Shown here one piece after another: positions 1-64,000 of a stretch of 64,000 nt of DNA (within the stretch, counting starts at the first letter, position 1; the number at the start of each line of letters is the position of its first letter). This stretch comes from Escherichia coli (GTDB lineage: Bacteria > Pseudomonadota > Gammaproteobacteria > Enterobacterales > Enterobacteriaceae). Both the position numbers and the translations under genes were made by a program. The notes beneath the pieces are model-generated. The model did not search any database and was not told where the DNA came from. It worked only from the letters and a program-made list of their open reading frames with translations. The stretch is taken from NCBI RefSeq assembly GCF_965641715.1, contig NZ_OZ282453.1; one strand, written 5' to 3'.

Positions 1-1137
1 GAAGAAGCGGCTGTAGGGATTAAAAAATCCATCGAAGCCGGAACCTCTAAACTGAACGGTTTACCGGTAGTTAACCACGGCGTCGCAGCTTGCCGTCGCC
101 TCACCGAAACCCTGCAAAAACCGCTACAGATCCGCCACGGCACGCCAGATGCGCGTCTGCTGGCTGAAATCTCAATGGCCAGCGGCTTTACCAGTTATGA
201 AGGCGGTGGCATTTCCTACAACATTCCGTATGCCAAACGCGTAACGCTGGAAAAATCGATCCGCGACTGGCAGTACTGCGACCGTTTAATGGGGATGTAT
301 GAAGAACACGGGATCCGCATCAACCGCGAACCGTTTGGCCCACTAACGGGTACGCTGATCCCGCCGTTTATCTCGCACTCTATCGCGATAATCGAAGGCT
401 TGCTGGCGCTGGAACAGGGTGTGAAATCTATCACCGTTGGTTATGGCCAGGTCGGCAGCCTGACGCAGGATGTTGCGGCGATCCAGTCTCTGCGTGAACT
501 TGCACACGAATATTTTCAGAGCTATGGCTATACCGACTATGAATTGAGTACCGTGTTTCACCAGTGGATGGGCGGCTTTCCGGAAGACGAATCGAAAGCG
601 TTCGCTATTATCTCCTGGGGCGCAGCCGTCGCGGGGATGTCTGGTGCCACCAAAGTCATCACCAAAAGTCCGCACGAAGCCTGGGGCATCCCGACTGCCG
701 CTGCCAACATTCAGGGGCTGAAAGCCTCCCGCCAGATGCTCAACATGGTCAATGAGCAGAAATTCCCGCCGTGCCCTGCGGTTGAACTGGAAATTGAACT
801 GATTAAGAGCGAGGTTCGCGCAGTACTGAATAAAGTGTTCGAACTGGGTAATGGTGATATTGCGCGCGGAACGGTGCTGGCATTTGAAGCGGGCGTACTG
901 GATGTGCCGTTTGCGCCAGCCGCCTGCAACGCGGGCAAAATTCTTCCGGTCCGTGACAACACCGGCGCGATACGCGTACTGGAAGCCGGAGCCGTTCCAT
1001 TGCCAAAAGATATTCTCGACCTCCACCACGATTACGTTGCGGAACGCGCACGCTTTGAAGGACGCCAACCGACATTCCAGATGGTTGTAGATGACATCAA
1101 TGCTGTATCCCACAGTAAATTAATAGGAAGACCATAA
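1..1137 (+). CDS. glmE: glutamate mutase epsilon (E) subunit, 5'-truncated by the window edge
   Basis: Frame 1 is open from nt 1 to the stop at 1135-1137; the translation reads as GlmE/MutE-like (from memory) and is followed directly by methylaspartase, as in mut-mal clusters. Confidence 0.8.
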   Translation, partial: EEAAVGIKKSIEAGTSKLNGLPVVNHGVAACRRLTETLQKPLQIRHGTPDARLLAEISMASGFTSYEGGGISYNIPYAKRVTLEKSIRDWQYCDRLMGMYEEHGIRINREPFGPLTGTLIPPFISHSIAIIEGLLALEQGVKSITVGYGQVGSLTQDVAAIQSLRELAHEYFQSYGYTDYELSTVFHQWMGGFPEDESKAFAIISWGAAVAGMSGATKVITKSPHEAWGIPTAAANIQGLKASRQMLNMVNEQKFPPCPAVELEIELIKSEVRAVLNKVFELGNGDIARGTVLAFEAGVLDVPFAPAACNAGKILPVRDNTGAIRVLEAGAVPLPKDILDLHHDYVAERARFEGRQPTFQMVVDDINAVSHSKLIGRP

Positions 1138-2378
1138 TGAAAATAAAACAGGCTCTGTTCACCGCTGGCTACTCCTCATTCTATTTCGATGACCAGCAGG
1201 CGATAAAAAACGGAGCGGGTCATGACGGCTTTTTTTATACCGGGGAGCCGGTAACACAGGGGTTTAACGCCGTTCGTCAGGCCGGGGAGTGCGTATCGGT
1301 ACAGTTGATTCTGGAAAACGGCGCGGTCGCCGTAGGTGACTGTACTGCCGTACAGTATTCCGGGGCAGGCGGTCGCGATCCACTGTTCCTCGCAGAGCAC
1401 TTTATTCCGTTCCTCAACGACCATATCAAGCCATTACTGGTAGGCCGCGATGTGGATGCTTTCCTGCCGAATGCCCGTTTCTTCGACAAACTGCGTATTG
1501 ACGGCAACTTGCTGCATACCGCCGTGCGCTACGGATTATCACAGGCGCTGCTTGATGCTACCGCGCTGGCAACCGGCCGTCTGAAAACTGAAGTGGTCTG
1601 TGATGAATGGCAGTTGCCACGCGTGGCGGAATCCATTCCATTATTTGGTCAGAGCGGCGACGATCGATATATCGCCGTCGATAAGATGATCCTTAAGGGC
1701 ATCGACGTGCTGCCCCATGCGCTGATTAATAACGTCGAAGAGAAGCTGGGCTTTAAAGGTGAAAAACTGCGCGAATATGTCCGCTGGTTGTCGGATCGCA
1801 TTCTAAGCAAGCGCACCAGCGCACGCTACCACCCTACCCTGCACATCGATGTATACGGCACTATCGGTCTGATCTTCGATATGGATCCGCTTCGCTGTGC
1901 GCAATACATCGCCAGCCTGGAAAAAGAAGCGCAAGGCCTGCCGCTCTACATCGAAGGGCCGGTCGATGCCGGTAACAAGCCCGATCAAATTCGCCTGCTG
2001 ACCGCGATTACCAAAGAGCTGACGCGCCTCGGTTCCGGCGTGAAAATTGTGGCCGATGAATGGTGTAACACCTACCAGGATATTGTTGATTTCACTGATG
2101 CTGCCAGTTGTCACATGGTGCAAATCAAAACCCCGGATCTGGGCAGTATTCACAACATCGTCGATGCGGTTCTTTACTGCAACAGCCACAGCATGGAAGC
2201 GTACCAGGGCGGCACCTGCAATGAAACTGATGTCAGTGCCCGCACCTGTGTCCACGTCGCCCTTGCCGCTCGCCCTATGCGTATGCTGGTAAAACCAGGG
2301 ATGGGCTTTGACGAAGGCCTCGATATTGTCTTCAACGAAATGAATCGTACTATCGCGCTGTTGCAGGCTAAGGATTAA
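1137..2378 (+). CDS. 3-methylaspartate ammonia-lyase (methylaspartase, enolase superfamily)
   Basis: 413 aa ORF; start ATG overlaps the glmE stop (TAATG); length and N-terminus match methylaspartase as recalled. Confidence 0.85.
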   Translation: MKIKQALFTAGYSSFYFDDQQAIKNGAGHDGFFYTGEPVTQGFNAVRQAGECVSVQLILENGAVAVGDCTAVQYSGAGGRDPLFLAEHFIPFLNDHIKPLLVGRDVDAFLPNARFFDKLRIDGNLLHTAVRYGLSQALLDATALATGRLKTEVVCDEWQLPRVAESIPLFGQSGDDRYIAVDKMILKGIDVLPHALINNVEEKLGFKGEKLREYVRWLSDRILSKRTSARYHPTLHIDVYGTIGLIFDMDPLRCAQYIASLEKEAQGLPLYIEGPVDAGNKPDQIRLLTAITKELTRLGSGVKIVADEWCNTYQDIVDFTDAASCHMVQIKTPDLGSIHNIVDAVLYCNSHSMEAYQGGTCNETDVSARTCVHVALAARPMRMLVKPGMGFDEGLDIVFNEMNRTIALLQAKD

Positions 2379-2381
2379 CAA

Positions 2382-3752
2382 ATGGCTCGTTCTTTTAAAG
2401 TCTTATCGCCAACGGCAATCCTCGGGTATGGATTCCCGGAAGAGAGCTTCCGCAAAGCGATGGCAGAATCGCCCGATCTGATCGCCGTTGATGCAGGCTC
2501 TTCCGATCCAGGCCCCCACTACCTCGGGGCAGGCAAACCGTTTACCGATCGCGCAGGGGTCAAGCGCGATCTGCGCTATATGATCACCGCAGGCGTGCAA
2601 AATAATATACCGGTGGTGATCGGAACGGCCGGCGGTTCTGGTGCCGCACCACACCTGGAGTGGTGCCGAGAAATAATTCATGAGATTGCCCAGGAAGAGC
2701 ACCTCTCGTTCTCGATGGCGTTGATCCCGGCAGACGTTGACAAAGCCATCGTCCACCAGGCGCTGGATAACGGCAAAATCACGGCGCTGGAGTTTGTCCC
2801 GCCGTTAACCCACGACGCGATTGACGAAAGTACGTATATCGTCGCGCAAATGGGCATCGAACCCTTCCAGCGGGCGCTGAAAGAAGGCGCGCAAGTGGTG
2901 CTGGGCGGGCGCGCTTACGACCCGGCCTGCTTTGCTGCGCTCCCGATCATGCAAGGCTTTGATGAAGGTCTGGCGCTGCATTGTGGGAAAATCCTTGAGT
3001 GCGCAGCAATCGCCGCAACGCCCGGCTCAGGCTCTGACTGTGCGATGGGCATCATTGATGACAACGGCTTTACGCTGAAGACATTTAATCCGAAGCGTAA
3101 ATTTACCGAAACGTCAGCAGCTGCACACACACTGTATGAGAAATCCGATCCCTACTTCCTGCCAGGACCTGGCGGCGTGTTGAACCTGAAAGGCTGCACA
3201 TTTAAAGCAGTCAATGACGGCGAAGTCTACGTCAGCGGTTCTAAGCATGAAGAAACGCCGTATGCCCTGAAACTGGAAGGTGCACGACGGGTGGGCTTCC
3301 GCTGTCTGACCATCGCCGGAACGCGCGACCCGATTATGATCGCCGGGATCGATAAAATCATCGATGAAGTCAAAACCAGCGTTTCGCGTAACCTGTCGCT
3401 CGACGATGACAGCATTCGCATCAATTTCCACCTGTACGGCAAAAACGGGGTGATGGGAGACCATGAACCGATGCAAACTGCCGGGCATGAGCTGGGGATT
3501 GTCCTTGATGTAGTTGCACCGACCCAGGAAATTGCCAACAGCGTTTGCTCGCTGGTGCGCTCTACCATGCTGCACTACGGCTATGAAAACCGCATCGCTA
3601 CCGCAGGTAATCTGGCGTTCCCGTTCTCCCCTTCTGATATCCAGGGCGGGCCGGTATACGAATTTTCCATATATCACCTGATTGAAGCCAACGACGCTCT
3701 GCGTTTTGATTTCCATATTGAACAGGTGACGCCAGAAGGAGTTCAGGCATGA
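2382..3752 (+). CDS. DUF1446 (AtuA-like) family protein, function unknown
   Basis: 456 aa ORF 3 nt after methylaspartase; family assignment from memory of AtuA-like proteins and needs an HMM check. Confidence 0.65.
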   Translation: MARSFKVLSPTAILGYGFPEESFRKAMAESPDLIAVDAGSSDPGPHYLGAGKPFTDRAGVKRDLRYMITAGVQNNIPVVIGTAGGSGAAPHLEWCREIIHEIAQEEHLSFSMALIPADVDKAIVHQALDNGKITALEFVPPLTHDAIDESTYIVAQMGIEPFQRALKEGAQVVLGGRAYDPACFAALPIMQGFDEGLALHCGKILECAAIAATPGSGSDCAMGIIDDNGFTLKTFNPKRKFTETSAAAHTLYEKSDPYFLPGPGGVLNLKGCTFKAVNDGEVYVSGSKHEETPYALKLEGARRVGFRCLTIAGTRDPIMIAGIDKIIDEVKTSVSRNLSLDDDSIRINFHLYGKNGVMGDHEPMQTAGHELGIVLDVVAPTQEIANSVCSLVRSTMLHYGYENRIATAGNLAFPFSPSDIQGGPVYEFSIYHLIEANDALRFDFHIEQVTPEGVQA

Positions 3753-4066
3753 AACAGTCAATTGTCTCACTGGCGCAAGTCATTCGTTCGAAAAATGCCG
3801 GACCTTACGAACTGGTTTTAGATATTTTATTTAAAACGAAAGAAAACTATGAGCGAGTTAAATCATCAGGGCAATTAACCCCAGAACTGATTGCGCGCTT
3901 ATATCATGTTGAACCAGACTTTATTCATCGTATTGTCTGGTTTGATCCTTCTAACGCAGTAAAAATCGTCATGCCACGAGATATTATCTCCGGGAATGTA
4001 GGTGACAATGATGTCTATGGTGCACAGCAACATGCACCTTTATTAAATATGAGTTTCGATTTGTAA
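3749..4066 (+). CDS. small DUF4387-like protein, usual partner of DUF1446
   Basis: 105 aa ORF whose start overlaps the upstream stop by 4 nt (ATGA), implying translational coupling. Confidence 0.55.
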   Translation: MKQSIVSLAQVIRSKNAGPYELVLDILFKTKENYERVKSSGQLTPELIARLYHVEPDFIHRIVWFDPSNAVKIVMPRDIISGNVGDNDVYGAQQHAPLLNMSFDL

Positions 4067-4149
4067 TAATCCGAATACTTTTAGCCAACTGACATCCCGT
4101 CACTTATTGCAGTTCAACACTTCAGCTATTTGTAAGGTTGTAATAGCAG

Positions 4150-4181
4150 GTAGATGCCTGAATCTCTATTCAGGCATCTAC
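4150..4181 (+). terminator. perfect 14-bp stem hairpin (gtagatgcctgaat-ctct-attcaggcatctac), attenuator or operator candidate
   Basis: Inverted repeat read directly in the sequence between the DUF4387 gene and the transporter gene; downstream tract is only moderately T-rich. Confidence 0.45.
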
Positions 4182-4205
4182 TTCTCCTGATTCTGATTTA
4201 TCGCC

Positions 4206-5507
4206 GTGCACCTGATGGAGGAAAAAATGAAGAAAATAAGTTTAACCACGATGATTCTTTTGGCGCTGGTACTTGGAATGATTATCGGCGTAGTGCTTAA
4301 TAACACTGTTTCACCGGAAACAGCAAAACTCTATGCGCAAGAAATATCGATATTCACGACGATTTTCTTACGACTGATAAAAATGATTATCGCTCCGTTA
4401 GTGGTCTCTACCCTGGTGGTAGGTATTGCTAAAATGGGCGATGCCAAAGCCCTTGGTCGTATTTTTTCTAAAACACTCTTTTTATTTATTTGCGCCTCAT
4501 TGCTGTCAATTGCCTTAGGCTTGATAACGGTAAATTTCTTCATGCCAGGCACAGGAATTAATTTTGTTGCACACGGTGCCGAAACCACAGGAGTGGTCGC
4601 GTCAGAACCCTTTACGCTAAAAGTATTTATTTCGCATGCTTTCCCCACCAGCATTGTCGATGCCATGGCGCACAATGAAATTTTGCAAATCGTGGTGTTC
4701 TCAATTTTCCTCGGCTGTAGCCTGACGGCGATTGGAGAGAAAGGCAGCGCCATCGTTCACGCCTTAGATTCGCTGGCACATGCCATGTTAAAGCTCACTG
4801 GCTACGTCATGCTCTTCGCTCCCCTGACCGTATTCGCTGCTATTTCAGCATTGATTGCTGAACGAGGACTGGCAGTTATGGTGAGCGCCGGGATCTTTAT
4901 GGGTGAATTTTATTTCACCATGTTATTACTTTGGGTGCTGCTTATCGGTCTGGCCATCGTTTATGTCGGCCCCTGCATCAGACGCCTGACCCGCGCCCTT
5001 TCGGAACCCGCCCTGCTGGCATTTACCACATCCAGTTCTGAAGCGGCTTTTCCGGGAACGCTTGAAAAACTGGAGCAATTTGGCGTTTCCCCCAAAATTG
5101 CCAGCTTTGTCTTACCCATTGGCTACTCATTTAATCTCGTTGGATCAATGGCCTACTGCTCCTTCGCCACAGTTTTCATCGCCCAGGCCTGCAATATCCA
5201 TTTATCCATCGGTGAGCAAATCACCATGCTGTTGATCCTGATGTTGACCTCGAAAGGAATGGCTGGCGTACCACGCGCCTCAATGGTGGTTATCGCCGCC
5301 ACGCTCAACCAGTTCAATATTCCGGAAGCGGGGCTGATCTTGCTGATGGGCGTTGATCCGTTCCTTGATATGGGGCGTTCCGCGACAAACGTCATGAGCA
5401 ACGCAATGGGCGCTGCGATGGTGAGTCGGTGGGAAGGCGAACATTTCGGCGAGGGCTGTCGGGGTAAAGCATTAAAACCCAATGAATCGAACGTTGCTCT
5501 GCCCTGA
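4206..5507 (+). CDS. dicarboxylate/amino acid:cation symporter (DAACS, GltP/DctA-like)
   Basis: 433 aa polytopic membrane protein with DAACS-like motifs (…FIAQ…, …GVPRAS…); start may be the internal ATG at 4227 (MKKISLT…). Confidence 0.8.
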   Translation: MHLMEEKMKKISLTTMILLALVLGMIIGVVLNNTVSPETAKLYAQEISIFTTIFLRLIKMIIAPLVVSTLVVGIAKMGDAKALGRIFSKTLFLFICASLLSIALGLITVNFFMPGTGINFVAHGAETTGVVASEPFTLKVFISHAFPTSIVDAMAHNEILQIVVFSIFLGCSLTAIGEKGSAIVHALDSLAHAMLKLTGYVMLFAPLTVFAAISALIAERGLAVMVSAGIFMGEFYFTMLLLWVLLIGLAIVYVGPCIRRLTRALSEPALLAFTTSSSEAAFPGTLEKLEQFGVSPKIASFVLPIGYSFNLVGSMAYCSFATVFIAQACNIHLSIGEQITMLLILMLTSKGMAGVPRASMVVIAATLNQFNIPEAGLILLMGVDPFLDMGRSATNVMSNAMGAAMVSRWEGEHFGEGCRGKALKPNESNVALP

Positions 5508-5614
5508 GGGGGATCTTAAGCAATCAGAAGCCAATGACTACGCATTTTTATAAGCCGGATCAAGAAGTTAGACGGCAATTAAGTAACACTAACGTTTAAG
5601 GTGAAAAGTGAAAT

Positions 5615-7267
5615 ATGTCCAAACCATTTATCTGGCAAGAACCGTTTCTACAAAATAAAGACGGTACAGAATATACATTAATTAGCGATCAACATATTAC
5701 AGTAACGGAATTAGACGGCGAAGAAGTGATAAAAATCGCTCCTGAAGCATTAACGCTGCTTGCCCGGCAGGCATTTTATGAAGCCTCTTTTTTCTTACGT
5801 TCCGCTCATTTGCAACAGGTCGCCAGCATTCTTAACGATCCGCAGGCCAGCAGTAATGATAAATACGTTGCGTTGCAGTTATTACGTAATGCTGAAGTCT
5901 CAGCAAAAGGGGTATTACCCAACTGTCAGGATACCGGCACCGCAACTATTATTGCCAGTAAAGGGCAACAGATATGGACCGGAGGTAACGACGCCGAAGC
6001 CTTAAGCAAAGGCATTTACACCACTTTTCAGGAAAATAATCTGCGCTTTTCACAAAATGCGCCGCTGGATATGTATACCGAAGTCAATACGCAAACCAAT
6101 CTCCCGGCGCAGATTGATATCTGCGCCGTCGCTGGTGATGAGTACCATTTCCTCTGTGTTAATAAAGGAGGCGGCTCTGCCAATAAAGCCGCGCTTTATC
6201 AGGAAACCAAATCCTTATTGCAACCAGAAAAACTGACCGCATTTTTAATCGAAAAAATGAAATCGCTGGGCACCGCTGCCTGCCCGCCTTACCACATCGC
6301 CTTTGTCGTCGGAGGGCTTTCAGCCGATCAAACCTTAAAAATTGCCAAGCTGGCCTCAACGAAATATTACGACAATTTGCCCACCAGCGGAAACGAGCAG
6401 GGACAAGCATTCCGTGATATTGAGCTGGAAAAAGCGTTGCTCGAGGCCAGTCAGCAATTTGGTATTGGTGCACAATTTGGGGGGAAATATTTCGCTCATG
6501 ATATTCGCGTCATTCGTCTGCCGCGTCACGGTGGCTCTTGCCCGATAGCTATGGCGCTCTCCTGTTCTGCCGATCGCAATATCAAAGCAAAAATTAACAA
6601 ACACGGTATCTGGCTGGAAAAACTCGAACACAATCCGGGGCAATATATTCCAGCCTCACTGCGGGAAGAAAATCACGCGCAACATGTACAACTGGATCTA
6701 AACCGTCCGTTGCGTGACGTGATGCTGGATCTCGCCAGATTACCGGTAGGCACCCGCGTGTCGTTAAGTGGTCCCATCGTAGTGGCGCGCGATATCGCCC
6801 ACGCCAAAATAAAAGCGCGGCTGGATAGCGGTGAATCGATGCCGGAGTACCTGAAGCATCATATTGTCTATTACGCTGGCCCGGCGAAAACACCGGAGAA
6901 CATGGCCTGCGGTTCACTGGGTCCAACTACGGGCGGTCGAATGGACGGTTATGTCGATACCTTCCAGGCGGCCGGCGGCAGTCTGGTGATGTTATCGAAA
7001 GGGAACCGCAGCCAGCAGGTCACCGATGCTTGTCACAAACATGGCGGCTTCAATCTGGGAAGTATTGGCGGTGCAGCTGCGTTACTGGCGCAAGAATATG
7101 TCAAAAGTCTGCGTTGCCTGGAATACCCGGAGCTGGGTATGGAAGCGGTGTGGATGATGGAAGTGGAAAATCTGCCCGCATTCATCCTGGTAGATGATAA
7201 AGGCAATAATTTCTTTAGTCTGTTTGAGCAGCAACACCGCTGCGCCAGTTGCCCTGCGGGACATTAA
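5615..7267 (+). CDS. fumD: class I (Fe-S) fumarate hydratase paralog, probable mesaconase/fumarase
   Basis: 550 aa, collinear with and highly similar to E. coli FumA as recalled; context with glutamate mutase and methylaspartase suggests mesaconate hydration. The symbol fumD is from memory of the O157:H7 literature. Confidence 0.8.
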
Positions 7268-7276
7268 GGAAAATGA

Positions 7277-7879
7277 ATGGAAGCGCGAATTTCAACTGAA
7301 CGGCATGTGCAGCGCCAACAGAAATTGAAGGAACAGGTCGATACGCGCGTCGCAGCGGCGATAGAGAAAAAAGGGATCTTGATTGTTTTCACCGGCAACG
7401 GCAAAGGGAAATCCACTGCCGCGTTTGGTACTGTGACGCGCGCGGTGGGTCATGGCAAAACGGTGGGGGTTGCGCAGTACATCAAGGGGCAATGGGACAA
7501 CGGCGAATACAACCTTCTCCAGCCGCTGGGGGTTGAGTTTCATATTATGGGAACCGGTTTTACCTGGGAGACACAGAACCGGCAAGCGGATATCGACGCG
7601 GCGAAAGAGGTCTGGTCGGAAAGCAAACGGATGCTGGCTGACAAGCGTTACGACTTAGTGGTGCTTGATGAGCTGACCTATATGCTGGCTTACCATTATC
7701 TGGATACCGAAGAAGTGATCGCTTCTCTGCAAAACCGCCCGGCACAACAAAGTGTCATTGTCACCGGACGCGGTTGCCACAGTCAGATATTAAAAATGGC
7801 AGATACGGTCAGCGAAATCCGCCCCGTCAAACATGCTTTTGATAACGGCATTCAGGCCCAGCCGGGTATCGACTGGTAA
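7277..7879 (+). CDS. ATP:cob(I)alamin adenosyltransferase (BtuR/CobA/CobO family)
   Basis: 200 aa with a P-loop (GNGKGKSTAAFG) typical of BtuR-type adenosyltransferases; fits the AdoCbl requirement of glutamate mutase. Confidence 0.8.
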   Translation: MEARISTERHVQRQQKLKEQVDTRVAAAIEKKGILIVFTGNGKGKSTAAFGTVTRAVGHGKTVGVAQYIKGQWDNGEYNLLQPLGVEFHIMGTGFTWETQNRQADIDAAKEVWSESKRMLADKRYDLVVLDELTYMLAYHYLDTEEVIASLQNRPAQQSVIVTGRGCHSQILKMADTVSEIRPVKHAFDNGIQAQPGIDW

Positions 7880-7882
7880 TAA

Positions 7883-7914
7883 CTGCGCCTGGCATCCCGC
7901 CAGGCGCAGGTTTT
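7883..7914. terminator. bidirectional intrinsic terminator between convergent genes
   Basis: 11-bp perfect stem (ctgcgcctggc / gccaggcgcag) followed by TTTT, sitting between the adenosyltransferase stop and the LysR stop. Confidence 0.55.
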
Positions 7915-8818
7915 ACATCTCCTGCGGTACGACCGATTTCGCCAGCAACCATTCACGAAATTGCTGCAAGTGCGGTGAGTCAGATTTCTCTTCCTGCCAC
8001 GTCATAATAAAACGATTACCGGTACGAATAGGCACATCACAGGGAATCACCATATCGCCACTATCCAAATCATGTTGAATAGCGAACCGTGGTAACAGCG
8101 CCACGCCGAGATTAGAGCGCACGGCGGCAATCAGCATTGAAAGCAAATCGAAACGTGGTCCGTTGTTGACCAGCGGACTACTAACGCCAGATAAAGCAAA
8201 CCACTCTTCCCAGCCAGTAATACGGGTGCTTTGATGCAGAAGTGGTAACTCAGTAAGCAGTTCTGCCACTGACAGTTTTTGATCGGACATTGCAAGCAAA
8301 CTGCCGCTGCATACCGGCAAAATCTCCTCATCAAAGAGATATTCTACTTCCGCCCAGGGTGCGCAAAAATTTTCGCGCATAATGACAGCATCGTACTCCC
8401 GATTAAGAAAATCGCCGTTATTAGCTAAAGAATGAATATTAACAATAATATCGGGATGTAACTTTGTGAATTCATGTAAATTTGGGATTAACCAGTGGGT
8501 ACTAAAAGTAGGATTAACGGCAAGTTCAATAACCTGAACCGTAGGCTGCCAGGTCATAATGGTATTGGTATCGCGTTCCAGCTTATTTAATGTTTCTTTT
8601 ACTATCCCCAGGTAATACTTCCCTTTATCATTAAGAAAAATGCGTTTTTTAGAGTGTGAAAATAACGGAGTACGTAAAAATTCCTCCAGCGCACTTACTT
8701 GTCTGAATACTGCACTTTGGGTTAACGCTAACTCCTCTGCCGCTCTGGTATAACTTTCATGACGTGCGACGACCTCAAAAGTCACCAGCAGTTCCGTTTT
8801 AGGTATTTTCCCTCGCAT
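7913..8818 (-). CDS. LysR-family transcriptional regulator
   Basis: 301 aa; N-terminal HTH (…FEVVARHESYTRAAEELALTQSAVFRQV…) typical of LysR-type regulators. Confidence 0.85.
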   Translation of the reverse strand: MRGKIPKTELLVTFEVVARHESYTRAAEELALTQSAVFRQVSALEEFLRTPLFSHSKKRIFLNDKGKYYLGIVKETLNKLERDTNTIMTWQPTVQVIELAVNPTFSTHWLIPNLHEFTKLHPDIIVNIHSLANNGDFLNREYDAVIMRENFCAPWAEVEYLFDEEILPVCSGSLLAMSDQKLSVAELLTELPLLHQSTRITGWEEWFALSGVSSPLVNNGPRFDLLSMLIAAVRSNLGVALLPRFAIQHDLDSGDMVIPCDVPIRTGNRFIMTWQEEKSDSPHLQQFREWLLAKSVVPQEM

Positions 8819-9100
8819 AATGCCGTCCCTTAAAAATAGTTTAAACCATCAAAAATACATTACTTATTACGAAGTAATGGTAACCAAAGCAGCAATAAAT
8901 AATTTATAAGAATCATGATTGACATTTATAAACCAGTAAGGCTGGCGTGACAAATATCTTAATCAGATAATAATAATCCGAAAAGCACAGCGCCTTTCGA
9001 ATTATCCGGAATCACATTAAGTGAAAATTATTAAATTGATATCATTTATCATATCTGTGGATATTATGATAAACAATCAACAAAGATTTTATTTTTGATT
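8819..9100. promoter_or_regulatory. AT-rich upstream region of the LysR gene
   Basis: About 280 bp of very AT-rich DNA immediately 5' of the LysR start; no specific motif assigned. Confidence 0.3.
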
Positions 9101-9383
9101 TATAGCATATCCCTCTAAGAATTTTTGCGATGCTGCAATATCCGGGGTAAAGACCCGATCCTGGCTGACAAATGGCACGACTTGACGAAAAGCGGTGAAC
9201 ATCGCTTTTGTTGATTTACTTAACGCTACGGTCAAACGCTGGGAAGCCAGTGCATCAGGTAACGATTCGAAATTCGCCGTCGTTCTTATTCGTGGCTTGC
9301 GGTCGGTTGCGGCAATCCACAGTGGCTGTGGTCATGCAGTCAAGCCTGCAGTCAGATTTCGACCGTGGTTAACCGTTTAAGGC

Positions 9384-9484
9384 ATAAAAAAGGCCATCAT
9401 ACGATGGCCAACCATGTCGAAACCGACAGCCCTTCGCCATTCCTGTAGAGGGAAGCGGCGAGGGCTATTTCTTATTACAGATAT
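9384..9484 (-). ncRNA. sdhX: 3'-UTR-derived sRNA SdhX (RybD) with its intrinsic terminator
   Basis: Lies immediately 3' of the sucD stop on the minus strand; terminator hairpin ggccatcgtatgatggcc followed by a U-run, as at the K-12 sucD 3' end. Confidence 0.6.
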
Positions 9485-10354
9485 TTATTTCAGAACAGTT
9501 TTCAGTGCTTCACCGATATCCGCCAGGCTGCGAACGGTTTTCACGCCTGCGGCTTCCAGAGCAGCGAATTTCTCATCCGCAGTCCCTTTCCCACCGGCAA
9601 TGATGGCACCCGCGTGGCCCATACGTTTGCCTTTCGGCGCAGTCACACCAGCGATGTAACCCACAACTGGCTTGGTAACGTGCTCTTTGATGTACGCAGC
9701 TGCTTCTTCTTCAGCGCTACCGCCGATCTCACCGATCATCACGATCGCTTCGGTCTGCGGATCTTTTTCGAACATTTCAAGAATGTCGATAAAGTTAGAG
9801 CCAGGGATCGGGTCACCGCCGATACCGACACAGGTCGACTGACCGAAACCGTAATCCGTGGTCTGTTTAACCGCTTCATAGGTCAGTGTACCGGAACGGG
9901 AAACGATACCCACTTTACCCGGTTTGTGAATGTGACCCGGCTGAATACCGATTTTGCATTCACCCGGAGTGATAACGCCTGGGCAGTTCGGGCCGATCAT
10001 ACGAACGCCTGCTTCATCCAGCTTCACTTTCACAGTCAGCATATCCAGCGTCGGGATGCCTTCAGTGATGGTGATAATCAGTTTGATGCCTGCGTCGATG
10101 GCTTCCAGAATGGAGTCTTTGCAGAACGGTGCTGGTACGTAGATAACAGAAGCGGTAGCGCCAGTAGCAGCAACAGCTTCACGCACGGTGTTGAACACCG
10201 GCAGGCCGAGGTGGGTAGTACCGCCTTTACCTGGAGTTACGCCACCAACCATTTTGGTGCCGTATGCAATGGCCTGTTCAGAGTGGAAAGTCCCCTGGCT
10301 ACCGGTAAAGCCCTGGCAGATAACCTTGGTGTTTTTATCAATTAAAATGGACAT
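9485..10354 (-). CDS. sucD: succinyl-CoA synthetase alpha subunit
   Basis: 289 aa, [24 protein letters not shown]…. Confidence 0.97.
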
Positions 10355-11520
10355 TATTTCCCCTCCACTGCGGCAACAACCTGCTGAGCTGCATCCGTCA
10401 GACCTTTTGCTGCAATAATATTCAGGCCGCTGTCAGCCAGTTTCTTCGCGCCGAGTTCGGCGTTGTTACCTTCCAGACGTACCACGACCGGTACGTTAAC
10501 ACCCACTTCCGCTACCGCGCCGATGATACCGTCAGCGATCAGGTCGCAACGAACGATACCGCCGAAGATGTTAACCAGAACGGCTTTCACTTTGTCGTCA
10601 GAGAGAATGATTTTGAACGCTTCGGTTACACGTTCTTTGGTTGCGCCGCCGCCAACGTCAAGGAAGTTAGCTGGTTCGCCGCCGTGCAGTTTAACGATGT
10701 CCATCGTACCCATCGCCAGACCTGCGCCGTTAACCATACAACCGATGTTACCGTCCAGCGCAACGTAGTTCAGTTCCCACTGTGCAGCCTGTGCTTCACG
10801 CGGATCTTCCTGCGACTGGTCACGCATTTCGCGCAGATCAGGCTGGCGGAACAGGGCGTTGCCATCAGCGCCCAGTTTGCCGTCGAGGCAAATCAGATCA
10901 CCCTGTTTGGTGATGACCAGCGGGTTGATTTCGATCAGCGCCAGATCGCGTTCCAGGAAAATGGTCGCCAGGCCCATGAAGATTTTGGTGAACTGCTGAA
11001 CCAGTTTACCTTCCAGACCCAGTTTGAACGCCAGCTCGCGTCCCTGATACGGCATCGGGCCAGTCAGTGGATCAAGCGCAACTTTGTGGATCAGATGCGG
11101 AGTTTCTTCCGCCACTTTTTCGATTTCCACGCCGCCTTCGGTGGAGGCCATAAAGACCACGCGACGGGAACTACGGTCTACAACGGCACCGAGGTACAGC
11201 TCTTTAGCGATATCGGTCGCTGCTTCAACCAGAATCTGGTTAACCGGTTGGCCATTAGCATCTGTTTGATACGTTACCAGACGCTTGCCGAGCCAGTTTT
11301 CTGCAAAAGCACGGATGTCTTCTTTGCTGTTTACAACTTTCACACCGCCCGCTTTACCGCGGCCACCAGCGTGAACCTGACATTTCACTACCCACGGACC
11401 GGCACCGATTTTTGAAGCGGCTTCTTCTGCTTCGCGCGGAGTAGTACAGGCATAACCCACCGGTGCTGGTAAGCCATAGCGGGCAAACAGTTGTTTTGCC
11501 TGATATTCATGTAAGTTCAT
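10354..11520 (-). CDS. sucC: succinyl-CoA synthetase beta subunit
   Basis: 388 aa, [18 protein letters not shown]…; overlaps the sucD start by 1 nt. Confidence 0.97.
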
Positions 11521-11559
11521 GTGTTCTGTCCATCCTTCAGTAATCGTTATCTTTTAAAC

Positions 11560-11860
11560 CGTAGACCGAATATTTCGTATCGCTCCCGGGTATTGTCGGT
11601 CACCCGTAGGCCTGATAAGACGTGTAAGCGTCGCATCTGGCATCGCTTGTCGGATGCGGCGCGAGCGCCTTATCCGACCTACATCGGTGCTTCCCGTAGG
11701 CCTGATAAGACGTGTAAGCGTCGCATCAGACATCGCTTGTCGGATGCGGCGCGAGCGCCTTATCCGACCTACATTGGTGGTCCCGTAGGCCTGATAAGAC
11801 GCGTCAGCGTCGCATCAGGCTTCAATTGCCGGAGAAGGCGATAATGCCTTATCCGGTCTA
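11560..11860. repeat. BIME/REP array, three ~95-bp units
   Basis: Three near-identical units containing gcctgataagacg…gcgtcgcatc…cggatgcggcg…ccttatccgacctac palindromes in the sucB-sucC intergenic region. Confidence 0.85.
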
Positions 11861-11883
11861 CAGTGCAGGTGAAACTTAAACTA

Positions 11884-13101
11884 CTACACGTCCAGCAGCA
11901 GACGCGTCGGATCTTCCAGCAACTCTTTGATCGTTACCAGGAAGCCCACGGATTCGCGACCATCGATCAGACGGTGATCGTAGGACAGCGCCAGGTACAT
12001 CATCGGCAGGATCTCAACCTGACCATTCACAGCCATCGGACGATCTTTGATAGCGTGCATACCCAGAATTGCGCTCTGCGGCGGGTTGATGATCGGCGTA
12101 GACATCAGGGAACCGAACACACCACCGTTGGTGATGGTGAAGTTACCACCGGTCAGATCTTCAACCGTCAGCTTGCCGTCACGGCCTTTAACTGCCAGCT
12201 CTTTGATTTTCTTCTCGATGTCTGCCATGCCGAGGGTATCGACATCACGCAGTACCGGCGTCACCAGGCCGCGCGGCGTAGAAACCGCCATGCTGACGTC
12301 GAAATAGTTGTGGTAAACCACGTCATCGCCGTCGATAGAAGCATTCACTTCCGGGTAACGTTTCAGGGCTTCAACCACCGCTTTCACGTAGAAGGACATA
12401 AAGCCCAGACGGATGCCGTGGCGTTTTTCAAACGCTTCACCGTACTGCTTACGCAGATCCATAATCGGCTTCATGTTGACTTCGTTGAACGTGGTCAGCA
12501 TGGCGGTGGAGTTTTTCGCTTCCAGCAGACGCTCTGCCACACGCTTACGCAGGCGAGTCATCGGGACACGTTTTTCACTACGTGCAGCCAGAGCCGGTTG
12601 CGCCGCCGGAGCAGCCGCTGCCGGTGCAGACTCTTTCGCCGGGGATTTCGCCAGATGTTTTTCCACATCTTCACGGGTCAGACGACCACCCACACCGGTG
12701 CCTTTAATGGCGCTGGCGTCGAGGTTATGTTCAGCCAGCAAGCGACGGATCGCCGGGCTTAACGCATCGTTGTTTTGCTCTTCCAGAGACGCCTGCTGGC
12801 GTTGCGCCGGAGTGGACGCTTTCTCTTCAGATTTGGCGCTGGTTTCTTTACCGGCGCTGTTGCCTTCACGCAGGCGACCAAGGATCTGACGAGACGTTAC
12901 CGTTGTACCTTCATCTTTCAGAACCGCATCCAGAATGCCGTCTGCTGATGCCGGTACTTCCAGTACCACTTTGTCAGTTTCGATTTCTACCAGCACTTCA
13001 TCACGTACGACTGCGTCGCCGGGTTTTTTATGCCAGGTTGCGACGGTGGCATCGGCTACGGATTCAGGCAGGTCAGGGACCAGAATATCTACGCTACTCA
13101 T
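11884..13101 (-). CDS. sucB: 2-oxoglutarate dehydrogenase E2 (dihydrolipoyl succinyltransferase)
   Basis: 405 aa, [26 protein letters not shown]…. Confidence 0.97.
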
Positions 13102-13115
13102 TGTGTATCCTTTAT

Positions 13116-15917
13116 TTATTCGACGTTCAGCGCGTCATTAACCAGATCTTGTTGCTGTTTCTGGTGAACGGACATATACCCTACCGCCGGAGAGGCGGAG
13201 GCCGGGCGGCCTGCATAACGCAGAGAAGCCCCAAACGGAATCACTTCACGGAAATGATGCTGGCTGCAGTACCATGCGCCCTGGTTGAGCGGCTCTTCCT
13301 GGCACCAGACAAAATCCTTGACGTGAGCAAACTGCTGCAACACTTCCTGCATCGCTTTATGCGGGAACGGGTAGAGTTGCTCGATACGCACAATGGCGAC
13401 ATCGTGTTGATTGTTCTTACGACGTTGTTCCAGCAGGTCGTAATAAACCTTACCAGAACACATCACTACGCGCTTCACGCCCTTCGGATCAAGCTCGTCG
13501 ATTTCACCGATGGCTGGCAGGAAGGTGCCGTTCGCCAGTTCTTCGAGGCTGGAAACCGCCAGCGGATGACGCAGCAGGGATTTCGGCGACATCACGACCA
13601 GCGGACGACGCATCCCGCGCAGCGCCTGACGACGCAGCATGTGGTAAACCTGTGCCGGGGTAGACGGTACGCACACCTGCATGTTTTGCTCAGCACAAAG
13701 TTGCAGATAACGTTCCAGACGCGCGGAGGAGTGCTCCGGCCCCTGCCCTTCGTAACCGTGCGGCAGCAACATCACCAGACCACACATCCGGCCCCATTTC
13801 TGTTCGCCAGAGGAGATGAACTGGTCGATAACCACCTGCGCACCGTTGGCGAAGTCACCGAACTGCGCTTCCCAGATGGTCAGAGTGCGTGGTTCTGCGG
13901 TGGCATAACCGTATTCAAACGCCAGCACGGCTTCTTCAGACAGTACGGAGTCCCAGACGCGGAACGCGCCCTGCCCGTTATGGATGTGTTGCAGCGGCGT
14001 GTAAGTGGAACCGTTAGACTGGTTGTGGATCACCGCGTGGCGGTGGAAGAAGGTACCGCGACCGGAGTCTTCACCCGACAGGCGAACCGGAATGCCTTCG
14101 TCAACCAGCGTGGCGTAAGCGAGGTTTTCCGCGCCGCCCCAGTCGAACAGTTTCTCACCGGCAGCCATCGCCTGGCGATCGCCATAAATCTTGGCAACGC
14201 GAGACTGCATTTCAACCGCTTCCGGCACCGTACTGATGCGTTTAGCCAGTTCCTGCAGGCGCTTCATCTCAACTTTGTTCGGGTACTCTTCGTCCCATTC
14301 GTGGTTGAGATACGGCGACCAGGTGAAAGAGTGCATGTTCATCGGACGCCACTCTGCCACTACGCAATCGCCAGCATCCAGCGCATCGCGGTACAGGTTA
14401 ACCATCTCGGTGGCATCTTCCAGCGTCGCCACTTTTTCCTGCTCCAGCTTGTCAGCGTAGATTTTGCGCGGTGTCGGATGTTTTTTGATTTTCTGATACA
14501 TCAGCGGCTGGGTTGCGCTCGGCTCGTCGGCTTCGTTGTGGCCGTGACGGCGGTAGCACACCAGGTCGATGAAGACATCACGTTTAAAGGTGTTACGGAA
14601 ATCGAGCGCCAGACGGGTCACAAAGGCAACGGCTTCCGGATCATCCGCGTTAACGTGGAAAATCGGTGCCTGAACCATCTTACCGATATCAGTACAGTAC
14701 GGTGTAGAACGAGCATCCAGCGGATTAGAGGTGGTGAAACCAACCTGGTTGTTGATAACGATACGTACCGTACCGCCAACTTCATAACCACGCGCTTTCG
14801 ACATGTTCAGAGTTTCCTGAACCACGCCCTGCCCGGTCACTGCGGCGTCACCGTGGATGGTGATTGGCAGCACTTTGTTGCTGCTCGGCTCATCAAGTCT
14901 GTCCAGACGGGCACGAACAGAACCGATAACTACCGGGCTTACAATCTCAAGGTGAGACGGGTTAAACGCCAGCGCCAGGTGCACCAGGCCGCCATCGGTC
15001 TGGAAGTCAGACGAGAAGCCCATGTGGTATTTCACGTCACCCGTGCCGAGGTGTTCTTTATGTTTACCGGCAAACTCGTCGAACAAGTCTTGCGGTTTTT
15101 TACCCAGCACGTTCACCAGCACATTCAGACGACCACGGTGCGCCATCCCGAGAACCACTTCGCGGGTGCCGCTGTTGCCGGCATGGCGGATCATCTCTTT
15201 AAGCATCGGGATTAACGCGTCACCGCCTTCCAGCGAGAAGCGTTTTGCGCCAGGGAATTTTGCACCAAGGTAACGTTCAAGGCCTTCAGCGGCGGTCAGT
15301 TCGCTTAAGAAGCGTTTTTTCTCTTCGCTATTGAAAGTCGCGCGACCAGACTCGATACGCTGTTGGATCCAGCGTTTTTCTTCGGTGCTGGTAATGTGCA
15401 TATACTCGGCGCCAATCGGGCCGCAGTAGGTTTGCTTGAGAGCTTCCAGCAGGTCGCCAAGTTTCATGGTTTCTTTGCCGCTGGCAAATGAACCGACGTT
15501 GAAGGTCTCCTGGAAGTCTGCTTCGGTCAGATCGTGGAAAGACGGATCCAGATCGGCCACTTTATCTTGCTGCCACAGTCCCAGCGGATCGAGATTCGCA
15601 TGCTGGTGACCACGGAAGCGGTATGCGTTAATGAGCTGCAGGACTTTTACCTGCTTCACATTGGTGTCAGGGTCGGAGATCGTTGAAGAGTAACGTGAAG
15701 CGTCTTTCGCCAGGCGGCGGAAATATTCACGCGTTTGAGAGTGGAATTGATCCGGTTTGACTCCCGTACCAGGTAACTGCTGGAACGTCGAACGCCAGTT
15801 AGCGTCAACCGAGTCAGGATCGGTTAAGAAGTCTTCATAGAGCTGTTCTATCCAGCTCTGGTTTGCGCCAGAGAGGTAAGAAGAGTCCAACCAGGCTTTC
15901 AAAGCGCTGTTCTGCAT
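13116..15917 (-). CDS. sucA: 2-oxoglutarate dehydrogenase E1 component
   Basis: 933 aa, [31 protein letters not shown]…. Confidence 0.97.
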
Positions 15918-16094
15918 CGTGATCCCTTAAGCATCTTTTTTATGCTTACTTCGCCGTGGATACTACCACGCACAGTGATGTGCGTGCCGGGGTTCACTTG
16001 CGAGCTCTTGTCTACGTAGTGGCTCGCGAAGGAACCTTTAAAAACTGTCTTAGTGTCAGGGGCAGTTTTTAAAGATTTCCTGCATTTCTTTGTT

Positions 16095-16217
16095 ACGCCT
16101 GATGCGCTGCGCTTATCAGGCCTACGGGTAATGACTTGTAGGCCGGATAAGGCGTTCACGCCGCATCCGGCACTGGTTGCCTGATGCGACGCTTGCGCGT
16201 CTTATCAGGCCTACGGT
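16095..16217. repeat. REP elements in the sdhB-sucA intergenic region
   Basis: gcctgatgcg…cttatcaggcctac and gccggataaggcg…gcatccggc palindromes. Confidence 0.8.
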
Positions 16218-16934
16218 TTACGCATTACGTTGCAACAACATCGACTTGATATGGCCGATGGCGCGCGTCGGGTTCAGCCCCTTCGGACATACACTGACGC
16301 AGTTCATGATGCTGTGACAGCGGAATACACTGAATGCATCGCTCAAACCGTCGAGGCGGCTGTCAGTCTCGGTATCACGGCTATCGATCAGGAAACGATA
16401 TGCCGCTAACAAGCCTGCCGGGCCGATAAACTTATCGGGATTCCACCAGAAAGACGGACAAGAGGTTGAACAACATGCGCAGAGAATACATTCATACAGC
16501 CCGTCGAGTTTTTCGCGCTGCTCTGGCATCTGTAAATGCTCGCGAGCTGGCGGATTTTGTTCATTATTCAACAGGTAAGGCTTAATTTTCTCATATTGCG
16601 CATAGAATTGTCCCATGTCTACCACCAAATCGCGGATCACCGGTAAACCTGGCAGAGGGCGAATCACAATCTTCTTGCCCGGCTGGTTGAGTGCCGAAAT
16701 CGGGGTAATACAGGCCAGACCATTCTTGCCGTTCATGTTCAGACCGTCGGAACCGCACACACCTTCACGACAGGAGCGACGGAACGACAGGCTGGGATCT
16801 TTCTCTTTCAGCTGGATAAGCGCATCCAGCAGCATCATGTCGCGACCTTCATCCGCTTCCAGGGTGTAATCCTGCATACGCGGAGCATCATCAACATCCG
16901 GGTTATAGCGATAAATTGAAAACTCGAGTCTCAT
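16218..16934 (-). CDS. sdhB: succinate dehydrogenase iron-sulfur subunit
   Basis: 238 aa, MRLEFSIYRYNPDVDD…. Confidence 0.97.
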   Translation of the reverse strand: MRLEFSIYRYNPDVDDAPRMQDYTLEADEGRDMMLLDALIQLKEKDPSLSFRRSCREGVCGSDGLNMNGKNGLACITPISALNQPGKKIVIRPLPGLPVIRDLVVDMGQFYAQYEKIKPYLLNNEQNPPAREHLQMPEQREKLDGLYECILCACCSTSCPSFWWNPDKFIGPAGLLAAYRFLIDSRDTETDSRLDGLSDAFSVFRCHSIMNCVSVCPKGLNPTRAIGHIKSMLLQRNA

Positions 16935-16949
16935 TTTCCTGTCTCCGCA

Positions 16950-18716
16950 TTAGTAAGTACGAATCTTCGGCGGGAATGCCGGGCGCAGTTTCGGTTCCAT
17001 GTTGACGCTTCGGCGCGTCATGGATTCCGACTCTGGCAGATACAGGGAGTGGCACAGCCAGTTTTCATCATCACGATCCGGGAAGTCGAAGCGGCTATGC
17101 GCGCCACGGCTTTCGGTACGGAAGTTGGCAGAAACAGCCGTTGCATACGCCGTTTCCATCAGGTTATCCAGTTCCAGGCACTCAACGCGCTGGGTGTTGA
17201 ACTCGCTGGAAGTGTCATCCAGACGGGCATTTTTCAGACGCTCGCGGATAACTTTCAACTGCTCAAGCCCTTTCGCCATCGCATCACCTTCACGGAAGAC
17301 CGAGAAGTTATGCTGCATACATTCTTGCAGCGCTTTACGAATCGCCACCGGATCTTCACCGTTACGATTATTGTTCCAGCGGTTCAGACGATCCAGAGAC
17401 GCTTCAACATCAGACTCGCTGGCATCGCGCAGTGCACCCTGCTCGGCGATAGACTCTTGCAGATGCAGACCTGCCGCACGACCAAAGACCACCAGGTCCA
17501 GCAGCGAGTTGCCGCCCAGACGGTTAGCACCGTGTACCGATACGCAGGCAATTTCACCTACCGCGAACAGCCCCGGAACAACCACATCTTCGCCTTTCTC
17601 ATTCACAGTCAGCGCCTGACCGGTCACTTTGGTCGGAATACCGCCCATCATGTAGTGACAGGTTGGGATAACCGGAATCGGCTCTTTCACCGGATCAACA
17701 TGAGCGAAGGTACGGGAAAGCTCCAGGATACCCGGCAGACGGGATTCGAGAACTTCTTTACCCAGGTGATCGAGTTTCAGTTTCGCGTGTGGCCCCCACG
17801 GACCATCACAGCCGCGACCTTCACGGATTTCGATCATGATGGAACGCGCCACCACATCACGGCCCGCCAGGTCTTTGGCGTTCGGCGCATAACGCTCCAT
17901 AAAGCGTTCGCCATGTTTGTTCAGCAGATAACCGCCTTCACCACGGCAACCTTCGGTGACCAGTACACCCGCACCGGCAATGCCGGTCGGGTGGAATTGC
18001 CACATTTCCATATCCTGCACCGGTACGCCTGCGCGGATAGCCATGCCGACGCCGTCGCCGGTGTTAATGTGGGCGTTAGTGGTAGACTGATAAATACGCC
18101 CTGCTCCGCCAGTCGCCAGCACGGTAGCGCGGGCTTTAAAATAAACCACTTCACCGGTTTCGATGCACAGTGCGGTACAACCCACCACCGCACCATCCTG
18201 GTTTTTCACCAGATCCAGCGCATACCACTCGGAGAAAATGGTGGTGTGGTTTTTCAGGTTCTGCTGATAAAGCGTGTGCAACAGTGCGTGACCGGTACGG
18301 TCAGCAGCCGCCGCGGTACGTGCCGCCTGCTCGCCGCCGAAGTTTTTCGACTGACCGCCAAACGGACGTTGATAGATACGACCATCATCGAGACGCGAGA
18401 ACGGCAGGCCCATGTGTTCGAGTTCCAGAATCGCTTCCGGCCCGGTTTTACACATATATTCAATCGCGTCCTGGTCACCGATATAGTCCGACCCTTTTAC
18501 GGTGTCGTACATATGCCATTCCCAGTTATCTTCATGGGTATTACCCAGCGCAACGGTAATGCCGCCTTGCGCAGAAACGGTATGGGAACGGGTCGGGAAG
18601 ACTTTAGAGAGCAGCGCACAGGTCTGGCCGCTCTGGGAAATTTGCAGCGCCGCGCGCATACCTGCGCCGCCGGCACCAATCACAACTGCATCAAATTCTC
18701 TGACTGGCAATTTCAT
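16950..18716 (-). CDS. sdhA: succinate dehydrogenase flavoprotein subunit
   Basis: Canonical start [19 protein letters not shown] taken; the ORF track adds four upstream codons. Confidence 0.95.
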
Positions 18717-19063
18717 CACACACCCCACACCACAACGAATCCATAAATCACGTAAACCACCAGTGCAACGACAATCACCAGTTGCAGCATCAGGCGCAAA
18801 GCCAGCGGTTTAACGTAGTCGGTCAACACCTGCCACATGCCGATCCAGGCATGGATCAAGATAGAAAACAGCGCCAGCAGGGTGAACACTTTGGTGAACG
18901 CAGAGGCGAAGAAACCGATCCAGACTTCATATGTCAGCTCGCCACTGGTGGCGAAAAAACCGACCATATAAATGATGTAGAGCGTCAGGACGATAGCGGT
19001 AGCGCGAACGAGGATGAAATCATGTACGCCATTGCGTCCTAATGCGGAGGCGTTGCTTACCAT
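18716..19063 (-). CDS. sdhD: succinate dehydrogenase membrane anchor subunit
   Basis: 115 aa, [21 protein letters not shown]…. Confidence 0.95.
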
Positions 19064-19446
19064 ACGAGGACTCCTGCGAGAAGTGAAAGCACGACAGTAA
19101 TAACAAAGGAGATTTTGGCGGAGCGTTTACCCGCTTCGAATGTTTCTTCCAGATAGCCAAAATCCATCATCATGTGGCGAATACCTACGACGACGTGATA
19201 CGCCAGAGCGGTAAGGATGCCCCACATGATAAATTTGACGAAGAAGCTGCCCATAATCGCGGAAGCTTGCTCGAAACCTTCAGGGGAAGAGAGGCTGGTA
19301 CCCAGAAGCCACAGCAGGATACCCACTGCAACAAAGGTGATCACACCGGAAACGCGATGGAGAATGGACGCTATCGCCGTGATGGGGAACCGGATGGTCT
19401 GTAGGTCCAGATTAACAGGTCTTTGTTTTTTCACATTTCTTATCAT
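19057..19446 (-). CDS. sdhC: succinate dehydrogenase cytochrome b556 subunit
   Basis: 129 aa from [16 protein letters not shown]…; the ORF track's upstream ATG is rejected. Confidence 0.93.
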
Positions 19447-20154
19447 GAATAACGCCCACATGCTGTTCTTATTATTCCCTGGGGACTACGGGCACAGAGG
19501 TTAACTTTCTGTTACCTGGAGACGTCGGGATTTCCTTCCTCCGGTCTGCTTGCGGGTCAGACAGCGTCCTTTCTATAACTGCGCGTCATGCAAAACATTG
19601 CTTCCAGATGCGAAAACGACACGTTACAACGCTGGGTGGCTCGGGATTGCAGGGTGTTCCGGAGACCTGGCGGCAGTATAGGCCGTTCACAAAATCATTA
19701 CAATTAACCTACATATAGTTTGTCGGGTTTTATCCTGAACAGTGATCCAGGTCACGATAACAACATTTATTTAATTTTTAATCATCTAATTTGACAATCA
19801 TTCAACAAAGTTGTTACAAACATTACCAGGAAAAGCATATAATGCGTAAAAGTTATGAAGTCGGTATTTCACCTAAGATTAACTTATGTAACAGTGTGGA
19901 AGTATTGACCAATTCATTCGGGACAGTTATTAGTGGTAGACAAGTTTAATAATTCGGATTGCTAAGTACTTGATTCGCCATTTATTCGTCATCAATGGAT
20001 CCTTTACCTGCAAGCGCCCAGAGCTCTGTACCCAGGTTTTCCCCTCTTTCACAGAGCGGCGAGCCAAATAACAAACGGGTAAAGCCAGGTTGATGTGCGA
20101 AGGCAAATTTAAGTTCCGGCAGTCTTACGCAATAAGGCGCTAAGGAGACCTTAA
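19447..20154. promoter_or_regulatory. divergent gltA / sdhCDAB-sucABCD promoter-operator region
   Basis: About 700 bp AT-rich intergenic region between divergently transcribed gltA and sdhC; known in E. coli as a multi-regulator control region. Confidence 0.7.
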
Positions 20155-21438
20155 ATGGCTGATACAAAAGCAAAACTCACCCTCAACGGGGACACAGCTG
20201 TTGAACTGGATGTGCTGAAAGGCACGCTGGGTCAAGATGTTATTGATATCCGTACTCTCGGTTCAAAAGGTGTGTTCACCTTTGACCCAGGCTTCACTTC
20301 AACCGCATCCTGCGAATCTAAAATTACTTTTATTGATGGTGATGAAGGTATTTTGCTGCACCGCGGTTTCCCGATCGATCAGCTGGCGACCGATTCTAAC
20401 TACCTGGAAGTTTGTTACATCCTGCTGAATGGTGAAAAACCGACTCAGGAACAGTATGACGAATTTAAAACTACGGTGACCCGTCATACCATGATCCACG
20501 AGCAGATTACCCGTCTGTTCCACGCTTTCCGTCGCGACTCACATCCAATGGCAGTCATGTGTGGTATTACCGGCGCGCTGGCGGCGTTCTATCACGACTC
20601 GCTGGATGTTAACAATCCTCGTCATCGTGAAATTGCCGCGTTCCGCCTGCTGTCGAAAATGCCGACCATGGCAGCGATGTGTTACAAGTATTCCATTGGT
20701 CAGCCATTTGTTTATCCGCGCAACGATCTCTCCTATGCCGGTAACTTCCTGAATATGATGTTCTCCACGCCGTGCGAACCGTATGAAGTTAATCCGATTC
20801 TGGAACGTGCTATGGACCGTATTCTGATCCTGCACGCTGACCATGAACAGAACGCCTCTACCTCCACCGTGCGTACCGCTGGCTCTTCGGGTGCGAACCC
20901 GTTTGCCTGTATCGCAGCAGGTATTGCTTCACTGTGGGGACCTGCTCACGGTGGTGCTAACGAAGCGGCGCTGAAAATGCTGGAAGAAATTAGCTCCGTT
21001 AAACACATTCCGGAATTTGTTCGTCGTGCGAAAGATAAAAATGATTCTTTCCGCCTGATGGGCTTCGGTCACCGCGTGTACAAAAATTACGACCCGCGCG
21101 CCACCGTAATGCGTGAAACCTGCCATGAAGTTCTGAAAGAGCTGGGCACCAAAGATGACCTGCTGGAAGTGGCTATGGAGCTGGAAAACATCGCGCTGAA
21201 CGACCCGTACTTTATCGAGAAGAAACTGTACCCGAACGTCGATTTCTACTCTGGTATCATCCTGAAAGCGATGGGTATTCCGTCTTCCATGTTCACCGTC
21301 ATCTTCGCTATGGCCCGTACCGTTGGCTGGATCGCTCACTGGAGCGAAATGCACAGTGACGGCATGAAGATCGCCCGTCCGCGCCAGTTGTACACCGGCT
21401 ATGAAAAACGAGACTTTAAATCAGATGTTAAACATTAA
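20155..21438 (+). CDS. gltA: citrate synthase
   Basis: 427 aa, [47 protein letters not shown]…. Confidence 0.97.
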
Positions 21439-21466
21439 TTATCTGATTTGAATCATATATCGTTTA

Positions 21467-21497
21467 GCCCGCCTGAATATCTGGCGGGCTTTTTTTT
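21467..21497 (+). terminator. gltA intrinsic terminator
   Basis: gcccgcc-tgaatatc-tggcgggc hairpin followed by TTTTTTTT. Confidence 0.8.
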
Positions 21498-21824
21498 GTT
21501 CGTTAGTTATGTCTATCGACAAAAAAACGTAATCGGACACAAATACATAATTACACGTTACAAGAATACATATCCGATAACTAAATAAAATCCTAATTTT
21601 TCATTCACCACCACCGTTATCCCGCCAATCGATGTAGAATACATTGGGTAGCACCCACAATTAAATAAACTCGTAATAGGATTAATTCACTTTATTTATG
21701 ATTCGAGAGCTTTGAGAAACTCTCAAACATAATGTAGCAACATTAATATTATTACATGAGCAAAAAACCACTATTCTGTCGGAATAATTAGTATACTTTA
21801 TCATAGCCCATGAAGGATTCATGT

Positions 21825-22391
21825 ATGTTTAAAGGACAAAAAACACTGGCCGCCCTGGCCATATCTCTACTATTCGCTTCACCTGTTTTTGCTGCAGATG
21901 AAGGATCTGGTGAAATCCACTTTAAAGGTGAAGTTATTGAAGCACCTTGTGAAATTCACCCTGATGACCTTGATATGAACATTGACCTGGGTGAAGTAAC
22001 CACATCCCACATAAATCGAGAACATCATAGCGAGAAAAAACCTGTCAATATTCGCTTAATCAACTGTGATATTGCAGGCTGGGATGATGGCAACGGTGGC
22101 GTGGTCTCAAAGGTAGGCGTGACCTTCGACAGCACGGCTAAAACGACAGGTGCAACGCCGCTCCTTAGTAACATCAGTGCTGGCGAGGCTACCGGCGTTG
22201 GCGTACGTCTCATGAACAAAGATGAATCATTTGTTGTATTGGGAACAGAAGCGCCAACAATTGACTTATTGGCAAGTTCAACAGAACAAACGTTAAACTT
22301 CTTTGCCTGGATGGAACAGATGGATAACGCAGTTTCGGTTACCGCGGGGGCCGTTACTGCTAACGCAACTTACGTTCTGGATTACCAATAA
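21825..22391 (+). CDS. ybgD: fimbrial major subunit (chaperone-usher fimbriae)
   Basis: Signal peptide MFKGQKTLAALAISLLFASPVFA; the ORF track starts 5 codons earlier at 21810. Confidence 0.85.
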   Translation: MFKGQKTLAALAISLLFASPVFAADEGSGEIHFKGEVIEAPCEIHPDDLDMNIDLGEVTTSHINREHHSEKKPVNIRLINCDIAGWDDGNGGVVSKVGVTFDSTAKTTGATPLLSNISAGEATGVGVRLMNKDESFVVLGTEAPTIDLLASSTEQTLNFFAWMEQMDNAVSVTAGAVTANATYVLDYQ

Positions 22392-22440
22392 TCCTTTTTA
22401 AGGCGGCTGATTAGCCGCCTTTTGCGAATATTGTTCAGGT

Positions 22441-24900
22441 ATGGATGCCGTGAATATTTATCGACTCTCTGTTCTTTCCTGTCTGGCAATGGTAACCCCT
22501 CCTGCGCTGACAGCTGAATTTAACCTTAACGTTCTCGATAAGTCGATTCGGGATAGCGTTGATATTTCGTTGCTCAATCAAAAAGGCGTCGTAGCTCCCG
22601 GCGATTACTTTGTTAGTGTTACGGTTAATAATAATAAAATCAGTAATGGGCAACAAATTCGCTGGCAAAAATCTGGCGATAAAATTATTCCTTGTATCAA
22701 TGAATCGCTGATCGAACTCTTCGGACTTAAATCTGACTTTCGTAAAAAATTACCTGCAATAAAAGAATGTGTCGATTTTAGTGTCTTCCCTGAAATCATC
22801 TTTACTTTCGATCAGGCAAATCAACAGCTCAATATTACAATCCCGCAGGCATGGCTGGCGTGGCATTCAGAAAACTGGACGCCACCCTCAACGTGGAATA
22901 ACGGTATTCCTGGCTTCCTGATGGATTACAACCTGTTTGCCAGCACTTATCGCCCACAAAGCGGCAGCAGCAGCAACAACCTGAACGCCTATGGCACCAC
23001 GGGCCTCAACGCCGGGGCATGGCGTCTGCGCAGCGATTATCAGCTTAGCCAGTCCGATAGCGGCGACAACCGTGAACAATCTGGGGCGATTTCACGGACC
23101 TACCTGTTCCGCCCGTTACCGCAAATAGGTTCCCGATTAACCCTGGGCGAAACCGATTTTAGCTCTAACATTTTTGATGGTTTCTCCTATACCGGTGCGG
23201 CGTTAGCCAGCGACGATCGAATGCTCCCCTGGGAGTTACGCGGCTACGCGCCGCAAATCAGCGGCATCGCACAGACTAACGCCACGGTCACGATAAGCCA
23301 TTCTGGTCGCGTGATTTACCAGAAAAAAGTTCCGCCAGGCCCATTTATTATTGATGACCTGAATCAGTCAGTGCAAGGTACACTGGATGTCAAAGTGAGC
23401 GAAGAAGATGGACGGGTGAATAACTTCCAGGTTTCAGCGGCCTCTACCCCGTTCCTGACGCGTCAGGGCCAGGTGCGCTATAAACTGGCTGCCGGTCGCC
23501 CGCGTTCCTCTATGTCGCACCACACCGAGGATGAAACCTTCATTAGCCATGAAGTCTCCTGGGGGATGCTCTCCAACACTTCACTATATGGCGGCATGCT
23601 TCTCGCAGGCGATGACTATCGTTCCGGCGCGCTGGGTATTGGGCAAAATATGCTCTGGCTGGGGGCGCTGTCGTTTGACGTGACCTGGGCCGACAGCCAT
23701 TTTGATACCCAACAGGATGAGCAGGGTTACAGCTACCGCTTTAACTACAGCAAACAGGTTGATGCGACCAACAGCACCATCTCATTGGCAGCCTATCGCT
23801 TCTCCGATCGCCATTTTCACAGCTACGCTAACTACATTGATCACAAATACAATGACGCCGACGCGCAGGATGAAAAGCAAACCATCAGCCTCTCCTTCGG
23901 TCAGCCTATTACTCCGCTGAATCTTAATCTCTACGCCAACATCCTGCATCAGAGCTGGTGGAATGCGGATACCTCCACCACGGCCAACATTACCGCCGGT
24001 TTTAACGTCGACATTGGCGACTGGAAAGATATTTCTGTCTCGACCTCGTTCAACACCACCCATTATGAAGATAAAGATCGCGACAACCAGATTTACTTTT
24101 CGATCTCCTTACCGATTGGGGAAAGTGGTCGACTGGGTTATGACATGCAGAACAACAGTAATACTACCACCCACCGCATGTCGTGGAACGATACCCTGGA
24201 TGAACGAAACAGTTGGGGAATGTCGGCTGGAATACAATCCGATCGCCCGGATAACGGTGCGCAGGTCAGCGGCAATTACCAACACCTCAGTTCGGCGGGG
24301 GAATGGGATCTGACCGGAACCTATGCCGCCAATGATTACACTTCCGCCAGTGCCAGTTGGAGCGGCTCGTTTACCGCGACTCAACATGGCGCGGCATTCC
24401 ATCGCCGCAGTTCCACCAATGAACCACGCCTGATGGTCAGCACCGACGGCGTGGGCGATATTCCGATTCAGGGCAATATTGACTACACCAACCGCTTTGG
24501 TATTGCCGTGGTACCGTTTGTTTCCAGCTACCAGCCTACGACGGTGGCGGTCAATATGAACGACTTGCCTGACGGCGTTACCGTTTCCGAAAACGTGGTG
24601 AAAGAAACCTGGACCGAAGGCGCCATCGGCTTTAAATCGCTGGCGTCCCGCGCCGGGAAAGATCTCAACGTCATTATCAGCGATGCTAACGGGCATTTCC
24701 CGCCGCTCGGTGCCGATGTTCGCCAGGCTGAAGGCGGTGTCAGCGTCGGGATGGTTGGCGAAAACGGTCACGCATGGCTGAGTGGGGTCGATGAAAATCA
24801 ACAATTTACCGTGCACTGGGGCGACCAGAAAACGTGTGCCATTCATCTGCCGGAACATCTGGAAGATGTGACTAATCGCCTGATTTTACCCTGTCATTAA
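22441..24900 (+). CDS. ybgQ: fimbrial outer-membrane usher
   Basis: 819 aa usher-like protein; small hairpin (aaggcggctgattagccgcctt, 22399-22420) upstream, as often found after major subunit genes. Confidence 0.85.
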   Translation: MDAVNIYRLSVLSCLAMVTPPALTAEFNLNVLDKSIRDSVDISLLNQKGVVAPGDYFVSVTVNNNKISNGQQIRWQKSGDKIIPCINESLIELFGLKSDFRKKLPAIKECVDFSVFPEIIFTFDQANQQLNITIPQAWLAWHSENWTPPSTWNNGIPGFLMDYNLFASTYRPQSGSSSNNLNAYGTTGLNAGAWRLRSDYQLSQSDSGDNREQSGAISRTYLFRPLPQIGSRLTLGETDFSSNIFDGFSYTGAALASDDRMLPWELRGYAPQISGIAQTNATVTISHSGRVIYQKKVPPGPFIIDDLNQSVQGTLDVKVSEEDGRVNNFQVSAASTPFLTRQGQVRYKLAAGRPRSSMSHHTEDETFISHEVSWGMLSNTSLYGGMLLAGDDYRSGALGIGQNMLWLGALSFDVTWADSHFDTQQDEQGYSYRFNYSKQVDATNSTISLAAYRFSDRHFHSYANYIDHKYNDADAQDEKQTISLSFGQPITPLNLNLYANILHQSWWNADTSTTANITAGFNVDIGDWKDISVSTSFNTTHYEDKDRDNQIYFSISLPIGESGRLGYDMQNNSNTTTHRMSWNDTLDERNSWGMSAGIQSDRPDNGAQVSGNYQHLSSAGEWDLTGTYAANDYTSASASWSGSFTATQHGAAFHRRSSTNEPRLMVSTDGVGDIPIQGNIDYTNRFGIAVVPFVSSYQPTTVAVNMNDLPDGVTVSENVVKETWTEGAIGFKSLASRAGKDLNVIISDANGHFPPLGADVRQAEGGVSVGMVGENGHAWLSGVDENQQFTVHWGDQKTCAIHLPEHLEDVTNRLILPCH

Positions 24901-24914
24901 TTAAGGAAAAGACG

Positions 24915-25646
24915 ATGACATTTGTTAAAGGATTCCCTTTGATTCTTCTGGTTGCCAGTATGTGCAGCCACGGCGCAGTGCAGCCTGACCGCACGCGCAT
25001 CATCTTTAATAGCAAAGATAAAGCAACCAGCCTGCGCGTGGAAAACCGCAGCGATAAACTCCCCTACCTCGCCTATTCATGGATAGAAAATGAAAAGGGA
25101 GAGAAAAGCGATGAATTTCTCGTCGCCCTGCCGCCTATCCAGCGACTGGAGCCAAAAGCGACTTCGCAGGTTCGGATCATGAAACAAGCCGCCACCGCGA
25201 AATTACCCACCGATCGCGAATCTCTCTTTTACTATAACCTGCGTGAAATTCCGCCTGTCCCGGAAGGCAGCGAGGGCCATGCGATCCTGCAAGTCGCCGT
25301 CCAAAGTCGCATTAAGCTATTCTGGCGACCCGCCGCATTACGCAAAAAAATGGGCGATCATGTTGAGCAACAGCTACAGGTTAGCCAGCAGAATAACCAG
25401 CTTACCCTGAAAAACCCGACCGGATACTATCTGACTATTGCCTATCTTGGGCGGGATGAGAAAGGCGTGCTGCCTGGCTTTAAAAGCACGATGGTCGCAC
25501 CGTTCAGTTCGGTCACCACCAGCACGGGCAGCTATAGCGGCAAGCAGTTTTATCTTGGCTACATGGACGACTACGGCGCATTGCGTATGAACACGCTCTC
25601 CTGCCAGCGGCAATGCCGCCTGCAGCCGGTGGAGAATAAAAAATGA
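24915..25646 (+). CDS. ybgP: fimbrial periplasmic chaperone
   Basis: 243 aa with signal peptide, PapD-like. Confidence 0.85.
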
Positions 25647-26704
25647 GATTCGCCAAAGGCGTGTTGCTCGCCATCTGTCTGATTTTTTTGCCGCTAAAAG
25701 CGGCGCTGGCGCTGAACTGCTATTTTGGTACCGCAAACGGCGCTGTAGAAAAATCGGAAGCTATTATGCCCTTCGCCGTTCCGGCCAATTCCAAACCCGG
25801 CGATAAAATCTGGGAATCTGACGATATAAAAATTCCGGTCTACTGTGACAACAACACAAACGGTAATTTTGAAAGCGAGCACGTCTACGCCTGGGTAAAC
25901 CCTTACCCCGGTATTCAGGATCCCTATTATCAATTGGGCGTAACCTATGAAGGCGTGGACTATGACGCAAGCCTTGGGAAAAGCCGCATCGACACGAATC
26001 AGTGCATCGACAGTAAGAATATTGATATTTACACCCCGGAGCAGATCATTGCGATGGGCTGGCAAAATAAACTTTGCTCCGGCGATCCAACCGTTATGCA
26101 CAAATCGCGGACGTTTGTGGCGCGTATGCGGCTTTACGTTAAAGTTCGCGCCATGCCGCCCCATGATTATCAGAGCAAACTCAGCGATTACATCGTCGTA
26201 CAGTTTGATGGCGCAGGCAGCGTGAACGAAGACCCTACCGCGAAGAATCTGAAATATCACATTACCGGTCTGGAAAATATCCGCGTGCTGGATTGCAGCG
26301 TCAACTTTGCTATCTCACCTGAAACCCAGGTCGTTGATTTTGGCCGATTTAACGTGCTGGATATTCGTCGCCATACGATGTCGCAGCAATTTAAAATAAC
26401 TACAACCAAATCACAAAACGACCAGTGTACCGACGGTTTTAAAGTCAGCTCTTCGTTTTATACCGATAAAACCCTTATCGACGAAGATAAATCACTGCTC
26501 ATTGGCAATGGCCTGAAGCTTCGATTGTTGGATGAAAATGCCTCACCCTATACTTTCAACAAATACAGTGAGTATGCCGATTTTACCAGCGACCTGTTAG
26601 TGTATGAAAAAACCTACACGGCAGAATTGTCATCCACGCCGGGTACGCCCATCGACGTTGGTCCCTTTGATACAGTGGTACTTTTCAAAATTAACTACAA
26701 CTGA
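25643..26704 (+). CDS. ybgO: fimbrial adhesin-like protein
   Basis: 353 aa with signal peptide; start overlaps the ybgP stop. Confidence 0.8.
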
Positions 26705-26852
26705 TTTAGCCTATTGCCCTTTCCAGCCGGAGAGGGCTTCTTCGGTTAATTGCCAATTTTCCGGCTTTTATTGATTACCGTTATTTTTTCCATGCCCGGC
26801 ATTCTTTATGCTGTATCGATACACCAAAGAGTAAATAATGAGGGAGCAAAGG

Positions 26853-27899
26853 ATGCCAGTTTTGCAGTGGGGAATGTTATGTGTGCTATCACTTCTCCTT
26901 TCTATTGGTTTCCTCGCGGTACATCTCCCGGCGGCATTATTACTTGGGCCGATGATCGCCGGGATCATCTTCAGTATGCGCGGGGTTACCCTGCAACTCC
27001 CCCGCTCCGCTTTTCTCGCCGCGCAGGCCATTCTTGGCTGCATGATTGCGCAAAACTTGACCGGTTCGATCCTGACCACGCTGGCGGTTAACTGGCCGAT
27101 TGTGTTAGCTATTTTACTGGTGACGTTGCTTTCCAGCGCTATCGTGGGATGGCTACTGGTGCGCTATAGCTCACTGCCCGGAAATACTGGTGCCTGGGGC
27201 TCCTCGCCTGGCGGGGCGGCGGCAATGGTCGCGATGGCGCAGGATTACGGCGCAGATATCCGCCTGGTGGCGTTTATGCAGTATCTGCGAGTGCTGTTTG
27301 TCGCGGGGGCCGCAGTTCTGGTCACGCGAATGATGCTGGGCGATAACGCTGAAGCGGTTAACCAGCATATCGTCTGGTTCCCGCCAGTGAGCATTAATCT
27401 CCTGCTTACTATTTTGCTCGCGGTCGTTGCCGGTACAGTGGGATGCCTGCTGCGTCTTCCTTCCGGCACGATGCTCATCCCGATGCTGGCGGGCGCAGTG
27501 CTCCAGTCTGGTCAGCTCATCACCATCGAACTACCGGAATGGCTGCTGGCGATGGCGTATATGGCAATTGGCTGGCGGATTGGTCTTGGTTTCGATAAAC
27601 AAATCTTACTGCGGGCACTACGCCCGCTACCACAAATCCTGCTGTCGATTTTTGCTCTGCTGGCTATTTGTGCGGGTATGGCGTGGGGACTGACACGGTT
27701 TATGCACATTGATTTTATGACTGCCTACCTCGCCACCAGCCCCGGCGGGCTTGATACCGTGGCGGTCATCGCCGCAGGGAGCAATGCCGATATGGCGCTC
27801 ATTATGGCGATGCAAACCCTGCGCCTGTTCAGTATTTTGCTGACAGGGCCTGCCATTGCGCGGTTTATTTCAACCTATGCGCCGAAACGTACGGCCTAG
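26853..27899 (+). CDS. abrB: AbrB-family membrane protein (putative regulator of aidB)
   Basis: Start taken at [21 protein letters not shown]…; 3' end overlaps the convergent nei stop. Confidence 0.85.
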
Positions 27900-28687
27900 T
27901 GCTGGCAGCCCGGACACCAGTAAAACGGGCGAGATGACAGCGTGGTTTTCTCAATGATGCCGCCACAGCGTTCGCACAGTTCGCCATCACGATGAAAAAC
28001 CTTAAAGCGAAACAGCGCCCCATGATGCTTATTCTCATCCACCTGCCCCCGCGTAGCGTAAGAAAACCGAGGAATATCCAGTAACGCGTGTGCGAGTGCA
28101 TCCAGTTGCGCCGCATTGAGGTCTTTCGCTTTATGATTTGCAGTCAACCCAACCTGCCAGAGGATCTCCACCCGCAAATAATTGCCAAGTCCTGCCAGAA
28201 ACGCCTGATCGAGCAGTAATCCAGCAAACTGACGGTTACGAAAGCGCGGCGACAATAATCGTTCCTTTACCACCTCCGGCGTCAGATTCGGATCCAGCAC
28301 ATCGGGACCAACGCGTTGTAAAAACGGATGCGTGGTCAGTTGTTCCGGGGTCAACATCTCAATATCCGAGGCACTATAAAGCAGAATGGTTTTGTCAGCC
28401 GTTTGCAGTTTTACCCGCAATACTCGCGTGGTCTGCGACTCTTCGCCGGTATCAACCACGCGCCAGACGCCATAAAGCTGATTATGGCTGTAGAGCGTTA
28501 AGTCGTTGGAAAAATGAGTTAACAACGCCTTACCACGCGTTTCCACATGGGTAACGTGTTGACCGATAAGTTGTGATTGATAAGTTTTTAACTGCGGGAA
28601 GGCAAACCAGACATCAGTTAGTGGTTTGCCTTTGATCGCCGCCTCCAGGTTATCCGCTGCACGGCGGATCTCCGGGCCTTCAGGCAT
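27896..28687 (-). CDS. nei: endonuclease VIII (DNA glycosylase/AP lyase)
   Basis: 263 aa, [26 protein letters not shown]…; C-terminal zinc finger CPGCQ. Confidence 0.95.
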
Positions 28688-28722
28688 GGTGATATCCTTT
28701 TTTCATTCTTTATTAAACGGGG

Positions 28723-29457
28723 TTATGCTGCGACAACAATCCCCTTTTCGGCAAATGTAGAGCGTAGTCGGCGGGCGAATGCCAGTGCGTGCTCGCCGTC
28801 GCCATGCAGGCAGACCGTTTGCGCCGTGACCGTTGCCCATTCGCCGGTGATACTTTTGACTCTGCCGTGTTGCACCATCTCCAACGTTTGCGCAAGCGCC
28901 TGTTCTTCGTCTTCAATCAGCGCGCCTGACTGGCTTCGCGGCACCAGCGAGCCGTCAGCCTGATAACCGCGATCGGCAAACACTTCCTCGCGCGTTGTCA
29001 GGCCATATTGCTTGCCTGCACGAATCAGCTCGCTTCCTGCCAGCCCAACGAGAACCAATGCTGGATCGCAAGCGTATACCGCTCTGGCGATGGCGTCAGC
29101 CAGTTGTGCCTCTTTCGCCGCCTGGTTGTATAACATGCCGTGCGGTTTGACATGACGCATTACACCGCCTTGCGCACGGGTAATCGTTGCCAGCGCGCCA
29201 ATTTGATACAGCGTCTGGGCGTAAACGGTTTCTGGCGGCAGCTGCATAGCGCTGCGACCAAAATTTTCCCTGTCGGGAAAACTCGGATGAGCGCCAATCG
29301 CGACACCATTTTTTATTGCTTCACGCACGCAAGCTTGCATGGTTTGCGCATCGCCTGCATGAAATCCACAGGCAATATTGGCAGAGGAAACCAGCGTTAA
29401 TAGCTCTGCGTCGCTGGTGCAGCCTTCGCCCAGATCGGCGTTCAGGTCAATTTTCAT
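28723..29457 (-). CDS. pxpA: 5-oxoprolinase subunit A (LamB/YcsF family)
   Basis: 244 aa, [36 protein letters not shown]…; formerly ybgL. Confidence 0.9.
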
Positions 29458-30379
29458 TGTGCAGTCGCCACGCTAATTGTTCAAAATAACGTTGCTGATC
29501 TTGCCGCGCTTTCAGTGCCTCTTCCAGTGAACACTGGACAAAATGAATCGGCTGACCGAGCGGAATTTGCGCCAGATGGTACATATCAGCCTCAATGATA
29601 CAGGCAATACGTGGATAACCACCGGTGGTCTGTGCGTCGTTCATCAACACAATGGGCTGCCCGTTATGCGGCACCTGCACCACGCCCGGTAACAAACCGT
29701 GAGATAACAGTTCGCGATCGGTGGTGCGTTTTAAAATTTGCCCCTGTAAGCGATAGCCCATGCGGTTACTTTGCGGGCTAAGCTGCCAGGGCGAACGCCA
29801 GAATGCATCCTGCGAGGCGCGATCGAACTCATGATATTCCGGCCCCGGCAAGGCGCGAATGCGGTTGCCCCACAGCAGCTGTTTAACGCCCTGCGCTTCC
29901 ATAAAATCACGCTTCGATTTGCCAATCGGGAGTCGGTCACCATCCTTCAGTAAACGGCCTTCCAGCCCGCCAATCCCCACTTTGAGATCGGTGCTGCATG
30001 ACCCCATTACCGGCGGAACATCAATACCACCCGCGACCGCCAGATAACTGCGCATCCCGTGCTGCGGGCGTTTAAGCGTTAAACGCTGGCCTGCTTTCAT
30101 CGGCAATCGCCAGCCGGTCCAGACGGCATTATCATCCAGCAGCGCTTCGCAACCGGCACCCGTCAGAGCAAACCACCCATCAGTTTCGAACTCAACCGTT
30201 AACTGACCGAGCGTGATCTCCAGCGCGGGGGCATTGGCGTCATTACCCACCAGCAGGTTAGCAATGCGTAACGCAGGCATATCCAGTGCGCCGCAGTGGC
30301 TGATACCCGACTGGCGAAAACCGTGACGACCGCCATCTTGCACAGTGGTATACATGCCCGCACGAATAATCTTCAGCAT
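29447..30379 (-). CDS. pxpC: 5-oxoprolinase subunit C
   Basis: 310 aa; formerly ybgK; overlaps its neighbours. Confidence 0.9.
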
Positions 30380-31029
30380 ACTCCCTCCTTTTGCGGTACA
30401 AAGCGCACGCTGTCTCCCGGACGTAATAAGATGGGTTCGTCACGCGCCGGATCAAACAGGCTGAGTGAGGTATGACCAATCAACTGCCAGCCACCCGGCG
30501 TTGCCAGCGGATAAACACCAGTCTGCGGCCCGCCGATCCCGACAGAACCTGCCGGAACGAGCAAGCGCGGTTCAGCGCGCCGTGGCGTGTGTAGTTGTTC
30601 CGGCAAACTCCCGAGATACGGGAAGCCCGGTTGAAAACCTAAGAACCAGACCACGTATTCCACGGAGGAGTGCAATTCAACAACCTGTTTTTCGCTCAAC
30701 CCGCAATGCGCCGCGACCACCGCCAAATCCGGTCCGCCTGCACCACCGTAAACCACCGGAATTTCAATAAAGCGAGACTCAGGTTCCAGGGCCTCGCTCT
30801 CCTCCCACCAGCGTTGCAAACGCTCTATGGCATCCAGCGCCAGCGACTCAGGATTACGCAAAATCACCGTGATATTGTTCATGCCGGGAATGGCTTCAAC
30901 CACATTCGGCATATCCACCAGACGCTGCGCCAGTCGCCAGATCCGTTTCTGGCTAGCCAGCGTCACCGGCGGTTCCAGTTCCAGCACTACCGCCGTTTCA
31001 CCTATCAGATAACAACGCGCTCGTTGCAC
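30373..31029 (-). CDS. pxpB: 5-oxoprolinase subunit B
   Basis: 218 aa; formerly ybgJ. Confidence 0.9.
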
Positions 31030-31051
31030 TTTCGATCCCTCTGATTATTCG

Positions 31052-31795
31052 TTATGCAGGATTAGGAATATCAATAAAGGTCACATCAAGATCGGTATTT
31101 TCGTTCAGCCACTCGCTCAATGCGCGAATACCACCACGTTCAGTGGCATGGTGACCTGCAGCATAAAAATGCAATCCCTGCTCGCGGGCTGAATGAATGG
31201 TCTGTTCAGAAACTTCGCCAGTAATAAAAGCATCCACGCCAAAACGCGCGGCACTATCGATAAAACTTTGCCCGCCGCCCGTGCACCAGGCAACACGCTG
31301 GACCACCTCAGGTCCGGTATCGCCACACCATAACGGCTTACGTCCCAGGCGCGCTTCAATCCAGGAAGCCAGCTCCAGTCCCGGCACAGGCATGGTCAGC
31401 TCTCCCCACGGCACCAACGGCTCAATTTCGCCCATGACCGTGATCCCCAGTAACGCCGCCAGCTGTGCGTTATTGCCCAGCTCAGGATGTGCGTCAAGCG
31501 GCAAATGCCAGCCATACAGGTTGATATCATTCGCCAGCAACGTTTTTAAACGGTTACGCTTCATGCCGCGAATGACCGGAGATTCGCCTTTCCAGAAGTA
31601 GCCATGATGCACAATGACCGCATCCGCGCCCAGACGCACTGCCTCATCGAGCAAAGCCTGGCTGGCGGTGACACCGGTAACAATTTTTTGCACCGTCTCT
31701 TTGCCTTCCACCTGCAAACCATTCGGCGCGTAATCACTAATCGCCGCGCTGTTCAGTTTTTCGTTAATCAGTTGTTCCAGTTCGGTGTTTTTCAT
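31052..31795 (-). CDS. ybgI: Nif3-family metal-binding protein (GTP cyclohydrolase 1 type 2 homolog)
   Basis: 247 aa, MKNTELEQLINEKLNSAAISDYAPNGLQVEG…. Confidence 0.9.
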   Translation of the reverse strand: MKNTELEQLINEKLNSAAISDYAPNGLQVEGKETVQKIVTGVTASQALLDEAVRLGADAVIVHHGYFWKGESPVIRGMKRNRLKTLLANDINLYGWHLPLDAHPELGNNAQLAALLGITVMGEIEPLVPWGELTMPVPGLELASWIEARLGRKPLWCGDTGPEVVQRVAWCTGGGQSFIDSAARFGVDAFITGEVSEQTIHSAREQGLHFYAAGHHATERGGIRALSEWLNENTDLDVTFIDIPNPA

Positions 31796-31882
31796 CTTCG
31801 CGCCTTCCGTATTCTGATAGCTACACCGTTAACATAGCGTTACCTCGCCTGTTCGTCGATAGCCAATCTTTTGACATATTAA

Positions 31883-33547
<1,665 letters not shown>

Positions 33548-33559
33548 TAGGCCAGCACC

Positions 33560-33675
33560 GATGCCTGATGCGACGCTTGACGCGTCTTATCAGGCCTACG
33601 TATTTCCTGCAATTTATTGAATTTGCACAAATTTGTAGGCTGGATAAGGCGTTCACGCCGCATCCGGCATCTGGG
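33560..33675. repeat. REP elements between dtpD and phr
   Basis: gcctgatgcgacgcttgacgcgtcttatcaggcctac and ggctggataaggcgttcacgccgcatccggc. Confidence 0.8.
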
Positions 33676-33696
33676 CTCGATTGCCTGACGCGTCTG

Positions 33697-35115
33697 TTAT
33701 TTCCCCTTCCGCGCCGCCTCATACGCTGCCAACGTTTGTACTCTCGCCTCTTTGTGCTCGACTATCGGTTGCGGATAATCCAGCTTCACACCTGCTTTCT
33801 GCGCCCACTTCCACGGCTCATGCACCGATTTCCCCGGTACATTGCGTAGTTCCGGTAGCCACTGGCGGATAAACTCGCCTTCGCGGTCAAATTTCTCGCC
33901 CTGGGTTGTCGGGTTGAAAATACGAAAATACGGCGCTGCATCAGTACCCGTAGAAGCCGCCCACTGCCAGCCACCGTTATTAGCTGCCAAATCACCATCA
34001 ATCAGCTGCGACATGAAATATCGCTCGCCTTCGCGCCAGTCGATCAATAAATCTTTCACCAGAAAACTGGCTGTAATCATCCGTAGCCGGTTATGCATCC
34101 AGCCAGTGCTATTAAGCTGACGCATGGCAGCATCGACAATCGGGTATCCCGTTTTGCCTTCCTGCCAGGCCTGTAAATGTGCGGGATTGCTCTGCCACTG
34201 CACACGATCCGTCCAGGCAATAAACGGACAATGTTTACACAACGAGGGGTGATACGTTATCAGGTGACGGTAAAACTCGCGCCAGATCAGCTCACTAAGC
34301 CAGACACTACCGGCCCCACCGTCCAGCGCCTGCGGCTGTTCCGCCAACAAGCGATGCAAACACTGGCGAGGCGATAACCCGCCCGTTGCCAGGCTGGCGG
34401 ACAAACGACTGGTGCCTTCCACTGCCGGAAAATCTCGTTGTTGCTCATATTCTCCGGCACCGTTCTGGCAAAACTGGCGTAATTGCGCAATCGCCGCTTT
34501 TTCTTCCACCGGGAAATGCGCAGTATCGAAAGACTGACGAGGATAATTCAGCGTAATGGATGGCGCGGGCTTTATCGATCCGCTACTACGAACTTTTGGT
34601 GCAGCGACGCACTCCGGCATCCCTTCCCGCAGCCGTTTCAGCCAGGCATTCTTAAAAGGCGTAAAGACTTTGTACATCTCATGATTGCCGGTCATCACCG
34701 CGCCAGGCGGCAGGATCACGCTGTCATCAAATCCTTCACACACCACGTTACGCAGCGTTCTCTCAACCTGCACATCCCGCGCCCGCTCATTCACCTCATA
34801 CTGATAGTTATAAAAAAGATGAGTAACGCTGTTTTCCGCGCACACCTGTTTAACTATTTCGACGCTGGCGGCAAAGTCATCCACTTCACGGAACAATAAA
34901 GGAATGCCTTTTTCCGCCAGCGCGATTTGTAGCCCGTTCAGTTGAGCATTGATAAGTTCAGCCTGACGCGGCGACATATTATGCGCCGCCCACTGGCGTG
35001 GTGTAGCGATATACAACGCCAGCACGCGTGCAGACGAATTGCGGCAGGCGGCAGCCAGCGCGAGATTATCATGCAGACGTAAATCCTGGCGAAACCAGAC
35101 CAGATGGGTAGTCAT
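33697..35115 (-). CDS. phr: deoxyribodipyrimidine photolyase
   Basis: 472 aa, MTTHLVWFRQDLRLHDNLALAAAC…. Confidence 0.95.
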   Translation of the reverse strand: MTTHLVWFRQDLRLHDNLALAAACRNSSARVLALYIATPRQWAAHNMSPRQAELINAQLNGLQIALAEKGIPLLFREVDDFAASVEIVKQVCAENSVTHLFYNYQYEVNERARDVQVERTLRNVVCEGFDDSVILPPGAVMTGNHEMYKVFTPFKNAWLKRLREGMPECVAAPKVRSSGSIKPAPSITLNYPRQSFDTAHFPVEEKAAIAQLRQFCQNGAGEYEQQRDFPAVEGTSRLSASLATGGLSPRQCLHRLLAEQPQALDGGAGSVWLSELIWREFYRHLITYHPSLCKHCPFIAWTDRVQWQSNPAHLQAWQEGKTGYPIVDAAMRQLNSTGWMHNRLRMITASFLVKDLLIDWREGERYFMSQLIDGDLAANNGGWQWAASTGTDAAPYFRIFNPTTQGEKFDREGEFIRQWLPELRNVPGKSVHEPWKWAQKAGVKLDYPQPIVEHKEARVQTLAAYEAARKGK

Positions 35116-35621
35116 AAAACTCCTGAATGGCGCAAGTTAATCACACGCGGCCAAAGTTCGAAATAACGCTGCCCTGAAAGCCAGGCGTCAGGATAAAGCG
35201 CCATATAGTGTTTGATACGCATCAGCGGCGCAAGAAGCGGTTGCTCGCCACGGCGATAACTGTCGATAAGCGCCGCCAGCTGCTGGCGTTCTGTGGCATC
35301 AATATGCGGGCGAAAATACCCCTGAACGTGCATCAAAACGTTGGTGTGATCGCGCGGGTTGGCGGGATGAGAAAGCAAAACAATTACGCGTTGGCGGTAC
35401 TGGCTGTAAAAATCATCCAGATTTTGCCACTGGTGAATATCAGCCACGAACGGGCCAAGTTTGCGGTATTCCGGCTGGGAATGAGCCAGAAAGACGAGTT
35501 TATAGCGGCTGTGATAATCGAGAAGCGCCCCGCGCGTTAAGCCATGTTCTTTCAGTCGATGTAACTCATGAAGGGCGAAGATACGGATTAGGGTGCTGTC
35601 ATCAAATCGTTGCTGATTCAT
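35112..35621 (-). CDS. ybgA: DUF1722-family protein YbgA
   Basis: Start taken at MNQQRFDDSTLIRIF… (169 aa); the ORF track's longer form to 35711 is less likely. Overlaps phr by 4 nt. Confidence 0.8.
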   Translation of the reverse strand: MNQQRFDDSTLIRIFALHELHRLKEHGLTRGALLDYHSRYKLVFLAHSQPEYRKLGPFVADIHQWQNLDDFYSQYRQRVIVLLSHPANPRDHTNVLMHVQGYFRPHIDATERQQLAALIDSYRRGEQPLLAPLMRIKHYMALYPDAWLSGQRYFELWPRVINLRHSGVL

Positions 35622-35721
35622 TACTGCTCCTGAACGGTTTACAGGAGTAAGTGTAGACGGCGAAAAGAAAAAACCGCCAGCGTTTCCACTAGCGGTTTTC
35701 AATGTATTCAAAACTCAGCAA

Positions 35722-35928
35722 TCAGTAAAAATCACCGGTTGCCTTTTCGGCCTGATCCATCCAAACCGGTTTATCGCTGGTTTTCGACCAGACGCGATGC
35801 AGGTAGCTGTAAAAGCGGGCGCGGTCTTTCCAGAAAAGCATGAAAGGCAGCGCCAGAACGCCCGCTGCAACCGCATAAGTACGGCGTAAAAAGATAAGCC
35901 ATGCAGGATATTCTCTGTAGAGTTCCAT
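35722..35928 (-). CDS. ybfA: small membrane-associated protein YbfA (DUF2517)
   Basis: 68 aa, [33 protein letters not shown]…. Confidence 0.85.
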
Positions 35929-36129
35929 ACTTTTCTCCCCCTTTTGTATCTACCCGGTGAATGGCACCGGAAAATGAATTTGTTTATCTGATGAAAATAG
36001 TACCGCCTTTTGTGTAATTTCACTACTCATCCGACCACTTATTTTTGCTTATTGATGGTTTATTTACATTCACCCTGTAATTAAGTTACACAAAAGTTAA
36101 ATTAATACTAAACATTAGTTAAATCATGG

Positions 36130-36239
36130 CTTTTGCCATTTTTATACTTTTTTTACACCCCGTCCGCAGATTTTTGCGAAATCTTTGCAGCCAGAATTCT
36201 ACCCTTCCGGTATCACTTTTAGGCCACTGGAGGTGCACT
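36130..36239 (+). promoter_or_regulatory. kdpFABC promoter with KdpE-binding T-rich direct repeat
   Basis: catttttatactttttttacaccccg at about 36137-36162, upstream of ttgcga; matches the K-12 kdp promoter/operator as recalled. Confidence 0.6.
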
Positions 36240-36329
36240 GTGAGTGCAGGCGTGATAGCCGGCGTGTTGCTGGTGTTTTTATTACTGGGTTATCTGGTTT
36301 ATGCCCTGATCAATGCGGAGGCATTCTGA
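36240..36329 (+). CDS. kdpF: K+-transporting ATPase subunit F
   Basis: 29 aa (M)[28 protein letters not shown] with a GTG start; the stop overlaps the kdpA start. Confidence 0.85.
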
Positions 36330-38002
36330 TGGCTGCGCAAGGGTTCTTACTGATTGCCACGTTTTTACTGGTATTAATGGTGCTGGCGCGTCCTTTAGGC
36401 AGCGGGCTGGCGCGGCTGATTAATGACATTCCTCTTCCAGGTACAGCGGGCGTTGAACGTATACTCTTTCGTTTACTTGGCGTCTCTGACCATGAGATGA
36501 ACTGGAAGCAATATCTTTGTGCCATTCTCGGCCTGAACATGCTGGGGCTGGCGGTGCTGTTTTTTATGTTGCTCGGTCAGCACTATCTGCCGCTTAATCC
36601 ACAGCAGTTGCCGGGGCTGTCGTGGGATCTGGCGCTCAATACCGCCGTCAGCTTTGTCACGAATACCAACTGGCAATCTTATAGCGGTGAAACCACGTTG
36701 AGCTATTTCAGCCAGATGGCGGGCTTAACGGTGCAAAACTTTCTTTCTGCCGCCAGCGGGATTGCGGTGATTTTTGCCCTCATTCGTGCATTTACCCGCC
36801 AGAGCATGAGCACACTCGGGAATGCCTGGGTCGATCTGCTACGCATCACGTTATGGGTGCTCGTCCCTGTGGCGTTGGTGATCGCACTGTTTTTTATTCA
36901 ACAAGGTGCGCTGCAAAACTTTCTGCCCTATCAGGCAGTGAATACCGTTGAAGGAGCGCAACAGCTGTTACCAATGGGTCCGGTGGCTTCTCAGGAAGCG
37001 ATCAAGATGCTCGGTACTAACGGCGGTGGCTTCTTTAATGCCAACTCGTCGCATCCGTTTGAAAACCCAACCGCACTGACCAACTTCGTGCAGATGCTGG
37101 CGATCTTCTTGATCCCAACAGCGCTGTGCTTTGCCTTTGGTGAAGTGACGGGCGATCGCCGCCAGGGGCGCATGTTGCTGTGGGCGATGTCAGTGATTTT
37201 TGTCATCTGCGTAGGCGTGGTGATGTGGGCAGAAGTTCAGGGTAATCCTCATCTGCTGGCGCTCGGCGCAGACAGCAGCATCAATATGGAAGGTAAAGAG
37301 AGCCGTTTCGGCGTGCTGGTCAGTAGCCTGTTTGCGGTCGTGACTACGGCGGCGTCCTGTGGCGCGGTGATTGCGATGCATGATTCGTTTACCGCTCTCG
37401 GTGGCATGGTGCCGATGTGGCTGATGCAAATTGGTGAAGTGGTATTCGGCGGTGTCGGTTCTGGTCTTTACGGCATGATGCTGTTTGTCCTGCTGGCGGT
37501 GTTTATTGCCGGGCTGATGATTGGTCGTACACCGGAATATCTGGGTAAAAAAATCGACGTACGTGAGATGAAACTGACTGCACTGGCGATTCTGGTCACC
37601 CCGACGCTGGTGCTGATGGGCGCGGCGCTGGCAATGATGACCGACGCCGGACGTAGCGCCATGCTCAACCCTGGCCCGCATGGTTTTAGCGAAGTGCTGT
37701 ACGCCGTGTCATCCGCCGCTAACAACAACGGCAGCGCCTTTGCCGGATTAAGCGCCAACTCTCCGTTCTGGAACTGTTTACTGGCGTTCTGCATGTTTGT
37801 CGGTCGCTTCGGAGTGATTATCCCGGTGATGGCAATTGCCGGTTCGCTGGTAAGTAAAAAGAGCCAACCCGCCAGCTCCGGCACGCTGCCAACGCACGGC
37901 CCGCTGTTTGTTGGCCTGTTAATCGGCACCGTGTTGCTGGTTGGCGCACTGACCTTTATCCCTGCCCTGGCGCTTGGTCCGGTGGCGGAATATCTCTCCT
38001 GA
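36329..38002 (+). CDS. kdpA: K+-transporting ATPase subunit A
   Basis: 557 aa from [24 protein letters not shown]…. Confidence 0.95.
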
Positions 38003-38024
38003 TGATATTGAGTGAGCACTGAAT

Positions 38025-40073
38025 ATGAGTCGTAAACAACTGGCGCTATTCGAACCAACACTTGTCGTTCAGGCGCTGAAAGAAGCGGTGAAAAAATTAA
38101 ACCCGCAGGCGCAATGGCGCAATCCGGTGATGTTTATCGTCTGGATCGGCAGTCTGCTGACCACCTGTATTAGCATCGCGATGGCAAGCGGCGCGATGCC
38201 TGGCAATGCGCTGTTTAGCGTGGCCATTAGCGGCTGGCTGTGGGTCACCGTACTGTTCGCTAATTTCGCCGAGGCGCTGGCAGAAGGCCGCAGTAAAGCG
38301 CAGGCCAACAGCCTGAAAGGGGTGAAAAAAACTGCTTTTGCTCGCAAGCTGCGCGAACCGAAATATGGCGCTGTGGCAGACAAAGTTCCTGCCGATCAAC
38401 TGCGTAAAGGTGACATCGTGCTGGTAGAAGCTGGCGATATTATCCCCTGCGATGGTGAAGTCATTGAAGGCGGCGCATCGGTCGATGAAAGCGCCATCAC
38501 CGGGGAATCGGCACCGGTGATCCGTGAATCCGGTGGCGATTTTGCCTCCGTCACTGGCGGCACGCGTATTCTTTCTGACTGGCTGGTGATTGAGTGTAGC
38601 GTTAACCCCGGCGAGACATTTCTGGATCGGATGATCGCGATGGTGGAAGGCGCACAGCGACGTAAAACGCCGAACGAGATTGCCCTGACCATCCTGCTGA
38701 TTGCCCTGACTATCGTCTTTTTACTGGCAACCGCCACGCTGTGGCCGTTTTCCGCGTGGGGCGGTAATGCAGTCAGTGTAACGGTACTGGTGGCGCTGCT
38801 GGTCTGTCTGATCCCAACCACTATTGGCGGCCTGTTGTCAGCGATCGGCGTCGCCGGGATGAGTCGGATGCTGGGCGCGAATGTGATTGCCACCAGCGGA
38901 CGTGCAGTTGAAGCGGCGGGTGACGTTGACGTCCTGCTGCTGGATAAAACCGGCACCATCACACTCGGTAACCGTCAGGCGTCGGAGTTTATCCCCGCGC
39001 AGGGCGTGGATGAAAAAACGCTGGCTGACGCCGCACAACTGGCTTCGCTGGCTGATGAAACGCCGGAAGGCCGCAGTATTGTGATCCTCGCCAAGCAGCG
39101 TTTTAACCTGCGCGAGCGCGATGTGCAGTCGCTCCATGCCACCTTTGTACCGTTTACTGCGCAAAGCCGGATGAGCGGGATCAACATCGACAACCGCATG
39201 ATCCGTAAAGGTTCTGTCGATGCCATTCGCCGCCATGTTGAGGCTAACGGTGGTCACTTCCCTGCCGATGTTAATCAAAAAGTCGATCAGGTTGCGCGTC
39301 AGGGGGCCACGCCGCTGGTGGTGGTGGAAGGTTCTCGTGTGCTGGGCGTTATTGCGCTGAAAGATATCGTTAAAGGCGGCATTAAAGAACGCTTCGCGCA
39401 ACTGCGCCAAATGGGCATTAAAACGGTGATGATTACCGGCGATAACCGTCTGACTGCCGCCGCCATTGCCGCGGAAGCGGGTGTCGATGATTTTCTCGCC
39501 GAAGCGACACCAGAGGCCAAGCTGGCATTGATCCGTCAGTATCAGGCGGAAGGCCGTTTGGTGGCGATGACCGGCGATGGCACCAACGATGCTCCGGCGC
39601 TGGCGCAAGCAGATGTCGCGGTGGCGATGAACTCTGGTACTCAGGCGGCGAAAGAAGCGGGCAATATGGTGGATCTCGACTCTAACCCGACCAAGTTGAT
39701 CGAGGTGGTGCATATTGGCAAACAGATGCTGATGACCCGTGGCTCGCTGACCACCTTCAGCATTGCCAACGATGTGGCGAAATACTTCGCCATTATTCCG
39801 GCGGCGTTCGCGGCAACGTATCCGCAGTTAAATGCGCTGAACATCATGCGCCTGCATTCGCCCGACTCCGCCATTCTCAGTGCGGTGATTTTCAACGCCT
39901 TGATTATCGTCTTTTTGATTCCCCTGGCGTTAAAAGGCGTGAGTTATAAACCGCTTACCGCTTCTGCCATGTTGCGCCGTAACTTATGGATTTACGGTCT
40001 GGGTGGGCTGCTGGTGCCGTTTATTGGTATCAAAGTCATTGATTTACTGCTGACCGTTTGCGGTCTGGTGTGA
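38025..40073 (+). CDS. kdpB: K+-transporting P-type ATPase subunit B
   Basis: 682 aa; P-type ATPase motifs DKTGT and [11 protein letters not shown] present. Confidence 0.97.
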
Positions 40074-40081
40074 GGTTTACC

Positions 40082-40654
40082 ATGAGTGGATTACGTCCGG
40101 CATTATCGACATTTATCTTTCTGTTATTGATTACTGGCGGCGTTTACCCGCTGCTGACCACCGCGCTGGGGCAATGGTGGTTTCCCTGGCAGGCCAACGG
40201 TTCGTTGATCCGTGAAGGTGATACGGTGCGCGGTTCGGCATTAATCGGGCAGAATTTTACCGACAACGGCTATTTTCAGGGTCGCCCGTCGGCAACGGCA
40301 GAAATGCCCTATAATCCACAGGCTTCTGGCGGGAGCAATCTGGCAGTCAGTAACCCCGAGCTGGATAAACAGATAGCCGCACGCGTTGCCGCATTACGGG
40401 CCGCTAACCCGGATGCCAGCACGAGCGTTCCGGTTGAACTGGTGACGGCATCGGCAAGCGGGCTGGACAATAACATCACCCTACAAGCGGCGGCCTGGCA
40501 GATCCCACGCGTAGCGAAAGCGCGTAATCTCAGCGTTGAACAGCTCACGCAACTGATCGCAAAATACAGCCAACAACCACTGGTGAAATATATCGGCCAG
40601 CCGGTCGTCAACATTGTCGAACTCAATCTGGCGCTGGATAAACTTGATGAATAA
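40082..40654 (+). CDS. kdpC: K+-transporting ATPase subunit C
   Basis: 190 aa from [25 protein letters not shown]…. Confidence 0.93.
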
Positions 40655-43331
40655 CGAACCCTTACGTCCCGACCCCGATCGTCTGCTGGAACAAACTGCC
40701 GCGCCGCATCGGGGGAAGCTGAAAGTTTTCTTCGGTGCCTGCGCAGGCGTCGGGAAGACCTGGGCGATGCTGGCAGAAGCCCAGCGACTGCGGGCGCAAG
40801 GGCTGGATATTGTGGTTGGCGTGGTAGAAACCCACGGGCGGAAAGATACCGCCGCCATGCTGGAAGGGCTGGCTGTTCTGCCGCCAAAACGCCTGGCGTA
40901 CCGTGGGCGGCACATCAGCGAGTTTGATCTCGATGCCGCCCTCGCCCGCCGTCCGGCGCTGATCTTAATGGACGAACTGGCGCACAGTAATGCGCCAGGT
41001 TCTCGTCATCCTAAACGCTGGCAGGATATCGAAGAACTGCTGGAAGCTGGCATTGATGTTTTCACAACCGTCAACGTTCAGCATCTGGAAAGTCTGAATG
41101 ATGTGGTCAGCGGCGTCACCGGAATTCAGGTACGGGAAACCGTGCCCGATCCTTTTTTCGATGCCGCCGACGACGTGGTGCTGGTGGACTTGCCCCCGGA
41201 CGATCTGCGCCAGCGGCTGAAAGAAGGCAAAGTCTATATTGCCGGGCAGGCGGAGCGCGCCATTGAACATTTTTTCCGCAAAGGCAATCTGATCGCCCTG
41301 CGCGAACTGGCACTGCGCCGTACTGCCGATCGCGTTGATGAGCAAATGCGCGCCTGGCGGGGGCATCCTGGCGAAGAGAAAGTGTGGCACACGCGCGACG
41401 CGATCCTTTTATGCATCGGCCATAACACCGGCAGCGAAAAACTGGTCCGCGCGGCGGCGCGGCTGGCGTCACGGCTGGGGAGCGTCTGGCACGCGGTGTA
41501 TGTTGAAACCCCTGCCCTGCATCGCTTACCGGAGAAAAAACGTCGGGCAATTCTCAGCGCCTTACGTCTGGCGCAGGAGCTGGGCGCGGAGACGGCAACA
41601 CTTTCTGATCCAGCGGAAGAGAAAGCGGTAGTGCGTTATGCCCGTGAACATAATCTCGGCAAGATTATTCTCGGTCGCCCAGCCTCGCGCCGCTGGTGGC
41701 GTCGGGAAACGTTTGCTGACCGACTGGCGCGCATCGCCCCCGATCTCGATCAGGTGCTGGTCGCGCTTGATGAACCACCCGCCCGCACGATTAACAACGC
41801 GCCGGATAGCCGCTCTTTTAAAGACAAGTGGCGGGTACAGATTCAGGGATGCGTGGTTGCCGCCGCGTTATGCGCCGTTATCACCTTAATTGCCATGCAG
41901 TGGCTGATGGCGTTTGATGCCGCCAACCTGGTGATGCTGTATCTACTTGGCGTGGTGGTGGTGGCGCTATTTTATGGACGCTGGCCTTCGGTGGTTGCTA
42001 CCGTCATTAATGTGGTGAGTTTCGATCTCTTTTTTATCGCCCCACGCGGCACGCTCGCCGTCTCTGATGTGCAATATCTGCTGACCTTCGCGGTGATGTT
42101 AACCGTCGGGCTGGTGATCGGGAACCTTACTGCTGGCGTGCGTTATCAGGCGCGGGTAGCCCGTTACCGCGAACAACGCACACGGCACTTATATGAAATG
42201 TCGAAAGCTCTGGCTGTGGGCCGCAGTCCGCAGGACATCGCCGCCACCAGCGAACAATTTATTGCCTCCACGTTTCATGCCCGCAGTCAGGTGTTGTTGC
42301 CCGATGACAACGGTAAATTGCAGCCGTTAACACATCCGCAAGGAATGACGCCGTGGGACGATGCCATCGCGCAGTGGAGTTTTGATAAAGGCCTGCCTGC
42401 GGGTGCGGGCACCGACACGTTACCCGGCGTGCCGTACCAGATTTTGCCGTTAAAAAGCGGTGAGAAAACCTACGGGCTGGTGGTGGTGGAACCGGGGAAT
42501 CTGCGTCAGTTGATGATCCCGGAACAGCAGCGCCTGCTGGAGACGTTTACGCTGTTAGTCGCCAATGCGCTTGAGCGGCTGACGCTGACCGCCAGCGAAG
42601 AACAGGCGCGGATGGCAAGCGAACGTGAACAGATCCGCAACGCCCTGCTGGCGGCGCTTTCGCATGATTTACGCACTCCGCTTACGGTGCTGTTTGGTCA
42701 GGCAGAAATCTTAACGCTCGATCTGGCAAGCGAAGGATCACCCCACGCCCGCCAGGCCAGCGAGATTCGTCAGCATGTGCTGAACACTACCCGACTGGTG
42801 AATAATCTACTGGATATGGCGCGAATTCAGTCCGGCGGCTTTAATTTGAAGAAAGAGTGGTTAACGCTGGAAGAAGTAGTCGGCAGCGCGCTGCAAATGC
42901 TGGAACCGGGTTTATCGTCGCCCATCAATCTTTCTCTGCCAGAACCGCTGACCTTAATCCACGTTGACGGGCCACTCTTTGAACGGGTGCTGATTAATCT
43001 GCTGGAGAACGCGGTGAAATATGCGGGTGCGCAGGCCGAAATTGGTATCGATGCCCACGTTGAGGGCGAAAATCTACAACTGGATGTCTGGGATAACGGC
43101 CCCGGTCTTCCGCCAGGCCAGGAGCAGACGATATTTGATAAGTTTGCTCGCGGGAATAAAGAGTCGGCAGTACCGGGGGTAGGGCTTGGACTGGCAATTT
43201 GTCGGGCGATAGTGGATGTACACGGGGGCACTATTACCGCGTTCAACCGACCGGAAGGTGGTGCCTGTTTTCGTGTTACACTTCCCCAGCAAACTGCCCC
43301 TGAACTTGAAGAATTTCATGAGGATATGTGA
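40647..43331 (+). CDS. kdpD: sensor histidine kinase KdpD
   Basis: 894 aa from [16 protein letters not shown]…; contains the H-box (LSHDLRTPL) and ATPase domain; overlaps kdpC by 8 nt. Confidence 0.95.
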
Positions 43332-44005
43332 CAAACGTTCTGATTGTTGAAGATGAACAGGCTATTCGTCGCTTTCTGCGCACGGCGCTGGAGGGCGACG
43401 GGATGCGCGTCTATGAGGCCGAAACGCTGCAACGCGGCTTGCTGGAAGCGGCTACCCGTAAGCCAGATTTGATTATTCTCGATCTCGGCCTGCCCGATGG
43501 TGATGGGATTGAGTTTATCCGCGACCTGCGCCAGTGGAGCGCGGTGCCGGTGATTGTGCTTTCCGCACGCAGCGAAGAGAGCGACAAAATCGCCGCGCTG
43601 GATGCCGGAGCGGATGATTATCTAAGTAAGCCGTTTGGCATTGGCGAATTGCAGGCCCGTCTGCGCGTCGCTTTACGCCGCCACTCCGCCACCGCCGCGC
43701 CCGATCCGCTGGTGAAATTTTCCGATGTTACCGTCGATTTAGCCGCCCGCGTGATTCACCGGGGTGAGGAAGAGGTGCATCTCACCCCGATTGAGTTTCG
43801 CCTGCTGGCAGTGCTGCTCAACAACGCCGGAAAAGTGCTCACCCAGCGCCAACTCCTTAACCAGGTGTGGGGGCCAAACGCGGTCGAACACAGTCATTAT
43901 TTGCGTATTTATATGGGGCATCTGCGACAAAAACTGGAGCAGGATCCCGCCCGCCCCCGCCATTTCATTACCGAAACCGGTATTGGGTATCGGTTTATGC
44001 TTTAG
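43328..44005 (+). CDS. kdpE: response regulator KdpE (OmpR family)
   Basis: 225 aa, [31 protein letters not shown]…. Confidence 0.95.
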   Translation: MTNVLIVEDEQAIRRFLRTALEGDGMRVYEAETLQRGLLEAATRKPDLIILDLGLPDGDGIEFIRDLRQWSAVPVIVLSARSEESDKIAALDAGADDYLSKPFGIGELQARLRVALRRHSATAAPDPLVKFSDVTVDLAARVIHRGEEEVHLTPIEFRLLAVLLNNAGKVLTQRQLLNQVWGPNAVEHSHYLRIYMGHLRQKLEQDPARPRHFITETGIGYRFML

Positions 44006-44288
44006 GGGTTGAAATGCCGGATGCGGCGTAAACGCCTTATCCAGCCTACTCATCGTCCCGTAGGCATGATAAGACGCGTCAGCGTCGCATCAGGCATGGC
44101 TCTGTGAATAACGTCGGCAAAAACTGGAAAAAGACCCCGCCCTCGCCATTTCATTACCGAAACCGGTATTGGGTATCGGTTTATGCTTTAGGGGCTGACT
44201 TGCCGGATGCGGCGTGAACGCCTTATCCAGCCTACTCATCGTCCCGTAGGCATGATAAGACGCGTCAGCGTCGCATCAGGCATTGGCA
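43927..44288. repeat. tandem direct duplication (~190-bp period, 2 copies) of the kdpE 3' end plus a REP pair
   Basis: Copy 1 at 43927-44098 and copy 2 at 44117-44288 are near-identical; each carries the last ~80 nt of kdpE followed by gccggatgcggcg…ccttatccagcctac and gcctgatgcgacgctgacgcgtcttatcatgcctac palindromes. Confidence 0.85.
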
Positions 44289-44304
44289 CTCATGGCTAAA
44301 TATT

Positions 44305-44799
44305 TTAATGTGTATTTATCGCTTTCAACTCTTGCTGGCATTTTTCTGACTGGCAGCGTCGCAACTCAATAATCCCGACATGCATCATCGAGCCAATAAA
44401 GCCGCTTTCGCTGACATAATCCTCATTAACTATCGGTCGAGTGCCGGGCTTGCCCTGGCAAACCAGCATAAAAAATGAGGTGTAGCACTGCCAGCCGGGA
44501 TTTAAACCGGCTTTTTCTTGTGCTGACATATCGTGAAGATAAATAAGTTCTTTTTCGTTCCCGCCTGACAACTGCCAGCGGCGGGTATTATCAGGTAAGT
44601 TATCGCTACAACAATTTGTCTTACACCGGGAAGGCGCAATATTTACCGCAATGCTACCCTTTAACCCTCTGGTTTTATCTTTAGGGGTCAGTAACCAGTC
44701 GCCAGCTAATGATGATTGTTCAGGTTGGGCACATGCAGTCAGCAGTAGTGTGGCGGCAATGAATGTTACTCTTACGACCAGACTCCTTTTGGTCTTCAT
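44305..44799 (-). CDS. ybfP: lipoprotein YbfP
   Basis: 164 aa with a lipoprotein signal (…LLLTAC…). Confidence 0.85.
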   Translation of the reverse strand: MKTKRSLVVRVTFIAATLLLTACAQPEQSSLAGDWLLTPKDKTRGLKGSIAVNIAPSRCKTNCCSDNLPDNTRRWQLSGGNEKELIYLHDMSAQEKAGLNPGWQCYTSFFMLVCQGKPGTRPIVNEDYVSESGFIGSMMHVGIIELRRCQSEKCQQELKAINTH

Positions 44800-44849
44800 T
44801 TTGAATTCCCTTGAGCTATTCAGTTTGTTGGCAAAGTGCGCGTTGTTTT

Positions 44850-44885
<36 letters not shown>

Positions 44886-44931
44886 AAATGATGCAAATTC
44901 AATATATTGCACCATCAGGCAGTCATACGTA

Positions 44932-44966
44932 AAAAAGGGCGATCTTGCGACCGCCCTTTTTTTATT
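44932..44966. terminator. intrinsic terminator 3' of pgm, bidirectional-looking
   Basis: aaaaaagggcgatcttgcgaccgccctttttttatt: GC stem flanked by an A-run and a T-run. Confidence 0.75.
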
Positions 44967-44974
44967 AAATGTGT

Positions 44975-46615
44975 TTACGCGTTTTTCAGAACTTCGCTAA
45001 CAATCTCAACCGCTTCTTTCTCAATCTGCTTGCGATGTTCTTCACCGAGGAAGCTTTCGCAGTAGATCTTATATGCGTCTTCCGTGCCTGACGGACGCGC
45101 GGCGAACCAGCCGTTGTCAGTCATCACTTTCAGACCGCCAATAGAAGCACCGTTGCCCGGAGCAGCTGTCAGGCGCGCGGTGATCGGGTCACCTGCCAGG
45201 GTGCTGGCGCTCACCATTTCCGGAGACAGCTTAGACAGCGCCGCTTTTTGTGCGGAAGTCGCAGCTGCCTGCAAACGGTTGTAGCTCGGCGCACCAAAGC
45301 GTTTTGCCAGTTCGTTGTAGTGTTCCTGCGGGTTCTTACCGGTGACAGCGGTGATTTCCGCCGCGAGCAGACACATGATGATGCCGTCTTTGTCGGTGGA
45401 CCACGGCGTGCCGTCGAAACGCAGGAAGGAAGCCCCTGCGCTCTCTTCGCCGCCAAAGCCGAAGCTGCCGTCGAACAGACCATCAACAAACCATTTGAAA
45501 CCTACCGGGACTTCTACCAGTTTACGGCCCAAGTCGTTGACCACACGGTCGATCATCGCAGATGAAACCAGCGTTTTACCGACGGCAACATCTTTGCCCC
45601 ACTGCGGACGATGCTGGAACAGGTAATTGATCGCCACCGCCAGGTAGTGGTTCGGATTCATCAAACCTGCCGGAGTGACGATACCGTGACGGTCATAATC
45701 CGGGTCGTTAGCAAACGCCAGATCGAACTTATCACGCAGTGCCAGCAGGCCTGCCATTGCACACTCAGAGGAGCAGTCCATACGGATCGCGCCGTCTTTA
45801 TCAAGGTGCATAAAGCGGAAGGTTTGATCGACCTGATCGTTAACGATAGTCAGGTTGAGGTTGTAATACTCGCCAATACGCTTCCAGTATTCGATACCGG
45901 AACCGCCCAGCGGATCAACGCCAAGCGTCAGGCCCGCTTTCTGAATCGCCGCCATATCAACGATATCGGCCAGCCCTTCCACGAACGGCTGCACCAGATC
46001 CTGCTCTTTCACATGACCGGATGCCATCGCTTCGTCGAGGGAGATACGCTTCACGCCTTTCAGGCCATCGGCCAGCAGTGCGTTGGCACGATCTTCCACC
46101 ACTTTAGTGACGTTGGTATCAGCCGGGCCACCATTTGGCGGATTGTACTTGATACCACCATCTTCCGGCGGGTTATGGGACGGTGTAATAACGATACCGT
46201 CTGCCAGCGGGCCACCTTTTTTATTGTGAACCAGGATGGCATTGGAAACGGCAGGCGTCGGGGTGAAGCCATTGTTTTCCTGCACAATAACATCTACGCC
46301 GTTCGCTGCCAGCACTTCCAGAACGGAAATAAATGCAGGTTCGGACAGGGCGTGAGTATCTTTACCCACATAGCAAGGGCCAGTGATGCCGTTTTTCGCA
46401 CGTTCTTCAGCAATTGCCTGAGCGATCGCCAGAATGTGCGGCTCGTTAAAGCTGTGGCGCGCTGCACTGCCACGGTGACCGGAAGTACCGAATTTCACCG
46501 CGTGCTCCGCATTCCCTGCTTCTGGTTTCAGTACATAATATTGCGCCGTCAGTTGGGCGACGTTAATCAAATCACTCTGTTGTGCAGGTTGGCCTGCACG
46601 ATTGTGGATTGCCAT
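44975..46615 (-). CDS. pgm: phosphoglucomutase
   Basis: 546 aa from [22 protein letters not shown]…; active-site TSGHRG motif (read as GTSGHRGS) present. Confidence 0.95.
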
Positions 46616-46640
46616 TGCTTTGTCCTTTGTCTGCAACGTT

Positions 46641-47186
46641 TTAGATAGTTCCGCAAACCTTCTCAATCAATTCCGCCGGGAATTGCATCGACTGCATGAT
46701 GTGTTCGATCATGCTGCATTTACGGCCGGTGTTGGTGTTGGTGATCACCCAATACGGCGTGCCTGGCACATGTTTCGGCTTGGTCTGATTACCATTTTTC
46801 AGCAGCGTTTGTTCATCTGCCGCAAAGTAAACGCGTGTACGACCGTGCAACGATTCCGTTGCTTCGGCAAACGCCTGGGCGTCAAGAGAATATAGTGTAG
46901 ACAACAGCAGCATAAAGCGATTGACCGCTCGCTTTTGCTCTGCGTATTCATCCGAAAGCAGAAGTTCACGCATTGCGCGAACCTTGTCTTTAATCGTTTT
47001 GACCGGCTTCGCTTCGACGATAGCAGGTGACGCAACGCGAACCTCTTTCGTCACCGGAGCAGCAGGCTGTGATGCGGCGGAAAATTTCAACATACGCCGT
47101 AAAATGTCGGATGCGCTCTCGCCGATATGCTTAGTGTGGCTGGCAATATAGCTGTAGAGTTCATCATCAACTTCAATCGTTTTCAT
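46641..47186 (-). CDS. seqA: replication initiation negative regulator SeqA
   Basis: 181 aa from [33 protein letters not shown]…. Confidence 0.95.
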
Positions 47187-47370
47187 CTTAATCCAGTGCA
47201 GTGTCTTAGCTGAATACAAGTCGCCAGGAGTATATGAATAAATCCCGGCAGCGGATAGCGTCAAGCCTGGCTTGCAGAAAAACTCGGAATAAACCTTATT
47301 TGTTGCAGCCCTGTGGCACAATGGTCAACATAATACCCTAACCCGACAACGCGAAAAAAAGAACTTTGCC

Positions 47371-48135
47371 ATGAAATTGAATATCCGCGCGCAAACTGCA
47401 CAAAACCAGCACAATAATTCTCCCATCGTTCTTGTCCATGGTCTGTTTGGCAGCCTCGACAACCTTGGCGTACTGGCTCGCGATCTGGTAAACGATCACA
47501 ATATCATCCAGGTTGATATGCGTAACCACGGTCTTTCACCGAGAGATCCGGTAATGAATTACCCGACGATGGCGCAGGATCTTGTTGATACCCTGGATGC
47601 ACTGCAGATCGACAAAGCAACATTTATCGGTCACTCCATGGGCGGTAAAGCGGTAATGGCACTTACTGCACTGGCCCCCGATCGCATCGATAAACTGGTG
47701 GCGATCGATATCGCACCGGTCGACTATCACGTACGCCGTCATGATGAGATTTTCTCGGCTATCAACGCGGTCAGTGAATCGGACGCACAAACTCGCCAGC
47801 AAGCAGCAGCAATAATGCGCCAGCATCTTAATGAAGAAGGGGTGATTCAGTTTCTGTTGAAATCTTTTGTTGACGGGGAGTGGCGCTTTAACGTGCCGGT
47901 ATTGTGGGATCAGTATCCGCATATTGTGGGTTGGGAGAAAATCCCGGCATGGGATCACCCTGCCCTGTTTATCCCTGGTGGTAATTCTCCGTATGTTAGC
48001 GAGCAGTACCGTGATGATTTACTGGCACAATTTCCACAGGCACGGGCGCATGTGATTGCAGGCGCGGGTCACTGGGTCCATGCTGAAAAACCGGATGCGG
48101 TATTACGCGCTATCCGTCGCTATCTCAATGATTAA
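47371..48135 (+). CDS. ybfF: alpha/beta-hydrolase esterase YbfF
   Basis: 254 aa with a GHSMGG nucleophile elbow. Confidence 0.9.
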   Translation: MKLNIRAQTAQNQHNNSPIVLVHGLFGSLDNLGVLARDLVNDHNIIQVDMRNHGLSPRDPVMNYPTMAQDLVDTLDALQIDKATFIGHSMGGKAVMALTALAPDRIDKLVAIDIAPVDYHVRRHDEIFSAINAVSESDAQTRQQAAAIMRQHLNEEGVIQFLLKSFVDGEWRFNVPVLWDQYPHIVGWEKIPAWDHPALFIPGGNSPYVSEQYRDDLLAQFPQARAHVIAGAGHWVHAEKPDAVLRAIRRYLND

Positions 48136-48274
48136 CGCAACTGATTAAAAACCCAGCGTCCGCGTCGCTTTCCGCGCGTGGGCGTTGGCGTGACTCATCG
48201 CGCTGATGTATTATGGCGCGCTATCCATCCGGGCAGAGGCCTGGCTGATTGTTTCCCCCGAAGTCACCAAGATC

Positions 48275-48568
48275 ATGGCCAAAGAACAAACGGACCGTAC
48301 GACATTAGATCTGTTCGCGCACGAGCGTCGACCGGGACGACCGAAAACTAATCCGCTTTCGCGCGATGAACAGCTGCGTATTAATAAACGCAACCAACTA
48401 AAACGCGACAAAGTACGTGGCCTTAAGCGTGTCGAACTGAAGCTGAACGCGGAAGCTGTCGAGGCGCTGAACGAGCTGGCGGAATCGCGCAATATGAGCC
48501 GTAGCGAACTGATCGAAGAGATGTTAATGCAGCAACTGGCGGCGCTGCGTAGTCAGGGCATCGTTTAA
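48275..48568 (+). CDS. ybfE: LexA-regulated small protein YbfE
   Basis: 97 aa from MAKEQTDRTTLDLFAHERRPGRPK…. Confidence 0.85.
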   Translation: MAKEQTDRTTLDLFAHERRPGRPKTNPLSRDEQLRINKRNQLKRDKVRGLKRVELKLNAEAVEALNELAESRNMSRSELIEEMLMQQLAALRSQGIV

Positions 48569-48706
48569 ATTTCCACTTTCATGTAGCACAGTGTGCAGTC
48601 CTGCTCGTTTGCTGATTCCGCAAGACTGCCTGTTCTGCTATGATTGCCTTTATCCGTGGGCAATTTCCCCCCCCATTTCAATAAGTTTCAAGAGGTTATT
48701 TCACTC

Positions 48707-49237
48707 ATGGCTATCACTGGCATCTTTTTCGGCAGCGACACCGGTAATACCGAAAATATCGCAAAAATGATTCAAAAACAGCTTGGTAAAGACGTTGCCG
48801 ATGTCCATGACATTGCAAAAAGCAGCAAAGAAGATCTGGAAGCTTATGACATTCTGCTGCTGGGCATCCCAACCTGGTATTACGGCGAAGCGCAGTGTGA
48901 CTGGGATGACTTCTTCCCGACTCTCGAAGAGATTGATTTCAATGGCAAACTGGTTGCGCTGTTTGGTTGTGGTGACCAGGAAGATTACGCCGAATATTTC
49001 TGCGACGCATTGGGCACCATCCGCGACATCATTGAACCGCGCGGTGCAACCATCGTTGGTCACTGGCCAACTGCGGGCTATCATTTCGAAGCATCAAAAG
49101 GTCTGGCAGATGACGACCACTTTGTCGGTCTGGCTATCGACGAAGACCGTCAGCCGGAACTGACCGCTGAACGTGTAGAAAAATGGGTTAAACAGATTTC
49201 TGAAGAGTTGCATCTCGACGAAATTCTCAATGCCTGA
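48707..49237 (+). CDS. fldA: flavodoxin 1
   Basis: 176 aa from [23 protein letters not shown]…. Confidence 0.95.
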
Positions 49238-49245
49238 TGTGATGC

Positions 49246-49272
49246 GGCGTAGACTCATGTCTACGCCGTATT
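49246..49272 (+). terminator. fldA intrinsic terminator
   Basis: ggcgtagac-tcat-gtctacgcc hairpin followed by T-rich sequence. Confidence 0.6.
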
Positions 49273-49279
49273 AATAGAT

Positions 49280-49446
49280 AATGCCAATCAAAATAATTGC
49301 TACAAATTTGTAACTTTTGCTGTTGTACCTGTACAATGTCCCGGTGTTCAAGTGGCCTTGCCGTTGTAAATGTAAGCTGTGCCACGTTTTTATTAACAAT
49401 ATTTGCCAGGGACTTGTGGTTTTCATTTAGGCGTGGCAATTCTATA
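49280..49446 (+). promoter_or_regulatory. fur promoter region with Fur-box-like AT-rich repeats
   Basis: gataatgccaatcaaaataattgctacaaatttgtaac upstream of uof-fur; fur is known to be autoregulated. Confidence 0.55.
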
Positions 49447-49533
49447 ATGATACGCATTATCTCAAGAGCAAATTCTGTCACTTCTTCTAATGAAGTGAAC
49501 CGCTTAGTAACAGGACAGATTCCGCATGACTGA
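49447..49533 (+). CDS. uof: fur leader peptide Uof
   Basis: 28 aa MIRIISRANSVTSSNEVNRLVTGQIPHD; overlaps the fur start, implying translational coupling. Confidence 0.8.
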   Translation: MIRIISRANSVTSSNEVNRLVTGQIPHD

Positions 49534-49972
49534 TAACAATACCGCCCTAAAGAAAGCTGGCCTGAAAGTAACGCTTCCACGTTTAAAAATCCTGGAAGTT
49601 CTTCAGGAGCCGGACAACCATCACGTCAGTGCGGAAGATTTATACAAACGTCTGATCGATATGGGTGAAGAAATTGGTCTGGCTACGGTATATCGCGTAC
49701 TGAACCAGTTTGACGACGCTGGTATCGTCACCCGCCACAATTTTGAAGGCGGTAAATCCGTATTTGAACTGACACAGCAACATCACCACGATCACCTGAT
49801 CTGCCTCGACTGCGGCAAGGTTATCGAATTTAGTGATGATTCCATCGAAGCGCGTCAGCGTGAAATTGCCGCAAAACATGGCATTCGCCTGACTAACCAC
49901 AGTCTCTATCTTTACGGTCACTGTGCCGAAGGCGATTGCCGCGAAGATGAGCACGCGCACGAAGGCAAATAA
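49526..49972 (+). CDS. fur: ferric uptake regulator
   Basis: 148 aa, MTDNNTALKKAGLKVTLPRLKILEVLQEP…. Confidence 0.97.
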   Translation: MTDNNTALKKAGLKVTLPRLKILEVLQEPDNHHVSAEDLYKRLIDMGEEIGLATVYRVLNQFDDAGIVTRHNFEGGKSVFELTQQHHHDHLICLDCGKVIEFSDDSIEARQREIAAKHGIRLTNHSLYLYGHCAEGDCREDEHAHEGK

Positions 49973-49990
49973 GCCAGTCTGAACGAGAAA

Positions 49991-50018
49991 AGCCAACCTG
50001 CGGGTTGGCTTTTTTATG
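49991..50018 (+). terminator. fur intrinsic terminator
   Basis: agccaacc-tgcg-ggttggct hairpin followed by TTTTTT. Confidence 0.7.
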
Positions 50019-50055
50019 CAAGGGAAATAAGAAAAGCGAGAGTTACAGCTCTCAC

Positions 50056-50382
50056 TTATTTGTTATTACTGCGAATTTCCTGCCAGACCTTATCACAATC
50101 GGCTTTCACCGCCTGATCATTTCCGGTTTGCGTTGCACGCAGACACTGCTGATAATCCAGTACGCGGACACTTTCCTGGTCGGCAAACTGCTGATGTTGT
50201 TTCTCTTTCTTCAGCACGTTTAACACGCTCTGGCAGGCTTCAATTTTTTCCGGCGAACCTTGCGCGGTGTTGATACAGGCGCTGTATGCCTCTTTCAGAC
50301 GACTGTCTTCCTGTGGCGCGGTTGATTGCGCACAAGCTACCAGCCCCGATGCCATCATGGCGATGAGAATCAGTTTTTTCAT
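50056..50382 (-). CDS. chiQ: chitobiose-operon lipoprotein ChiQ
   Basis: 108 aa with a lipoprotein signal (…GLVAC…). Confidence 0.85.
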   Translation of the reverse strand: MKKLILIAMMASGLVACAQSTAPQEDSRLKEAYSACINTAQGSPEKIEACQSVLNVLKKEKQHQQFADQESVRVLDYQQCLRATQTGNDQAVKADCDKVWQEIRSNNK

Positions 50383-50431
50383 AGCAAATTCCTCAAACGT
50401 GCGGCAGGCACAAAACCTGCCGCGTCGGGCA

Positions 50432-51838
50432 TCAGAAGATGGTGAATGGTGCGATTACCATAAATTTCACGTCGCGCTCATCCTGGAAGATGTTACCGTA
50501 ACCGCCACCCCAGCTTGGGATGTCGGAGTGGTTGTCGTATTCGGTGAAGTGCAGTTTGAACATCGTGCCTTTGGCGCGACCGTCCTGAATGGTGTAGACC
50601 GCATCCAGGCTGTATGCAGACTCTTCAATAGTCCGGTTTTTGTCGTAGTACGCATCCGGATTGCTCTGCCAAGTCGCAGGTTTAGCATCCCATGCGTAAA
50701 CGTAGGAAGCGCCGATGGCGAAGCCTGGAAGATTCCAGTTTTTCAGGTCATACATCGCACCGAAGAAGACCGCTTTTTCGCCGTTGGCGTTGAAGTCAGA
50801 ACGGTTATCCCACCAGATATCCAGGCGGCCGTTGGAAGAAGCGTAGGTTGGAGTCATACGTTGCAGGAAGTATCCCTGCTGACCTTCAGCCTTAACCCAG
50901 GTGCCTTCGAGGCGCAAATCCACTACGTCAGCCGCCCGGTAACCAAAGGTCAACGCTTGCAGCCAGGCGGTGCCGTCATAAAGATCGTTGACGCTGCGAT
51001 CGTCAACTTTATCGCGCGTACCGTAGAACTGGTAGCTGGTGGTTAACGGGCTACCGGCGATATCAAATTTGTAGCTGGCTTTGGCAAAGTATTGATCGAT
51101 ATACCCTTCCGCCTGACCAAATGCCGCTTCCAGTACGAAGTTATTTTTGAAGTCGTATTTCGCACCAAGGGAGTGCAGATAATCAACTTTGGTGGTTTTA
51201 TCGTTCTGATAAAACTCATCCATTTCCAGATGCCACGGTGCTTTGTATTCGTTGGTCCACATGTAGGAGAAACTCAACGCACCAGCATCGCCGTAATCAA
51301 AATTCGCTCCGGCTTCCGCACCCTGATAAGTACCCGGCATAAAGCTCCAGTGAGGCGCTAACAGCGTCTGACCGGTTGGCTGAATATAACCTGCCCTCGC
51401 CCAAACCGGACCGTATTTAAATTTGGCCGCAGCTTTATACAGGCTTATACCGCTTTTGTCGCCGGACCAGTCTTCGTCATAGGCTTTATTACTTTTTGAA
51501 AACGCGATTTCGTTCGGGTGAGAGCTGTCGCCGTTTTCCGCCATTTCAATCGCCGTAAACGCAGCAATATCAAGGCCGAACATATCAGCAGCATAACCGG
51601 ACTGAAAATCGAGGTTGGCATTCCAGGTGGAGTGAGAAAGGTTGGTTTTGTATTTGTCGCCGTCGGTAACATCTTTACGGTCGCGTTCACGCTGCCAGTA
51701 ATATATACCGCCGGTTAAGGTTGAATCGTCGATGAATCCTTCGGCGCGAGCCTCCGGCATTGCCATAAAGCCCGACATTGCTGTAACACCGGCGATAGCC
51801 AGCGCCAGCGTACTACGTTTGCCACTAAACGTACGCAT
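50432..51838 (-). CDS. chiP: chitoporin (OprD-family outer-membrane porin)
   Basis: 468 aa with signal peptide, ending in a C-terminal aromatic residue (…APFTIF). Confidence 0.9.
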
Positions 51839-52150
51839 GGGTTAATCCTCTTTGACGTATAAATTGCTGCACCAAAGGTGAACAGCGAAAAAAAATAAAA
51901 ATTAAAAAAGTAGCGTTGAGAAAAGTCTCGCTGACTACAGGAACAGACTATTTTTCGCGACGCGAATTATCAATCTCTTTCTGTAACCAGAATGTAAGAA
52001 CATGAGCAACCGCACATATTTTGATGATTTTTGTTACAAGGCTTAAGTTTGCGGTTGAAAGGCTTGCAGAAGAATAAAAGCGTGAATTTCCAGCAAGATG
52101 AAAGCGGTTACATTTTATTTAATTATGTTTTGTTATTTTAAATTTATTTT
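51839..52150 (-). promoter_or_regulatory. chiPQ promoter and 5' leader
   Basis: AT-rich region upstream of chiP; in E. coli this leader is the known ChiX sRNA / NagC target region. No motif verified here. Confidence 0.4.
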
Positions 52151-52227
52151 ATGGATAAATTGCGAAGCGGAATTAATTCGCGAAGAAAAGCAGAAAAAAC
52201 GCCGCTGAACGCGGCGTTTTGGATTGT

Positions 52228-52412
52228 TTGCATATTTCTTGCCGGATGCGGCGTGAACGCCTTATCCGGCCTACAAAAGCACGCAAACTCAATATATTGC
52301 AGAGATCATGTAGGCCTGATAAGCGTAGCGCATCAGGCAATTTAGCGTTTGAAACTGTTTGTCTGTTCCTTGCCGGATGCGACGTAAACGCCCCATCCGG
52401 CATAGCGAAACT
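52228..52412. repeat. REP/BIME cluster between glnS and chiP
   Basis: Three REP palindromes: gccggatgcggcgtgaacgccttatccggcctac, gtaggcctgataagcgtagcgcatcaggc and gccggatgcgacgtaaacgccccatccggc. Confidence 0.8.
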
Positions 52413-52417
52413 TAAAA

Positions 52418-54082
52418 TTACTCGCCAACTTTCGCCCAGGTATCACGCAGCCCAACGGTGCGGTTAAATACCGGTTTTTCGGCAGTGGAATGGCGGCTAT
52501 CGAGGCAGAAGTAACCTTCACGCTCAAACTGGAATGCTTTACCCGCAACCGCATCTTTCAGCGACGGTTCAGCAAAGCCCTGTTTGATCACCAGCGATTC
52601 CGGGTTAATCACCGACAGGAAATCATCCGCAGCACCAGGGTTCGGCACACTGAACAGACGGTCATACAAACGGATTTCAACCGGCAGCGCATGTGCCGCG
52701 CTCACCCAGTGAATAACACCTTTGACTTTACGACCATCTGCCGGATCTTTACTTAAGGTATCGGCGTCATAAGTACAGAAGATGGTGGTGATATTACCTT
52801 CGGCATCTTTCTCGACGCGTTCTGCCTTAATCACATAAGCATTACGCAGACGCACTTCTTTACCGAGCACCAGACGTTTGTACTGCTTGTTAGCTTCTTC
52901 GCGGAAATCGGCGCGATCGATCCAAATCTCACCGCTAAACGGCACCTGACGGCTCCCCATTTCCGGTTTGTTCGGATGGTTCGGCATGGTGACCATTTCG
53001 CCTTCGCCCTGATAGTTTTCGATAACCAGTTTCACCGGATCGATAACCGCCATTGCGCGCGGCGCATTTTCGTTGAGATCTTCACGGATGCAGGATTCCA
53101 GCGACGCCATCTCAATGGTGTTGTCCTGCTTGGTCACGCCGATGCGTTTGCAGAACTCACGAATAGAAGCCGCAGTGTAACCACGACGACGCAGACCGGA
53201 AATGGTCGGCATTCGCGGGTCATCCCAGCCTTCAACGTGCTTGTCGGTCACCAGCAGGTTCAGCTTACGCTTGGACATCACAGTGTATTCCAGATTCAGG
53301 CGCGAGAATTCGTACTGGCGCGGGTGAACAGGAATGGTGATGTTGTCCAGCACCCAGTCGTACAGGCGACGGTTGTCCTGGAACTCAAGCGTACACAGAG
53401 AGTGCGTAATACCTTCCAGCGCATCGCTGATGCAATGGGTGAAGTCGTACATCGGGTAGATGCACCACTTGTTGCCAGTCTGGTGGTGTTCAGCAAATTT
53501 AATGCGGTACAGCACCGGATCGCGCATTACGATAAATGGCGACGCCATGTCGATTTTCGCACGCAGGCAGGCTTTACCTTCTTCAAAACCGCCGGTACGC
53601 ATTTTCTCGAACAGCGCCAGGTTCTCTTCAACGCTACGGTCGCGGTACGGGCTGTTTTTACCAGGCTGCGTCAGGGTGCCGCGGTATTCGCGGATCTGTT
53701 CCGGCGTCAGTTCATCAACGTACGCCAGGCCTTTATTGATCAGTTCGATCGCATAGGCGTGGAGCTGATCAAAATAATCGGAGGAGTAACGGACGTTACC
53801 AGACCAGTGAAAACCTAACCACTCAACGTCGTTTTTGATCGAATCGACATACTCGATATCTTCTTTTACCGGGTTAGTGTCGTCGAAACGCAGGTTGCAC
53901 TGGCCTTTATAGTCCTGGGCGATCCCGAAGTTCAGGCAGATAGATTTCGCATGGCCAATATGCAGATAGCCATTCGGCTCCGGCGGGAAACGGGTGTGTA
54001 CTGTGGTGTGCTTACCACTGGCCAGATCTTCATCGATGATCTGACGAATAAAGTTAGTCGGGCGGGCTTCTGCCTCACTCAT
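52418..54082 (-). CDS. glnS: glutaminyl-tRNA synthetase
   Basis: 554 aa, [24 protein letters not shown]…; class I HIGH motif (HIGH). Confidence 0.97.
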
Positions 54083-54301
54083 CGTGGATTCCTCAAAGCG
54101 TAAACAACGTATAACGGCGTATGATCTTATAAGCGGGACAGGCTGACAACTGTTAGTTAGCGAAAAAGTGGTTTTGCGTAAGATATTGGGGCGTTTTCTG
54201 CGCTACAGCCAGCAGATCCTCGCGCTGGAGACGTAAGGCCAAACGTCGCCAGCCTGACGCGTTTATTAAATTTCCGGATGAGCTGGCCGCAGAGTCGTAG
54301 A

Positions 54302-55063
54302 TTAATCCGCTATGATTAAACGCGTCGACAAGGACGCCAGCGTTTTGCGCGTCTGCCCATCAAGCTGATTATCCGTAATAATCTCTGTCAGTTCATTAAG
54401 ATGCGCGATATTAAACAGCGACCATGAACCGTATTTTGAGCTGTCAGCCAGGAGAATTTTGCGCGAAGCATGCGCGATAAGATCGCGTTTTAGTGCGGCT
54501 TTCTCTTCCGTGGGTGCTGTAATACCCTTTTCAAGATCCCAGCTGTTACAGCTTAAAAATGCCACGTCCGGCCAGGTATTTTGCAGCATTTTACGACCAT
54601 GTTCGCCAATGCAGGACTGGCTGGAGTCGTCGATACGTCCGCCGATAATCGTCACTTCAATCTGCTTGAATTCAGCCAAAAAAAGCGCGATATGCAGGTC
54701 GCTGGTGATCACGCGAAGCGGTAAATGGGTAATCTGCCGCGCAAGTTCAATCATTGTCGTACCGGCATCAAGGACGACGGAATCCCCCGCTTTGACCATT
54801 GACGCCGCTGCGCTGGCGATGGCATGTTTTTCCGCCAGGCTGCGCTGCATTTTCTCATGGGTAGTCGGTTGGGTAGGAATAAACCGGTTGAGGGTCACAC
54901 CGCCGTGTGTACGGCTGATAACACCCTGCTCATCGAGTTTTATCAGGTCTCGACGAATCGTGGCCGGCGACGCATTGGTTACCGCCACCAGCTCATCAAC
55001 GGTGACCAGATTATGGCTTTTCAGGTAATCCATGATCTGCTCTAACCGGTTATATCCCTTCAT
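54302..55063 (-). CDS. DeoR/GlpR-family transcriptional regulator
   Basis: 253 aa; N-terminal HTH …[21 protein letters not shown]… typical of DeoR; last gene of the minus-strand kinase-dehydrogenase-regulator operon. Confidence 0.85.
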
Positions 55064-55064
55064 T

Positions 55065-56051
55065 TTATTCTCGCGAAATCTGCATTGCTAACTGGATGGA
55101 AACTGCCATGCTCTCAGACTTGGCTTTTCCTGTCCAGGCAATATCAAATGCGGTGCCGTGGTCGGCAGAAGTACGAATAAATGGCAACCCGGCGGTGATA
55201 TTCACCCCATCATAAAATCCAAGCAGTTTTAAAGGGATATGCCCCTGATCGTGGTACATAGCCACCACCATATCGAATAGCCCTTCATGGCACTGCATGA
55301 ACACGGTATCTGGCGGGCACGGGCCAGTAACATCAATATCTTCGGCCTGCATTGCTTCAATCGCAGGTGCGATAATCTCGATTTCCTCAGTGCCGAATAA
55401 ACCGTGTTCCCCTGCATGTGGATTTACACCCGCCACGGCAATACGCGGACGCTCAATACCGACACGTTTCAGGAAGTGGTTCGCAACTCGAATAACCGTT
55501 TTGACCCTTTCACCGTTCAATGTATCCAGGAATTTACGCAGTGAGATGTGAGTCGAAATATGGATAACCTTGAGCTTATCGGTATAGAGCACCATCGCGT
55601 ACTCTTTGCTGCCGGTAAGATGGGCCAGCAATTCCGTATGGCCAGGATAGTTATGCCCGCCAAGATGCAGCGCTTCTTTATTCAACGGCGCAGTGGCTAT
55701 GGCTTTCACCTCGCCTGATAAGGCCAGGGCCGTTGCACGTTTGATACAGCGATACGCTAAATCGCCTGCCGCAGCCTGTACCACTCCGGGTGTCAGCGCA
55801 TCGGGGTTAGCCAGCGGCTCATCCATCACGTTAATCACGCCGGGAGCAAAGTGGGCGTCGCACACCTTTTGAATGACGCGTAACTCTGTCTGCGGCGTGA
55901 TATTCATCGCCATAATACGTCGTAACGTGCGCACACAGCCCACCACCACCACCGGGGCACCAGCAAGCCCGGCTTCGCTCAGGGATTTAATAATGATCTC
56001 CGGGCCAATACCCGCCGGATCGCCCATCGTTACCGCAATAATATTATTCAC
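55065..56051 (-). CDS. PdxA-family NAD-dependent dehydrogenase (PdxA2-like)
   Basis: 328 aa with a PdxA-type N-terminus (…[14 protein letters not shown]…); adjacent to a DUF1537 kinase. Confidence 0.8.
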
Positions 56052-57282
56052 TACGCTTCTCCTCGATAAAATTCAGAACCTGATGCAACGTGGTCTCATC
56101 GCCAAACCCACCGGCTTTCGTCATCACCGAACGGGACCAGACGCCGCCCAGAAAGTGACCGTATGGAACGCACTGCGCCACCTTCCCCGTAATACGAAAC
56201 CCGGTCGCACCTAACGCACTGGCTGTTGCCATTGCGACATCGCCACCAGAGAGATAAAGGGCATCAGGGGTGACACGAAGCAGAACTTGCCGGGTAAGTT
56301 CGCCAAGAAACCGGCAAATTTTTTCCCCAAGCGCAGCGCGACTCATCTGCCAACGCTGGCAAAGGGTGTCGATATGGTGCCTTGCTTCAGAATCGGTACA
56401 GGTGTGGACAATGCAGTGGTCCCCTTTCTGTAAGGCCTGCACAATACGCGCGTCATAGCCCCTGGCGTTGCCTGCCAGAATGTGTTCAACATCGACGTAT
56501 ATCTGTGTGATACGTGAGTGTGAATGCAGTGTGGCGATCTGCCGTTGAGCGATTTCGCTCATTGAACCAATAATGGCCAGCACGGTGGGTGGCGGCATAA
56601 TCGCCGAGCGCCGGGCAACGGCATCACAAATACCAGCGGAGCCGACCAGCAGCAGCGGTTGTTTAGCCTGCATCACAGCGGCAGCGATGCAATCCAGGTC
56701 GCTGTCCGTCTGCGCATCCATCACCCCAATCCACGGTTGCTCACGAGACAAATGGCTGAGCTCAGAAACTGTAACGGGCTGGCATGGAATGGCCGTCTGC
56801 AACCGAATGATGTCCGCAATTCGTGCGCTCATTACCGGGGTTTTTGGATCGCTGGCAAACTCGGTTTCCGTTAGCCGCACGCCGTTTACCCGACACTCAC
56901 CGTCCACCGTGGTCCTTCCCACCTGGGGAAATGCGGGGGCAACCACTGCGCCCGTTATGCCGCATGCCTGCATCAGGGCTTCAATTTCTGCGCCGATATT
57001 CCCTCGCAGCGTGGAATCTATCTTTTTAATCATGAGCGGCGGGTTATTCGCCAGAGGGAGATGACTCATCAGCGAGGTCATTTTCATCGCGGCCTGCTTA
57101 GGATCCATCGCCCGACTGTCGCTATTAATCACCCATACGCTTGCATCACCGTGATAAGGCGTTGCAAAGGCCACATCAACCGTATGTCCCACCTGCGCCA
57201 GGCTTACTCCTGCGTCGTTGGCCCCTGTGAAATCATCGGCAACGACGAGAATGCTCGGCTTAGTGATTCCCTTTTCCATCAT
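56044..57282 (-). CDS. four-carbon acid-sugar kinase family protein (DUF1537; DtnK/OtnK/DenK-like)
   Basis: N-terminal …ILVVADDFTGANDAG… motif; start ambiguous (57282, 57279 or 57321); overlaps the PdxA-family gene by 8 nt. Confidence 0.75.
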   Translation of the reverse strand: MMEKGITKPSILVVADDFTGANDAGVSLAQVGHTVDVAFATPYHGDASVWVINSDSRAMDPKQAAMKMTSLMSHLPLANNPPLMIKKIDSTLRGNIGAEIEALMQACGITGAVVAPAFPQVGRTTVDGECRVNGVRLTETEFASDPKTPVMSARIADIIRLQTAIPCQPVTVSELSHLSREQPWIGVMDAQTDSDLDCIAAAVMQAKQPLLLVGSAGICDAVARRSAIMPPPTVLAIIGSMSEIAQRQIATLHSHSRITQIYVDVEHILAGNARGYDARIVQALQKGDHCIVHTCTDSEARHHIDTLCQRWQMSRAALGEKICRFLGELTRQVLLRVTPDALYLSGGDVAMATASALGATGFRITGKVAQCVPYGHFLGGVWSRSVMTKAGGFGDETTLHQVLNFIEEKRSE

Positions 57283-57299
57283 CACTCCAGGTTGTTTTA

Positions 57300-57448
57300 T
57301 GATGACAATGATTATATTCAATCACGATTGATTAAATGTGAGCAAGTTCAAGTTATTAATCACTCGAATAAATTATAAAATTAGGCCATGTTACGTAGAC
57401 AACGGTATTTTGAATGATTGATTTCAATCACGAGAAGAGAGGTTATTT
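57300..57448. promoter_or_regulatory. divergent promoter/operator region with repeated TTCAATCACGA motifs
   Basis: Motif at 57318-57328 and 57423-57433, each next to a gattgatt half-site; lies between the divergent kinase and alcohol-dehydrogenase operons. Confidence 0.45.
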
Positions 57449-58606
57449 GTGGTAATTATCAATAGCACGATACTGAGCGGCGCAGGCGCTATCCCTTCCC
57501 TGACGTCGCTCTTACCCGGCGTCAGAAAATTGCTGCTGGTCACAGACAGCAATATTGCGCAGCTTAACGGAGTGCAGCAGATTCGCGCCTTACTGGAAAA
57601 GCACTGCCCGCAGGTGAGCGTTATCGATAATGTGCCTGCAGAGCCTACGCATCATGATGTGCGCCAGCAAATGGCGACCCTCGGCAACGCGTCGTTTGAT
57701 GTAGTAGTGGGCGTCGGCGGCGGCAGCGTGCTGGATGTCGCAAAACTGTTGTCGGTGCTTTGTCACCCCGATTCACCGGGGCTGGATGCGCTGCTTGCCG
57801 GTGAAAAACCGACGCAGCGGGTGCAATCATGGTTGATTCCTACAACCGCCGGTACCGGCTCAGAAGCCACGCCAAATGCGATTCTGGCGATCCCTGAACA
57901 AAGCACGAAGGTGGGTATTATTTCTCCGGTGCTGCTACCGGATTATGTGGCACTTTTCCCCGAGCTGACCACCAGCATGCCCGCACATATTGCAGCGTCT
58001 ACGGGCATTGATGCGCTTTGTCACTTACTGGAGTGTTTTACCGCGACCGTGGCAAATCCGGTCAGCGATAACGCGGCGCTAACCGGGTTAAGTAAGCTTT
58101 TCCGGCATATTCAACCCGCCGTGAACGATCCTCAGGATCTGCGCGCAAAACTGGAAATGCTGTGGGCGTCTTACTATGGCGGCGTAGCGATAACCCATGC
58201 GGGCACGCACCTGGTCCATGCGCTCTCCTACCCGTTAGGCGGCAAATATCACCTGCCGCACGGTGTGGCGAATGCCATCTTGCTGGCACCGTGCATGGCG
58301 GTTGTTCGCCCCTGGGCGGTCGAGAAATTTGCCCAGGTCTGGGATTGCATTCCCGATGCGGATACATCCTTGAGCGCGGAAGAGAAATCTCACGCTCTGG
58401 TGGCCTGGCTACAGGCATTAGTCAATCAACTCAAGCTGCCCAACAATCTCGCGGATCTTGGCGTACCGCCAGATGATATTACGTCTCTTAGCGCGGCGGC
58501 ACTGAACGTGAAGCGCCTGATGAACAATTCCCCCTGCCAACTGAATCAGCGGGACGTGCAGGCCATTTACCAAACGCTGTTTCCGCAACATCAATTTAAG
58601 GAGTAA
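57449..58606 (+). CDS. iron-containing (group III) alcohol dehydrogenase family oxidoreductase
   Basis: 385 aa with GTG start and upstream RBS gagaagagagg; GGGSVLD nucleotide-binding motif. Confidence 0.8.
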   Translation: MVIINSTILSGAGAIPSLTSLLPGVRKLLLVTDSNIAQLNGVQQIRALLEKHCPQVSVIDNVPAEPTHHDVRQQMATLGNASFDVVVGVGGGSVLDVAKLLSVLCHPDSPGLDALLAGEKPTQRVQSWLIPTTAGTGSEATPNAILAIPEQSTKVGIISPVLLPDYVALFPELTTSMPAHIAASTGIDALCHLLECFTATVANPVSDNAALTGLSKLFRHIQPAVNDPQDLRAKLEMLWASYYGGVAITHAGTHLVHALSYPLGGKYHLPHGVANAILLAPCMAVVRPWAVEKFAQVWDCIPDADTSLSAEEKSHALVAWLQALVNQLKLPNNLADLGVPPDDITSLSAAALNVKRLMNNSPCQLNQRDVQAIYQTLFPQHQFKE

Positions 58607-58609
58607 ATC

Positions 58610-59497
58610 ATGCCAAAAACCATTGAAGGTGTATTAACCGCCATCGTCACCCCGTTTACCGCGACCGGCGTCCTGAATCTCCCGGCGTTAAAAGTGCAGG
58701 TTAATCGCCAACTGGAAGCCGGTAACGCGATTTTTTGCGGCGGCACCAACGGCGAGTTTTTTGTGTTGAACGAACAGGAGAAGCTCAGCGTTACGCAAAC
58801 CTGCGTGGATGAAGTGGCTGGCCGCGCACCGGTCGTGGCGCACATTGGTGAGATCTCGACGCGCGAAACCATTCGTCTGGGTCAGCAGATTGAAAAACTG
58901 GGCGTTGATGCGGTATCGGTCATTACCCCGTACTTTGTACCGCTAAAACAGGAAGAGCTGATTGCCCATTACACCGCAATTGCCGACGCACTAAGCATTC
59001 CCATGTTTCTCTATAACATCCCGGCCCGCACCGGCAATACGATTCAGCCGGAAACCGCGCGCGCTCTGGCGTCGCATCCCAATATCATTGGGATTAAAGA
59101 CAGCGCCGGAAGCTACGAAAGCCTGAAGGGTTTTCTCGATGCTGTGCGCAACATTGACGGCTTTAATGTGCTCAACGGCCCGGATTCGCTGATCCATAAA
59201 GGGTTTGTCGAGGGGTGTTCAGCCTGTATTTCCGGGCTCGCCAACGTCGCGCCGCGAGAAATCAATGCCATCTGGTCTCGCTTCCATGCCGGTGATATTG
59301 AAGGATCGTATCAGGCACAGGAGAGTGTGACTGGCCTGCGTACCGATCTTTATAAAGTAGCATTCTCCCCAGCTGCGGTGAAAAAAGCGTTGCAGCTTAT
59401 GGGGCATGATGTTGGTGATAGCCGCTACGCGGTTAATTTCACGCCTGAACAGATCAGCGAGATTCAACAAATTATTCGTCATTATCACATTAATTAA
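58610..59497 (+). CDS. DapA/NanA-family class I aldolase (dihydrodipicolinate synthase-like lyase)
   Basis: 295 aa with GTNGE motif, a Tyr in ITPYF and a Schiff-base Lys candidate in IIGIKDS (Lys163); 3 nt after the dehydrogenase gene. Confidence 0.8.
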   Translation: MPKTIEGVLTAIVTPFTATGVLNLPALKVQVNRQLEAGNAIFCGGTNGEFFVLNEQEKLSVTQTCVDEVAGRAPVVAHIGEISTRETIRLGQQIEKLGVDAVSVITPYFVPLKQEELIAHYTAIADALSIPMFLYNIPARTGNTIQPETARALASHPNIIGIKDSAGSYESLKGFLDAVRNIDGFNVLNGPDSLIHKGFVEGCSACISGLANVAPREINAIWSRFHAGDIEGSYQAQESVTGLRTDLYKVAFSPAAVKKALQLMGHDVGDSRYAVNFTPEQISEIQQIIRHYHIN

Positions 59498-59556
59498 ATT
59501 AACTCTATTATCCAGCCCGCTATAACGTATAGATAAAGAGAATAAAGGATTACCCC

Positions 59557-60315
59557 ATGTTTTTGTGGTTTATGCAGCCAGATATCTGGCTCACTTTAAT
59601 TACCCTCACCTTTCTGGAAATTATTCTCGGGGTGGATAATATTATTTTTCTTTCACTGGTGGTGGCAAAACTTCCGTTATCACAACAAAATATGGCGCGT
59701 AAACTGGGTTTAAGCTGCGCGATGATTATGCGGATATTATTGCTGATATCCATTGCGTGGCTTTCACATATTACCCAGCCGCTTTTTACCGTGCTGGCGC
59801 TGGAGATTTCGTTCCGCACGTTGATTCTACTCGGGGGCGGGCTGTTCCTGATTTATAAAGCGATACAGGAGATACGCGAAGAGTTGTCGCCCGCGCAGGA
59901 AGACGCGCATGGCAGCGGGTCGCGGCAGCTGTCGCTGTGCGGTGCTATCGTACAGATAATGCTGCTGGATATTGTGTTCAGCCTGGACTCGGTGATCACC
60001 GCCGTCGGCCTTTCTCAGCATATATTTATTATGATTGCTGCCGTCATGATTGCCGTTGGCATCATGATGTTTGCGGCGAAAACCATTGGTGACTTCGTGA
60101 ACGCGACGCCATCGATAAAAATACTGGCGTTAACCTTTTTATTATTTGTCGGCGTATTGTTGGTTGCCGATAGCCTCAATATTCATATTGCCAAAGAGTA
60201 TCTCTACTTCGCGATATTTTTCTCATTAAGCGTGGAGACACTCAATATTTTCCGTGAAAGAAGACATAAAAAAGTTTCGACATCGATCGAAACGCATGAA
60301 TCGAACTCGCATTAA
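59557..60315 (+). CDS. TerC-family integral membrane protein
   Basis: 252 aa polytopic protein with a TerC-like …LEIILGVDNIIFLSLV… motif. Confidence 0.7.
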   Translation: MFLWFMQPDIWLTLITLTFLEIILGVDNIIFLSLVVAKLPLSQQNMARKLGLSCAMIMRILLLISIAWLSHITQPLFTVLALEISFRTLILLGGGLFLIYKAIQEIREELSPAQEDAHGSGSRQLSLCGAIVQIMLLDIVFSLDSVITAVGLSQHIFIMIAAVMIAVGIMMFAAKTIGDFVNATPSIKILALTFLLFVGVLLVADSLNIHIAKEYLYFAIFFSLSVETLNIFRERRHKKVSTSIETHESNSH

Positions 60316-60350
60316 TAAATCTATTACCGACTTTAAGATGGAGTCTAACT

Positions 60351-61520
60351 ATGTCTGTAGCTCTTATTCGTGACGGCGTCATCCGTCCGTCCGAAAATGA
60401 TTCGCATGTGCTTACCGCCATGCTGCCCTCGTCCTGCCCGCAAAACCACGCGGCGAATATTCTGCCTTTGCCGGATGGCGCGTTAATGTGCGTCTGGTTT
60501 GCGGGAACGCAGGAAGGTATTGCCGATATTTCCGTCTGGGGATCGCGGCTGCCCGCTGGCGGAACGCAGTGGAGCGATGCGGTCAAACTGTCCCACGATG
60601 ACACGCGTTCAGAGCAGAACCCGGTACTGTTTCTCGCACCGGATAACGTGCTGTGGCTGCTATGGACCGCACAAATATCCGGTAATCAGGACACCGCCAT
60701 CGTCCGCTACCGTAAGTCAGACGACCTCGGACAAACCTGGGGCGAGATTGCCACGCTGCTCGATAAACCCGGCACGTTCATTCGCCAGCCGATCACGGTG
60801 CTTGATAACGGCAACTGGCTGCTGCCCGTCTTTTATTGCCGTACCCAACCCGGTGAAAAATGGGTCGGCAATGATGATATCAGCGCAGTGAAAATTTCCG
60901 CTGACGGTGGTCACTCATGGCGCGATGTCGAGGTGCCGCAAAGTCTCGGCTGCGTTCATATGAATATCACAATGCTGCACGACGGTACGTTGGCTGCTCT
61001 CTTTCGCAGCCGTTGGGCAGACAACATCTATATCAGCCATTCTGCGGACCACGGCGAGAGCTGGTCGGTGCCGCAAGCAACCGAACTGCCCAACAACAAT
61101 TCGTCTATTCAGGTGACGACGCTTGCCAGCGGTGAGCTGGCGCTGGTGTACAACGCAATGAGTGCGGCAGGCGCAGTAGAACGTCGCGCGTCGCTGTATG
61201 ACGAAATCGACGATGGCGACGACAGTCGCAAAGAACCCACAGCCGTTGGACGCTCCGCTTTCTGGGGTGCCCCGCGCGCGCCGATGACGGTAGCGATTTC
61301 TGCCGATGGCGGGAAAAGCTGGCCGTGGCGGCGCAATCTCGATGAAGGCGATGGCTACTGCATGACCAACAATTCGCTGGAAAAGCTAAATCGCGAGTTC
61401 TCCTACCTCAGTATCAAACAAAGCCCGGACGGTACGCTGCATATCGCTTACACCTGGTGGCGTCAGGCCATCAAGTACGTGCGCATCTCCCCCGAGTGGG
61501 TTAAGGGGCAGGCATTATGA
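60351..61520 (+). CDS. BNR/Asp-box repeat protein, sialidase-superfamily beta-propeller, predicted cytoplasmic
   Basis: Four Asp-boxes: SDDLGQTW (60717-60740), SADGGHSW (60897-60920), SADHGESW (61041-61064), SADGGKSW (61299-61322); N-terminal IRP resembles the sialidase RIP motif; no signal peptide apparent. Confidence 0.75.
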   Translation: MSVALIRDGVIRPSENDSHVLTAMLPSSCPQNHAANILPLPDGALMCVWFAGTQEGIADISVWGSRLPAGGTQWSDAVKLSHDDTRSEQNPVLFLAPDNVLWLLWTAQISGNQDTAIVRYRKSDDLGQTWGEIATLLDKPGTFIRQPITVLDNGNWLLPVFYCRTQPGEKWVGNDDISAVKISADGGHSWRDVEVPQSLGCVHMNITMLHDGTLAALFRSRWADNIYISHSADHGESWSVPQATELPNNNSSIQVTTLASGELALVYNAMSAAGAVERRASLYDEIDDGDDSRKEPTAVGRSAFWGAPRAPMTVAISADGGKSWPWRRNLDEGDGYCMTNNSLEKLNREFSYLSIKQSPDGTLHIAYTWWRQAIKYVRISPEWVKGQAL

Positions 61521-61987
61521 TTATCGGGAATCTCAACCATTTGTCACAGGCGGGGCTTCCCGCTGGCGTGAAAAATATTCTGCTGCGCCCGGAATGTTCG
61601 TTACGGGCGTTATCCGCCAGAGAGGACGGTCGCTGGCAACTGGAAGGATGCCGGTGGTTCTGCACGCTGGGCCTTTCAGACACGCAGCCCGCCGATCTCC
61701 GGCATACGGAGTATCACCATCTGTGGGCCGATATTCAGGTGGTGATTGCCGGTTGTGAGGGCATTAATGCGGGGACGCGGCCCGTAGCGCAGGAAAGCGA
61801 TGAAGAACGTAAGCCCGATCTGTTTATCGCCCCATCCCCTGAAAACAGTGTCGCAATCACCTTACACCCCGGTGATTTCGCCGTCTTTATGCCAGAAGAA
61901 CCCCATCAGGCGCTGTGCGCGGTTGGCGCGGCCACGTCAGTACGTAAAGCGGTCTTTAAGGTACCGCGCGACATGCTGGAAGCCTAA
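61517..61987 (+). CDS. YhcH/YjgK/YiaL-family (DUF386) protein, putative ulosonic-acid anomerase
   Basis: 156 aa resembling E. coli YhcH (…GDFAVFMPEEPH… versus YhcH …GMFAVFMPGEPH…); overlaps the upstream gene by 4 nt. Confidence 0.75.
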   Translation: MIIGNLNHLSQAGLPAGVKNILLRPECSLRALSAREDGRWQLEGCRWFCTLGLSDTQPADLRHTEYHHLWADIQVVIAGCEGINAGTRPVAQESDEERKPDLFIAPSPENSVAITLHPGDFAVFMPEEPHQALCAVGAATSVRKAVFKVPRDMLEA

Positions 61988-62000
61988 AAGGAGAGAAAAA

Positions 62001-63281
62001 ATGACAATGGAAATGATCCTGGCATTAGGAATACTGGTCCTGATGATCGTGCTGATCATGTCGGACAAAATGCCCTTTGGCGCACCGCCACTGCTTGCGT
62101 GTTTATTGCTGGTTGTCTCGGGGCTGTCGACGGTTCAACAGGCTTTTGCCGGATTCGTCAATCCAAGCGTGGTGATGATTGCAGGGTTTATGGTGGTGAT
62201 GGCTGCGCTACAAAAAACCCGGCTTATCAGCAACGTTAAATCTGCGATGATAAGCCTGGTCAATAAAGGCAGTTACCGCAGTTATGGGCTGTTGTTAGTC
62301 ATCGTTATGCTGGGCGCCAGTCTTGCCGGCACCGGCGCGACGGGTTATTACGTGCTGATTCTGTCTCTGGTATCCACCATTCCGTACAGTAAAAAGCTAC
62401 CAACATCGAAATTGATGATGCCACTGGGATTTGCCACCAACCATCCGCTTCTTCCTATCAATCTCGCGCTTCTCTTTGGCGTCACGGCGACCGTACTCGA
62501 AACAGCCGGTTTTCATCAGGAGATTTCGATGGGGCGCTTTGCGCTGGTGAATCTCGTCATGTCAGCGGCTTTTCTGGCGTGGAGTCTGATTGCCTACCGT
62601 TTTCTTCCGGATCATCCCATTGCGGATGCTTCCGAGGATGCGCTGGCCGCACGCGAAGAAACGTTTAACGCCCTTCCTGCCTGGAAAGAGTATTGCACCA
62701 TCGCCGCATTCGCCGTCAGCGTTATCGGCATGATGCTGATGAATATGCTGGGTAATATCGCCTTCGTTATTCCAGGCCTTGCGGGTGCGTTTGTTCTGAT
62801 GATCGATGTACTGGACTTTAAAGAAGTTCGCGATCATATGGGGGCACCGGTCATTTTAATGATGGCGGGGGTGATCGGTGTGGCTGATGCGCTGGCTGGC
62901 ACCGGCTTTACGGCAATGGTAGGCGATGCCGTTGCAGGTGTGCTCGGGTCTGGCGTCTCACCGTTTGTATTTATTGTCGCCTTTGCTTTACTTACCAGTA
63001 CCTGCGCCACCTTCACGGGTTCGAATATGGGGTCAGTCTATATTTTTGCCCCCATCGCCATTGCCGCCTGTACTAGCCTTGGGCTTAACCCGACCGCTGC
63101 CGCGATTGCGGTGGTGATTTCTGGCTGGAATGGCGGCTATATGCCTATTGACGGAATGCCAGCCATGATCCTCGGAATGGGGAAATACAAACTTCCCGAA
63201 TTCTGGGTGTTCTCTGTACCAATGTATCTCATCCGCATTCTGGCGCTTTGTGCAGGCGCTGTTTTTATCTTCCCAATGTAA
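62001..63281 (+). CDS. ion-transporter superfamily permease (DASS/CitMHS/ArsB-like), putative organic anion transporter
   Basis: 426 aa polytopic membrane protein; start taken at the ATG 7 nt after the aaggaga RBS (MTMEMILALGIL…), not the ORF-track start at 61800 which overlaps the upstream gene. Confidence 0.7.
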   Translation: MTMEMILALGILVLMIVLIMSDKMPFGAPPLLACLLLVVSGLSTVQQAFAGFVNPSVVMIAGFMVVMAALQKTRLISNVKSAMISLVNKGSYRSYGLLLVIVMLGASLAGTGATGYYVLILSLVSTIPYSKKLPTSKLMMPLGFATNHPLLPINLALLFGVTATVLETAGFHQEISMGRFALVNLVMSAAFLAWSLIAYRFLPDHPIADASEDALAAREETFNALPAWKEYCTIAAFAVSVIGMMLMNMLGNIAFVIPGLAGAFVLMIDVLDFKEVRDHMGAPVILMMAGVIGVADALAGTGFTAMVGDAVAGVLGSGVSPFVFIVAFALLTSTCATFTGSNMGSVYIFAPIAIAACTSLGLNPTAAAIAVVISGWNGGYMPIDGMPAMILGMGKYKLPEFWVFSVPMYLIRILALCAGAVFIFPM

Positions 63282-63290
63282 TCTCAGACA

Positions 63291-63327
63291 AAAAAAGCGG
63301 CAGAGAAGATCCCTGCCGCTTTTTATT
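63291..63327. terminator. bidirectional intrinsic terminator between the convergent permease gene and nagE
   Basis: aaaaaaa-gcggcag-agaagatcc-ctgccgc-ttttt. Confidence 0.75.
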
Positions 63328-63366
63328 GTTGAATGCGACGCTGCCGTGTCGCATCAGGCATGAAGC
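63328..63366. repeat. REP-like palindrome at the nagE 3' flank
   Basis: gaatgcgacgctgccgtgtcgcatcaggc resembles a REP core. Confidence 0.5.
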
Positions 63367-63369
63367 AGA

Positions 63370-64000
63370 TTACTTTTTGATTTCATACAGCGGTGTTTGA
63401 CCCGCCACAACATGGCCCTGAGCTTTAATGATCAAGCCACTGAAATCGTCGATATTACTGCAAACCACTGGGCTAATCATCGAGCGGGCGTTAGCGTTCA
63501 GGTAATCCAGATCCATTTCCAGAATCGGTTGTCCTGCGCTTACCTGCGCGCCCTCTTCCACCAGACGTTTAAAGCCTTTACCTTCCAGCGCTACGGTATC
63601 GATACCCATATGGACGACGATCTCCGCGCCTTTTTCGGTTTCCAGGCAGAACGCGTGGTTGGTGTTGAAGATTTTCACGATTGTCCCTGCGGCTGGTGAT
63701 ACGACGATTTTATCTGTCGGTTTCACCGCCACACCGTCACCCACTGCTTTGCTGGCGAATGCTTCGTCAGGAACCTGATCCAGTGCCACGACATCACCGG
63801 TAATCGGCGATACCAGCTCCGCGATAGATACCGCGTTTGGTACAGCCTGCGGTTTTGCTACAGGAGCGGCAGTTGCCGGAGTTGCTTCAGCAGAGGCAGC
63901 TGCTACCGGGCCACGGGCAACGACTTTCTTCATCGCATCGCCGATGGATTCTGCTTTCGCGCCAACAATCACCTGAATAGTCTGTTTGTTCAGTTTTACT
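63370..64000 (-). CDS. nagE: PTS N-acetylglucosamine-specific EIICBA component, C-terminal part (5' end lies beyond the window)
   Basis: Translation ends …GQTPLYEIKK; EIIA-Glc-type domain with the GIDTVALEGKGF region; the frame stays open towards the window edge. Confidence 0.85.
   Translation of the reverse strand, partial: VKLNKQTIQVIVGAKAESIGDAMKKVVARGPVAAASAEATPATAAPVAKPQAVPNAVSIAELVSPITGDVVALDQVPDEAFASKAVGDGVAVKPTDKIVVSPAAGTIVKIFNTNHAFCLETEKGAEIVVHMGIDTVALEGKGFKRLVEEGAQVSAGQPILEMDLDYLNANARSMISPVVCSNIDDFSGLIIKAQGHVVAGQTPLYEIKK

Follow-up and report, generated by a model that had tools for sequence, protein, structure and literature searches.

Conserved palindromes in the divergent dtnK-alcohol dehydrogenase control region of an Escherichia coli accessory island as candidate operators of a DeoR-family regulator

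The control region between two divergent operons of an Escherichia coli accessory island contains a repeated sequence, which raises the question of whether the repeat is an operator, which protein would bind it, and whether both operons are placed under one local regulator in this way. The window analysed is a stretch of 64 kb (64,000 nucleotides) of E. coli DNA, to which the coordinates refer unless another locus is named. The minus-strand operon comprises dtnK (D-threonate kinase, 56044-57279), pdxA2 (D-threonate 4-phosphate dehydrogenase, 55065-56051) and, as its last gene, the gene for a DeoR/GlpR-family regulator (54302-55063), which is the candidate binder; the junctions of these three genes are tight, with an 8-nt overlap and a 1-nt gap. 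Both enzymes were assigned as NCBIfam equivalogs with scores above the respective cut-offs (531.8 bits versus 450 for dtnK and 680.9 versus 583 for pdxA2), and the RefSeq annotation of the E. coli orthologues agrees with these calls. The divergent operon on the plus strand (57449-63281) starts with the GTG at 57449 and encodes an alcohol dehydrogenase (Fe-ADH, below ADH), a DHDPS-family protein, a TerC-family protein, a BNR/sialidase-family protein, a YhcH-family protein and an SLC13/DASS permease. The gap between the two operons, 169 bp in length, forms the control region.

The island is located between glnS and nagE; of 5426 complete E. coli genomes, 1047 carry it, among them Nissle 1917 and an ST131 strain. 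In a comparison of ExPEC genomes it was named "GR6" and listed among the uncharacterised features, and it is complete in CFT073 (PMC12928451). The allele in the window (54302-63281) matches the best of the 5426 complete E. coli genomes at 95.6%, with flanks at 99-99.8%, and looks like a divergent or recombinant allele. No published description of the regulator or operator of this island was found in a literature search, and the conserved sites reported here are apparently undescribed before.

An earlier, sequence-only reading of the region had taken an 11-mer, repeated 105 bp apart, as the direct repeat recognised by the regulator. Pattern search and direct reading showed that the 64-kb window holds exactly two copies of the 11-mer TTCAATCACGA, at 57317-57327 and 57423-57433. 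The count was correct, and the first coordinate (57318-57328) had been placed one base too high, so that the spacing is 106 bp instead of 105 bp. The gattgatt element reported beside each copy is indeed present, as GATTGATT at 57326-57333 and 57416-57423. The repeat itself is longer than the 11-mer: two direct copies of 21 nt on the plus strand (57307-57327 and 57413-57433), identical at 18 of 21 positions, each contain one 11-mer, and inside each of them lies a palindrome of the form TGATT-N6-AATCA, named here O1 (57309-57324) and O2 (57415-57430). This pattern occurs in the window at O1 and O2 only, against 0.07 occurrences expected, and when the 169-bp intergenic region was shuffled 5000 times with its dinucleotides preserved, 0.76% of the shuffles contained an exact direct repeat of at least 11 nt. 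Within E. coli the 11-mer varies in its final CGA, other strains carrying CATGA or CACAA in copy 1 and CACCA or CAACA in copy 2, and the exact identity of the two 11-mers is therefore specific to this strain. The conserved core common to both copies is TTCAATCA, which lies within the 16-mer. Since conservation does not extend to the last 3 nt of the 11-mer, the 11-mer direct repeat does not hold as the recognition unit; the conserved bases define this unit as an imperfect palindrome of 16 bp, TGATT-N6-AATCA or TGA-N8-AATCA, which the 11-mer overstates on one side and understates on the other.

For the comparison between species, an alignment of the regulator was scanned against one genome per species, and 80 loci were obtained in Enterobacterales. 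The divergent ADH/dtnK architecture is the same in approximately 70 of these 80 loci, which belong to gut as well as plant-associated genera. A footprint was derived from the intergenic alignment together with anchored counts, in which the species are not independent samples. Mean column conservation was 0.99 for O1, 1.0 for the sequence TGATTA at 57329-57334, 0.93 for a CRP-like box at 57334-57355 and 0.82 for the AATAAATTATAAA block, whose TATAA core reaches at least 95%; in the dtnK leader and the linkers, i.e. the flanking non-coding DNA, it was 0.52-0.68. Flanking non-coding DNA has diverged to about 50-60% in the approximately 70 species with an essentially invariant O1. The geometry of the region is fixed as well, with a distance of 28 bp from the start of O1 to the CRP-like box in every species, and of 37 bp from this box to the ADH -10 block in 63 of the 69 loci where the block was found. 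In the form TGA-N8-AATCA, O2 is kept in 67 of 70 intergenic regions; AATCA on its right is the same throughout, and the left half varies (TT, GC, CG and others) with no compensating change. The spacing between O1 and O2 is 102-107 bp in 61 of 70 regions, 122-124 bp in six, and 94, 100 and 112 bp once each. Spacings of 102-107 and 94 bp are near 10 and 9 helical turns, and those of 100, 112 and 122-124 bp also occur. A degenerate O2 was seen at loci L024, L064, L077 and L076 and in Aeromonas, where O1, TGATTA and the CRP-like box are exact and O2 is no better than a 2-mismatch candidate.

The exact palindrome was also counted in 1.12 Mb of related loci, where 92 occurrences fall in 14.7 kb of ADH-dtnK intergenic DNA and seven elsewhere. 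Five of these seven lie in the equivalent kdgT-dtnK-pdxA2-deoR promoters and the other two are unrelated. Both sites are under selection, keep their arrangement and co-occur with the regulator gene. The degree of conservation supports strong purifying selection on the two sites, which look functional.

O1 (TGATTATATTCAATCA), identical in nearly all of about 70 species, ends 30 bp upstream of the dtnK ATG (57279), and O2 (TGATTGATTTCAATCA) is followed after 6 nt by the ADH Shine-Dalgarno sequence GAGAGG (57437-57442) and after 18 nt by the GTG at 57449. The repeats had been said to sit near the kinase start and the ADH ribosome-binding site, and these distances bear this out. A PWM built from the O2 sites alone scores O1 at 22 bits on both strands. 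Read on the minus strand, O1 is TGATTGAATATAATCA and holds a perfect TATAAT (57316 to 57311), which is the predicted -10 hexamer of the dtnK-pdxA2-deoR promoter (57311-57316, minus strand), with a predicted start at about 57303-57304 and a leader of about 24 nt to dtnK containing a conserved GGAG. The same TATAAT within O1 is also kept where the operon begins with kdgT. The hexamer is invariant because it lies within O1, and part of the invariance of O1 could in turn come from the embedded -10 hexamer and not from repressor contacts.

For the ADH operon, the predicted -10 hexamer is TATAAA (57374-57379, plus strand), located in the conserved block AATAAATTATAAA (57367-57380), with a predicted start at about 57386; relative to this start, O2 would cover about +30 to +45. 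A strict scan of the intergenic region gave neither a full sigma-70 promoter nor a terminator, and for this reason the promoters were assigned by hand, from conserved -10-like hexamers and CRP geometry. Scans for terminators at the ends of the two operons added nothing informative. No recognisable -35 element was found at either the predicted dtnK or the predicted ADH promoter. The missing full sigma-70 match and the missing -35 elements fit activator-dependent promoters with weak -35 regions and a class II dependence on CRP.

The candidate for such an activator site is the CRP-like box AAATGTGAGCAAGTTCAAGTTA (57334-57355, centre 57344.5), which agrees with the CRP consensus AAATGTGATCTAGATCACATTT at 16 of 22 positions. 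Its left half is perfect; the right half, TCAAG, matches poorly, and a spacer that does not vary is not what a pure CRP site usually shows. The box is centred at about -41.5 from the predicted ADH start and at about -40.5 to -41.5 from the predicted dtnK start, and the distance from its centre to the end of the -10 hexamer is 34.5 bp on the ADH side and 33.5 bp on the dtnK side. The half-site TGATTA at 57329-57334 extends into a weak palindrome, TGATTAAATGTGAGCA (57329-57344), named here O1', which starts 20 bp after the start of O1, reaches into the left half of the CRP-like box and shows two mismatches to the palindrome pattern in all species. This arrangement suggests that O1 and O1' form a tandem operator overlapping the CRP-like box. 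The sequence-only reading had listed the two repeats and had missed both the half-site and the CRP-like box.

Several exceptional loci bear on the assignment of these elements. At L049 and L065 a KdgT-type permease gene stands in front of dtnK and there is no divergent ADH operon; both loci keep O1 and an O2-like palindrome approximately 101 bp apart. The AATAAATTATAAA block is absent in L049, L065 and L076, all of them without the divergent ADH operon, and its loss together with this operon in L049 and L065 is the reason for its assignment to the ADH promoter. The retention of O2 in the same two loci suggests that O2 works with O1 and is not only ADH-specific. In L065 (Enterobacter sp.) two perfect TGATT-N6-AATCA palindromes are found 20 bp apart at 3735-3770 of the locus, the perfect TGATTGTATTAAATCA occupying the O1' position, where other species have TGATTAAATGTGAGCA. 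This second perfect palindrome, 20 bp after O1, is a further suggestion of a tandem O1/O1' operator. The CRP-like box is missing in L065 and present in all other species. Four Pantoea loci (L050, L051, L055 and L075, at about 6900-7000) have a DeoR orthologue with approximately 75% identity and an identical helix-turn-helix core, without dtnK or pdxA2, and carry a remnant of the pdxA2 3'-end just upstream. The operator motif is absent at these loci, which keep only the regulator gene; the pdxA2 remnant indicates that they have decayed, and they are therefore of little weight as a negative control.

Some further matches and variants were noted. The only other strong PWM match in the window, TGAGCGAGTTAAATCA at 3850-3865 (21 bits), was rejected as an operator, as it lies inside a DUF4387 coding sequence of an AtuA-family accessory cluster and is probably due to chance. 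In three loci of the Klebsiella oxytoca group (L022, L033 and L035) a PWM match of 23-24 bits is found at position 5630 inside the dtnK coding sequence, which could be an internal operator or chance. One clinical isolate, E. coli 323_BP0014 (L084), shows a change of AATCA to GATCA in O1, at the equivalent of 57320, as well as a change of CTCC to CACC (plus strand) in the Shine-Dalgarno region of dtnK, at the equivalent of 57286.

Nine ORFs of the island were screened, and the DeoR-family regulator was the only one recognised as a DNA-binding protein. Like its orthologues it carries the DeoR helix-turn-helix (PF08220) and the DeoRC sensor domain (PF00455). Its scores against the NCBIfam models were 173 bits for AgaR (cut-off 260), 170 for YgbI (cut-off 400), 170 for GlpR_Halo (cut-off 300), 142 for SrlR (cut-off 350) and 84 for DeoR (cut-off 244), with UlaR also among the matches; no named NCBIfam equivalog cut-off was reached. 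By its profile matches the regulator represents a distinct, unnamed DeoR subfamily. In a search of solved structures its sole relative was the DeoR C-terminal domain 7L6L (E = 6.5e-9), and the structure searches with the regulator and with the BNR protein gave nothing informative on function. We know of no common consensus among DeoR-family operators, and the sequence alone can therefore not assign the sites to this family.

From the position and conservation of the sites, we consider it probable that O1 and O2 are operators of the DeoR/GlpR-family repressor encoded in the dtnK operon, with O1 occluding the dtnK promoter and O2 acting as an auxiliary site. As the predicted dtnK -10 hexamer lies inside O1, a repressor bound there would exclude RNA polymerase from the dtnK promoter, and deoR would in this way be autoregulated. 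On O1', the repressor would compete with CRP, and since the CRP-like box lies about 41 bp from both predicted starts, a repressor at this place could also compete with activation. O2 lies about 106 bp away, within the predicted first stretch of the ADH transcript, and would probably act in cooperation with O1, possibly through a short loop around the CRP box and the ADH promoter; the alternative is a downstream roadblock. The known effectors of DeoR-family regulators are mostly phosphosugars, which makes the kinase product D-threonate 4-phosphate a likely inducer, and a phosphorylated pathway intermediate of this kind would be expected. The earlier proposal of a DeoR operator tying both operons to the local regulator thus keeps its substance, in that the sites are strongly conserved, occupy repressor-like positions and co-occur with deoR-dtnK-pdxA2; what it had misidentified is the unit. 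Its suggestion of spaced repeats with DNA looping was too confident; looping is no more than compatible with the data, the spacing being mostly 102-107 bp but also 94, 100, 112 or 122-124 bp.

The proposed arrangement can be compared with several known systems. YgbI is an autoregulated DeoR-family repressor with a single ChIP-exo peak in a divergent intergenic region, overlapping a promoter (PMC8464067). The island regulator is 32% identical to it over the full length, and both are local regulators of an operon with a DUF1537 four-carbon acid-sugar kinase. However, the likely YgbI operator is TGTTAATTTATGTGA-like and unrelated to TGATT-N6-AATCA, and ygbI is transcribed divergently, whereas the island regulator is encoded at the end of the operon that it would control. 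With 170 bits against a YgbI cut-off of 400, the island regulator is not a YgbI orthologue. In the ygbI-ygbJ gap of E. coli K-12 (L085, 3313-3421), three TGTTAATTTATGTGA-like copies of 15-16 nt were observed, two of them as an inverted pair 5 nt apart and the third 57 nt further on; these are likely the YgbI operators.

GlpR, a repressor of the DeoR family with a sugar phosphate as inducer, binds palindromic operators with half-sites of about 10 bp, often in tandem with a 20-bp periodicity; in divergent control regions these share bases with core promoters and CRP sites. The 20 bp between the starts of O1 and O1' resemble the tandem glp operators, but the half-site sequence is another one and only two or three sites are present here. 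In the gal operon, the operators OE and OI lie about 11 helical turns apart and bracket the promoter and the CRP site, one of them upstream and the other among the first transcribed bases; GalR, a member of the LacI family, needs HU at the apex of the loop. Similarly, O1 and O2 are centred at about -69.5 and +36.5 from the predicted ADH start, 106 bp apart, although looping at the island is only a possibility, the spacing is not strictly phased, and the regulator belongs to the DeoR and not to the LacI family. E. coli DeoR, the namesake of the family, binds a 16-bp palindromic operator overlapping the -10 region and represses cooperatively by looping through O1, O2 and OE. The island resembles it in a 16-bp palindromic candidate operator over a predicted -10 hexamer, and the structural relative of its regulator is 7L6L; it differs in that the deo operators (TGTTAGAA/TTCTAACA) lie hundreds of bp apart and that the regulator reaches only 84 bits with the DeoR model. 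AgaR, the DeoR-family repressor of the N-acetylgalactosamine regulon, acts on several operators at divergent CRP-dependent promoters, and its site consensus is a TTTC-rich direct repeat. It is the best NCBIfam neighbour of the island regulator (173 bits), but this score is below the cut-off of 260, and the TTTC-rich consensus is unrelated to the island palindrome.

Other explanations of the two sites have to be weighed against this repressor-operator reading. The same repressor might use O1 and O2 as independent operators with no loop, through occlusion at O1 and a separate roadblock of the ADH operon at O2. Within the main cluster of 102-107 bp the spacing varies by up to half a helical turn, out-of-phase distances of 100, 112 and 122-124 bp occur, and O2 is placed inside the predicted ADH transcript, at about +30 to +45. 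As the spacing is not strictly phased, such non-looping operators remain plausible; we regard them as possible but somewhat unlikely, given that in L049 and L065 there is no ADH operon to block and O2 is still found about 101 bp from O1. That the sites are bound by a factor encoded elsewhere, global or unlinked, instead of the island DeoR-family protein is unlikely. The link between protein and DNA is one that we infer, AT-rich palindromes loosely resemble parts of several known boxes, and O2 of the window contains TTGATttcaATCAc (57418-57431), which matches the FNR box at nine of ten positions. However, none of the FNR-like and similar resemblances is kept from species to species, and the motif is confined to promoters of operons carrying the regulator and is absent at the decayed loci with deoR only. 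The named candidates of this kind were rejected: FNR because its 9/10 match is found in O2 of the window alone, Fur because of its 7-1-7 spacing versus 7-2-7 here, and ArgR (TGAAT-N4-ATTCA), Cra, KdgR and IHF because their boxes did not fit in consensus spacing, the comparisons being made by eye.

The DeoR-family protein could also work from these sites as an activator, as FucR does within this family, and the centre of O1 at about -69.5 from the predicted ADH start would be compatible with activation. However, O1 covers the predicted dtnK -10 hexamer and O2 lies downstream of the ADH start, which are typical repressor positions, and the closest studied relative, YgbI, is a repressor; we consider activation quite improbable. 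Conservation as an RNA or DNA hairpin or leader, for instance as a cis-element in the ADH 5' UTR, is very improbable. Each site could form a stem of 5 bp and O2 lies in the predicted 5' UTR, but among 58 distinct O2 sequences the two variable stem pairs are broken in 33 without compensation (covariation score 0), no Rfam family came near its gathering score, and the predicted folding of the leader is no better than that of shuffled sequences (z = 0.23). The possibility that the repeat arose by chance in AT-rich intergenic DNA can hardly be given any credit: the repeat does lie in AT-rich DNA, and its two copies agree in the final 3 nt of the 11-mer in this strain only, but the shuffle probability of 0.0076, the two occurrences of the pattern against the 0.07 expected and, above all, the near-invariance in about 70 species refute it.

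The genes that the sites would control suggest an undescribed pathway ending in D-threonate, and no published account of such a D-threonate pathway was found in a literature search. The SLC13 or the KdgT permease would import the substrate, on which the BNR and YhcH proteins would act. A DHDPS-type lyase would then split a 3-deoxy-2-ulosaric acid, e.g. Dha from the rhamnogalacturonan-II of pectin, into pyruvate and 2,3-dihydroxy-4-oxobutanoate, which Fe-ADH would reduce to D-threonate; DtnK and PdxA2 would convert the latter to DHAP. The D-lyxo stereochemistry at C5/C6 presumably predicts D-threonate as the product, by chemical reasoning. Across the loci, the regulator, PdxA2, ADH and DHDPS are about 72-85% identical, and DtnK is 41-59% identical. 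DtnK evolves much faster than its neighbours and even within Escherichia is only 90-97% identical. The TerC-family gene (59557-60315) was detected only in the Escherichia, Klebsiella and Kluyvera loci, and in many other genera the DHDPS gene is separated from the BNR gene by about 1.4 kb of another sequence. A more extended model would combine a three-site repressosome (the O1/O1' tandem with O2 one loop of about 10 turns away), a DeoR subfamily sensing D-threonate 4-phosphate, two divergent CRP-dependent promoters sharing one box, and a regulon for a Dha-type pathway; taken as a whole, this model is doubtful and is put forward as a speculation.

In the reading preferred here, with O1 and O2 as operators of the island DeoR/GlpR-family repressor, the control region would be an ordinary, conventional gene switch for catabolic operons. 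From the operator model follow individual bases for mutation, a fragment of 170 bp for footprinting and a motif for regulon searches in genomes carrying the island. The regulator and its sites form a candidate sensor/promoter pair for D-threonate or D-threonate phosphate, and the operator model may offer a handle on the substrate of the island.

Follow-up and report, generated by a model that had tools for sequence, protein, structure and literature searches.

Gene content of the glnS-nagE island

The window, by which we mean the whole stretch of 64,000 nt of E. coli DNA that was analysed, contained a nine-gene island between glnS (52418-54082, minus strand) and nagE (from 63370, minus strand), in which the genes are arranged in two divergent operons. 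The leftward genes encode a DeoR/GlpR-family regulator (54302-55063, minus strand; PF08220 and PF00455), which has the same position in related loci, the D-threonate 4-phosphate dehydrogenase PdxA2 (55065-56051, minus strand), and the D-threonate kinase DtnK of the DUF1537 family (56044-57279, minus strand), the start of which was set from a 411-aa RefSeq homologue. Both enzymes of this D-threonate module exceeded their NCBIfam equivalog cut-offs (PdxA2 with 680.9 bits for NF002891 versus a cut-off of 583, and DtnK with 531.7 bits for NF047819 versus a cut-off of 450). The divergent intergenic region (57280-57448, no strand assigned) presumably holds the promoters and operator of both operons, as it separates dtnK from the first rightward gene.

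This first rightward gene encodes an iron-containing alcohol dehydrogenase (Fe-ADH, 57449-58606, plus strand; PF00465 and PF25137), for which no NCBIfam equivalog cut-off was reached, and is followed by the gene for a class I pyruvate aldolase or lyase of the DHDPS/NanA family (58610-59497, plus strand, 295 aa; PF00701, E 9e-62), which scored below both the dapA and the nanA equivalog cut-offs and has DHDPS, YagE and NanA as its relatives in the PDB. The initial annotation had placed a TerC-family membrane protein inside a sugar-acid catabolic operon, between this aldolase and an Asp-box protein, and the genes flanking TerC at 58610-59497 and 60351-61520 bear out this position, while the catabolic context is indeed unusual for a TerC protein.

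The Asp-box protein is a BNR_2 protein with a sialidase fold (60351-61520, plus strand, 389 aa; PF13088, E 1e-62), which was called cytoplasmic, as its N-terminus has no hydrophobic leader that could serve as a signal peptide. Assignment as a true sialidase was rejected, as the matches to the solved sialidases NanB and NanC were weak and at the level of the Asp-boxes, and so was assignment as a GH143-like hydrolase of 3-deoxy-D-lyxo-heptulosaric acid (Dha), with no GH143 match. Its stop overlaps by 4 nt with the start of the gene for a YhcH/YjgK/YiaL protein (DUF386, NanQ-like; 61517-61987, plus strand; PF04074, E 3e-26), which scored 94 bits with the NanQ equivalog, below the cut-off of 160, and is related to the PDB entries 9jrr and 1jop. 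The last gene of the operon encodes a permease of 426 aa of the SLC13/CitMHS type in the ion-transporter superfamily (62001-63281, plus strand), named 'SLC13 family permease' in RefSeq. Its match to PF03600 (CitMHS, E 4e-24) is at the family level and says nothing on the carriage of metal complexes, it remained below the TIGR00785 (DASS) cut-off, and no relative with a solved structure was found for it.

The TerC gene and its product

The TerC gene (59557-60315, plus strand) is an open reading frame with an ATG start and an AAGGA ribosome-binding site 7 nt upstream, and is predicted to encode an inner-membrane protein of 252 aa, a YgdQ-like paralogue within the TerC family. A PF03741 profile search upheld the family assignment of the initial annotation over the full length of the profile (positions 1-177 of 178; E 2e-45; 155.2 bits versus a cut-off of 27.8), and a 97% identical E. 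coli homologue with identical boundaries is labelled 'TerC family protein' in RefSeq (WP_000480543); the gene is real, far beyond chance. None of the ter operon genes terZ, terA, terB, terD and terE was found beside it, with all neighbours being catabolic or transport genes.

An AlphaFold model of the protein (37 sequences, pLDDT 73) consists of seven helices in a 3+3+1 arrangement (residues 8-36, 41-73 and 86-110; 127-152, 156-183 and 185-206; 213-249), with a short hairpin following helix 2. This predicted topology, a check proposed in the initial annotation, agrees with the seven-TMS 3+3+1 core described for the TerC family (TCDB 2.A.109; PMC4608589). No solved-structure relatives were found by sequence, and the best match in a Foldseek search with the AlphaFold model had an E-value of 0.48. 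In E. coli Alx, the export of Mn2+ requires the five acidic residues E86, D92, E213, D216 and D222 (PMC10197570). Residues E21, D27, D138 and D144 of the operon TerC align with Alx E86, D92, D216 and D222, and these ion-binding residues are thereby conserved, while the position of Alx E213 is taken by Met135, with the same Met present in YgdQ. The operon TerC missed the riboswitch-associated subfamily HMMs, with a score of 84.1 versus a cut-off of 138.5 for TIGR03716 (YkoY), and scored 66.7 versus a cut-off of 134.8 for TIGR03717 (YjbE). Comparison of the TerC gene with its orthologues gave dN/dS values of 0.06-0.10 (0.066 at a dS of 0.21 versus the E. coli locus L001), the same range as found for the flanking enzyme genes, which points to strong purifying selection.

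The spacers flanking the TerC gene

The spacer between the aldolase and TerC genes (59498-59556, plus strand) is 59 nt long and holds the ribosome-binding site, with no structured RNA apparent in its sequence. An Rfam scan (E<=1) of positions 54000-64000 of the window and of the three orthologous loci L002, L004 and L006 detected neither a yybP-ykoY element nor any other relevant family, and as the spacer is also too short, the riboswitch control considered in the initial annotation is unsupported. In orthologous loci the same spacer measured 59-296 nt and was unconserved, with one copy containing an ERIC-like insert; this variable junction resembles a recombination seam. A single, weak promoter-like match was found at 59482-59511, and consensus matches for internal promoters and terminators were not above those obtained with shuffled sequences. 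The spacer between the TerC and BNR_2 genes was 26-50 nt in all orthologous loci examined, and this short and conserved spacing suggests that the two genes are co-transcribed.

Occurrence of the island in E. coli and other genera

The whole island was present in 1047 of 5426 complete E. coli genomes (about one fifth), with a best identity of 95.3%, and the neighbouring glnS gene was up to 99.2% identical to E. coli; judging from these identities, the window carries a somewhat divergent allele of the island. The TerC gene was found in exactly these 1047 island-bearing genomes and was full length in all except strain BEN2908, where an IS1 element is inserted in the gene (1046/1047 full length). 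No plasmid carriage of the TerC gene was found, and the gene is chromosomal. The island has been recorded in a published genome paper as GR 6 of BEN2908, with no function given and with the IS1-disrupted TerC gene omitted, and a literature search found no paper on the operon TerC or on the RefSeq accessions of the island proteins.

The nine genes were found in identical order in Salmonella enterica subsp. salamae, Kluyvera, the Klebsiella oxytoca group, Metakosakonia and Pseudocitrobacter, at another chromosomal site near marRAB. With its gene order kept at this second site, the cassette moves as one block, and the position of TerC within it is kept in at least seven genera.

TerC varies with the transporter of the cassette

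Cassette loci were fetched from reference genomes via the BNR_2 protein (80 loci), and were combined with six loci obtained earlier via TerC queries, with every cassette protein scored by tblastn in the resulting 86 loci. The enzyme core comprises the regulator, PdxA2, DtnK, Fe-ADH, aldolase, BNR_2 and YhcH, and is widely distributed among Enterobacterales, notably in plant-associated and pectinolytic genera such as Pantoea, Erwinia, Pectobacterium, Dickeya and Kosakonia, and is also present in Gilliamella and Pasteurellaceae. The membrane proteins accompanying this core differed between loci. The gene order aldolase-TerC-BNR_2-YhcH-SLC13 was found in 15/86 loci from approximately seven genera, all lacking both a 470-aa Na+/solute symporter (SSF) and a short-chain dehydrogenase (SDR), while the order aldolase-SSF-BNR_2-YhcH-SDR was complete in 41 loci and present as partial variants in >20 others. 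TerC occupies the exact slot of the symporter gene in this other version of the cassette, and no remnants of SSF or SDR genes were found in the TerC-type cassettes. The SLC13 permease was encoded in all 15 TerC-bearing loci and absent where the symporter was present, with >55 loci of the symporter version having neither TerC nor SLC13. Since TerC is present only with SLC13, and >55 loci with the same enzymes are without it, TerC goes with the type of transporter and not with YhcH, Fe-ADH or PdxA2. This co-variation of TerC with alternative transporter modules is new here.

Two further arrangements were without TerC. The loci of Cardiobacteriaceae and Lonepinella have a TAXI-TRAP module, and one Actinobacillus locus has an SLC13 gene alone (52% identity), located directly upstream of BNR_2 and with no TerC gene within 10 kb, so TerC is not an obligate partner of SLC13. 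TerC and SLC13 may have been paired in a single event or in very few, with both genes kept everywhere since, and the 15 loci are therefore not 15 independent observations. In one of the loci (L008) the SLC13 permease was 74% identical and TerC 97% identical, indicating that the SLC13 and TerC alleles have been exchanged independently and that the cassette is therefore a mosaic; in neighbour-joining trees of four core enzymes the TerC-type cassette was not monophyletic, and the internal branches were short.

Two loci with other TerC arrangements were also inspected. The cassette of Propionivibrio soli has a TctA/TctC carboxylate transporter and a YjbE-type TerC (approximately 25% identical) immediately 3′ of Fe-ADH, but orthologues of this TerC sit in unrelated contexts in other Rhodocyclales, and we did not accept this one suggestive case from a single genome as an independent second recruitment of TerC. 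A metagenomic contig (L094, 3.5x coverage) joins the cassette to ygdQ-ygdR-tas, and encodes a TerC of which the first 140 aa are 100% identical to the Klebsiella operon TerC and the remainder 92-95% identical to YgdQ; most likely, the two paralogues were joined into a chimera over their conserved core during assembly.

Relation to YgdQ and the wider TerC family

TerC proteins are very widespread, and the roles understood for them are, to our knowledge, confined to Mn2+ export and metal chaperoning, mostly under riboswitch or stress control; we know of no activity described for the family other than the movement of divalent metals out of the cytoplasm. The database matches of the operon TerC split into an operon clade with 70-97% identity and the YgdQ orthologues of Enterobacterales with approximately 60-63% identity, with K-12 YgdQ (b2832, 61% identity over the whole length) as closest named relative. 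YgdQ is a core gene located at mutH-ygdQ-ygdR-tas, and as this locus lies elsewhere, the operon TerC is an additional paralogue and not the YgdQ orthologue. The YgdQ branch represents an enterobacterial core gene for which we know of no function. The Keio knockout of ygdQ lost CaCO3 precipitation as a single unconfirmed hit in a screen, the model of which has an imported calcium carboxylate being catabolised, followed by Ca2+ efflux via an unidentified exporter (PMC12707652), and the ygdQ mRNA is a target of MgrR, a Mg2+-regulated sRNA (PMC6239178). The characterised TerC proteins Alx, MeeF, MeeY and Vibrio TerC all move metal cations (PMC12096827, PMC10550928), with MeeF and MeeY of Bacillus subtilis delivering Mn2+ to exported enzymes (PMC10550928, PMC12096827).

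A possible role in cation balance during uptake

The initial annotation had suggested an exporter or importer of a pathway intermediate, and the co-variation with SLC13 narrows such a role to the uptake step. By analogy with the characterised TerC proteins, the substrate of the operon TerC is more likely to be a cation than an organic intermediate, and its role is probably linked to uptake or to ion balance rather than to the enzymes of the cassette. We tentatively suggest that the operon TerC may be a divalent-cation transporter which maintains metal balance while SLC13 takes up a chelating sugar acid of the dicarboxylic type, an analogy that could well prove misplaced. Permeases of the SLC13/DASS and CitMHS families carry di- and tricarboxylates, and members of the CitMHS family carry metal-citrate complexes. 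One version of the cassette would have recruited a YgdQ-type TerC jointly with the carboxylate permease of the SLC13/CitMHS type, the two forming its membrane module. The permease would import a sugar acid that is probably a dicarboxylate and a metal chelator, and TerC would export a divalent cation (Mn2+ or Ca2+ class) through the inner membrane, so that, with both proteins co-expressed, the cation entering with the chelator or freed upon its degradation would be kept from accumulating. The species transported, the direction of transport and the coupling of TerC to SLC13 are what we infer in this scheme; the divergent dtnK-pdxA2 genes imply that the acid yields a C4 acid product. The replacement of Alx E213 by Met in the operon TerC, the Actinobacillus SLC13 gene without TerC, the independent exchange of SLC13 and TerC alleles, and the possibly single origin of their pairing all count against this reading.

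It seems unlikely that TerC carries an organic molecule of the pathway instead, either as a second substrate importer in the slot of the lost symporter or as a safety-valve exporter of a toxic aldehyde-acid or of D-threonate. The gene does stand in the exact SSF position of the alternative cassette, small-molecule exporters are found in the LysE superfamily to which TerC belongs (PMC4608589), and the clade-specific replacement of two Asp residues of YgdQ by T88 and Q154 hints at altered specificity, but organic substrates are not known for any member of the TerC family, the acidic residues that coordinate the cation are retained at four of the five Alx positions, the cassette already has a dedicated permease, and the 61% identical housekeeping protein YgdQ is itself in no catabolic context. 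The initial annotation had alternatively suggested that TerC supplies a metal to the YhcH-type enzyme. TerC proteins handle Mn2+, and enzymes of the Fe-ADH and PdxA families depend on metal, which would extend such supply or buffering to the cytoplasmic enzymes Fe-ADH and PdxA2 next to YhcH. This is nevertheless highly improbable, because orthologues of Fe-ADH, PdxA2, aldolase and YhcH are encoded without TerC in >55 cassettes, and since the characterised TerC proteins export metal from the cytoplasm and do not import it.

Plant TerC supports membrane-protein insertion, and a function in the biogenesis of the SLC13 permease, or as its metal chaperone in the membrane, comparable to plant TerC or to MeeY with SwrC, would explain the strict co-occurrence of TerC and SLC13 within Enterobacterales. 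There is precedent in the interaction of MeeF and MeeY with SecYEG, and in the dependence of SwrC on MeeY for the export of surfactin, a lipopeptide that binds metal (PMC10550928, PMC12096827). We nonetheless regard this function as rather improbable, as the independent exchange of SLC13 and TerC alleles (74% versus 97% identity in L008) argues against tight physical co-adaptation, the Actinobacillus permease is without TerC, the host already has YgdQ, and the cassette encodes no secreted metalloenzyme, with the BNR_2 protein lacking a signal peptide. There is a similarly small chance that TerC is a passenger, a ygdQ duplicate caught in the exchange of a transporter segment and kept for a general usefulness independent of the pathway. 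The variable, seam-like aldolase-TerC junction and the viability of BEN2908 with IS1 in the gene are in line with this, as is the finding that the lone adjacency outside Enterobacterales is that of Propionivibrio soli, in one genome and with TerC orthologues located elsewhere. A passenger is, however, difficult to reconcile with the retention of the gene in 1046/1047 E. coli islands and at least seven genera, at a dN/dS as low as that of the enzymes, with the short spacing of 26-50 nt to BNR_2 that implies co-transcription, or with a presence and absence that follows SLC13 without exception in Enterobacterales.

A candidate substrate and wider implications

A more specific version of the proposed cation balance, to which we give little credence at present, is that the island forms a hitherto undescribed pathway for Dha, a dicarboxylic ulosonic acid from the pectic polysaccharide rhamnogalacturonan-II, with TerC as dedicated recycler or exporter of divalent cations. 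Dha would be taken up by SLC13 and, because it would arrive as a metal chelate, a cation recycler such as TerC would be needed. Following processing by YhcH and BNR_2, the aldolase would cleave between C3 and C4 to give pyruvate and D-threuronate, the aldehyde of D-threuronate would be reduced by Fe-ADH to D-threonate, and DtnK and PdxA2 would take the D-threonate to DHAP. According to stereochemistry derived by hand, the aldolase followed by the alcohol dehydrogenase would yield D-threonate if the substrate is a C7 2-keto-3-deoxy dicarboxylate with the D-lyxo configuration. The dicarboxylate-type permease in the cassette, the finding that the cassette is enriched among plant-associated bacteria and pectin degraders, and a fungal cluster of BNR_2, DHDPS and PdxA genes all fit with this idea, and a literature search found no paper on Dha or threuronate catabolism.

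The host cassette is present in many plant-associated and gut bacteria, and is predicted to feed D-threonate into glycolysis, with DtnK and PdxA2 converting it to DHAP. If TerC does serve as cation recycler in a Dha pathway, no TerC protein before it would have had a defined part in carbon catabolism, and this would offer a handle on the function of YgdQ. The presence of a YgdQ-type paralogue as a fixed part of a catabolic operon, where it accompanies one of two exchangeable uptake modules, provides an inducible setting in which the substrate of this branch may be learned, and suggests that metal balance can be built into the uptake of sugar acids.

Comparison with known systems

The SSF/SDR version of the cassette, as present in Enterobacter, Leclercia, Pantoea, Pectobacterium, Dickeya and Gilliamella, shares the regulator, DtnK, PdxA2, Fe-ADH, aldolase, BNR_2 and YhcH with the TerC version, in the same order and with 60-85% identity, and differs in having the symporter in place of TerC and SDR in place of SLC13. 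The TerC protein of the terZABCDE tellurite-resistance genes belongs to the same PF03741 family, whereas the operon TerC is chromosomal, lies in a catabolic context and has no ter genes nearby. Alx also shares the Pfam family, and four of its five acidic residues for Mn2+ export are kept in the operon TerC, but the two proteins are only approximately 20% identical, Alx has two extra N-terminal helices, and Alx is controlled by pH and by a yybP-ykoY riboswitch, which is absent upstream of the operon TerC. MeeF (YceF) and MeeY (YkoY) are members of the same family from a Gram-positive bacterium that metalate exported enzymes or substrates, whereas the TerC cassette encodes no exported client and the putative partner of the operon TerC is an importer; MeeY, by acting with SwrC on the anionic and metal-binding surfactin, does set a precedent in which a TerC protein operates alongside one particular transporter. 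The operon TerC is most similar to YgdQ, with which it shares the seven-helix core, the ExxLGxDN and DxxFSLDS motifs, and the pattern at the positions critical in Alx. It differs from YgdQ in being the extra copy on an accessory island, in having a C-terminal tail that is 15 aa longer, and in 18 fixed clade-specific substitutions, including T88 for D and Q154 for D, by which acidic residues have been lost.

Island organization and predicted pathway

The nine-gene island at 54302-63281 of the window looks like a catabolic pathway with D-threonate and then DHAP as its end products. Its substrate could be 3-deoxy-D-lyxo-heptulosaric acid (Dha), a pectin sugar, which would be split into pyruvate and D-threuronate, the latter being converted to D-threonate, with the stereochemistry derived by hand. 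Plant-associated and pectinolytic bacteria are over-represented among the carriers of the cassette, and a literature search found no account of such a Dha/D-threonate pathway. The longest open reading frames called for the SLC13 permease (61800-63281) and DtnK (56044-57321) genes were too long; the starts are most likely at 62001 (426 aa) and 57279 (411 aa), respectively, matching those of the RefSeq homologues.

Variation within the cassette

In the commoner version of the cassette (L013-L075), the TerC position is occupied by a Na+/solute symporter and the SLC13 position by a short-chain dehydrogenase, as at 8587-9999 and 11639-12316 of locus L015, and several Pantoea genomes carry the symporter, BNR_2 and dehydrogenase genes alone, with the other cassette genes absent within ~10 kb. 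The history of the SLC13 gene differs from that of its neighbours: the Escherichia sp. MOD1-EC7003 gene (L008, 8040-9317) is 74% identical to that of the window, versus 90-99% for the remaining genes, while the Pseudocitrobacter gene (L009, 11651-12928) has a dN of 0.008 at a dS of ~1.1. These values point to allelic replacement of SLC13 by recombination within the cassette.

Among the 1047 E. coli genomes that carry the island, that of strain BEN2908 alone lacks a full-length TerC gene: IS1A interrupts it (NZ_LR740776.1, 703609-704869), which makes this strain a natural TerC mutant; the gene was left out of the published table of the BEN2908 island. The spacer between the aldolase and TerC genes contains an ERIC/IRU-like repeat insertion in Klebsiella spallanzanii (L010, ~8985-9209). 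In further loci from Klebsiella and Kluyvera it holds a GC-rich hairpin with a T-rich run behind it; this element, which may be an attenuator, is absent from the window. The TerC gene on metagenomic contig L094 (2049-2765) is a hybrid, with residues 1-140 100% identical to the Klebsiella operon TerC, the rest 92-95% identical to YgdQ, and ygdR-tas-lplT located downstream. At a contig coverage of 3.5x, it is probably an assembly chimera joined across the conserved DxxFSLDS core, and less likely a real recombinant of the two paralogues.

Related clusters beyond Enterobacterales

The betaproteobacterial cassette of Propionivibrio soli has TctA/TctC as transporter, and an Fe-ADH gene is followed, after 34 nt, by a YjbE-type TerC gene that overlaps a HAD hydrolase gene by 4 nt (L080, 11196-13733). 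On the fungal contig L090, a BNR_2 gene (at 49% identity) is clustered with DHDPS-family and PdxA genes (8024-13403), between Fungal_trans transcription factor genes, and this clustering suggests that fungi have a related pathway.

Follow-up and report, generated by a model that had tools for sequence, protein, structure and literature searches.

Does the protein that RefSeq and nr label exo-alpha-sialidase in this stretch of Escherichia coli DNA (64 kb, hereafter the window) really act on sialic acid, or does it belong to another catabolic pathway? The original prediction had described it as a cytoplasmic sialidase-fold protein, referred to here as the BNR protein, whose gene is coupled to a YhcH-family gene. 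It overlooked several neighbors: a DHDPS-like aldolase, an iron-containing alcohol dehydrogenase (Fe-ADH), a divergent D-threonate kinase/dehydrogenase pair, and a dicarboxylate-type permease. Taken together, they constrain the substrate much more tightly than YhcH can. The features of the locus are as follows.

54302..55063, minus strand: DeoR/GlpR-family repressor
55065..56051, minus strand: PdxA2, D-threonate 4-phosphate dehydrogenase (decarboxylating, DHAP + CO2), predicted from NF002891 (680.9 bits, cut-off 583)
56044..57279, minus strand: DUF1537 four-carbon acid-sugar kinase, predicted D-threonate kinase DtnK (NF047819, 531.8 bits, cut-off 450)
57309..57324, no strand: palindrome TGATTATATTCAATCA, putative DeoR-type operator copy 1, divergent promoter region
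57415..57430, no strand: palindrome TGATTGATTTCAATCA, putative operator copy 2, divergent promoter region
57449..58606, plus strand: Fe-ADH, proposed aldehyde reductase, first gene of the operon
58610..59497, plus strand: DHDPS/NanA-family class I pyruvate aldolase, with the Schiff-base Lys (GIKDSAG) and the DHDPS Arg (LYNIPARTG) retained
59557..60315, plus strand: TerC-family membrane protein, in a slot held by a sodium:solute symporter in most other species
60351..61520, plus strand: BNR_2/COG4692 sialidase-fold protein, predicted cytoplasmic, 389 aa, ATG start
61517..61987, plus strand: YhcH/YjgK/YiaL (DUF386) family protein, 156 aa, start overlapping the BNR stop (ATGA)
62001..63281, plus strand: SLC13/DASS-family anion permease (RefSeq: SLC13 family permease), AGGAG 8 nt upstream of the ATG

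The 389-aa open reading frame and the four Asp-boxes attributed to it were both recovered. The motif S-x-D-x-G-x-x-W is matched exactly at residues 123-130, 183-190, 231-238, and 317-324, while at least one such box occurred in just 190 of 20,000 shuffled versions of the protein. The claim of a sialidase fold was borne out by a full-length match to Pfam BNR_2 (PF13088; E=1.4e-62, model positions 1-277 of 277). The protein is a six-bladed beta-propeller, as GH33 members are, and its AF2 model has a pLDDT of 95.2. The orthologue in strain BEN2908 matches COG4692, “predicted neuraminidase,” with E=3e-138 (PMC12928451). An NCBIfam search assigned no family, and phmmer against the PDB gave matches at the Asp-box level only; for alignment with solved structures we used a family profile instead of the single sequence.

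The predicted cytoplasmic location also held. A search of residues 1 to 40 for a signal peptide gave a top 15-aa Kyte-Doolittle mean of 0.35 and no RR motif, residues 10 to 40 form part of the propeller in the AF2 model (pLDDT 96-98), and an in-frame stop 18 codons upstream of the ATG makes an N-terminal extension of the reading frame impossible. The gene is under strong purifying selection (dN/dS of 0.05 against the E2348/69 orthologue). Given this ratio and the presence of the island in 1,047 of 5,426 complete E. coli genomes (~19%, including ExPEC, EPEC, and AIEC strains), the gene is predicted to be functional. A 2026 paper enters the island as uncharacterized (PMC12928451).

To compare the protein with sialidases, we mapped its catalytic positions by HMM alignments to solved sialidases and IT-sialidases and counted residues in 45 diverse homologues (about 30 to 85% identity). 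The homology mapping gave a predicted catalytic set of H33, E55, H203, R219, R309, and Y352, together with R221, R371, N248, and N250 as further residues that are invariant or nearly so in the family. Part of the GH33 machinery was found. Y352 (41/45) aligns with the sialidase nucleophile, where Amuc_1547 has Q and its 9EOB variant Y, and the second and third Arg of the triad are kept as R219 (44/45) and R309 (43/45). The first Arg of the triad, however, is replaced by the near-invariant His33 (43/45), since the RIP register of the IT-sialidases (R-I-P-A-L-L) falls on H33-A-A-N-I-L. An N-terminal IRP had been likened to the RIP motif; I-R-P does occur literally at residues 11 to 13, yet R12 is Arg in only 21 of the 45 homologues, and with the register on H33 it is not the sialidase motif. 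The Glu partner of the Tyr is missing as well: position 203, 16 residues N-terminal of R219, corresponds to the Glu of “aVEat” in Amuc_1547 and is His in 25 homologues, Gln in 20, and Glu in none of the 45. At the position where IT-sialidases have the Asp of GGTHD, the family has an invariant Glu55 (45/45), acidic too, yet a different residue. The window's own copy carries L353 beside the putative nucleophile, where 44/45 homologues have Pro. By homology, the proposed catalytic residues would be expected to cluster in three dimensions. With H33 and H/Q203 in place of the triad Arg and the Glu partner, a retaining sialidase-like mechanism is not guaranteed, and these changes place the protein in a divergent COG4692/BNR_2 clade and not among the canonical sialidases. 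Canonical sialidase activity is unlikely, as the original prediction had suggested.

Among solved structures, the best profile match was to the Amuc_1547-type sialidase of Akkermansia muciniphila (PDB 8AXI/8HLS/9EOB; E 1e-16 to 2e-15 over residues 129 to 360), which, like the BNR protein, combines a sialidase fold with a non-canonical catalytic set. Identity to GH33 sialidases and KDNases (e.g., Micromonospora viridifaciens 1EUR/1EUS, human cytosolic Neu2, and the Aspergillus fumigatus KDNase) is just 15 to 19%. Relative to these, the BNR protein has His33 for the RIP Arg, His/Gln203 for the Tyr-activating Glu, and Glu for the Asp acid/base, adds the family-invariant R221 and R371 and an LPNNNSS motif, and is encoded in a context without sialic-acid genes. 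Bacteroides thetaiotaomicron BT1020 (PDB 5MQS) carries a GH143 Dha-hydrolase domain, a propeller of five blades, fused to a GH142 arabinofuranosidase; it works on polysaccharide, outside the cytoplasm, in a Bacteroides RG-II PUL. In contrast, the BNR protein is six-bladed, single-domain, cytoplasmic, and much nearer to GH33, and does not belong to GH143.

The arrangement of the locus supports cotranscription of the BNR gene with the YhcH-family gene in a predicted catabolic six-gene operon (Fe-ADH, aldolase, TerC, BNR, YhcH, SLC13). The ATGA overlap at 61517-61520 is present in the sequence (GCA TTA TGA / ATG ATT ATC), but the coupling is not universal: of 89 loci, 58 have YhcH behind BNR, in Pectobacterium the two genes lie 63 nt apart, and YhcH is missing altogether at some loci. 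Likewise, the assignment of this neighbor as an anomerase-like YhcH/DUF386 protein was upheld at family level (TIGR00022, 97 bits, cut-off 45.5; PDB matches 9jrr DUF386, E=5e-23, and HI0227 YhcH, E=7e-14) but not as NanQ, for whose equivalog, NF040884, it scored 94.3 bits against a cut-off of 160. It is probably a sugar-acid anomerase or ring-opening helper. BEN2908 ORF2 is 33% identical to NanQ (PMC12928451). The nearest match of the aldolase is DHDPS (E 2e-42), and it keeps the carboxylate-binding Arg of that enzyme, as R or K in 64/68 homologues. It reached 189.6 bits with the DapA equivalog TIGR00674, below the cut-off of 206.15, and 114 to 148 bits against NanA cut-offs of 281 to 382; it is a DHDPS-family member but not DapA itself. 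The SLC13 permease probably imports a di- or tricarboxylic substrate. The E. coli nan system (NanQ, NanA) likewise places a YhcH-family protein beside a class I pyruvate aldolase that needs an open-chain keto acid, but the YhcH protein and aldolase of the window both fall well below the NanQ and NanA equivalog cut-offs.

In the divergent operon, which contains no transporter gene, PdxA2 is 75% identical to Salmonella PdxA2 P58718, while the kinase is only 40% identical to the characterized Salmonella DtnK (PMC12928451), so that its stereospecificity could differ. The pattern TGATTn6AATCA matched twice in the 64-kb window, both times in the divergent region, and at least one copy was present in 51 of 52 orthologous divergent regions. 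This palindrome is a putative conserved operator common to both divergent operons, which the DeoR/GlpR-family protein probably regulates. Promoter and terminator scans did not outperform shuffled sequence, and the search for RNA families or a riboswitch near TerC and over positions 54000 to 64000 gave zero Rfam matches at E<=0.1.

We also counted the neighborhoods of BNR genes at 89 loci, the genome scan having been made with a profile from 15 closer sequences. A DapA-like gene was present in 67, PdxA2 in 65, Fe-ADH in 64, DtnK in 62, DeoR in 59, and YhcH in 58. Proteobacteria, Firmicutes, and Actinobacteria all have loci that unite BNR with a pyruvate aldolase, an aldehyde reductase, a DUF1537 kinase, PdxA, and an acid transporter, and the module is also found in ascomycete fungi, plant-pathogenic ones. 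Distant homologues (41 to 49% identity) keep it with non-orthologous replacements: an actinobacterial locus has an HpcH aldolase and an AKR, one distant locus a TRAP transporter, another an AKR and an ABC transporter, a further one BNR-FeADH-DHDPS with an SBP5 ABC transporter plus kinase and PdxA, and fungal loci combine BNR with DHDPS, PdxA, AKR, and MFS. The AFDB entries that look like fusions (A0A257H979, A0A1I1JV56, and A0A9P1JZ79) include descriptions of BNR joined with an HpcH/HpaI aldolase domain in a 648-aa protein and with PdxA in one of 711 aa. Pfam found BNR_2 alone, with no second domain, in three long homologues (P0185, P0198, and P0245), so the evidence for these apparent fusions consists of AFDB descriptions and lengths. 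The transporters at BNR loci (SLC13, SSS, TRAP, SBP5-ABC, and MFS) appear to suit small organic acids, which argues against oligosaccharide uptake. The hosts, among them Pectobacterium, Dickeya, Erwinia, Pantoea, Kosakonia, Bacillus, Aspergillus section Nigri, and Gaeumannomyces, are pectinolytic or plant-associated, and a GH28 galacturonidase-like gene adjoins the Bacillus locus.

The reading that we favor, though tentatively and as having a little less than an even chance of being right, is that the BNR protein is a cytoplasmic divergent sialidase-superfamily enzyme serving a conserved route that handles a sugar acid of the 3-deoxy-2-ulosonic type after its import, and not sialic acid. The intracellular handling of an ulosonic-acid-type substrate had been proposed in the original prediction, and it is the reading that best fits the genomic context. 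From pathway arithmetic and stereochemistry alone, we infer a C7 3-deoxy-ulosaric acid, namely, Dha from pectin RG-II. The BNR protein would act at C2 of the ulosaric acid, with Tyr352 as nucleophile, Glu55 as acid/base, and Arg219 and Arg309 as carboxylate clamp, hydrolyzing a small Dha ketoside or opening or hydrating an anhydro or dehydro form to give free Dha. YhcH would speed up anomer exchange and ring opening, and the aldolase would cleave Dha in its open-chain form to pyruvate plus 2,3-dihydroxy-4-oxobutanoate (D-threuronate), an aldehyde that Fe-ADH would reduce to D-threonate. DtnK would place a phosphate onto O4 of D-threonate, and PdxA2 would carry out the oxidative decarboxylation to DHAP and CO2, the net conversion being that of the C7 diacid to pyruvate, DHAP, and CO2. 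Worked through in Fischer projections, D-lyxo Dha yields exactly D-threonate once retro-aldol cleavage has taken place and the aldehyde has been reduced. The C4 aldehyde-acid is also in keeping with the aldolase family, as the aldehyde substrate of DHDPS is a C4 (amino) aldehyde-acid too.

The glucarate/galactarate route (GarL, GarR, GarK) follows the same logic, with a 2-keto-3-deoxy-aldarate cleaved to pyruvate and an aldehyde-acid that is reduced and then phosphorylated, and an HpcH/GarL-type aldolase stands in for the DHDPS type at some BNR loci; the proposed substrate, however, is C7 and not C6, and entry is through a sialidase-fold protein and not a dehydratase. The D-threonate pathway (DtnK, PdxA2) that Zhang et al. 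are said to have described in 2016 reportedly leaves the upstream source of D-threonate outside. It is possible, though less likely than not, that the His-for-Arg COG4692 clade is the entry enzyme of the proposed pathway. Searches of the available literature found nothing linking Dha with an aldolase or threonate, and those on D-threonate plus sialidase, heptulosaric acid catabolism, COG4692, and Dickeya sialidase yielded no assigned function. Several observations count against the scheme. A ketosidase would not obviously be needed if free Dha is the imported form. An SDR gene in the BNR loci of most species falls outside its steps, and one 42%-identical BNR paralogue adjoins a GH2 gene and an aldose epimerase instead. 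Bare SSS-BNR-SDR modules in Pantoea and Bacillus glycinifermentans are without aldolase, kinase, and PdxA within 10 kb.

We give almost no credence to a genuine exo-alpha-sialidase freeing Neu5Ac, a reading in which YhcH would be the NanQ anomerase and the DapA-like protein would serve as Neu5Ac lyase. His stands in place of the first triad Arg and His or Gln in place of the Glu that partners the Tyr, the protein has no export signal, and YhcH (94 bits against 160 for NanQ) and the aldolase (114-148 against 281-382 for NanA) fall short of the sialic-acid enzymes. The operon is without a ManNAc kinase, an epimerase, or a GlcNAc-6-P enzyme and has instead an aldehyde reductase and the D-threonate kinase/dehydrogenase pair, and the hosts are mostly plant and soil organisms and fungi. 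Because the other enzymes of the operon point to Dha breakdown, the BNR protein is almost certainly no true sialidase. It is also very unlikely that it is a non-enzymatic beta-propeller, serving for instance in binding or as a scaffold: two of the canonical GH33 catalytic residues are exchanged, and the window's copy carries P353L beside the putative nucleophile, but E55, R219, R221, R309, Y352, R371, and N248/N250 are invariant or nearly so at about 30 to 85% identity, dN/dS is 0.05, and the gene keeps a slot flanked by a transporter and catabolic enzymes, with apparent fusions to enzymes.

Two further alternatives concern the reaction and the substrate. The route from an ulosaric acid to pyruvate and D-threonate may be right with the BNR protein as a lactonase or mutarotase-type helper and no glycosidase, turning a lactone, an anhydro form, or the wrong anomer into one that the aldolase can use. 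Beta-propeller lactonases and the Kelch-propeller Neu5Ac mutarotase NanM are precedents for this version, which we nevertheless regard as unlikely. Equally improbable in our judgment is a substrate other than Dha, either a glycoside of Kdo or another ulosonic acid or an amino analogue with 4-hydroxythreonine as the C4 fragment, which would tie the operon to the PLP-salvage role proposed for DUF1537/PdxA2 pairs. In its favor, the aldolase is nearest to DHDPS, which takes an amino aldehyde-acid, and the passages of PMC12928451 and PMC9997740 that cite Thiaville et al. 2016 tie PdxA2/DUF1537 pairs to 4-hydroxythreonine recycling. Kdo, which RG-II degraders secrete, is abundant and still lacks a confirmed pathway in gut bacteria (bioRxiv 10.64898/2026.03.13.711244). 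Against such substrates, DtnK and PdxA2 both score above the D-threonate equivalog cut-offs and the dicarboxylate-type SLC13 permease fits a diacid. We rejected Kdo itself: its aldol cleavage gives D-arabinose, which is no input for a four-carbon acid-sugar kinase. We know of no natural C7 amino-ulosaric acid.

In Enterobacterales, Bacillus, rhizobia, actinomycetes, and Aspergillus, thousands of proteins probably carry a wrong name, either “exo-alpha-sialidase” or “predicted neuraminidase,” and their conserved partners define a testable acid-sugar pathway. The His in place of the RIP Arg and the His or Gln in place of the Glu partner are relevant to the mechanism of sialidase-fold enzymes. If the COG4692 clade does open the proposed pathway, this would provide a function for “predicted neuraminidases” that number in the thousands among plant-associated bacteria and fungi, a natural origin for D-threonate, and a reason for the D-threonate kinase/dehydrogenase pair; if the substrate is Dha, a gap would be closed in the mineralization of RG-II, the most complex plant polysaccharide. 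B2-phylogroup E. coli could then scavenge a pectin sugar freed by Bacteroides in the gut, and the island, present in ~19% of complete E. coli genomes, would mark a strain-variable nutrient niche.

The sialidase-fold BNR protein (Pfam BNR_2/COG4692, 389 aa) and the YhcH (DUF386) family protein behind it were both verified in the window sequence where the original prediction had placed them, as was the overlap of the two genes, with the BNR stop TGA nested in an ATGA that also holds the YhcH start ATG. BNR_2 covers the BNR protein end to end (E = 1.4e-62), and the four Asp-boxes match S-x-D-x-G-x-x-W exactly (residues 123, 183, 231, and 317), while just 190 of 20,000 composition-preserving shuffles yielded even one. 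The predicted absence of an export signal was also confirmed, since the 15-residue hydropathy mean never exceeds 0.35 in the N-terminal 40 residues. The model builds this stretch into the propeller with high confidence, and an in-frame stop 18 codons upstream of the start rules out a longer ORF. The downstream gene, described as YhcH-like, does belong to the YhcH/YjgK/YiaL family (97 bits versus 45.5) and is not a NanQ equivalog (94 versus 160); among solved structures, it is most closely related to a DUF386 protein and the Haemophilus influenzae YhcH. The genes of the BNR operon, in their order, and of the divergent operon are the following:

57449-58606, BNR operon, Fe-ADH
58610-59497, BNR operon, DHDPS-family aldolase
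59557-60315, BNR operon, TerC-family membrane protein
60351-61520, plus strand, BNR operon, BNR protein (389 aa)
61517-61987, plus strand, BNR operon, YhcH-family protein (156 aa)
62001-63281, BNR operon, SLC13 permease
56044-57279, divergent operon, D-threonate kinase DtnK (DUF1537)
55065-56051, divergent operon, D-threonate 4-phosphate dehydrogenase PdxA2
54302-55063, divergent operon, DeoR repressor

DtnK and PdxA2 each score above the curated equivalog cutoffs. Two copies of the palindrome TGATTn6AATCA (57309-57324 and 57415-57430, 106 bp apart) lie in the dtnK/Fe-ADH divergent promoter region, with no further match in the 64-kb window, and 51 of the 52 orthologous divergent regions, which range from Escherichia to Vibrio, hold at least one copy. 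This conservation indicates that the two operons very probably form one regulon, for which the palindrome is probably the DeoR operator. A manganese riboswitch was looked for upstream of the TerC gene and was not found. The mechanically called permease ORF (61800-63281) would share 188 nt with the YhcH gene. The likely true start is the RefSeq-type one at 62001, which is preceded by AGGAG and leaves a 13-nt gap.

An exhaustive HMMER search with the BNR protein gave 3,772 representatives (E ≤ 0.001), from which 45 diverse homologues were aligned for AlphaFold modelling and column counts. The model is a six-bladed propeller (mean pLDDT 95.2, pTM 0.94) whose best structural matches are GH33 sialidases, at a sequence identity of just 13 to 19%. 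Catalytic positions were placed through profile-to-PDB alignments. Opposite the RIP strand (R-I-P-A-L-L) of IT-sialidases stands H33-A-A-N-I-L, and E55 takes the place of the acid/base Asp of their GGTHD motif. Alignment to Amuc_1547 places the second and third arginines of the triad at R219 and R309, the nucleophile at Y352, and the Tyr-activating Glu at residue 203, 16 residues ahead of R219. All these residues are strongly conserved (H33 in 43/45, E55 in 45/45, R219 in 44/45, R309 in 43/45, and Y352 in 41/45) except position 203, which is His in 25 and Gln in 20 sequences; R221, R371, N248, N250, and Q89-N90 are near-invariant as well. The I11-R12-P13 stretch proposed as the RIP motif was not borne out, because residue 12 is Arg in only 21/45. 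Compared with canonical GH33 enzymes, the family retains the core sialidase machinery with two canonical residues changed, which, judged from the alignments, makes it a distinct clade (COG4692) and not a canonical GH33 enzyme. The allele of the window carries a private Pro-to-Leu change at codon 353 (61407-61409), adjoining the predicted nucleophile Tyr352; it reads SYLS where 44/45 homologues, including those of E2348/69, Escherichia sp. MOD1-EC7003, and a 98%-identical E. coli cluster, have SYPS, and this change might impair it.

To look at the genomic context, the operon proteins were searched by tblastn against 89 loci carrying a BNR homologue, several of them too short to reveal neighbors. 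Partners near the BNR gene were DapA-like (67 loci), PdxA2 (65), Fe-ADH (64), DtnK (62), DeoR (59), YhcH (58), and SDR (51). The typical enterobacterial order is Fe-ADH, DapA-like, sodium:solute symporter, BNR, YhcH, and SDR; in the form of E. coli and Klebsiella oxytoca, TerC occupies the symporter slot and SLC13 the terminal SDR slot of the same genomes. In most species the symporter gene is translationally coupled to BNR, the place taken by TerC in L011, L012, L020, and L079; in L095, an unrelated actinobacterial-type cluster likewise has a TerC gene 7 kb away. Distant homologues retain the module with non-orthologous replacements, as in an actinobacterial locus (SBP5 ABC transporter, BNR, DeoR, PdxA, DUF1537 kinase plus aldo-keto reductase, and HpcH/HpaI aldolase), a metagenomic one (kinase, Fe-ADH, PdxA, DHDPS, SDR, BNR, and TRAP transporter), two more with the same pattern, and fungal contigs (BNR with DHDPS, PdxA, AKR, MFS, and a fungal transcription factor). 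Three AFDB entries, A0A257H979, A0A1I1JV56, and A0A9P1JZ79 (648, 711, and 724 aa), contain a BNR-like half 45 to 58% identical to the BNR protein and are described as HpcH/HpaI aldolase (57% identical), 4-hydroxythreonine-4-phosphate dehydrogenase (PdxA, 45%), and “modular” glycosyl hydrolase, respectively. The BNR-like part within aldolase- and PdxA-named proteins implies fusions, and by description and length all three entries look like Rosetta-stone fusions to pathway partners.

Bare symporter-BNR-SDR modules also occur. A shorter variant in Pantoea (L041 to L048; e.g., L041 6256-11853) adjoins a TtdR-like LysR regulator and a divergently oriented tartrate dehydrogenase, with no aldolase, kinase, or PdxA within 10 kb; as the oxidized form of the proposed C4 aldehyde-acid would be a tartrate isomer, the arrangement may offer another route downstream, or it may be coincidental. 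An abundant, 42%-identical paralogue (metagenomic loci L090/L091, cluster P0144, 2,185 members) sits between GH2 (mannosidase-like) and aldose 1-epimerase genes with no genes of the threonate module; substrates therefore probably differ within the wider COG4692 family.

The nine-gene block (52418-63972) is inserted between glnS and nagE, two genes that are neighbors in E. coli K-12. The island was found in 1,047 of 5,426 complete E. coli genomes at ca. 95% nucleotide identity, its BNR product named “sialidase family protein” in RefSeq. The BNR gene is functional and common; its dN/dS against E2348/69 is 0.05 (0.01 to 0.19 for the other operon genes). Flanking glnS is at most 99.2% identical to E. 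coli isolates from baboon and river water, so the window probably represents a divergent Escherichia lineage. In the species-level collection the closest genome was Escherichia sp. MOD1-EC7003 (97% protein identity). Beyond it there are orthologues at 70 to 85% (Klebsiella of the oxytoca group, Enterobacter, Leclercia, Kosakonia, Pantoea, Erwinia, Pectobacterium, Dickeya, and Rahnella), relatives at 61 to 68% (Budvicia, Tolumonas, Vibrio, Actinobacillus, Bacillus, Clostridium, and Propionivibrio), and fungal relatives at ca. 46 to 53% (Aspergillus sections Nigri and Flavi, Gaeumannomyces, Cercospora, and Colletotrichum).

We consider it likely that BNR acts in the cytoplasm as a sialidase-fold enzyme within a conserved acid-sugar pathway that leads to D-threonate. 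A pyruvate aldolase of class I or class II would cleave a 2-keto-3-deoxy C7 diacid to pyruvate and 2,3-dihydroxy-4-oxobutanoate, an aldehyde reductase would convert the latter to a tetronic acid, and the D-threonate kinase/dehydrogenase pair would then take over. This would parallel the glucarate route (GarL, GarR, and GarK), with one more carbon in the substrate. True DHDPS enzymes are the best matches to the aldolase (E = 2e-42), with YagE and NanA behind, and the aldehyde that DHDPS uses, aspartate semialdehyde, is likewise a C4 aldehyde-acid. The aldolase retains the Schiff-base Lys and the DHDPS Arg of YN(V/I)PxRT, a position that is Arg or Lys in 64/68 cluster-linked homologues. The lack of a transporter in the dtnK operon points to D-threonate being formed inside the cell, and the dicarboxylate-type SLC13 permease fits a diacid.

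As the substrate we tentatively propose Dha, the seven-carbon 3-deoxy-ulosaric acid of pectin RG-II, with somewhat less than even confidence. By our own derivation from Fischer projections, its C5 and C6 would become C3 (right) and C2 (left) of D-threonate, in agreement with the specificity for which the divergent operon is annotated. The hosts are mostly pectinolytic and plant-associated organisms, and a GH28 galacturonidase-like gene adjoins the Bacillus altitudinis locus. Dha is ketosidically linked in RG-II and the sole known enzyme releasing it, BT1020, is sialidase-like (PMC6811678); Bacteroides secrete RG-II sugars, for which consumer pathways are unconfirmed (bioRxiv 10.64898/2026.03.13.711244). 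The weakest link is the BNR reaction itself. The residues conserved in the BNR protein point to a reaction at C2 of an ulosonic or ulosaric acid, which could be hydrolysis of a small ketoside or opening/hydration of an anhydro or dehydro form. Since the transporters of the module look fit for acids of monosaccharide size, there would be no obvious need for a ketosidase in a free-Dha pathway. Further points against are the bare symporter-BNR-SDR modules, the GH2-linked paralogue, the common SDR, which falls outside the proposed steps, and the kinase, which is just 40% identical to characterized DtnK.

In APEC BEN2908, these ORFs were listed within GR6 (nagE..glnS) under “uncharacterized features,” with a similar Sinorhizobium meliloti cluster noted and the PdxA2/DUF1537 pair tied to PLP synthesis (PMC12928451); a role of PdxA2 in organic-acid catabolism has been described (PMC9997740). 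We found no other discussion of the island, and searches for D-threonate with sialidase or heptulosaric acid with catabolism/aldolase retrieved no such pathway from a literature in which subscription papers were partly covered. The original prediction was right about a cytoplasmic protein not acting as a sialidase, and wrong in its RIP assignment and in missing key neighbors. BNR represents a divergent branch within a known superfamily, and the catabolic module that holds it appears to be phylogenetically widespread and so far undescribed; the module offers a concrete, testable substrate hypothesis.

Follow-up and report, generated by a model that had tools for sequence, protein, structure and literature searches.

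The closest described counterpart of the locus examined here is the region named GR 6 (nagE..glnS) of the APEC strain BEN2908, a 9.8-kb stretch between nagE and glnS that is reported as common to B2 ExPEC strains (APEC O1, IMT5155, RS218, IHE3034, 78-Pyelo, and CFT073) and to the AIEC strain LF82, with genes for a CitT-like permease, an EbgC/NanQ-like protein, a COG4692 sialidase-like protein, a DapA-like protein, an Fe-ADH, a DUF1537 kinase, PdxA2, and a regulator (PMC12928451). The part of that paper that deals with GR 6 proposes horizontal gene transfer and does not analyze the junctions, the ptrR remnant described below, or the ancestral state (PMC12928451). As reported there, GR 6 has the same locus, the same gene order, and about the same size as the block in the window (the whole 64-kb stretch of E. 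coli DNA that was analyzed), and its B2 copy corresponds to our locus L001; the window's copy differs from it in being a distinct mosaic allele, whose nearest complete backbone relative, strain A30, lacks the block. The block is therefore already published as a B2-associated metabolic region, and the junction itself is ordinary. What the present analysis adds is the anatomy of the locus, the polarity of the event, its donor context and single origin, and the absence of mobility features.

Like the tRNA-linked, integrase-borne islands of E. coli, the block is polymorphic for presence or absence, multigenic, and enriched in B2; unlike them, it has no integrase, tRNA target, direct repeats, or compositional deviation. 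The same gene order, at 72 to 98% amino acid identity, is found at the sad-ptrR locus of Klebsiella, Enterobacter, Kluyvera, Leclercia, Pseudocitrobacter, and others, i.e., sad-ptrR-(deoR pdxA2 dtnK / Fe-ADH DHDPS ... BNR yhcH), where ptrR converges on deoR exactly as the window's remnant does. There, however, ptrR is intact and the cluster lies far from glnS and nagE, whereas in the window ptrR is a wreck; at the native ptrR locus of E. coli (glsB-sad-ptrR-yneK-ydeA), the cluster is absent. The pair DtnK/PdxA2, with DtnK one of the DUF1537 kinases, is said to have been described as a D-threonate catabolic pair by Zhang et al. in PNAS in 2016; both window proteins exceed the NCBIfam equivalog cutoffs and are fixed here in a larger cluster with an aldolase-type enzyme, an Fe-ADH, a BNR protein, a YhcH protein, and a transporter. 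Finally, the block-free nagE-glnS region, which occurs in a 202-bp form (L002) and in 258- to 267-bp forms with a two-REP BIME (L003 and A30), is homologous base for base to the hairpin, A-tract, and REP palindrome at 63290 to 63369 of the window.

The explanation of the whole that we consider likely is that the spacer at the right edge of the block is the nagE transcription unit's own 3′ end, made up of a Rho-independent terminator and a REP-derived palindrome, and that the block arrived by a single illegitimate insertion followed by allelic exchange through homologous recombination. The features are as follows.

52418..54082, minus strand: glnS, glutamine--tRNA ligase, left core flank (554-aa ORF)
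54083..54192, minus strand: native glnS upstream region, shared in part with empty alleles
54193..54228, plus strand: foreign ptrR (yneJ) LysR pseudogene, N-terminal piece (ptrR nucleotides 188 to 223; 11 residues)
54226..54300, plus strand: ptrR pseudogene, C-terminal piece (ptrR nucleotides 796 to 851 onward; TAG stop at 54298 to 54300)
54302..55063, minus strand: DeoR/GlpR-family regulator (Pfam HTH_DeoR and DeoRC; RefSeq homologue)
55065..56051, minus strand: pdxA2, D-threonate 4-phosphate dehydrogenase (NF002891, 680.9 bits against a cutoff of 583)
56044..57279, minus strand: dtnK, D-threonate kinase, DUF1537 (NF047819, 531.8 bits against a cutoff of 450)
57415..57430, no strand: perfect palindrome TGATTGAttTCAATCA, candidate operator in the divergent promoter region
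57449..58606, plus strand: iron-containing alcohol dehydrogenase (Pfam Fe-ADH and ADH_Fe_C)
58610..59497, plus strand: DHDPS/NanA-family protein, class I aldolase type (Pfam DHDPS; under every NCBIfam equivalog cutoff)
59557..60315, plus strand: TerC-family membrane protein (Pfam TerC)
60351..61520, plus strand: BNR/sialidase-family protein (Pfam BNR_2, 212 bits)
61517..61987, plus strand: YhcH/YjgK/YiaL (DUF386) protein (Pfam DUF386; TIGR00022)
62001..63281, plus strand: SLC13/DASS-family anion permease, last gene of the block (Pfam CitMHS and Na_sulph_symp)
63282..63289, plus strand: TCTCAGAC, final 8 nt of the import, following the permease stop
63290 to 63331, no strand: nagE intrinsic terminator (fold; A7, hairpin, and T5ATTGTTG)
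63333 to 63360, minus strand: REP-derived chimeric palindrome downstream of nagE (head motif and fold)
63370..64000, minus strand: 3′ end of nagE, right core flank (ORF and homology)

The product of glnS is identical to E. coli GlnS (SYQ_ECO27 cluster), and its RefSeq homologues are annotated glnS. NF002891 and NF047819 are NCBIfam equivalogs; the start of dtnK was taken from a 411-aa RefSeq homologue and that of the permease gene from a 426-aa one, the longer permease ORF from 61800 being an artifactual extension. The palindrome TGATTGAttTCAATCA (repeat family D19) occurs once in the window against 0.01 copies expected, is positionally conserved across 21 island loci from several genera, and has a degenerate copy at 57307 to 57327. 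A sequence search of the PDB with the BNR protein returned no relative.

Positions 63282 to 63369 are exactly the 88 bp that separate the stop codon of the SLC13 permease gene (plus strand, 63281) from that of nagE (minus strand, 63370). After the first 8 nt comes an A7 tract (63290 to 63296), read as U7 on the nagE strand, then the stem-loop GCGGCAG/AGAAGATCC/CTGCCGC (63297 to 63319) and T5ATTGTTG (63320 to 63331), of which T5ATT (63320 to 63327) gives seven U residues in the first eight on the plus strand. The 51-nt terminator stretch folds at −22.2 kcal/mol on the plus strand and −26.7 kcal/mol on the minus strand, with z-scores of −6.1 and −6.7, respectively, and none of 200 shuffles was equally stable; the core hairpin, with a G+C-rich stem of 7 to 10 bp, reaches −12.9 (plus) and −16.8 (minus) kcal/mol. 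It is placed between the convergent slc13 (plus) and nagE (minus) genes, near both stop codons, and so combines the marks of a bidirectional intrinsic terminator, namely, a stable G+C-rich stem, a U-tract on each strand, and a position between convergent genes. A simple terminator scan missed this hairpin because its loop is 9 nt long and the maximum of the tool is 8, and an Rfam scan of 53800 to 64000 at an E value of ≤1 gave only two subthreshold chance matches, neither at the junction. The permease gene runs into the nagE terminator from the opposite side, so the hairpin would serve both convergent transcripts, with termination probably occurring in both directions.

A homologous A-tract and GCGGC hairpin adjoin nagE in the empty alleles of E. 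coli and in four outgroups, and the U7-9 tail on the nagE strand is constant across E. coli empty alleles, E. albertii, Salmonella, K. aerogenes, and Kluyvera. We also considered that the hairpin had been imported with the block. This was rejected on account of that homology and because the donor-like Pseudocitrobacter locus (L007) has another hairpin after slc13.

The REP-derived palindrome sits between the nagE stop codon and the nagE terminator. Its head, CCTGATGCGACAC at 63346 to 63358 (minus strand), matches the REP head motif (GCCTGATGCGAC...) in an extragenic imperfect palindrome, the motif having eight matches in the window against 0.18 expected, and the stretch 63333 to 63360 folds at −17.7 kcal/mol. 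At up to three mismatches it does not match the complete 36-nt REP consensus (head, loop, and GCGTCTTATCAGGCCTAC tail), whereas six canonical REPs elsewhere in the window do. Its 3′ half consists of another, inverted REP head, such that the head of REP-a is fused to the head of REP-b of a two-REP BIME whose intact form is present in the longer empty alleles of E. coli (258 to 267 bp) and in E. albertii. The comparison identifies the palindrome not as a canonical REP but as a head-to-head chimera, the product of a 65-bp deletion within the two-REP BIME. The earlier note had called the spacer a bidirectional terminator plus a REP; the strong two-strand hairpin (z of about −6) stands, and the REP has to be downgraded to a degenerate one.

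The terminator differs between occupied and empty loci. All 14 occupied E. coli loci carry CCCTGCCGC followed by TTTTTATT (−12.9 kcal/mol on the plus strand, seven U residues in the first eight), while all six empty E. coli loci carry CTCCACCGC followed by TTGTCATT or TTTTGCCA (−9.1 kcal/mol, four or five U residues). The haplotype strings are as follows.

Occupied: CCCTGCCGC-TTTTTATTG
Empty: CTCCACCGC-TTGTCATTG

The empty form has A9 where the occupied form has A7; its G.U pairs on the nagE strand are C.A mismatches on the other strand, and it lacks a good plus-strand T-tract. Within E. coli, the two-way form is perfectly linked to the occupied haplotype, which carries the substitutions that would make it a good terminator on the plus strand too; the occupied allele of Escherichia sp. 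MOD1-EC7003 (L006) has a weaker plus-strand terminator (−8.0 kcal/mol). One could go further and propose, jointly, that selection after the insertion made the nagE terminator two-way, three stem substitutions restoring Watson-Crick pairing on the plus strand and two creating T5, and that the islet is an old cross-species Escherichia polymorphism carrying an uncharacterized acid-sugar pathway. In such a pathway, the SLC13 permease would take up an anionic sugar, the BNR and YhcH proteins would process it, and the DHDPS-type aldolase would yield pyruvate and a C4 aldehyde, from which the Fe-ADH would form D-threonate for conversion to DHAP by DtnK and PdxA2, the substrate being a plant- or host-derived 2-keto-3-deoxy acid sugar. 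Taken as a whole, this extension is speculative and we regard it as rather unlikely; the better bidirectional hairpin in E. coli may reflect drift or hitchhiking and not adaptation. Our literature search found no characterization of the function of the cluster or of 3-deoxy-lyxo-heptulosaric acid catabolism.

At the left boundary, positions 54083 to 54160 are identical between occupied and empty E. coli alleles and include a putative glnS promoter found by pattern match (−35, TTGTCA, 54149 to 54144; −10, GATCAT, 54126 to 54121). Beyond the promoter, 54161 to 54192 match Salmonella at 26 of 32 positions and the empty alleles of E. coli or E. albertii at 18 of 32. Island origin of this segment, suggested by its difference from the E. 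coli empty alleles, was rejected, as Salmonella shows that it is an older version of the glnS upstream region. The next 36 nt (54193 to 54228) are identical (36/36) to the ptrR orthologue of Pseudocitrobacter vendiensis (L007, 2515 to 2550; E value of 6e-14) and match E. coli's own ptrR at only 24 of 30 positions. The second piece, 54226 to 54300, matches L007 ptrR at 41 of 56 nt (alignment score of 42, against a shuffle maximum of 25), and its frame reads RRQPDAFIKFPDELAAES up to the stop codon, the counterpart in L022 being SRQLEAFIALLDEPESD. The two pieces are joined over a 572-bp internal deletion at a TGG overlap, and the 5′ end is truncated: the remnant begins near codon 63, precisely at the junction, so that the edge of the insert cuts the donor gene. 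The earlier assignment of about 220 bp (54083 to 54301) to glnS upstream DNA thus holds for 54083 to 54192 only, 54193 to 54300 being foreign ptrR remnant.

The left break falls at 54192|54193 in the glnS upstream region, right after ...ATATTGGGGC. On the right, TCTCAGAC has its counterpart in the CCTCCGGC that follows the slc13 stop of Pseudocitrobacter (L007), and no empty allele contains it; the junction lies inside 63290 to 63299 (AAAAAAAGCG), a stretch that also occurs in the donor-like sequence (CAAATAAAGCG). The inserted block spans 54193 to 63289, about 9.1 kb. The junction strings are as follows.

Left: ATATTGGGGCGTTTTCTGCGC
Right: CCAATGTAATCTCAGACAAAAAAAGCGGCAG
Empty site: GGGGATGATTGATGAAAAAAAAAGCGG

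GGGC on the left and AAAnAAAGCG on the right are common to the target and L007, Pseudocitrobacter being the closest comparator (85 to 91% nucleotide identity) and a stand-in for the donor; the joining may thus have been mediated by microhomology. In the scenario that we favor, a 9.1-kb chromosomal piece of another enterobacterium, running from mid-ptrR through a DeoR-regulated D-threonate module (dtnK and pdxA2) into a six-gene operon (Fe-ADH, DHDPS-type aldolase, TerC, BNR protein, YhcH, and SLC13 permease), would have entered the ancestral nagE-glnS spacer by illegitimate recombination, at the cost of about 10 nt of the former spacer, as a single ancient event in an Escherichia lineage that involved no recombinase.

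We weighed against this the possibility that the block derives from a mobile element (integrase-borne island, composite transposon, or ICE fragment) that has decayed and lost its machinery and repeats. Integrases and att sites can indeed be lost from old elements, and the Pantoea cluster on a megaplasmid (L032) indicates that the cluster travels between replicons. However, ARAGORN found no tRNA in the whole 64-kb window (tRNA/tmRNA scan), the nearest tRNA cluster lying 6.7 kb past nagE, beyond nagBACD-asnB; the direct and inverted repeat search over the block gave no boundary repeats, the reported families being weak, chance-level matches; and Pfam detected no recombinase or transposase domain in the nine block products. 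Nor were pseudogene fragments of mobility genes or the marks of an IS or composite transposon (transposase, terminal inverted repeats, or target site duplication) found, and the junctions show a target loss of about 10 nt without target site duplication. The only gene remnant at an edge belongs to ptrR, a regulator of the housekeeping type that was broken within its coding sequence, as is typical of a randomly broken chromosomal fragment. In the complete island-bearing genome SCU-485, no integrase is annotated within 18 kb on either side, only core genes, and the plasmid and phage collections held no copy at ≥85% identity, the matches reaching only about 74% and lying in megabase-size, nonmobilizable Klebsiella and Pantoea records. 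Mobile-element decay is therefore improbable. The statement that the junction has no integrase, tRNA, or direct repeats was borne out by the tRNA scan, the repeat search, and Pfam, also for an integrase sought outside the window, in that one complete genome. The composition check proposed in the earlier note was less decisive. Block and core have GC contents of 0.528 and 0.527, GC3 values of 0.588 and 0.566, and codon usage distances of 0.124 and 0.125, with no difference (Mann-Whitney P values of 0.54 to 0.99), but equal composition is as compatible with a donor of similar composition as with an old import.

A still less probable alternative is that the block is ancestral at the site and was lost from most E. 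coli lineages by lineage-specific deletion, perhaps promoted by REPs. In its favor, a second Escherichia species has a block about as diverged as its flanking nagE (91%), compatible with long residence, and REP/BIME-associated deletions do occur in the nagE-glnS spacer. Against it, nagE adjoins glnS with the same spacer architecture and no block in all four outgroups (Salmonella, E. albertii, Klebsiella aerogenes, and Kluyvera), and the roughly 10 nt of spacer (ATGATTGATG) present in E. coli empty alleles and outgroups is absent from occupied alleles, so that the empty form is not derivable from the occupied one by deletion. These two observations show that the empty site is ancestral and the block an insertion. 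About 70 Enterobacterales species have the cluster as a conserved unit, with nagE as its neighbor in Escherichia-type loci alone; elsewhere, in about 20 further enterobacterial genera, it adjoins ptrR, never glnS or nagE, with the ptrR orthologue immediately left of deoR in >20 Enterobacteriaceae loci, and the Escherichia copy bears a fragment of that gene. The breakpoint is also away from the REP, at the foot of the terminator A-tract (63290 to 63299) on the far side of the hairpin, contrary to the suggestion that the REP had acted as an indel hotspot for this junction; the 65-bp BIME polymorphism among empty alleles does represent REP-associated indels and is distinct from the block junction. 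Comparing the junctions of carriers and noncarriers, as the earlier note had proposed, hence upheld one of the two origins it left open, i.e., old acquisition and no recent mobile-element insertion, given the lack of mobility genes, att repeats, and tRNA, the core-like composition and codon usage, and the junctions common to distinct Escherichia lineages. It went against the other, deletion, the ptrR fragment having come with the cluster. In single lineages, recombination with an empty allele may still have removed the block, which would be allele replacement and no deletion event.

An insertion with later allelic exchange is also consistent with the distribution of the block. It is present in 1,047 of 5,426 complete E. 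coli genomes, always between glnS and nagE, the others being empty, and the window's copy is 94.9 to 95.3% identical to all 1,047 copies in complete RefSeq genomes. The window shares its junctions and its internal ptrR deletion with B2 E. coli (L001 and others) and with Escherichia sp. MOD1-EC7003 (L006), the sole non-coli Escherichia species with the block sampled, whose copy has 91% nucleotide identity (about 9% divergence); this identity across alleles shows a single origin. Independent entries at an insertion hotspot into B2, the window's lineage, and the cryptic Escherichia species are barely credible: the alleles differ by 5 to 9%, and locally by up to 30% in L006 slc13, which at first sight suggests separate sources, but the identical left junction, 572-bp ptrR deletion, and 8-nt TCTCAGAC right end of all alleles would not be reproduced independently, and the divergence is better explained by age and homologous recombination within the block.

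The window's backbone is 98 to 100% identical to that of the block-free strain A30, and its block, compared with the B2 allele, is mosaic, with 98% identity over 54400 to 57400 and 89 to 96% over 57400 to 63100. The divergent tract ends within nagE near 63520 to 63650 (sliding identity to A30 and SNP table), and 63433 to 63520 in nagE hold a cluster of SNPs private to the window's lineage. One empty locus (L090) and one occupied locus (L091) have the same REP variant. Since the insertion, the occupied and empty forms would have been allelic variants of a single chromosomal locus. Homologous recombination in glnS and nagE would have carried them from lineage to lineage and reshuffled their interior, which is how the block probably spread. 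The occupied allele looks older (Salmonella-like) on the glnS side, at 54161 to 54192, and E. coli-like at the nagE-side hairpin; flanks of such mixed affinity, themselves recombined, point to no one lineage as the recipient of the insertion.

Overall, the analysis settles more than it opens, the junction being E. coli's own nagE terminator with a REP remnant. Its modest added value lies in the ptrR wreck, which sets the polarity of the event (insertion) and the donor context (the sad-ptrR locus of another enterobacterium) and in the demonstration of a single origin. The locus provides a worked example of an operon without mobility genes that would have entered once by illegitimate recombination and spread as an allele by homologous recombination. 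The haplotype-linked terminator difference amounts to a small natural experiment on one-way versus two-way terminators, and pathway discovery in ExPEC-type E. coli could reasonably start from the conserved nine-gene cluster.

The 88 bp at 63282-63369 extend exactly from the stop codon of the SLC13 permease gene (plus strand, the last of the block) to that of nagE (minus strand), in the following setting:

50432-51838, minus strand, chiP
52418-54082, minus strand, glnS
54302-63281, nine-gene block
63370 onward, minus strand, 3' end of nagE

The spacer consists, in order, of TCTCAGAC, A7, GCGGCAG-AGAAGATCC-CTGCCGC, T5ATTGTTG, AATGCGACGCTGCCGTGTCGCATCAGGCA and TGAAGCAGA. At the sequence level, the bidirectional terminator proposed here in the earlier note is confirmed: the A7-hairpin-T5 unit folds strongly on both strands (-22.2 kcal/mol on the plus and -26.7 on the minus strand; z-scores of -6.1 and -6.7), 0/200 shuffles were equally stable, and a consensus terminator scan passed over the hairpin solely owing to its 9-nt loop. 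The REP label holds only in part. A second palindrome (63333-63360) does, when read on the nagE strand, contain the REP head CCTGATGCGACAC, but fails the full REP consensus that six other elements of the window pass. In allele comparisons, E. albertii and a subset of E. coli have a two-REP BIME here, and the palindrome is non-canonical because, in the short form, a 65-bp deletion relative to the longer alleles has fused the heads of the two REPs. The REPs at 11606-11820 (three canonical copies at ~90-bp spacing), 16179-16214 (a single canonical copy) and 44060-44281 served as a positive control, against which the nagE-side palindrome is atypical.

In all four outgroups compared (Salmonella, E. 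albertii, K. aerogenes and Kluyvera), nagE directly adjoins glnS, and their common architecture is ATATGGGGG, ~10 nt, A7-9 and a GCGGC... hairpin. The empty alleles of E. coli, i.e., those without the block, have this same architecture including the 10 nt ATGATTGATG, while the occupied alleles lack ATGATTGATG. The empty state is thus ancestral and is not obtainable from the occupied state by deletion, contrary to the lineage-specific deletion entertained previously as an alternative to acquisition. The hairpin itself is nagE's own terminator. Past the slc13 stop, CCTCCGGCAAATAAAGCG leads into a different hairpin in the Pseudocitrobacter locus, and TCTCAGACAAAAAAAGCG leads into the nagE hairpin in the window; the switch from donor-like to resident DNA therefore falls inside AAAAAAAGCG (63290-63299), which is common to both partners, as is GGGC at the left junction. 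The comparison suggests that joining would have occurred at microhomology (AAAAAAAGCG on the right, GGGC on the left), a step we infer with Pseudocitrobacter standing in for the donor. The REP is not the breakpoint: the right junction lies ~35-45 nt from the palindrome, across the hairpin, and the rationale that REP-adjacent sites are indel hotspots is not supported here. Another presence/absence difference is found at kdpE-pgm (44006-44974), where the B2 strain SCU-485 has speFL-speF-potE, and where a 165-aa ORF and two canonical REPs (44060-44095 and 44246-44281) are all that the window and its best backbone match, strain A30, contain; unlike the glnS-nagE junction, this site is truly beside REPs.

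On the left, the 78 bp upstream of glnS (54083-54160), which include a promoter-like TTGTCA-17-GATCAT by pattern match, are identical between occupied and empty alleles. The adjacent 32 nt (54161-54192) match the empty alleles of E. coli/E. albertii at 18/32 positions and the Salmonella glnS upstream region at 26/32, and are therefore native glnS upstream DNA in an older version. In place of these 32 nt, the E. coli and E. albertii empty alleles (L002, L003 and L004) have a segment of different sequence ahead of the glnS -35 element, which in E. coli contains the palindrome AATCTCACTGAGATT; the Salmonella-like 32 nt persist in the occupied allele, a sharp haplotype contrast beside the identical 78 bp. 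From 54193 onward, the DNA is foreign. Positions 54193-54228, which translate to 11 residues, match at 36/36 positions (E 6e-14) a Pseudocitrobacter vendiensis gene of the LysR family (nt 188-223), and 54226-54300 aligns to the last ~56 nt plus the stop codon of the same gene (score 42 versus a shuffle maximum of 25), the frame ending in RRQPDAFIKFPDELAAES and the stop. Its E. coli orthologue is ptrR (yneJ), which encodes the regulator adjoining sad; the junction truncates the remnant in the window at the 5' end, and an internal deletion, at a TGG overlap, has removed a further 572 bp. Thus, the ~220 bp of glnS upstream DNA formerly taken as the left boundary contain a foreign ptrR remnant from 54193 to 54300.

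When one genome per species was searched with the BNR protein, the complete cluster turned up, with its gene order unchanged, in ~70 Enterobacterales species (including Klebsiella, Enterobacter, Leclercia, Kluyvera, Kosakonia, Pantoea, Erwinia, Pectobacterium, Dickeya and Gilliamella), and beside nagE in only three loci: an E. coli B2 strain, a Citrobacter-labelled MAG contig and Escherichia sp. MOD1-EC7003. The MAG contig (L005; DXKH01000039.1, 'Citrobacter sp.' MAG HRGM_Genome_0066) is 10 kb long and 99-100% identical to the B2 island allele including the nagE end, and has the appearance of E. coli sequence misassigned to a Citrobacter bin. An intact ptrR stands immediately left of deoR in >20 Enterobacteriaceae loci; in one of them (L022), ptrR and deoR converge directly, as the remnant and deoR do in the window, with sad lying beyond ptrR. 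Because ptrR adjoins the cluster in other genera and E. coli's own sad-ptrR-yneK locus is without such a cluster, the Escherichia block is a foreign chromosome fragment running from mid-ptrR to just past slc13. The cluster exists in two transporter versions (L007-L010, L022, L023 and L076 versus L011-L021 and others): in the Escherichia/Klebsiella/Kluyvera/Pseudocitrobacter type, terC separates the aldolase-type gene from the BNR gene and slc13 comes last, and most other genera lack slc13 and have ~1.5 kb of other DNA where terC would be. The Pantoea ananatis cluster is carried by the megaplasmid pPANA1 (L032).

The absence of an integrase, tRNA or direct repeats reported in the earlier note was borne out by domain, tRNA and repeat searches. 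There was no tRNA or tmRNA in the 64-kb window, no repeat pair framing the block, and no recombinase or transposase domain in any of the nine block products (DeoR regulator, PdxA2, DUF1537 kinase, Fe-ADH, DHDPS-family enzyme, TerC, BNR protein, YhcH and SLC13 permease). In the complete, block-carrying genome of SCU-485, the 18 kb on either side of the block are all core genes, the nearest tRNAs being the metT-leuW-glnUW-metU-glnVX cluster 6.7 kb past nagE; plasmid and phage records held no copy of the block at >=85% identity. The proposed compositional check, run against 40 core ORFs of the window, found no difference in GC (0.528 for the block versus 0.527), GC3 or codon usage.

The terminator exists in two haplotypes. 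GCGGCAGAGAAGATCCCTGCCGC then TTTTTATTG is present in all 14 occupied loci of E. coli, and GCGGCAGAGAAGATCTCCACCGC then TTGTCATTG or TTTTGCC in all six empty ones. Two stem positions that are G.U on the nagE strand of the empty form, and hence C.A mismatches on the plus strand, are Watson-Crick on both strands of the occupied form; the plus-strand hairpin goes from -9.1 to -12.9 kcal/mol and its U count from 4-5/8 to 7/8. The nagE-strand hairpin is strong, with a U7-9 tail, in every taxon compared. These changes are as expected if the hairpin were tuned to also stop the incoming permease transcript. Against this, the other Escherichia species has a weaker plus-strand hairpin (-8.0 kcal/mol), and we regard such adaptation as no more than possible. 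At the opposite end, the terminator scan found no minus-strand hairpin with a U-tract in 54083-54301, between the co-directional deoR and glnS. The nagE terminator stood before the glnS promoter in the ancestral spacer; dtnK-pdxA2-deoR transcription could therefore read into glnS in block-carrying strains.

The gene content of 54302-63281 (anion transporter, BNR, YhcH, class I aldolase-type enzyme, Fe-ADH, DtnK and PdxA2) suggests a single pathway. BNR and YhcH families are known from sialic-acid processing. Speculatively, the substrate might be a 2-keto-3-deoxy acid sugar cleaved to pyruvate and a C4 unit ending as D-threonate, which DtnK and PdxA2 might in turn convert to DHAP; our literature search found no characterisation of the cluster's pathway. 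A perfect palindrome, TGATTGAttTCAATCA, at 57415-57430 in the dtnK/Fe-ADH divergent promoter region, 19 nt upstream of the Fe-ADH start, has a degenerate copy 106 bp away (57307-57327). Its conservation at this position extends to 21 island loci, among them those of Pseudocitrobacter, Kosakonia, Phytobacter and Mangrovibacter, and the DeoR-family regulator probably uses it as an operator. The permease (426 aa) starts at 62001, in line with its RefSeq homologues, and a 493-aa mechanical ORF (61800-63281) was rejected as an artefactual 5' extension overlapping yhcH.

Three features, namely the left junction, the internal ptrR deletion and the right end of 8 nt (TCTCAGAC), do not vary between the window, a further twelve occupied E. 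coli loci (the island of SCU-485 being counted twice, as L001 and L101) plus L005, and MOD1-EC7003, whose block is 91% identical, similar to its nagE. The block thus goes back to a single insertion. These shared junctions in different Escherichia species, and the lack of mobility signatures, support the view of an old acquisition rather than a recent mobile element. The block is present in 1047/5426 complete E. coli genomes, including ST131 and B2 ExPEC, invariably at the glnS-nagE site. The window copy is just 94.9-95.3% identical to all 1047; its flank reaches 98.9% identity with E. coli genomes, most closely matching A30, which is without the block. Draft E. coli assemblies, e.g., GCA_910705265.1, also carry the window allele (~100% identical). 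Relative to the B2 allele the copy is mosaic, with 98% identity over deoR-dtnK and 89-96% over 57400-63100, and a private SNP cluster runs into nagE to ~63520, beyond which the window is again 99-100% A30-like. The diverged stretch, 57400-63520, spans the right two-thirds of the block and the first ~150 bp of nagE (4-11% from B2); ~57400-58000 is closer to MOD1-EC7003 (96-98%) than to B2 E. coli (89-91%), and at several private SNPs in 63433-63500 E. albertii and the other Escherichia species carry the common state. In MOD1-EC7003 (L006, ~8040-9320, equivalent to window 62200-63080), slc13 is only ~70% identical in nucleotides and 74% in amino acids, the remaining block being 90-98% identical, which suggests replacement by a different allele inside an orthologous block. 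Two B2-type copies look damaged, one by a ~240-bp deletion shortening slc13 to 343 aa (L097, ~1058-2089) and one with no terC gene called (L095, ~3740-4586), and may mark the start of block decay in some strains.

Overall, the finding is an ordinary one: the spacer is the resident nagE terminator, and the block is already in the literature, appearing in B2 ExPEC as "GR 6 nagE..glnS", an uncharacterised sugar-metabolism region (PMC12928451). The single useful addition is the ptrR remnant, from which origin and polarity follow. The identity pattern, the mosaicism and a REP variant shared by one empty and one occupied allele fit allelic exchange: the occupied and empty forms would be alternative alleles at an ordinary locus, and homologous recombination, which needs no mobility genes, would exchange and shuffle them.
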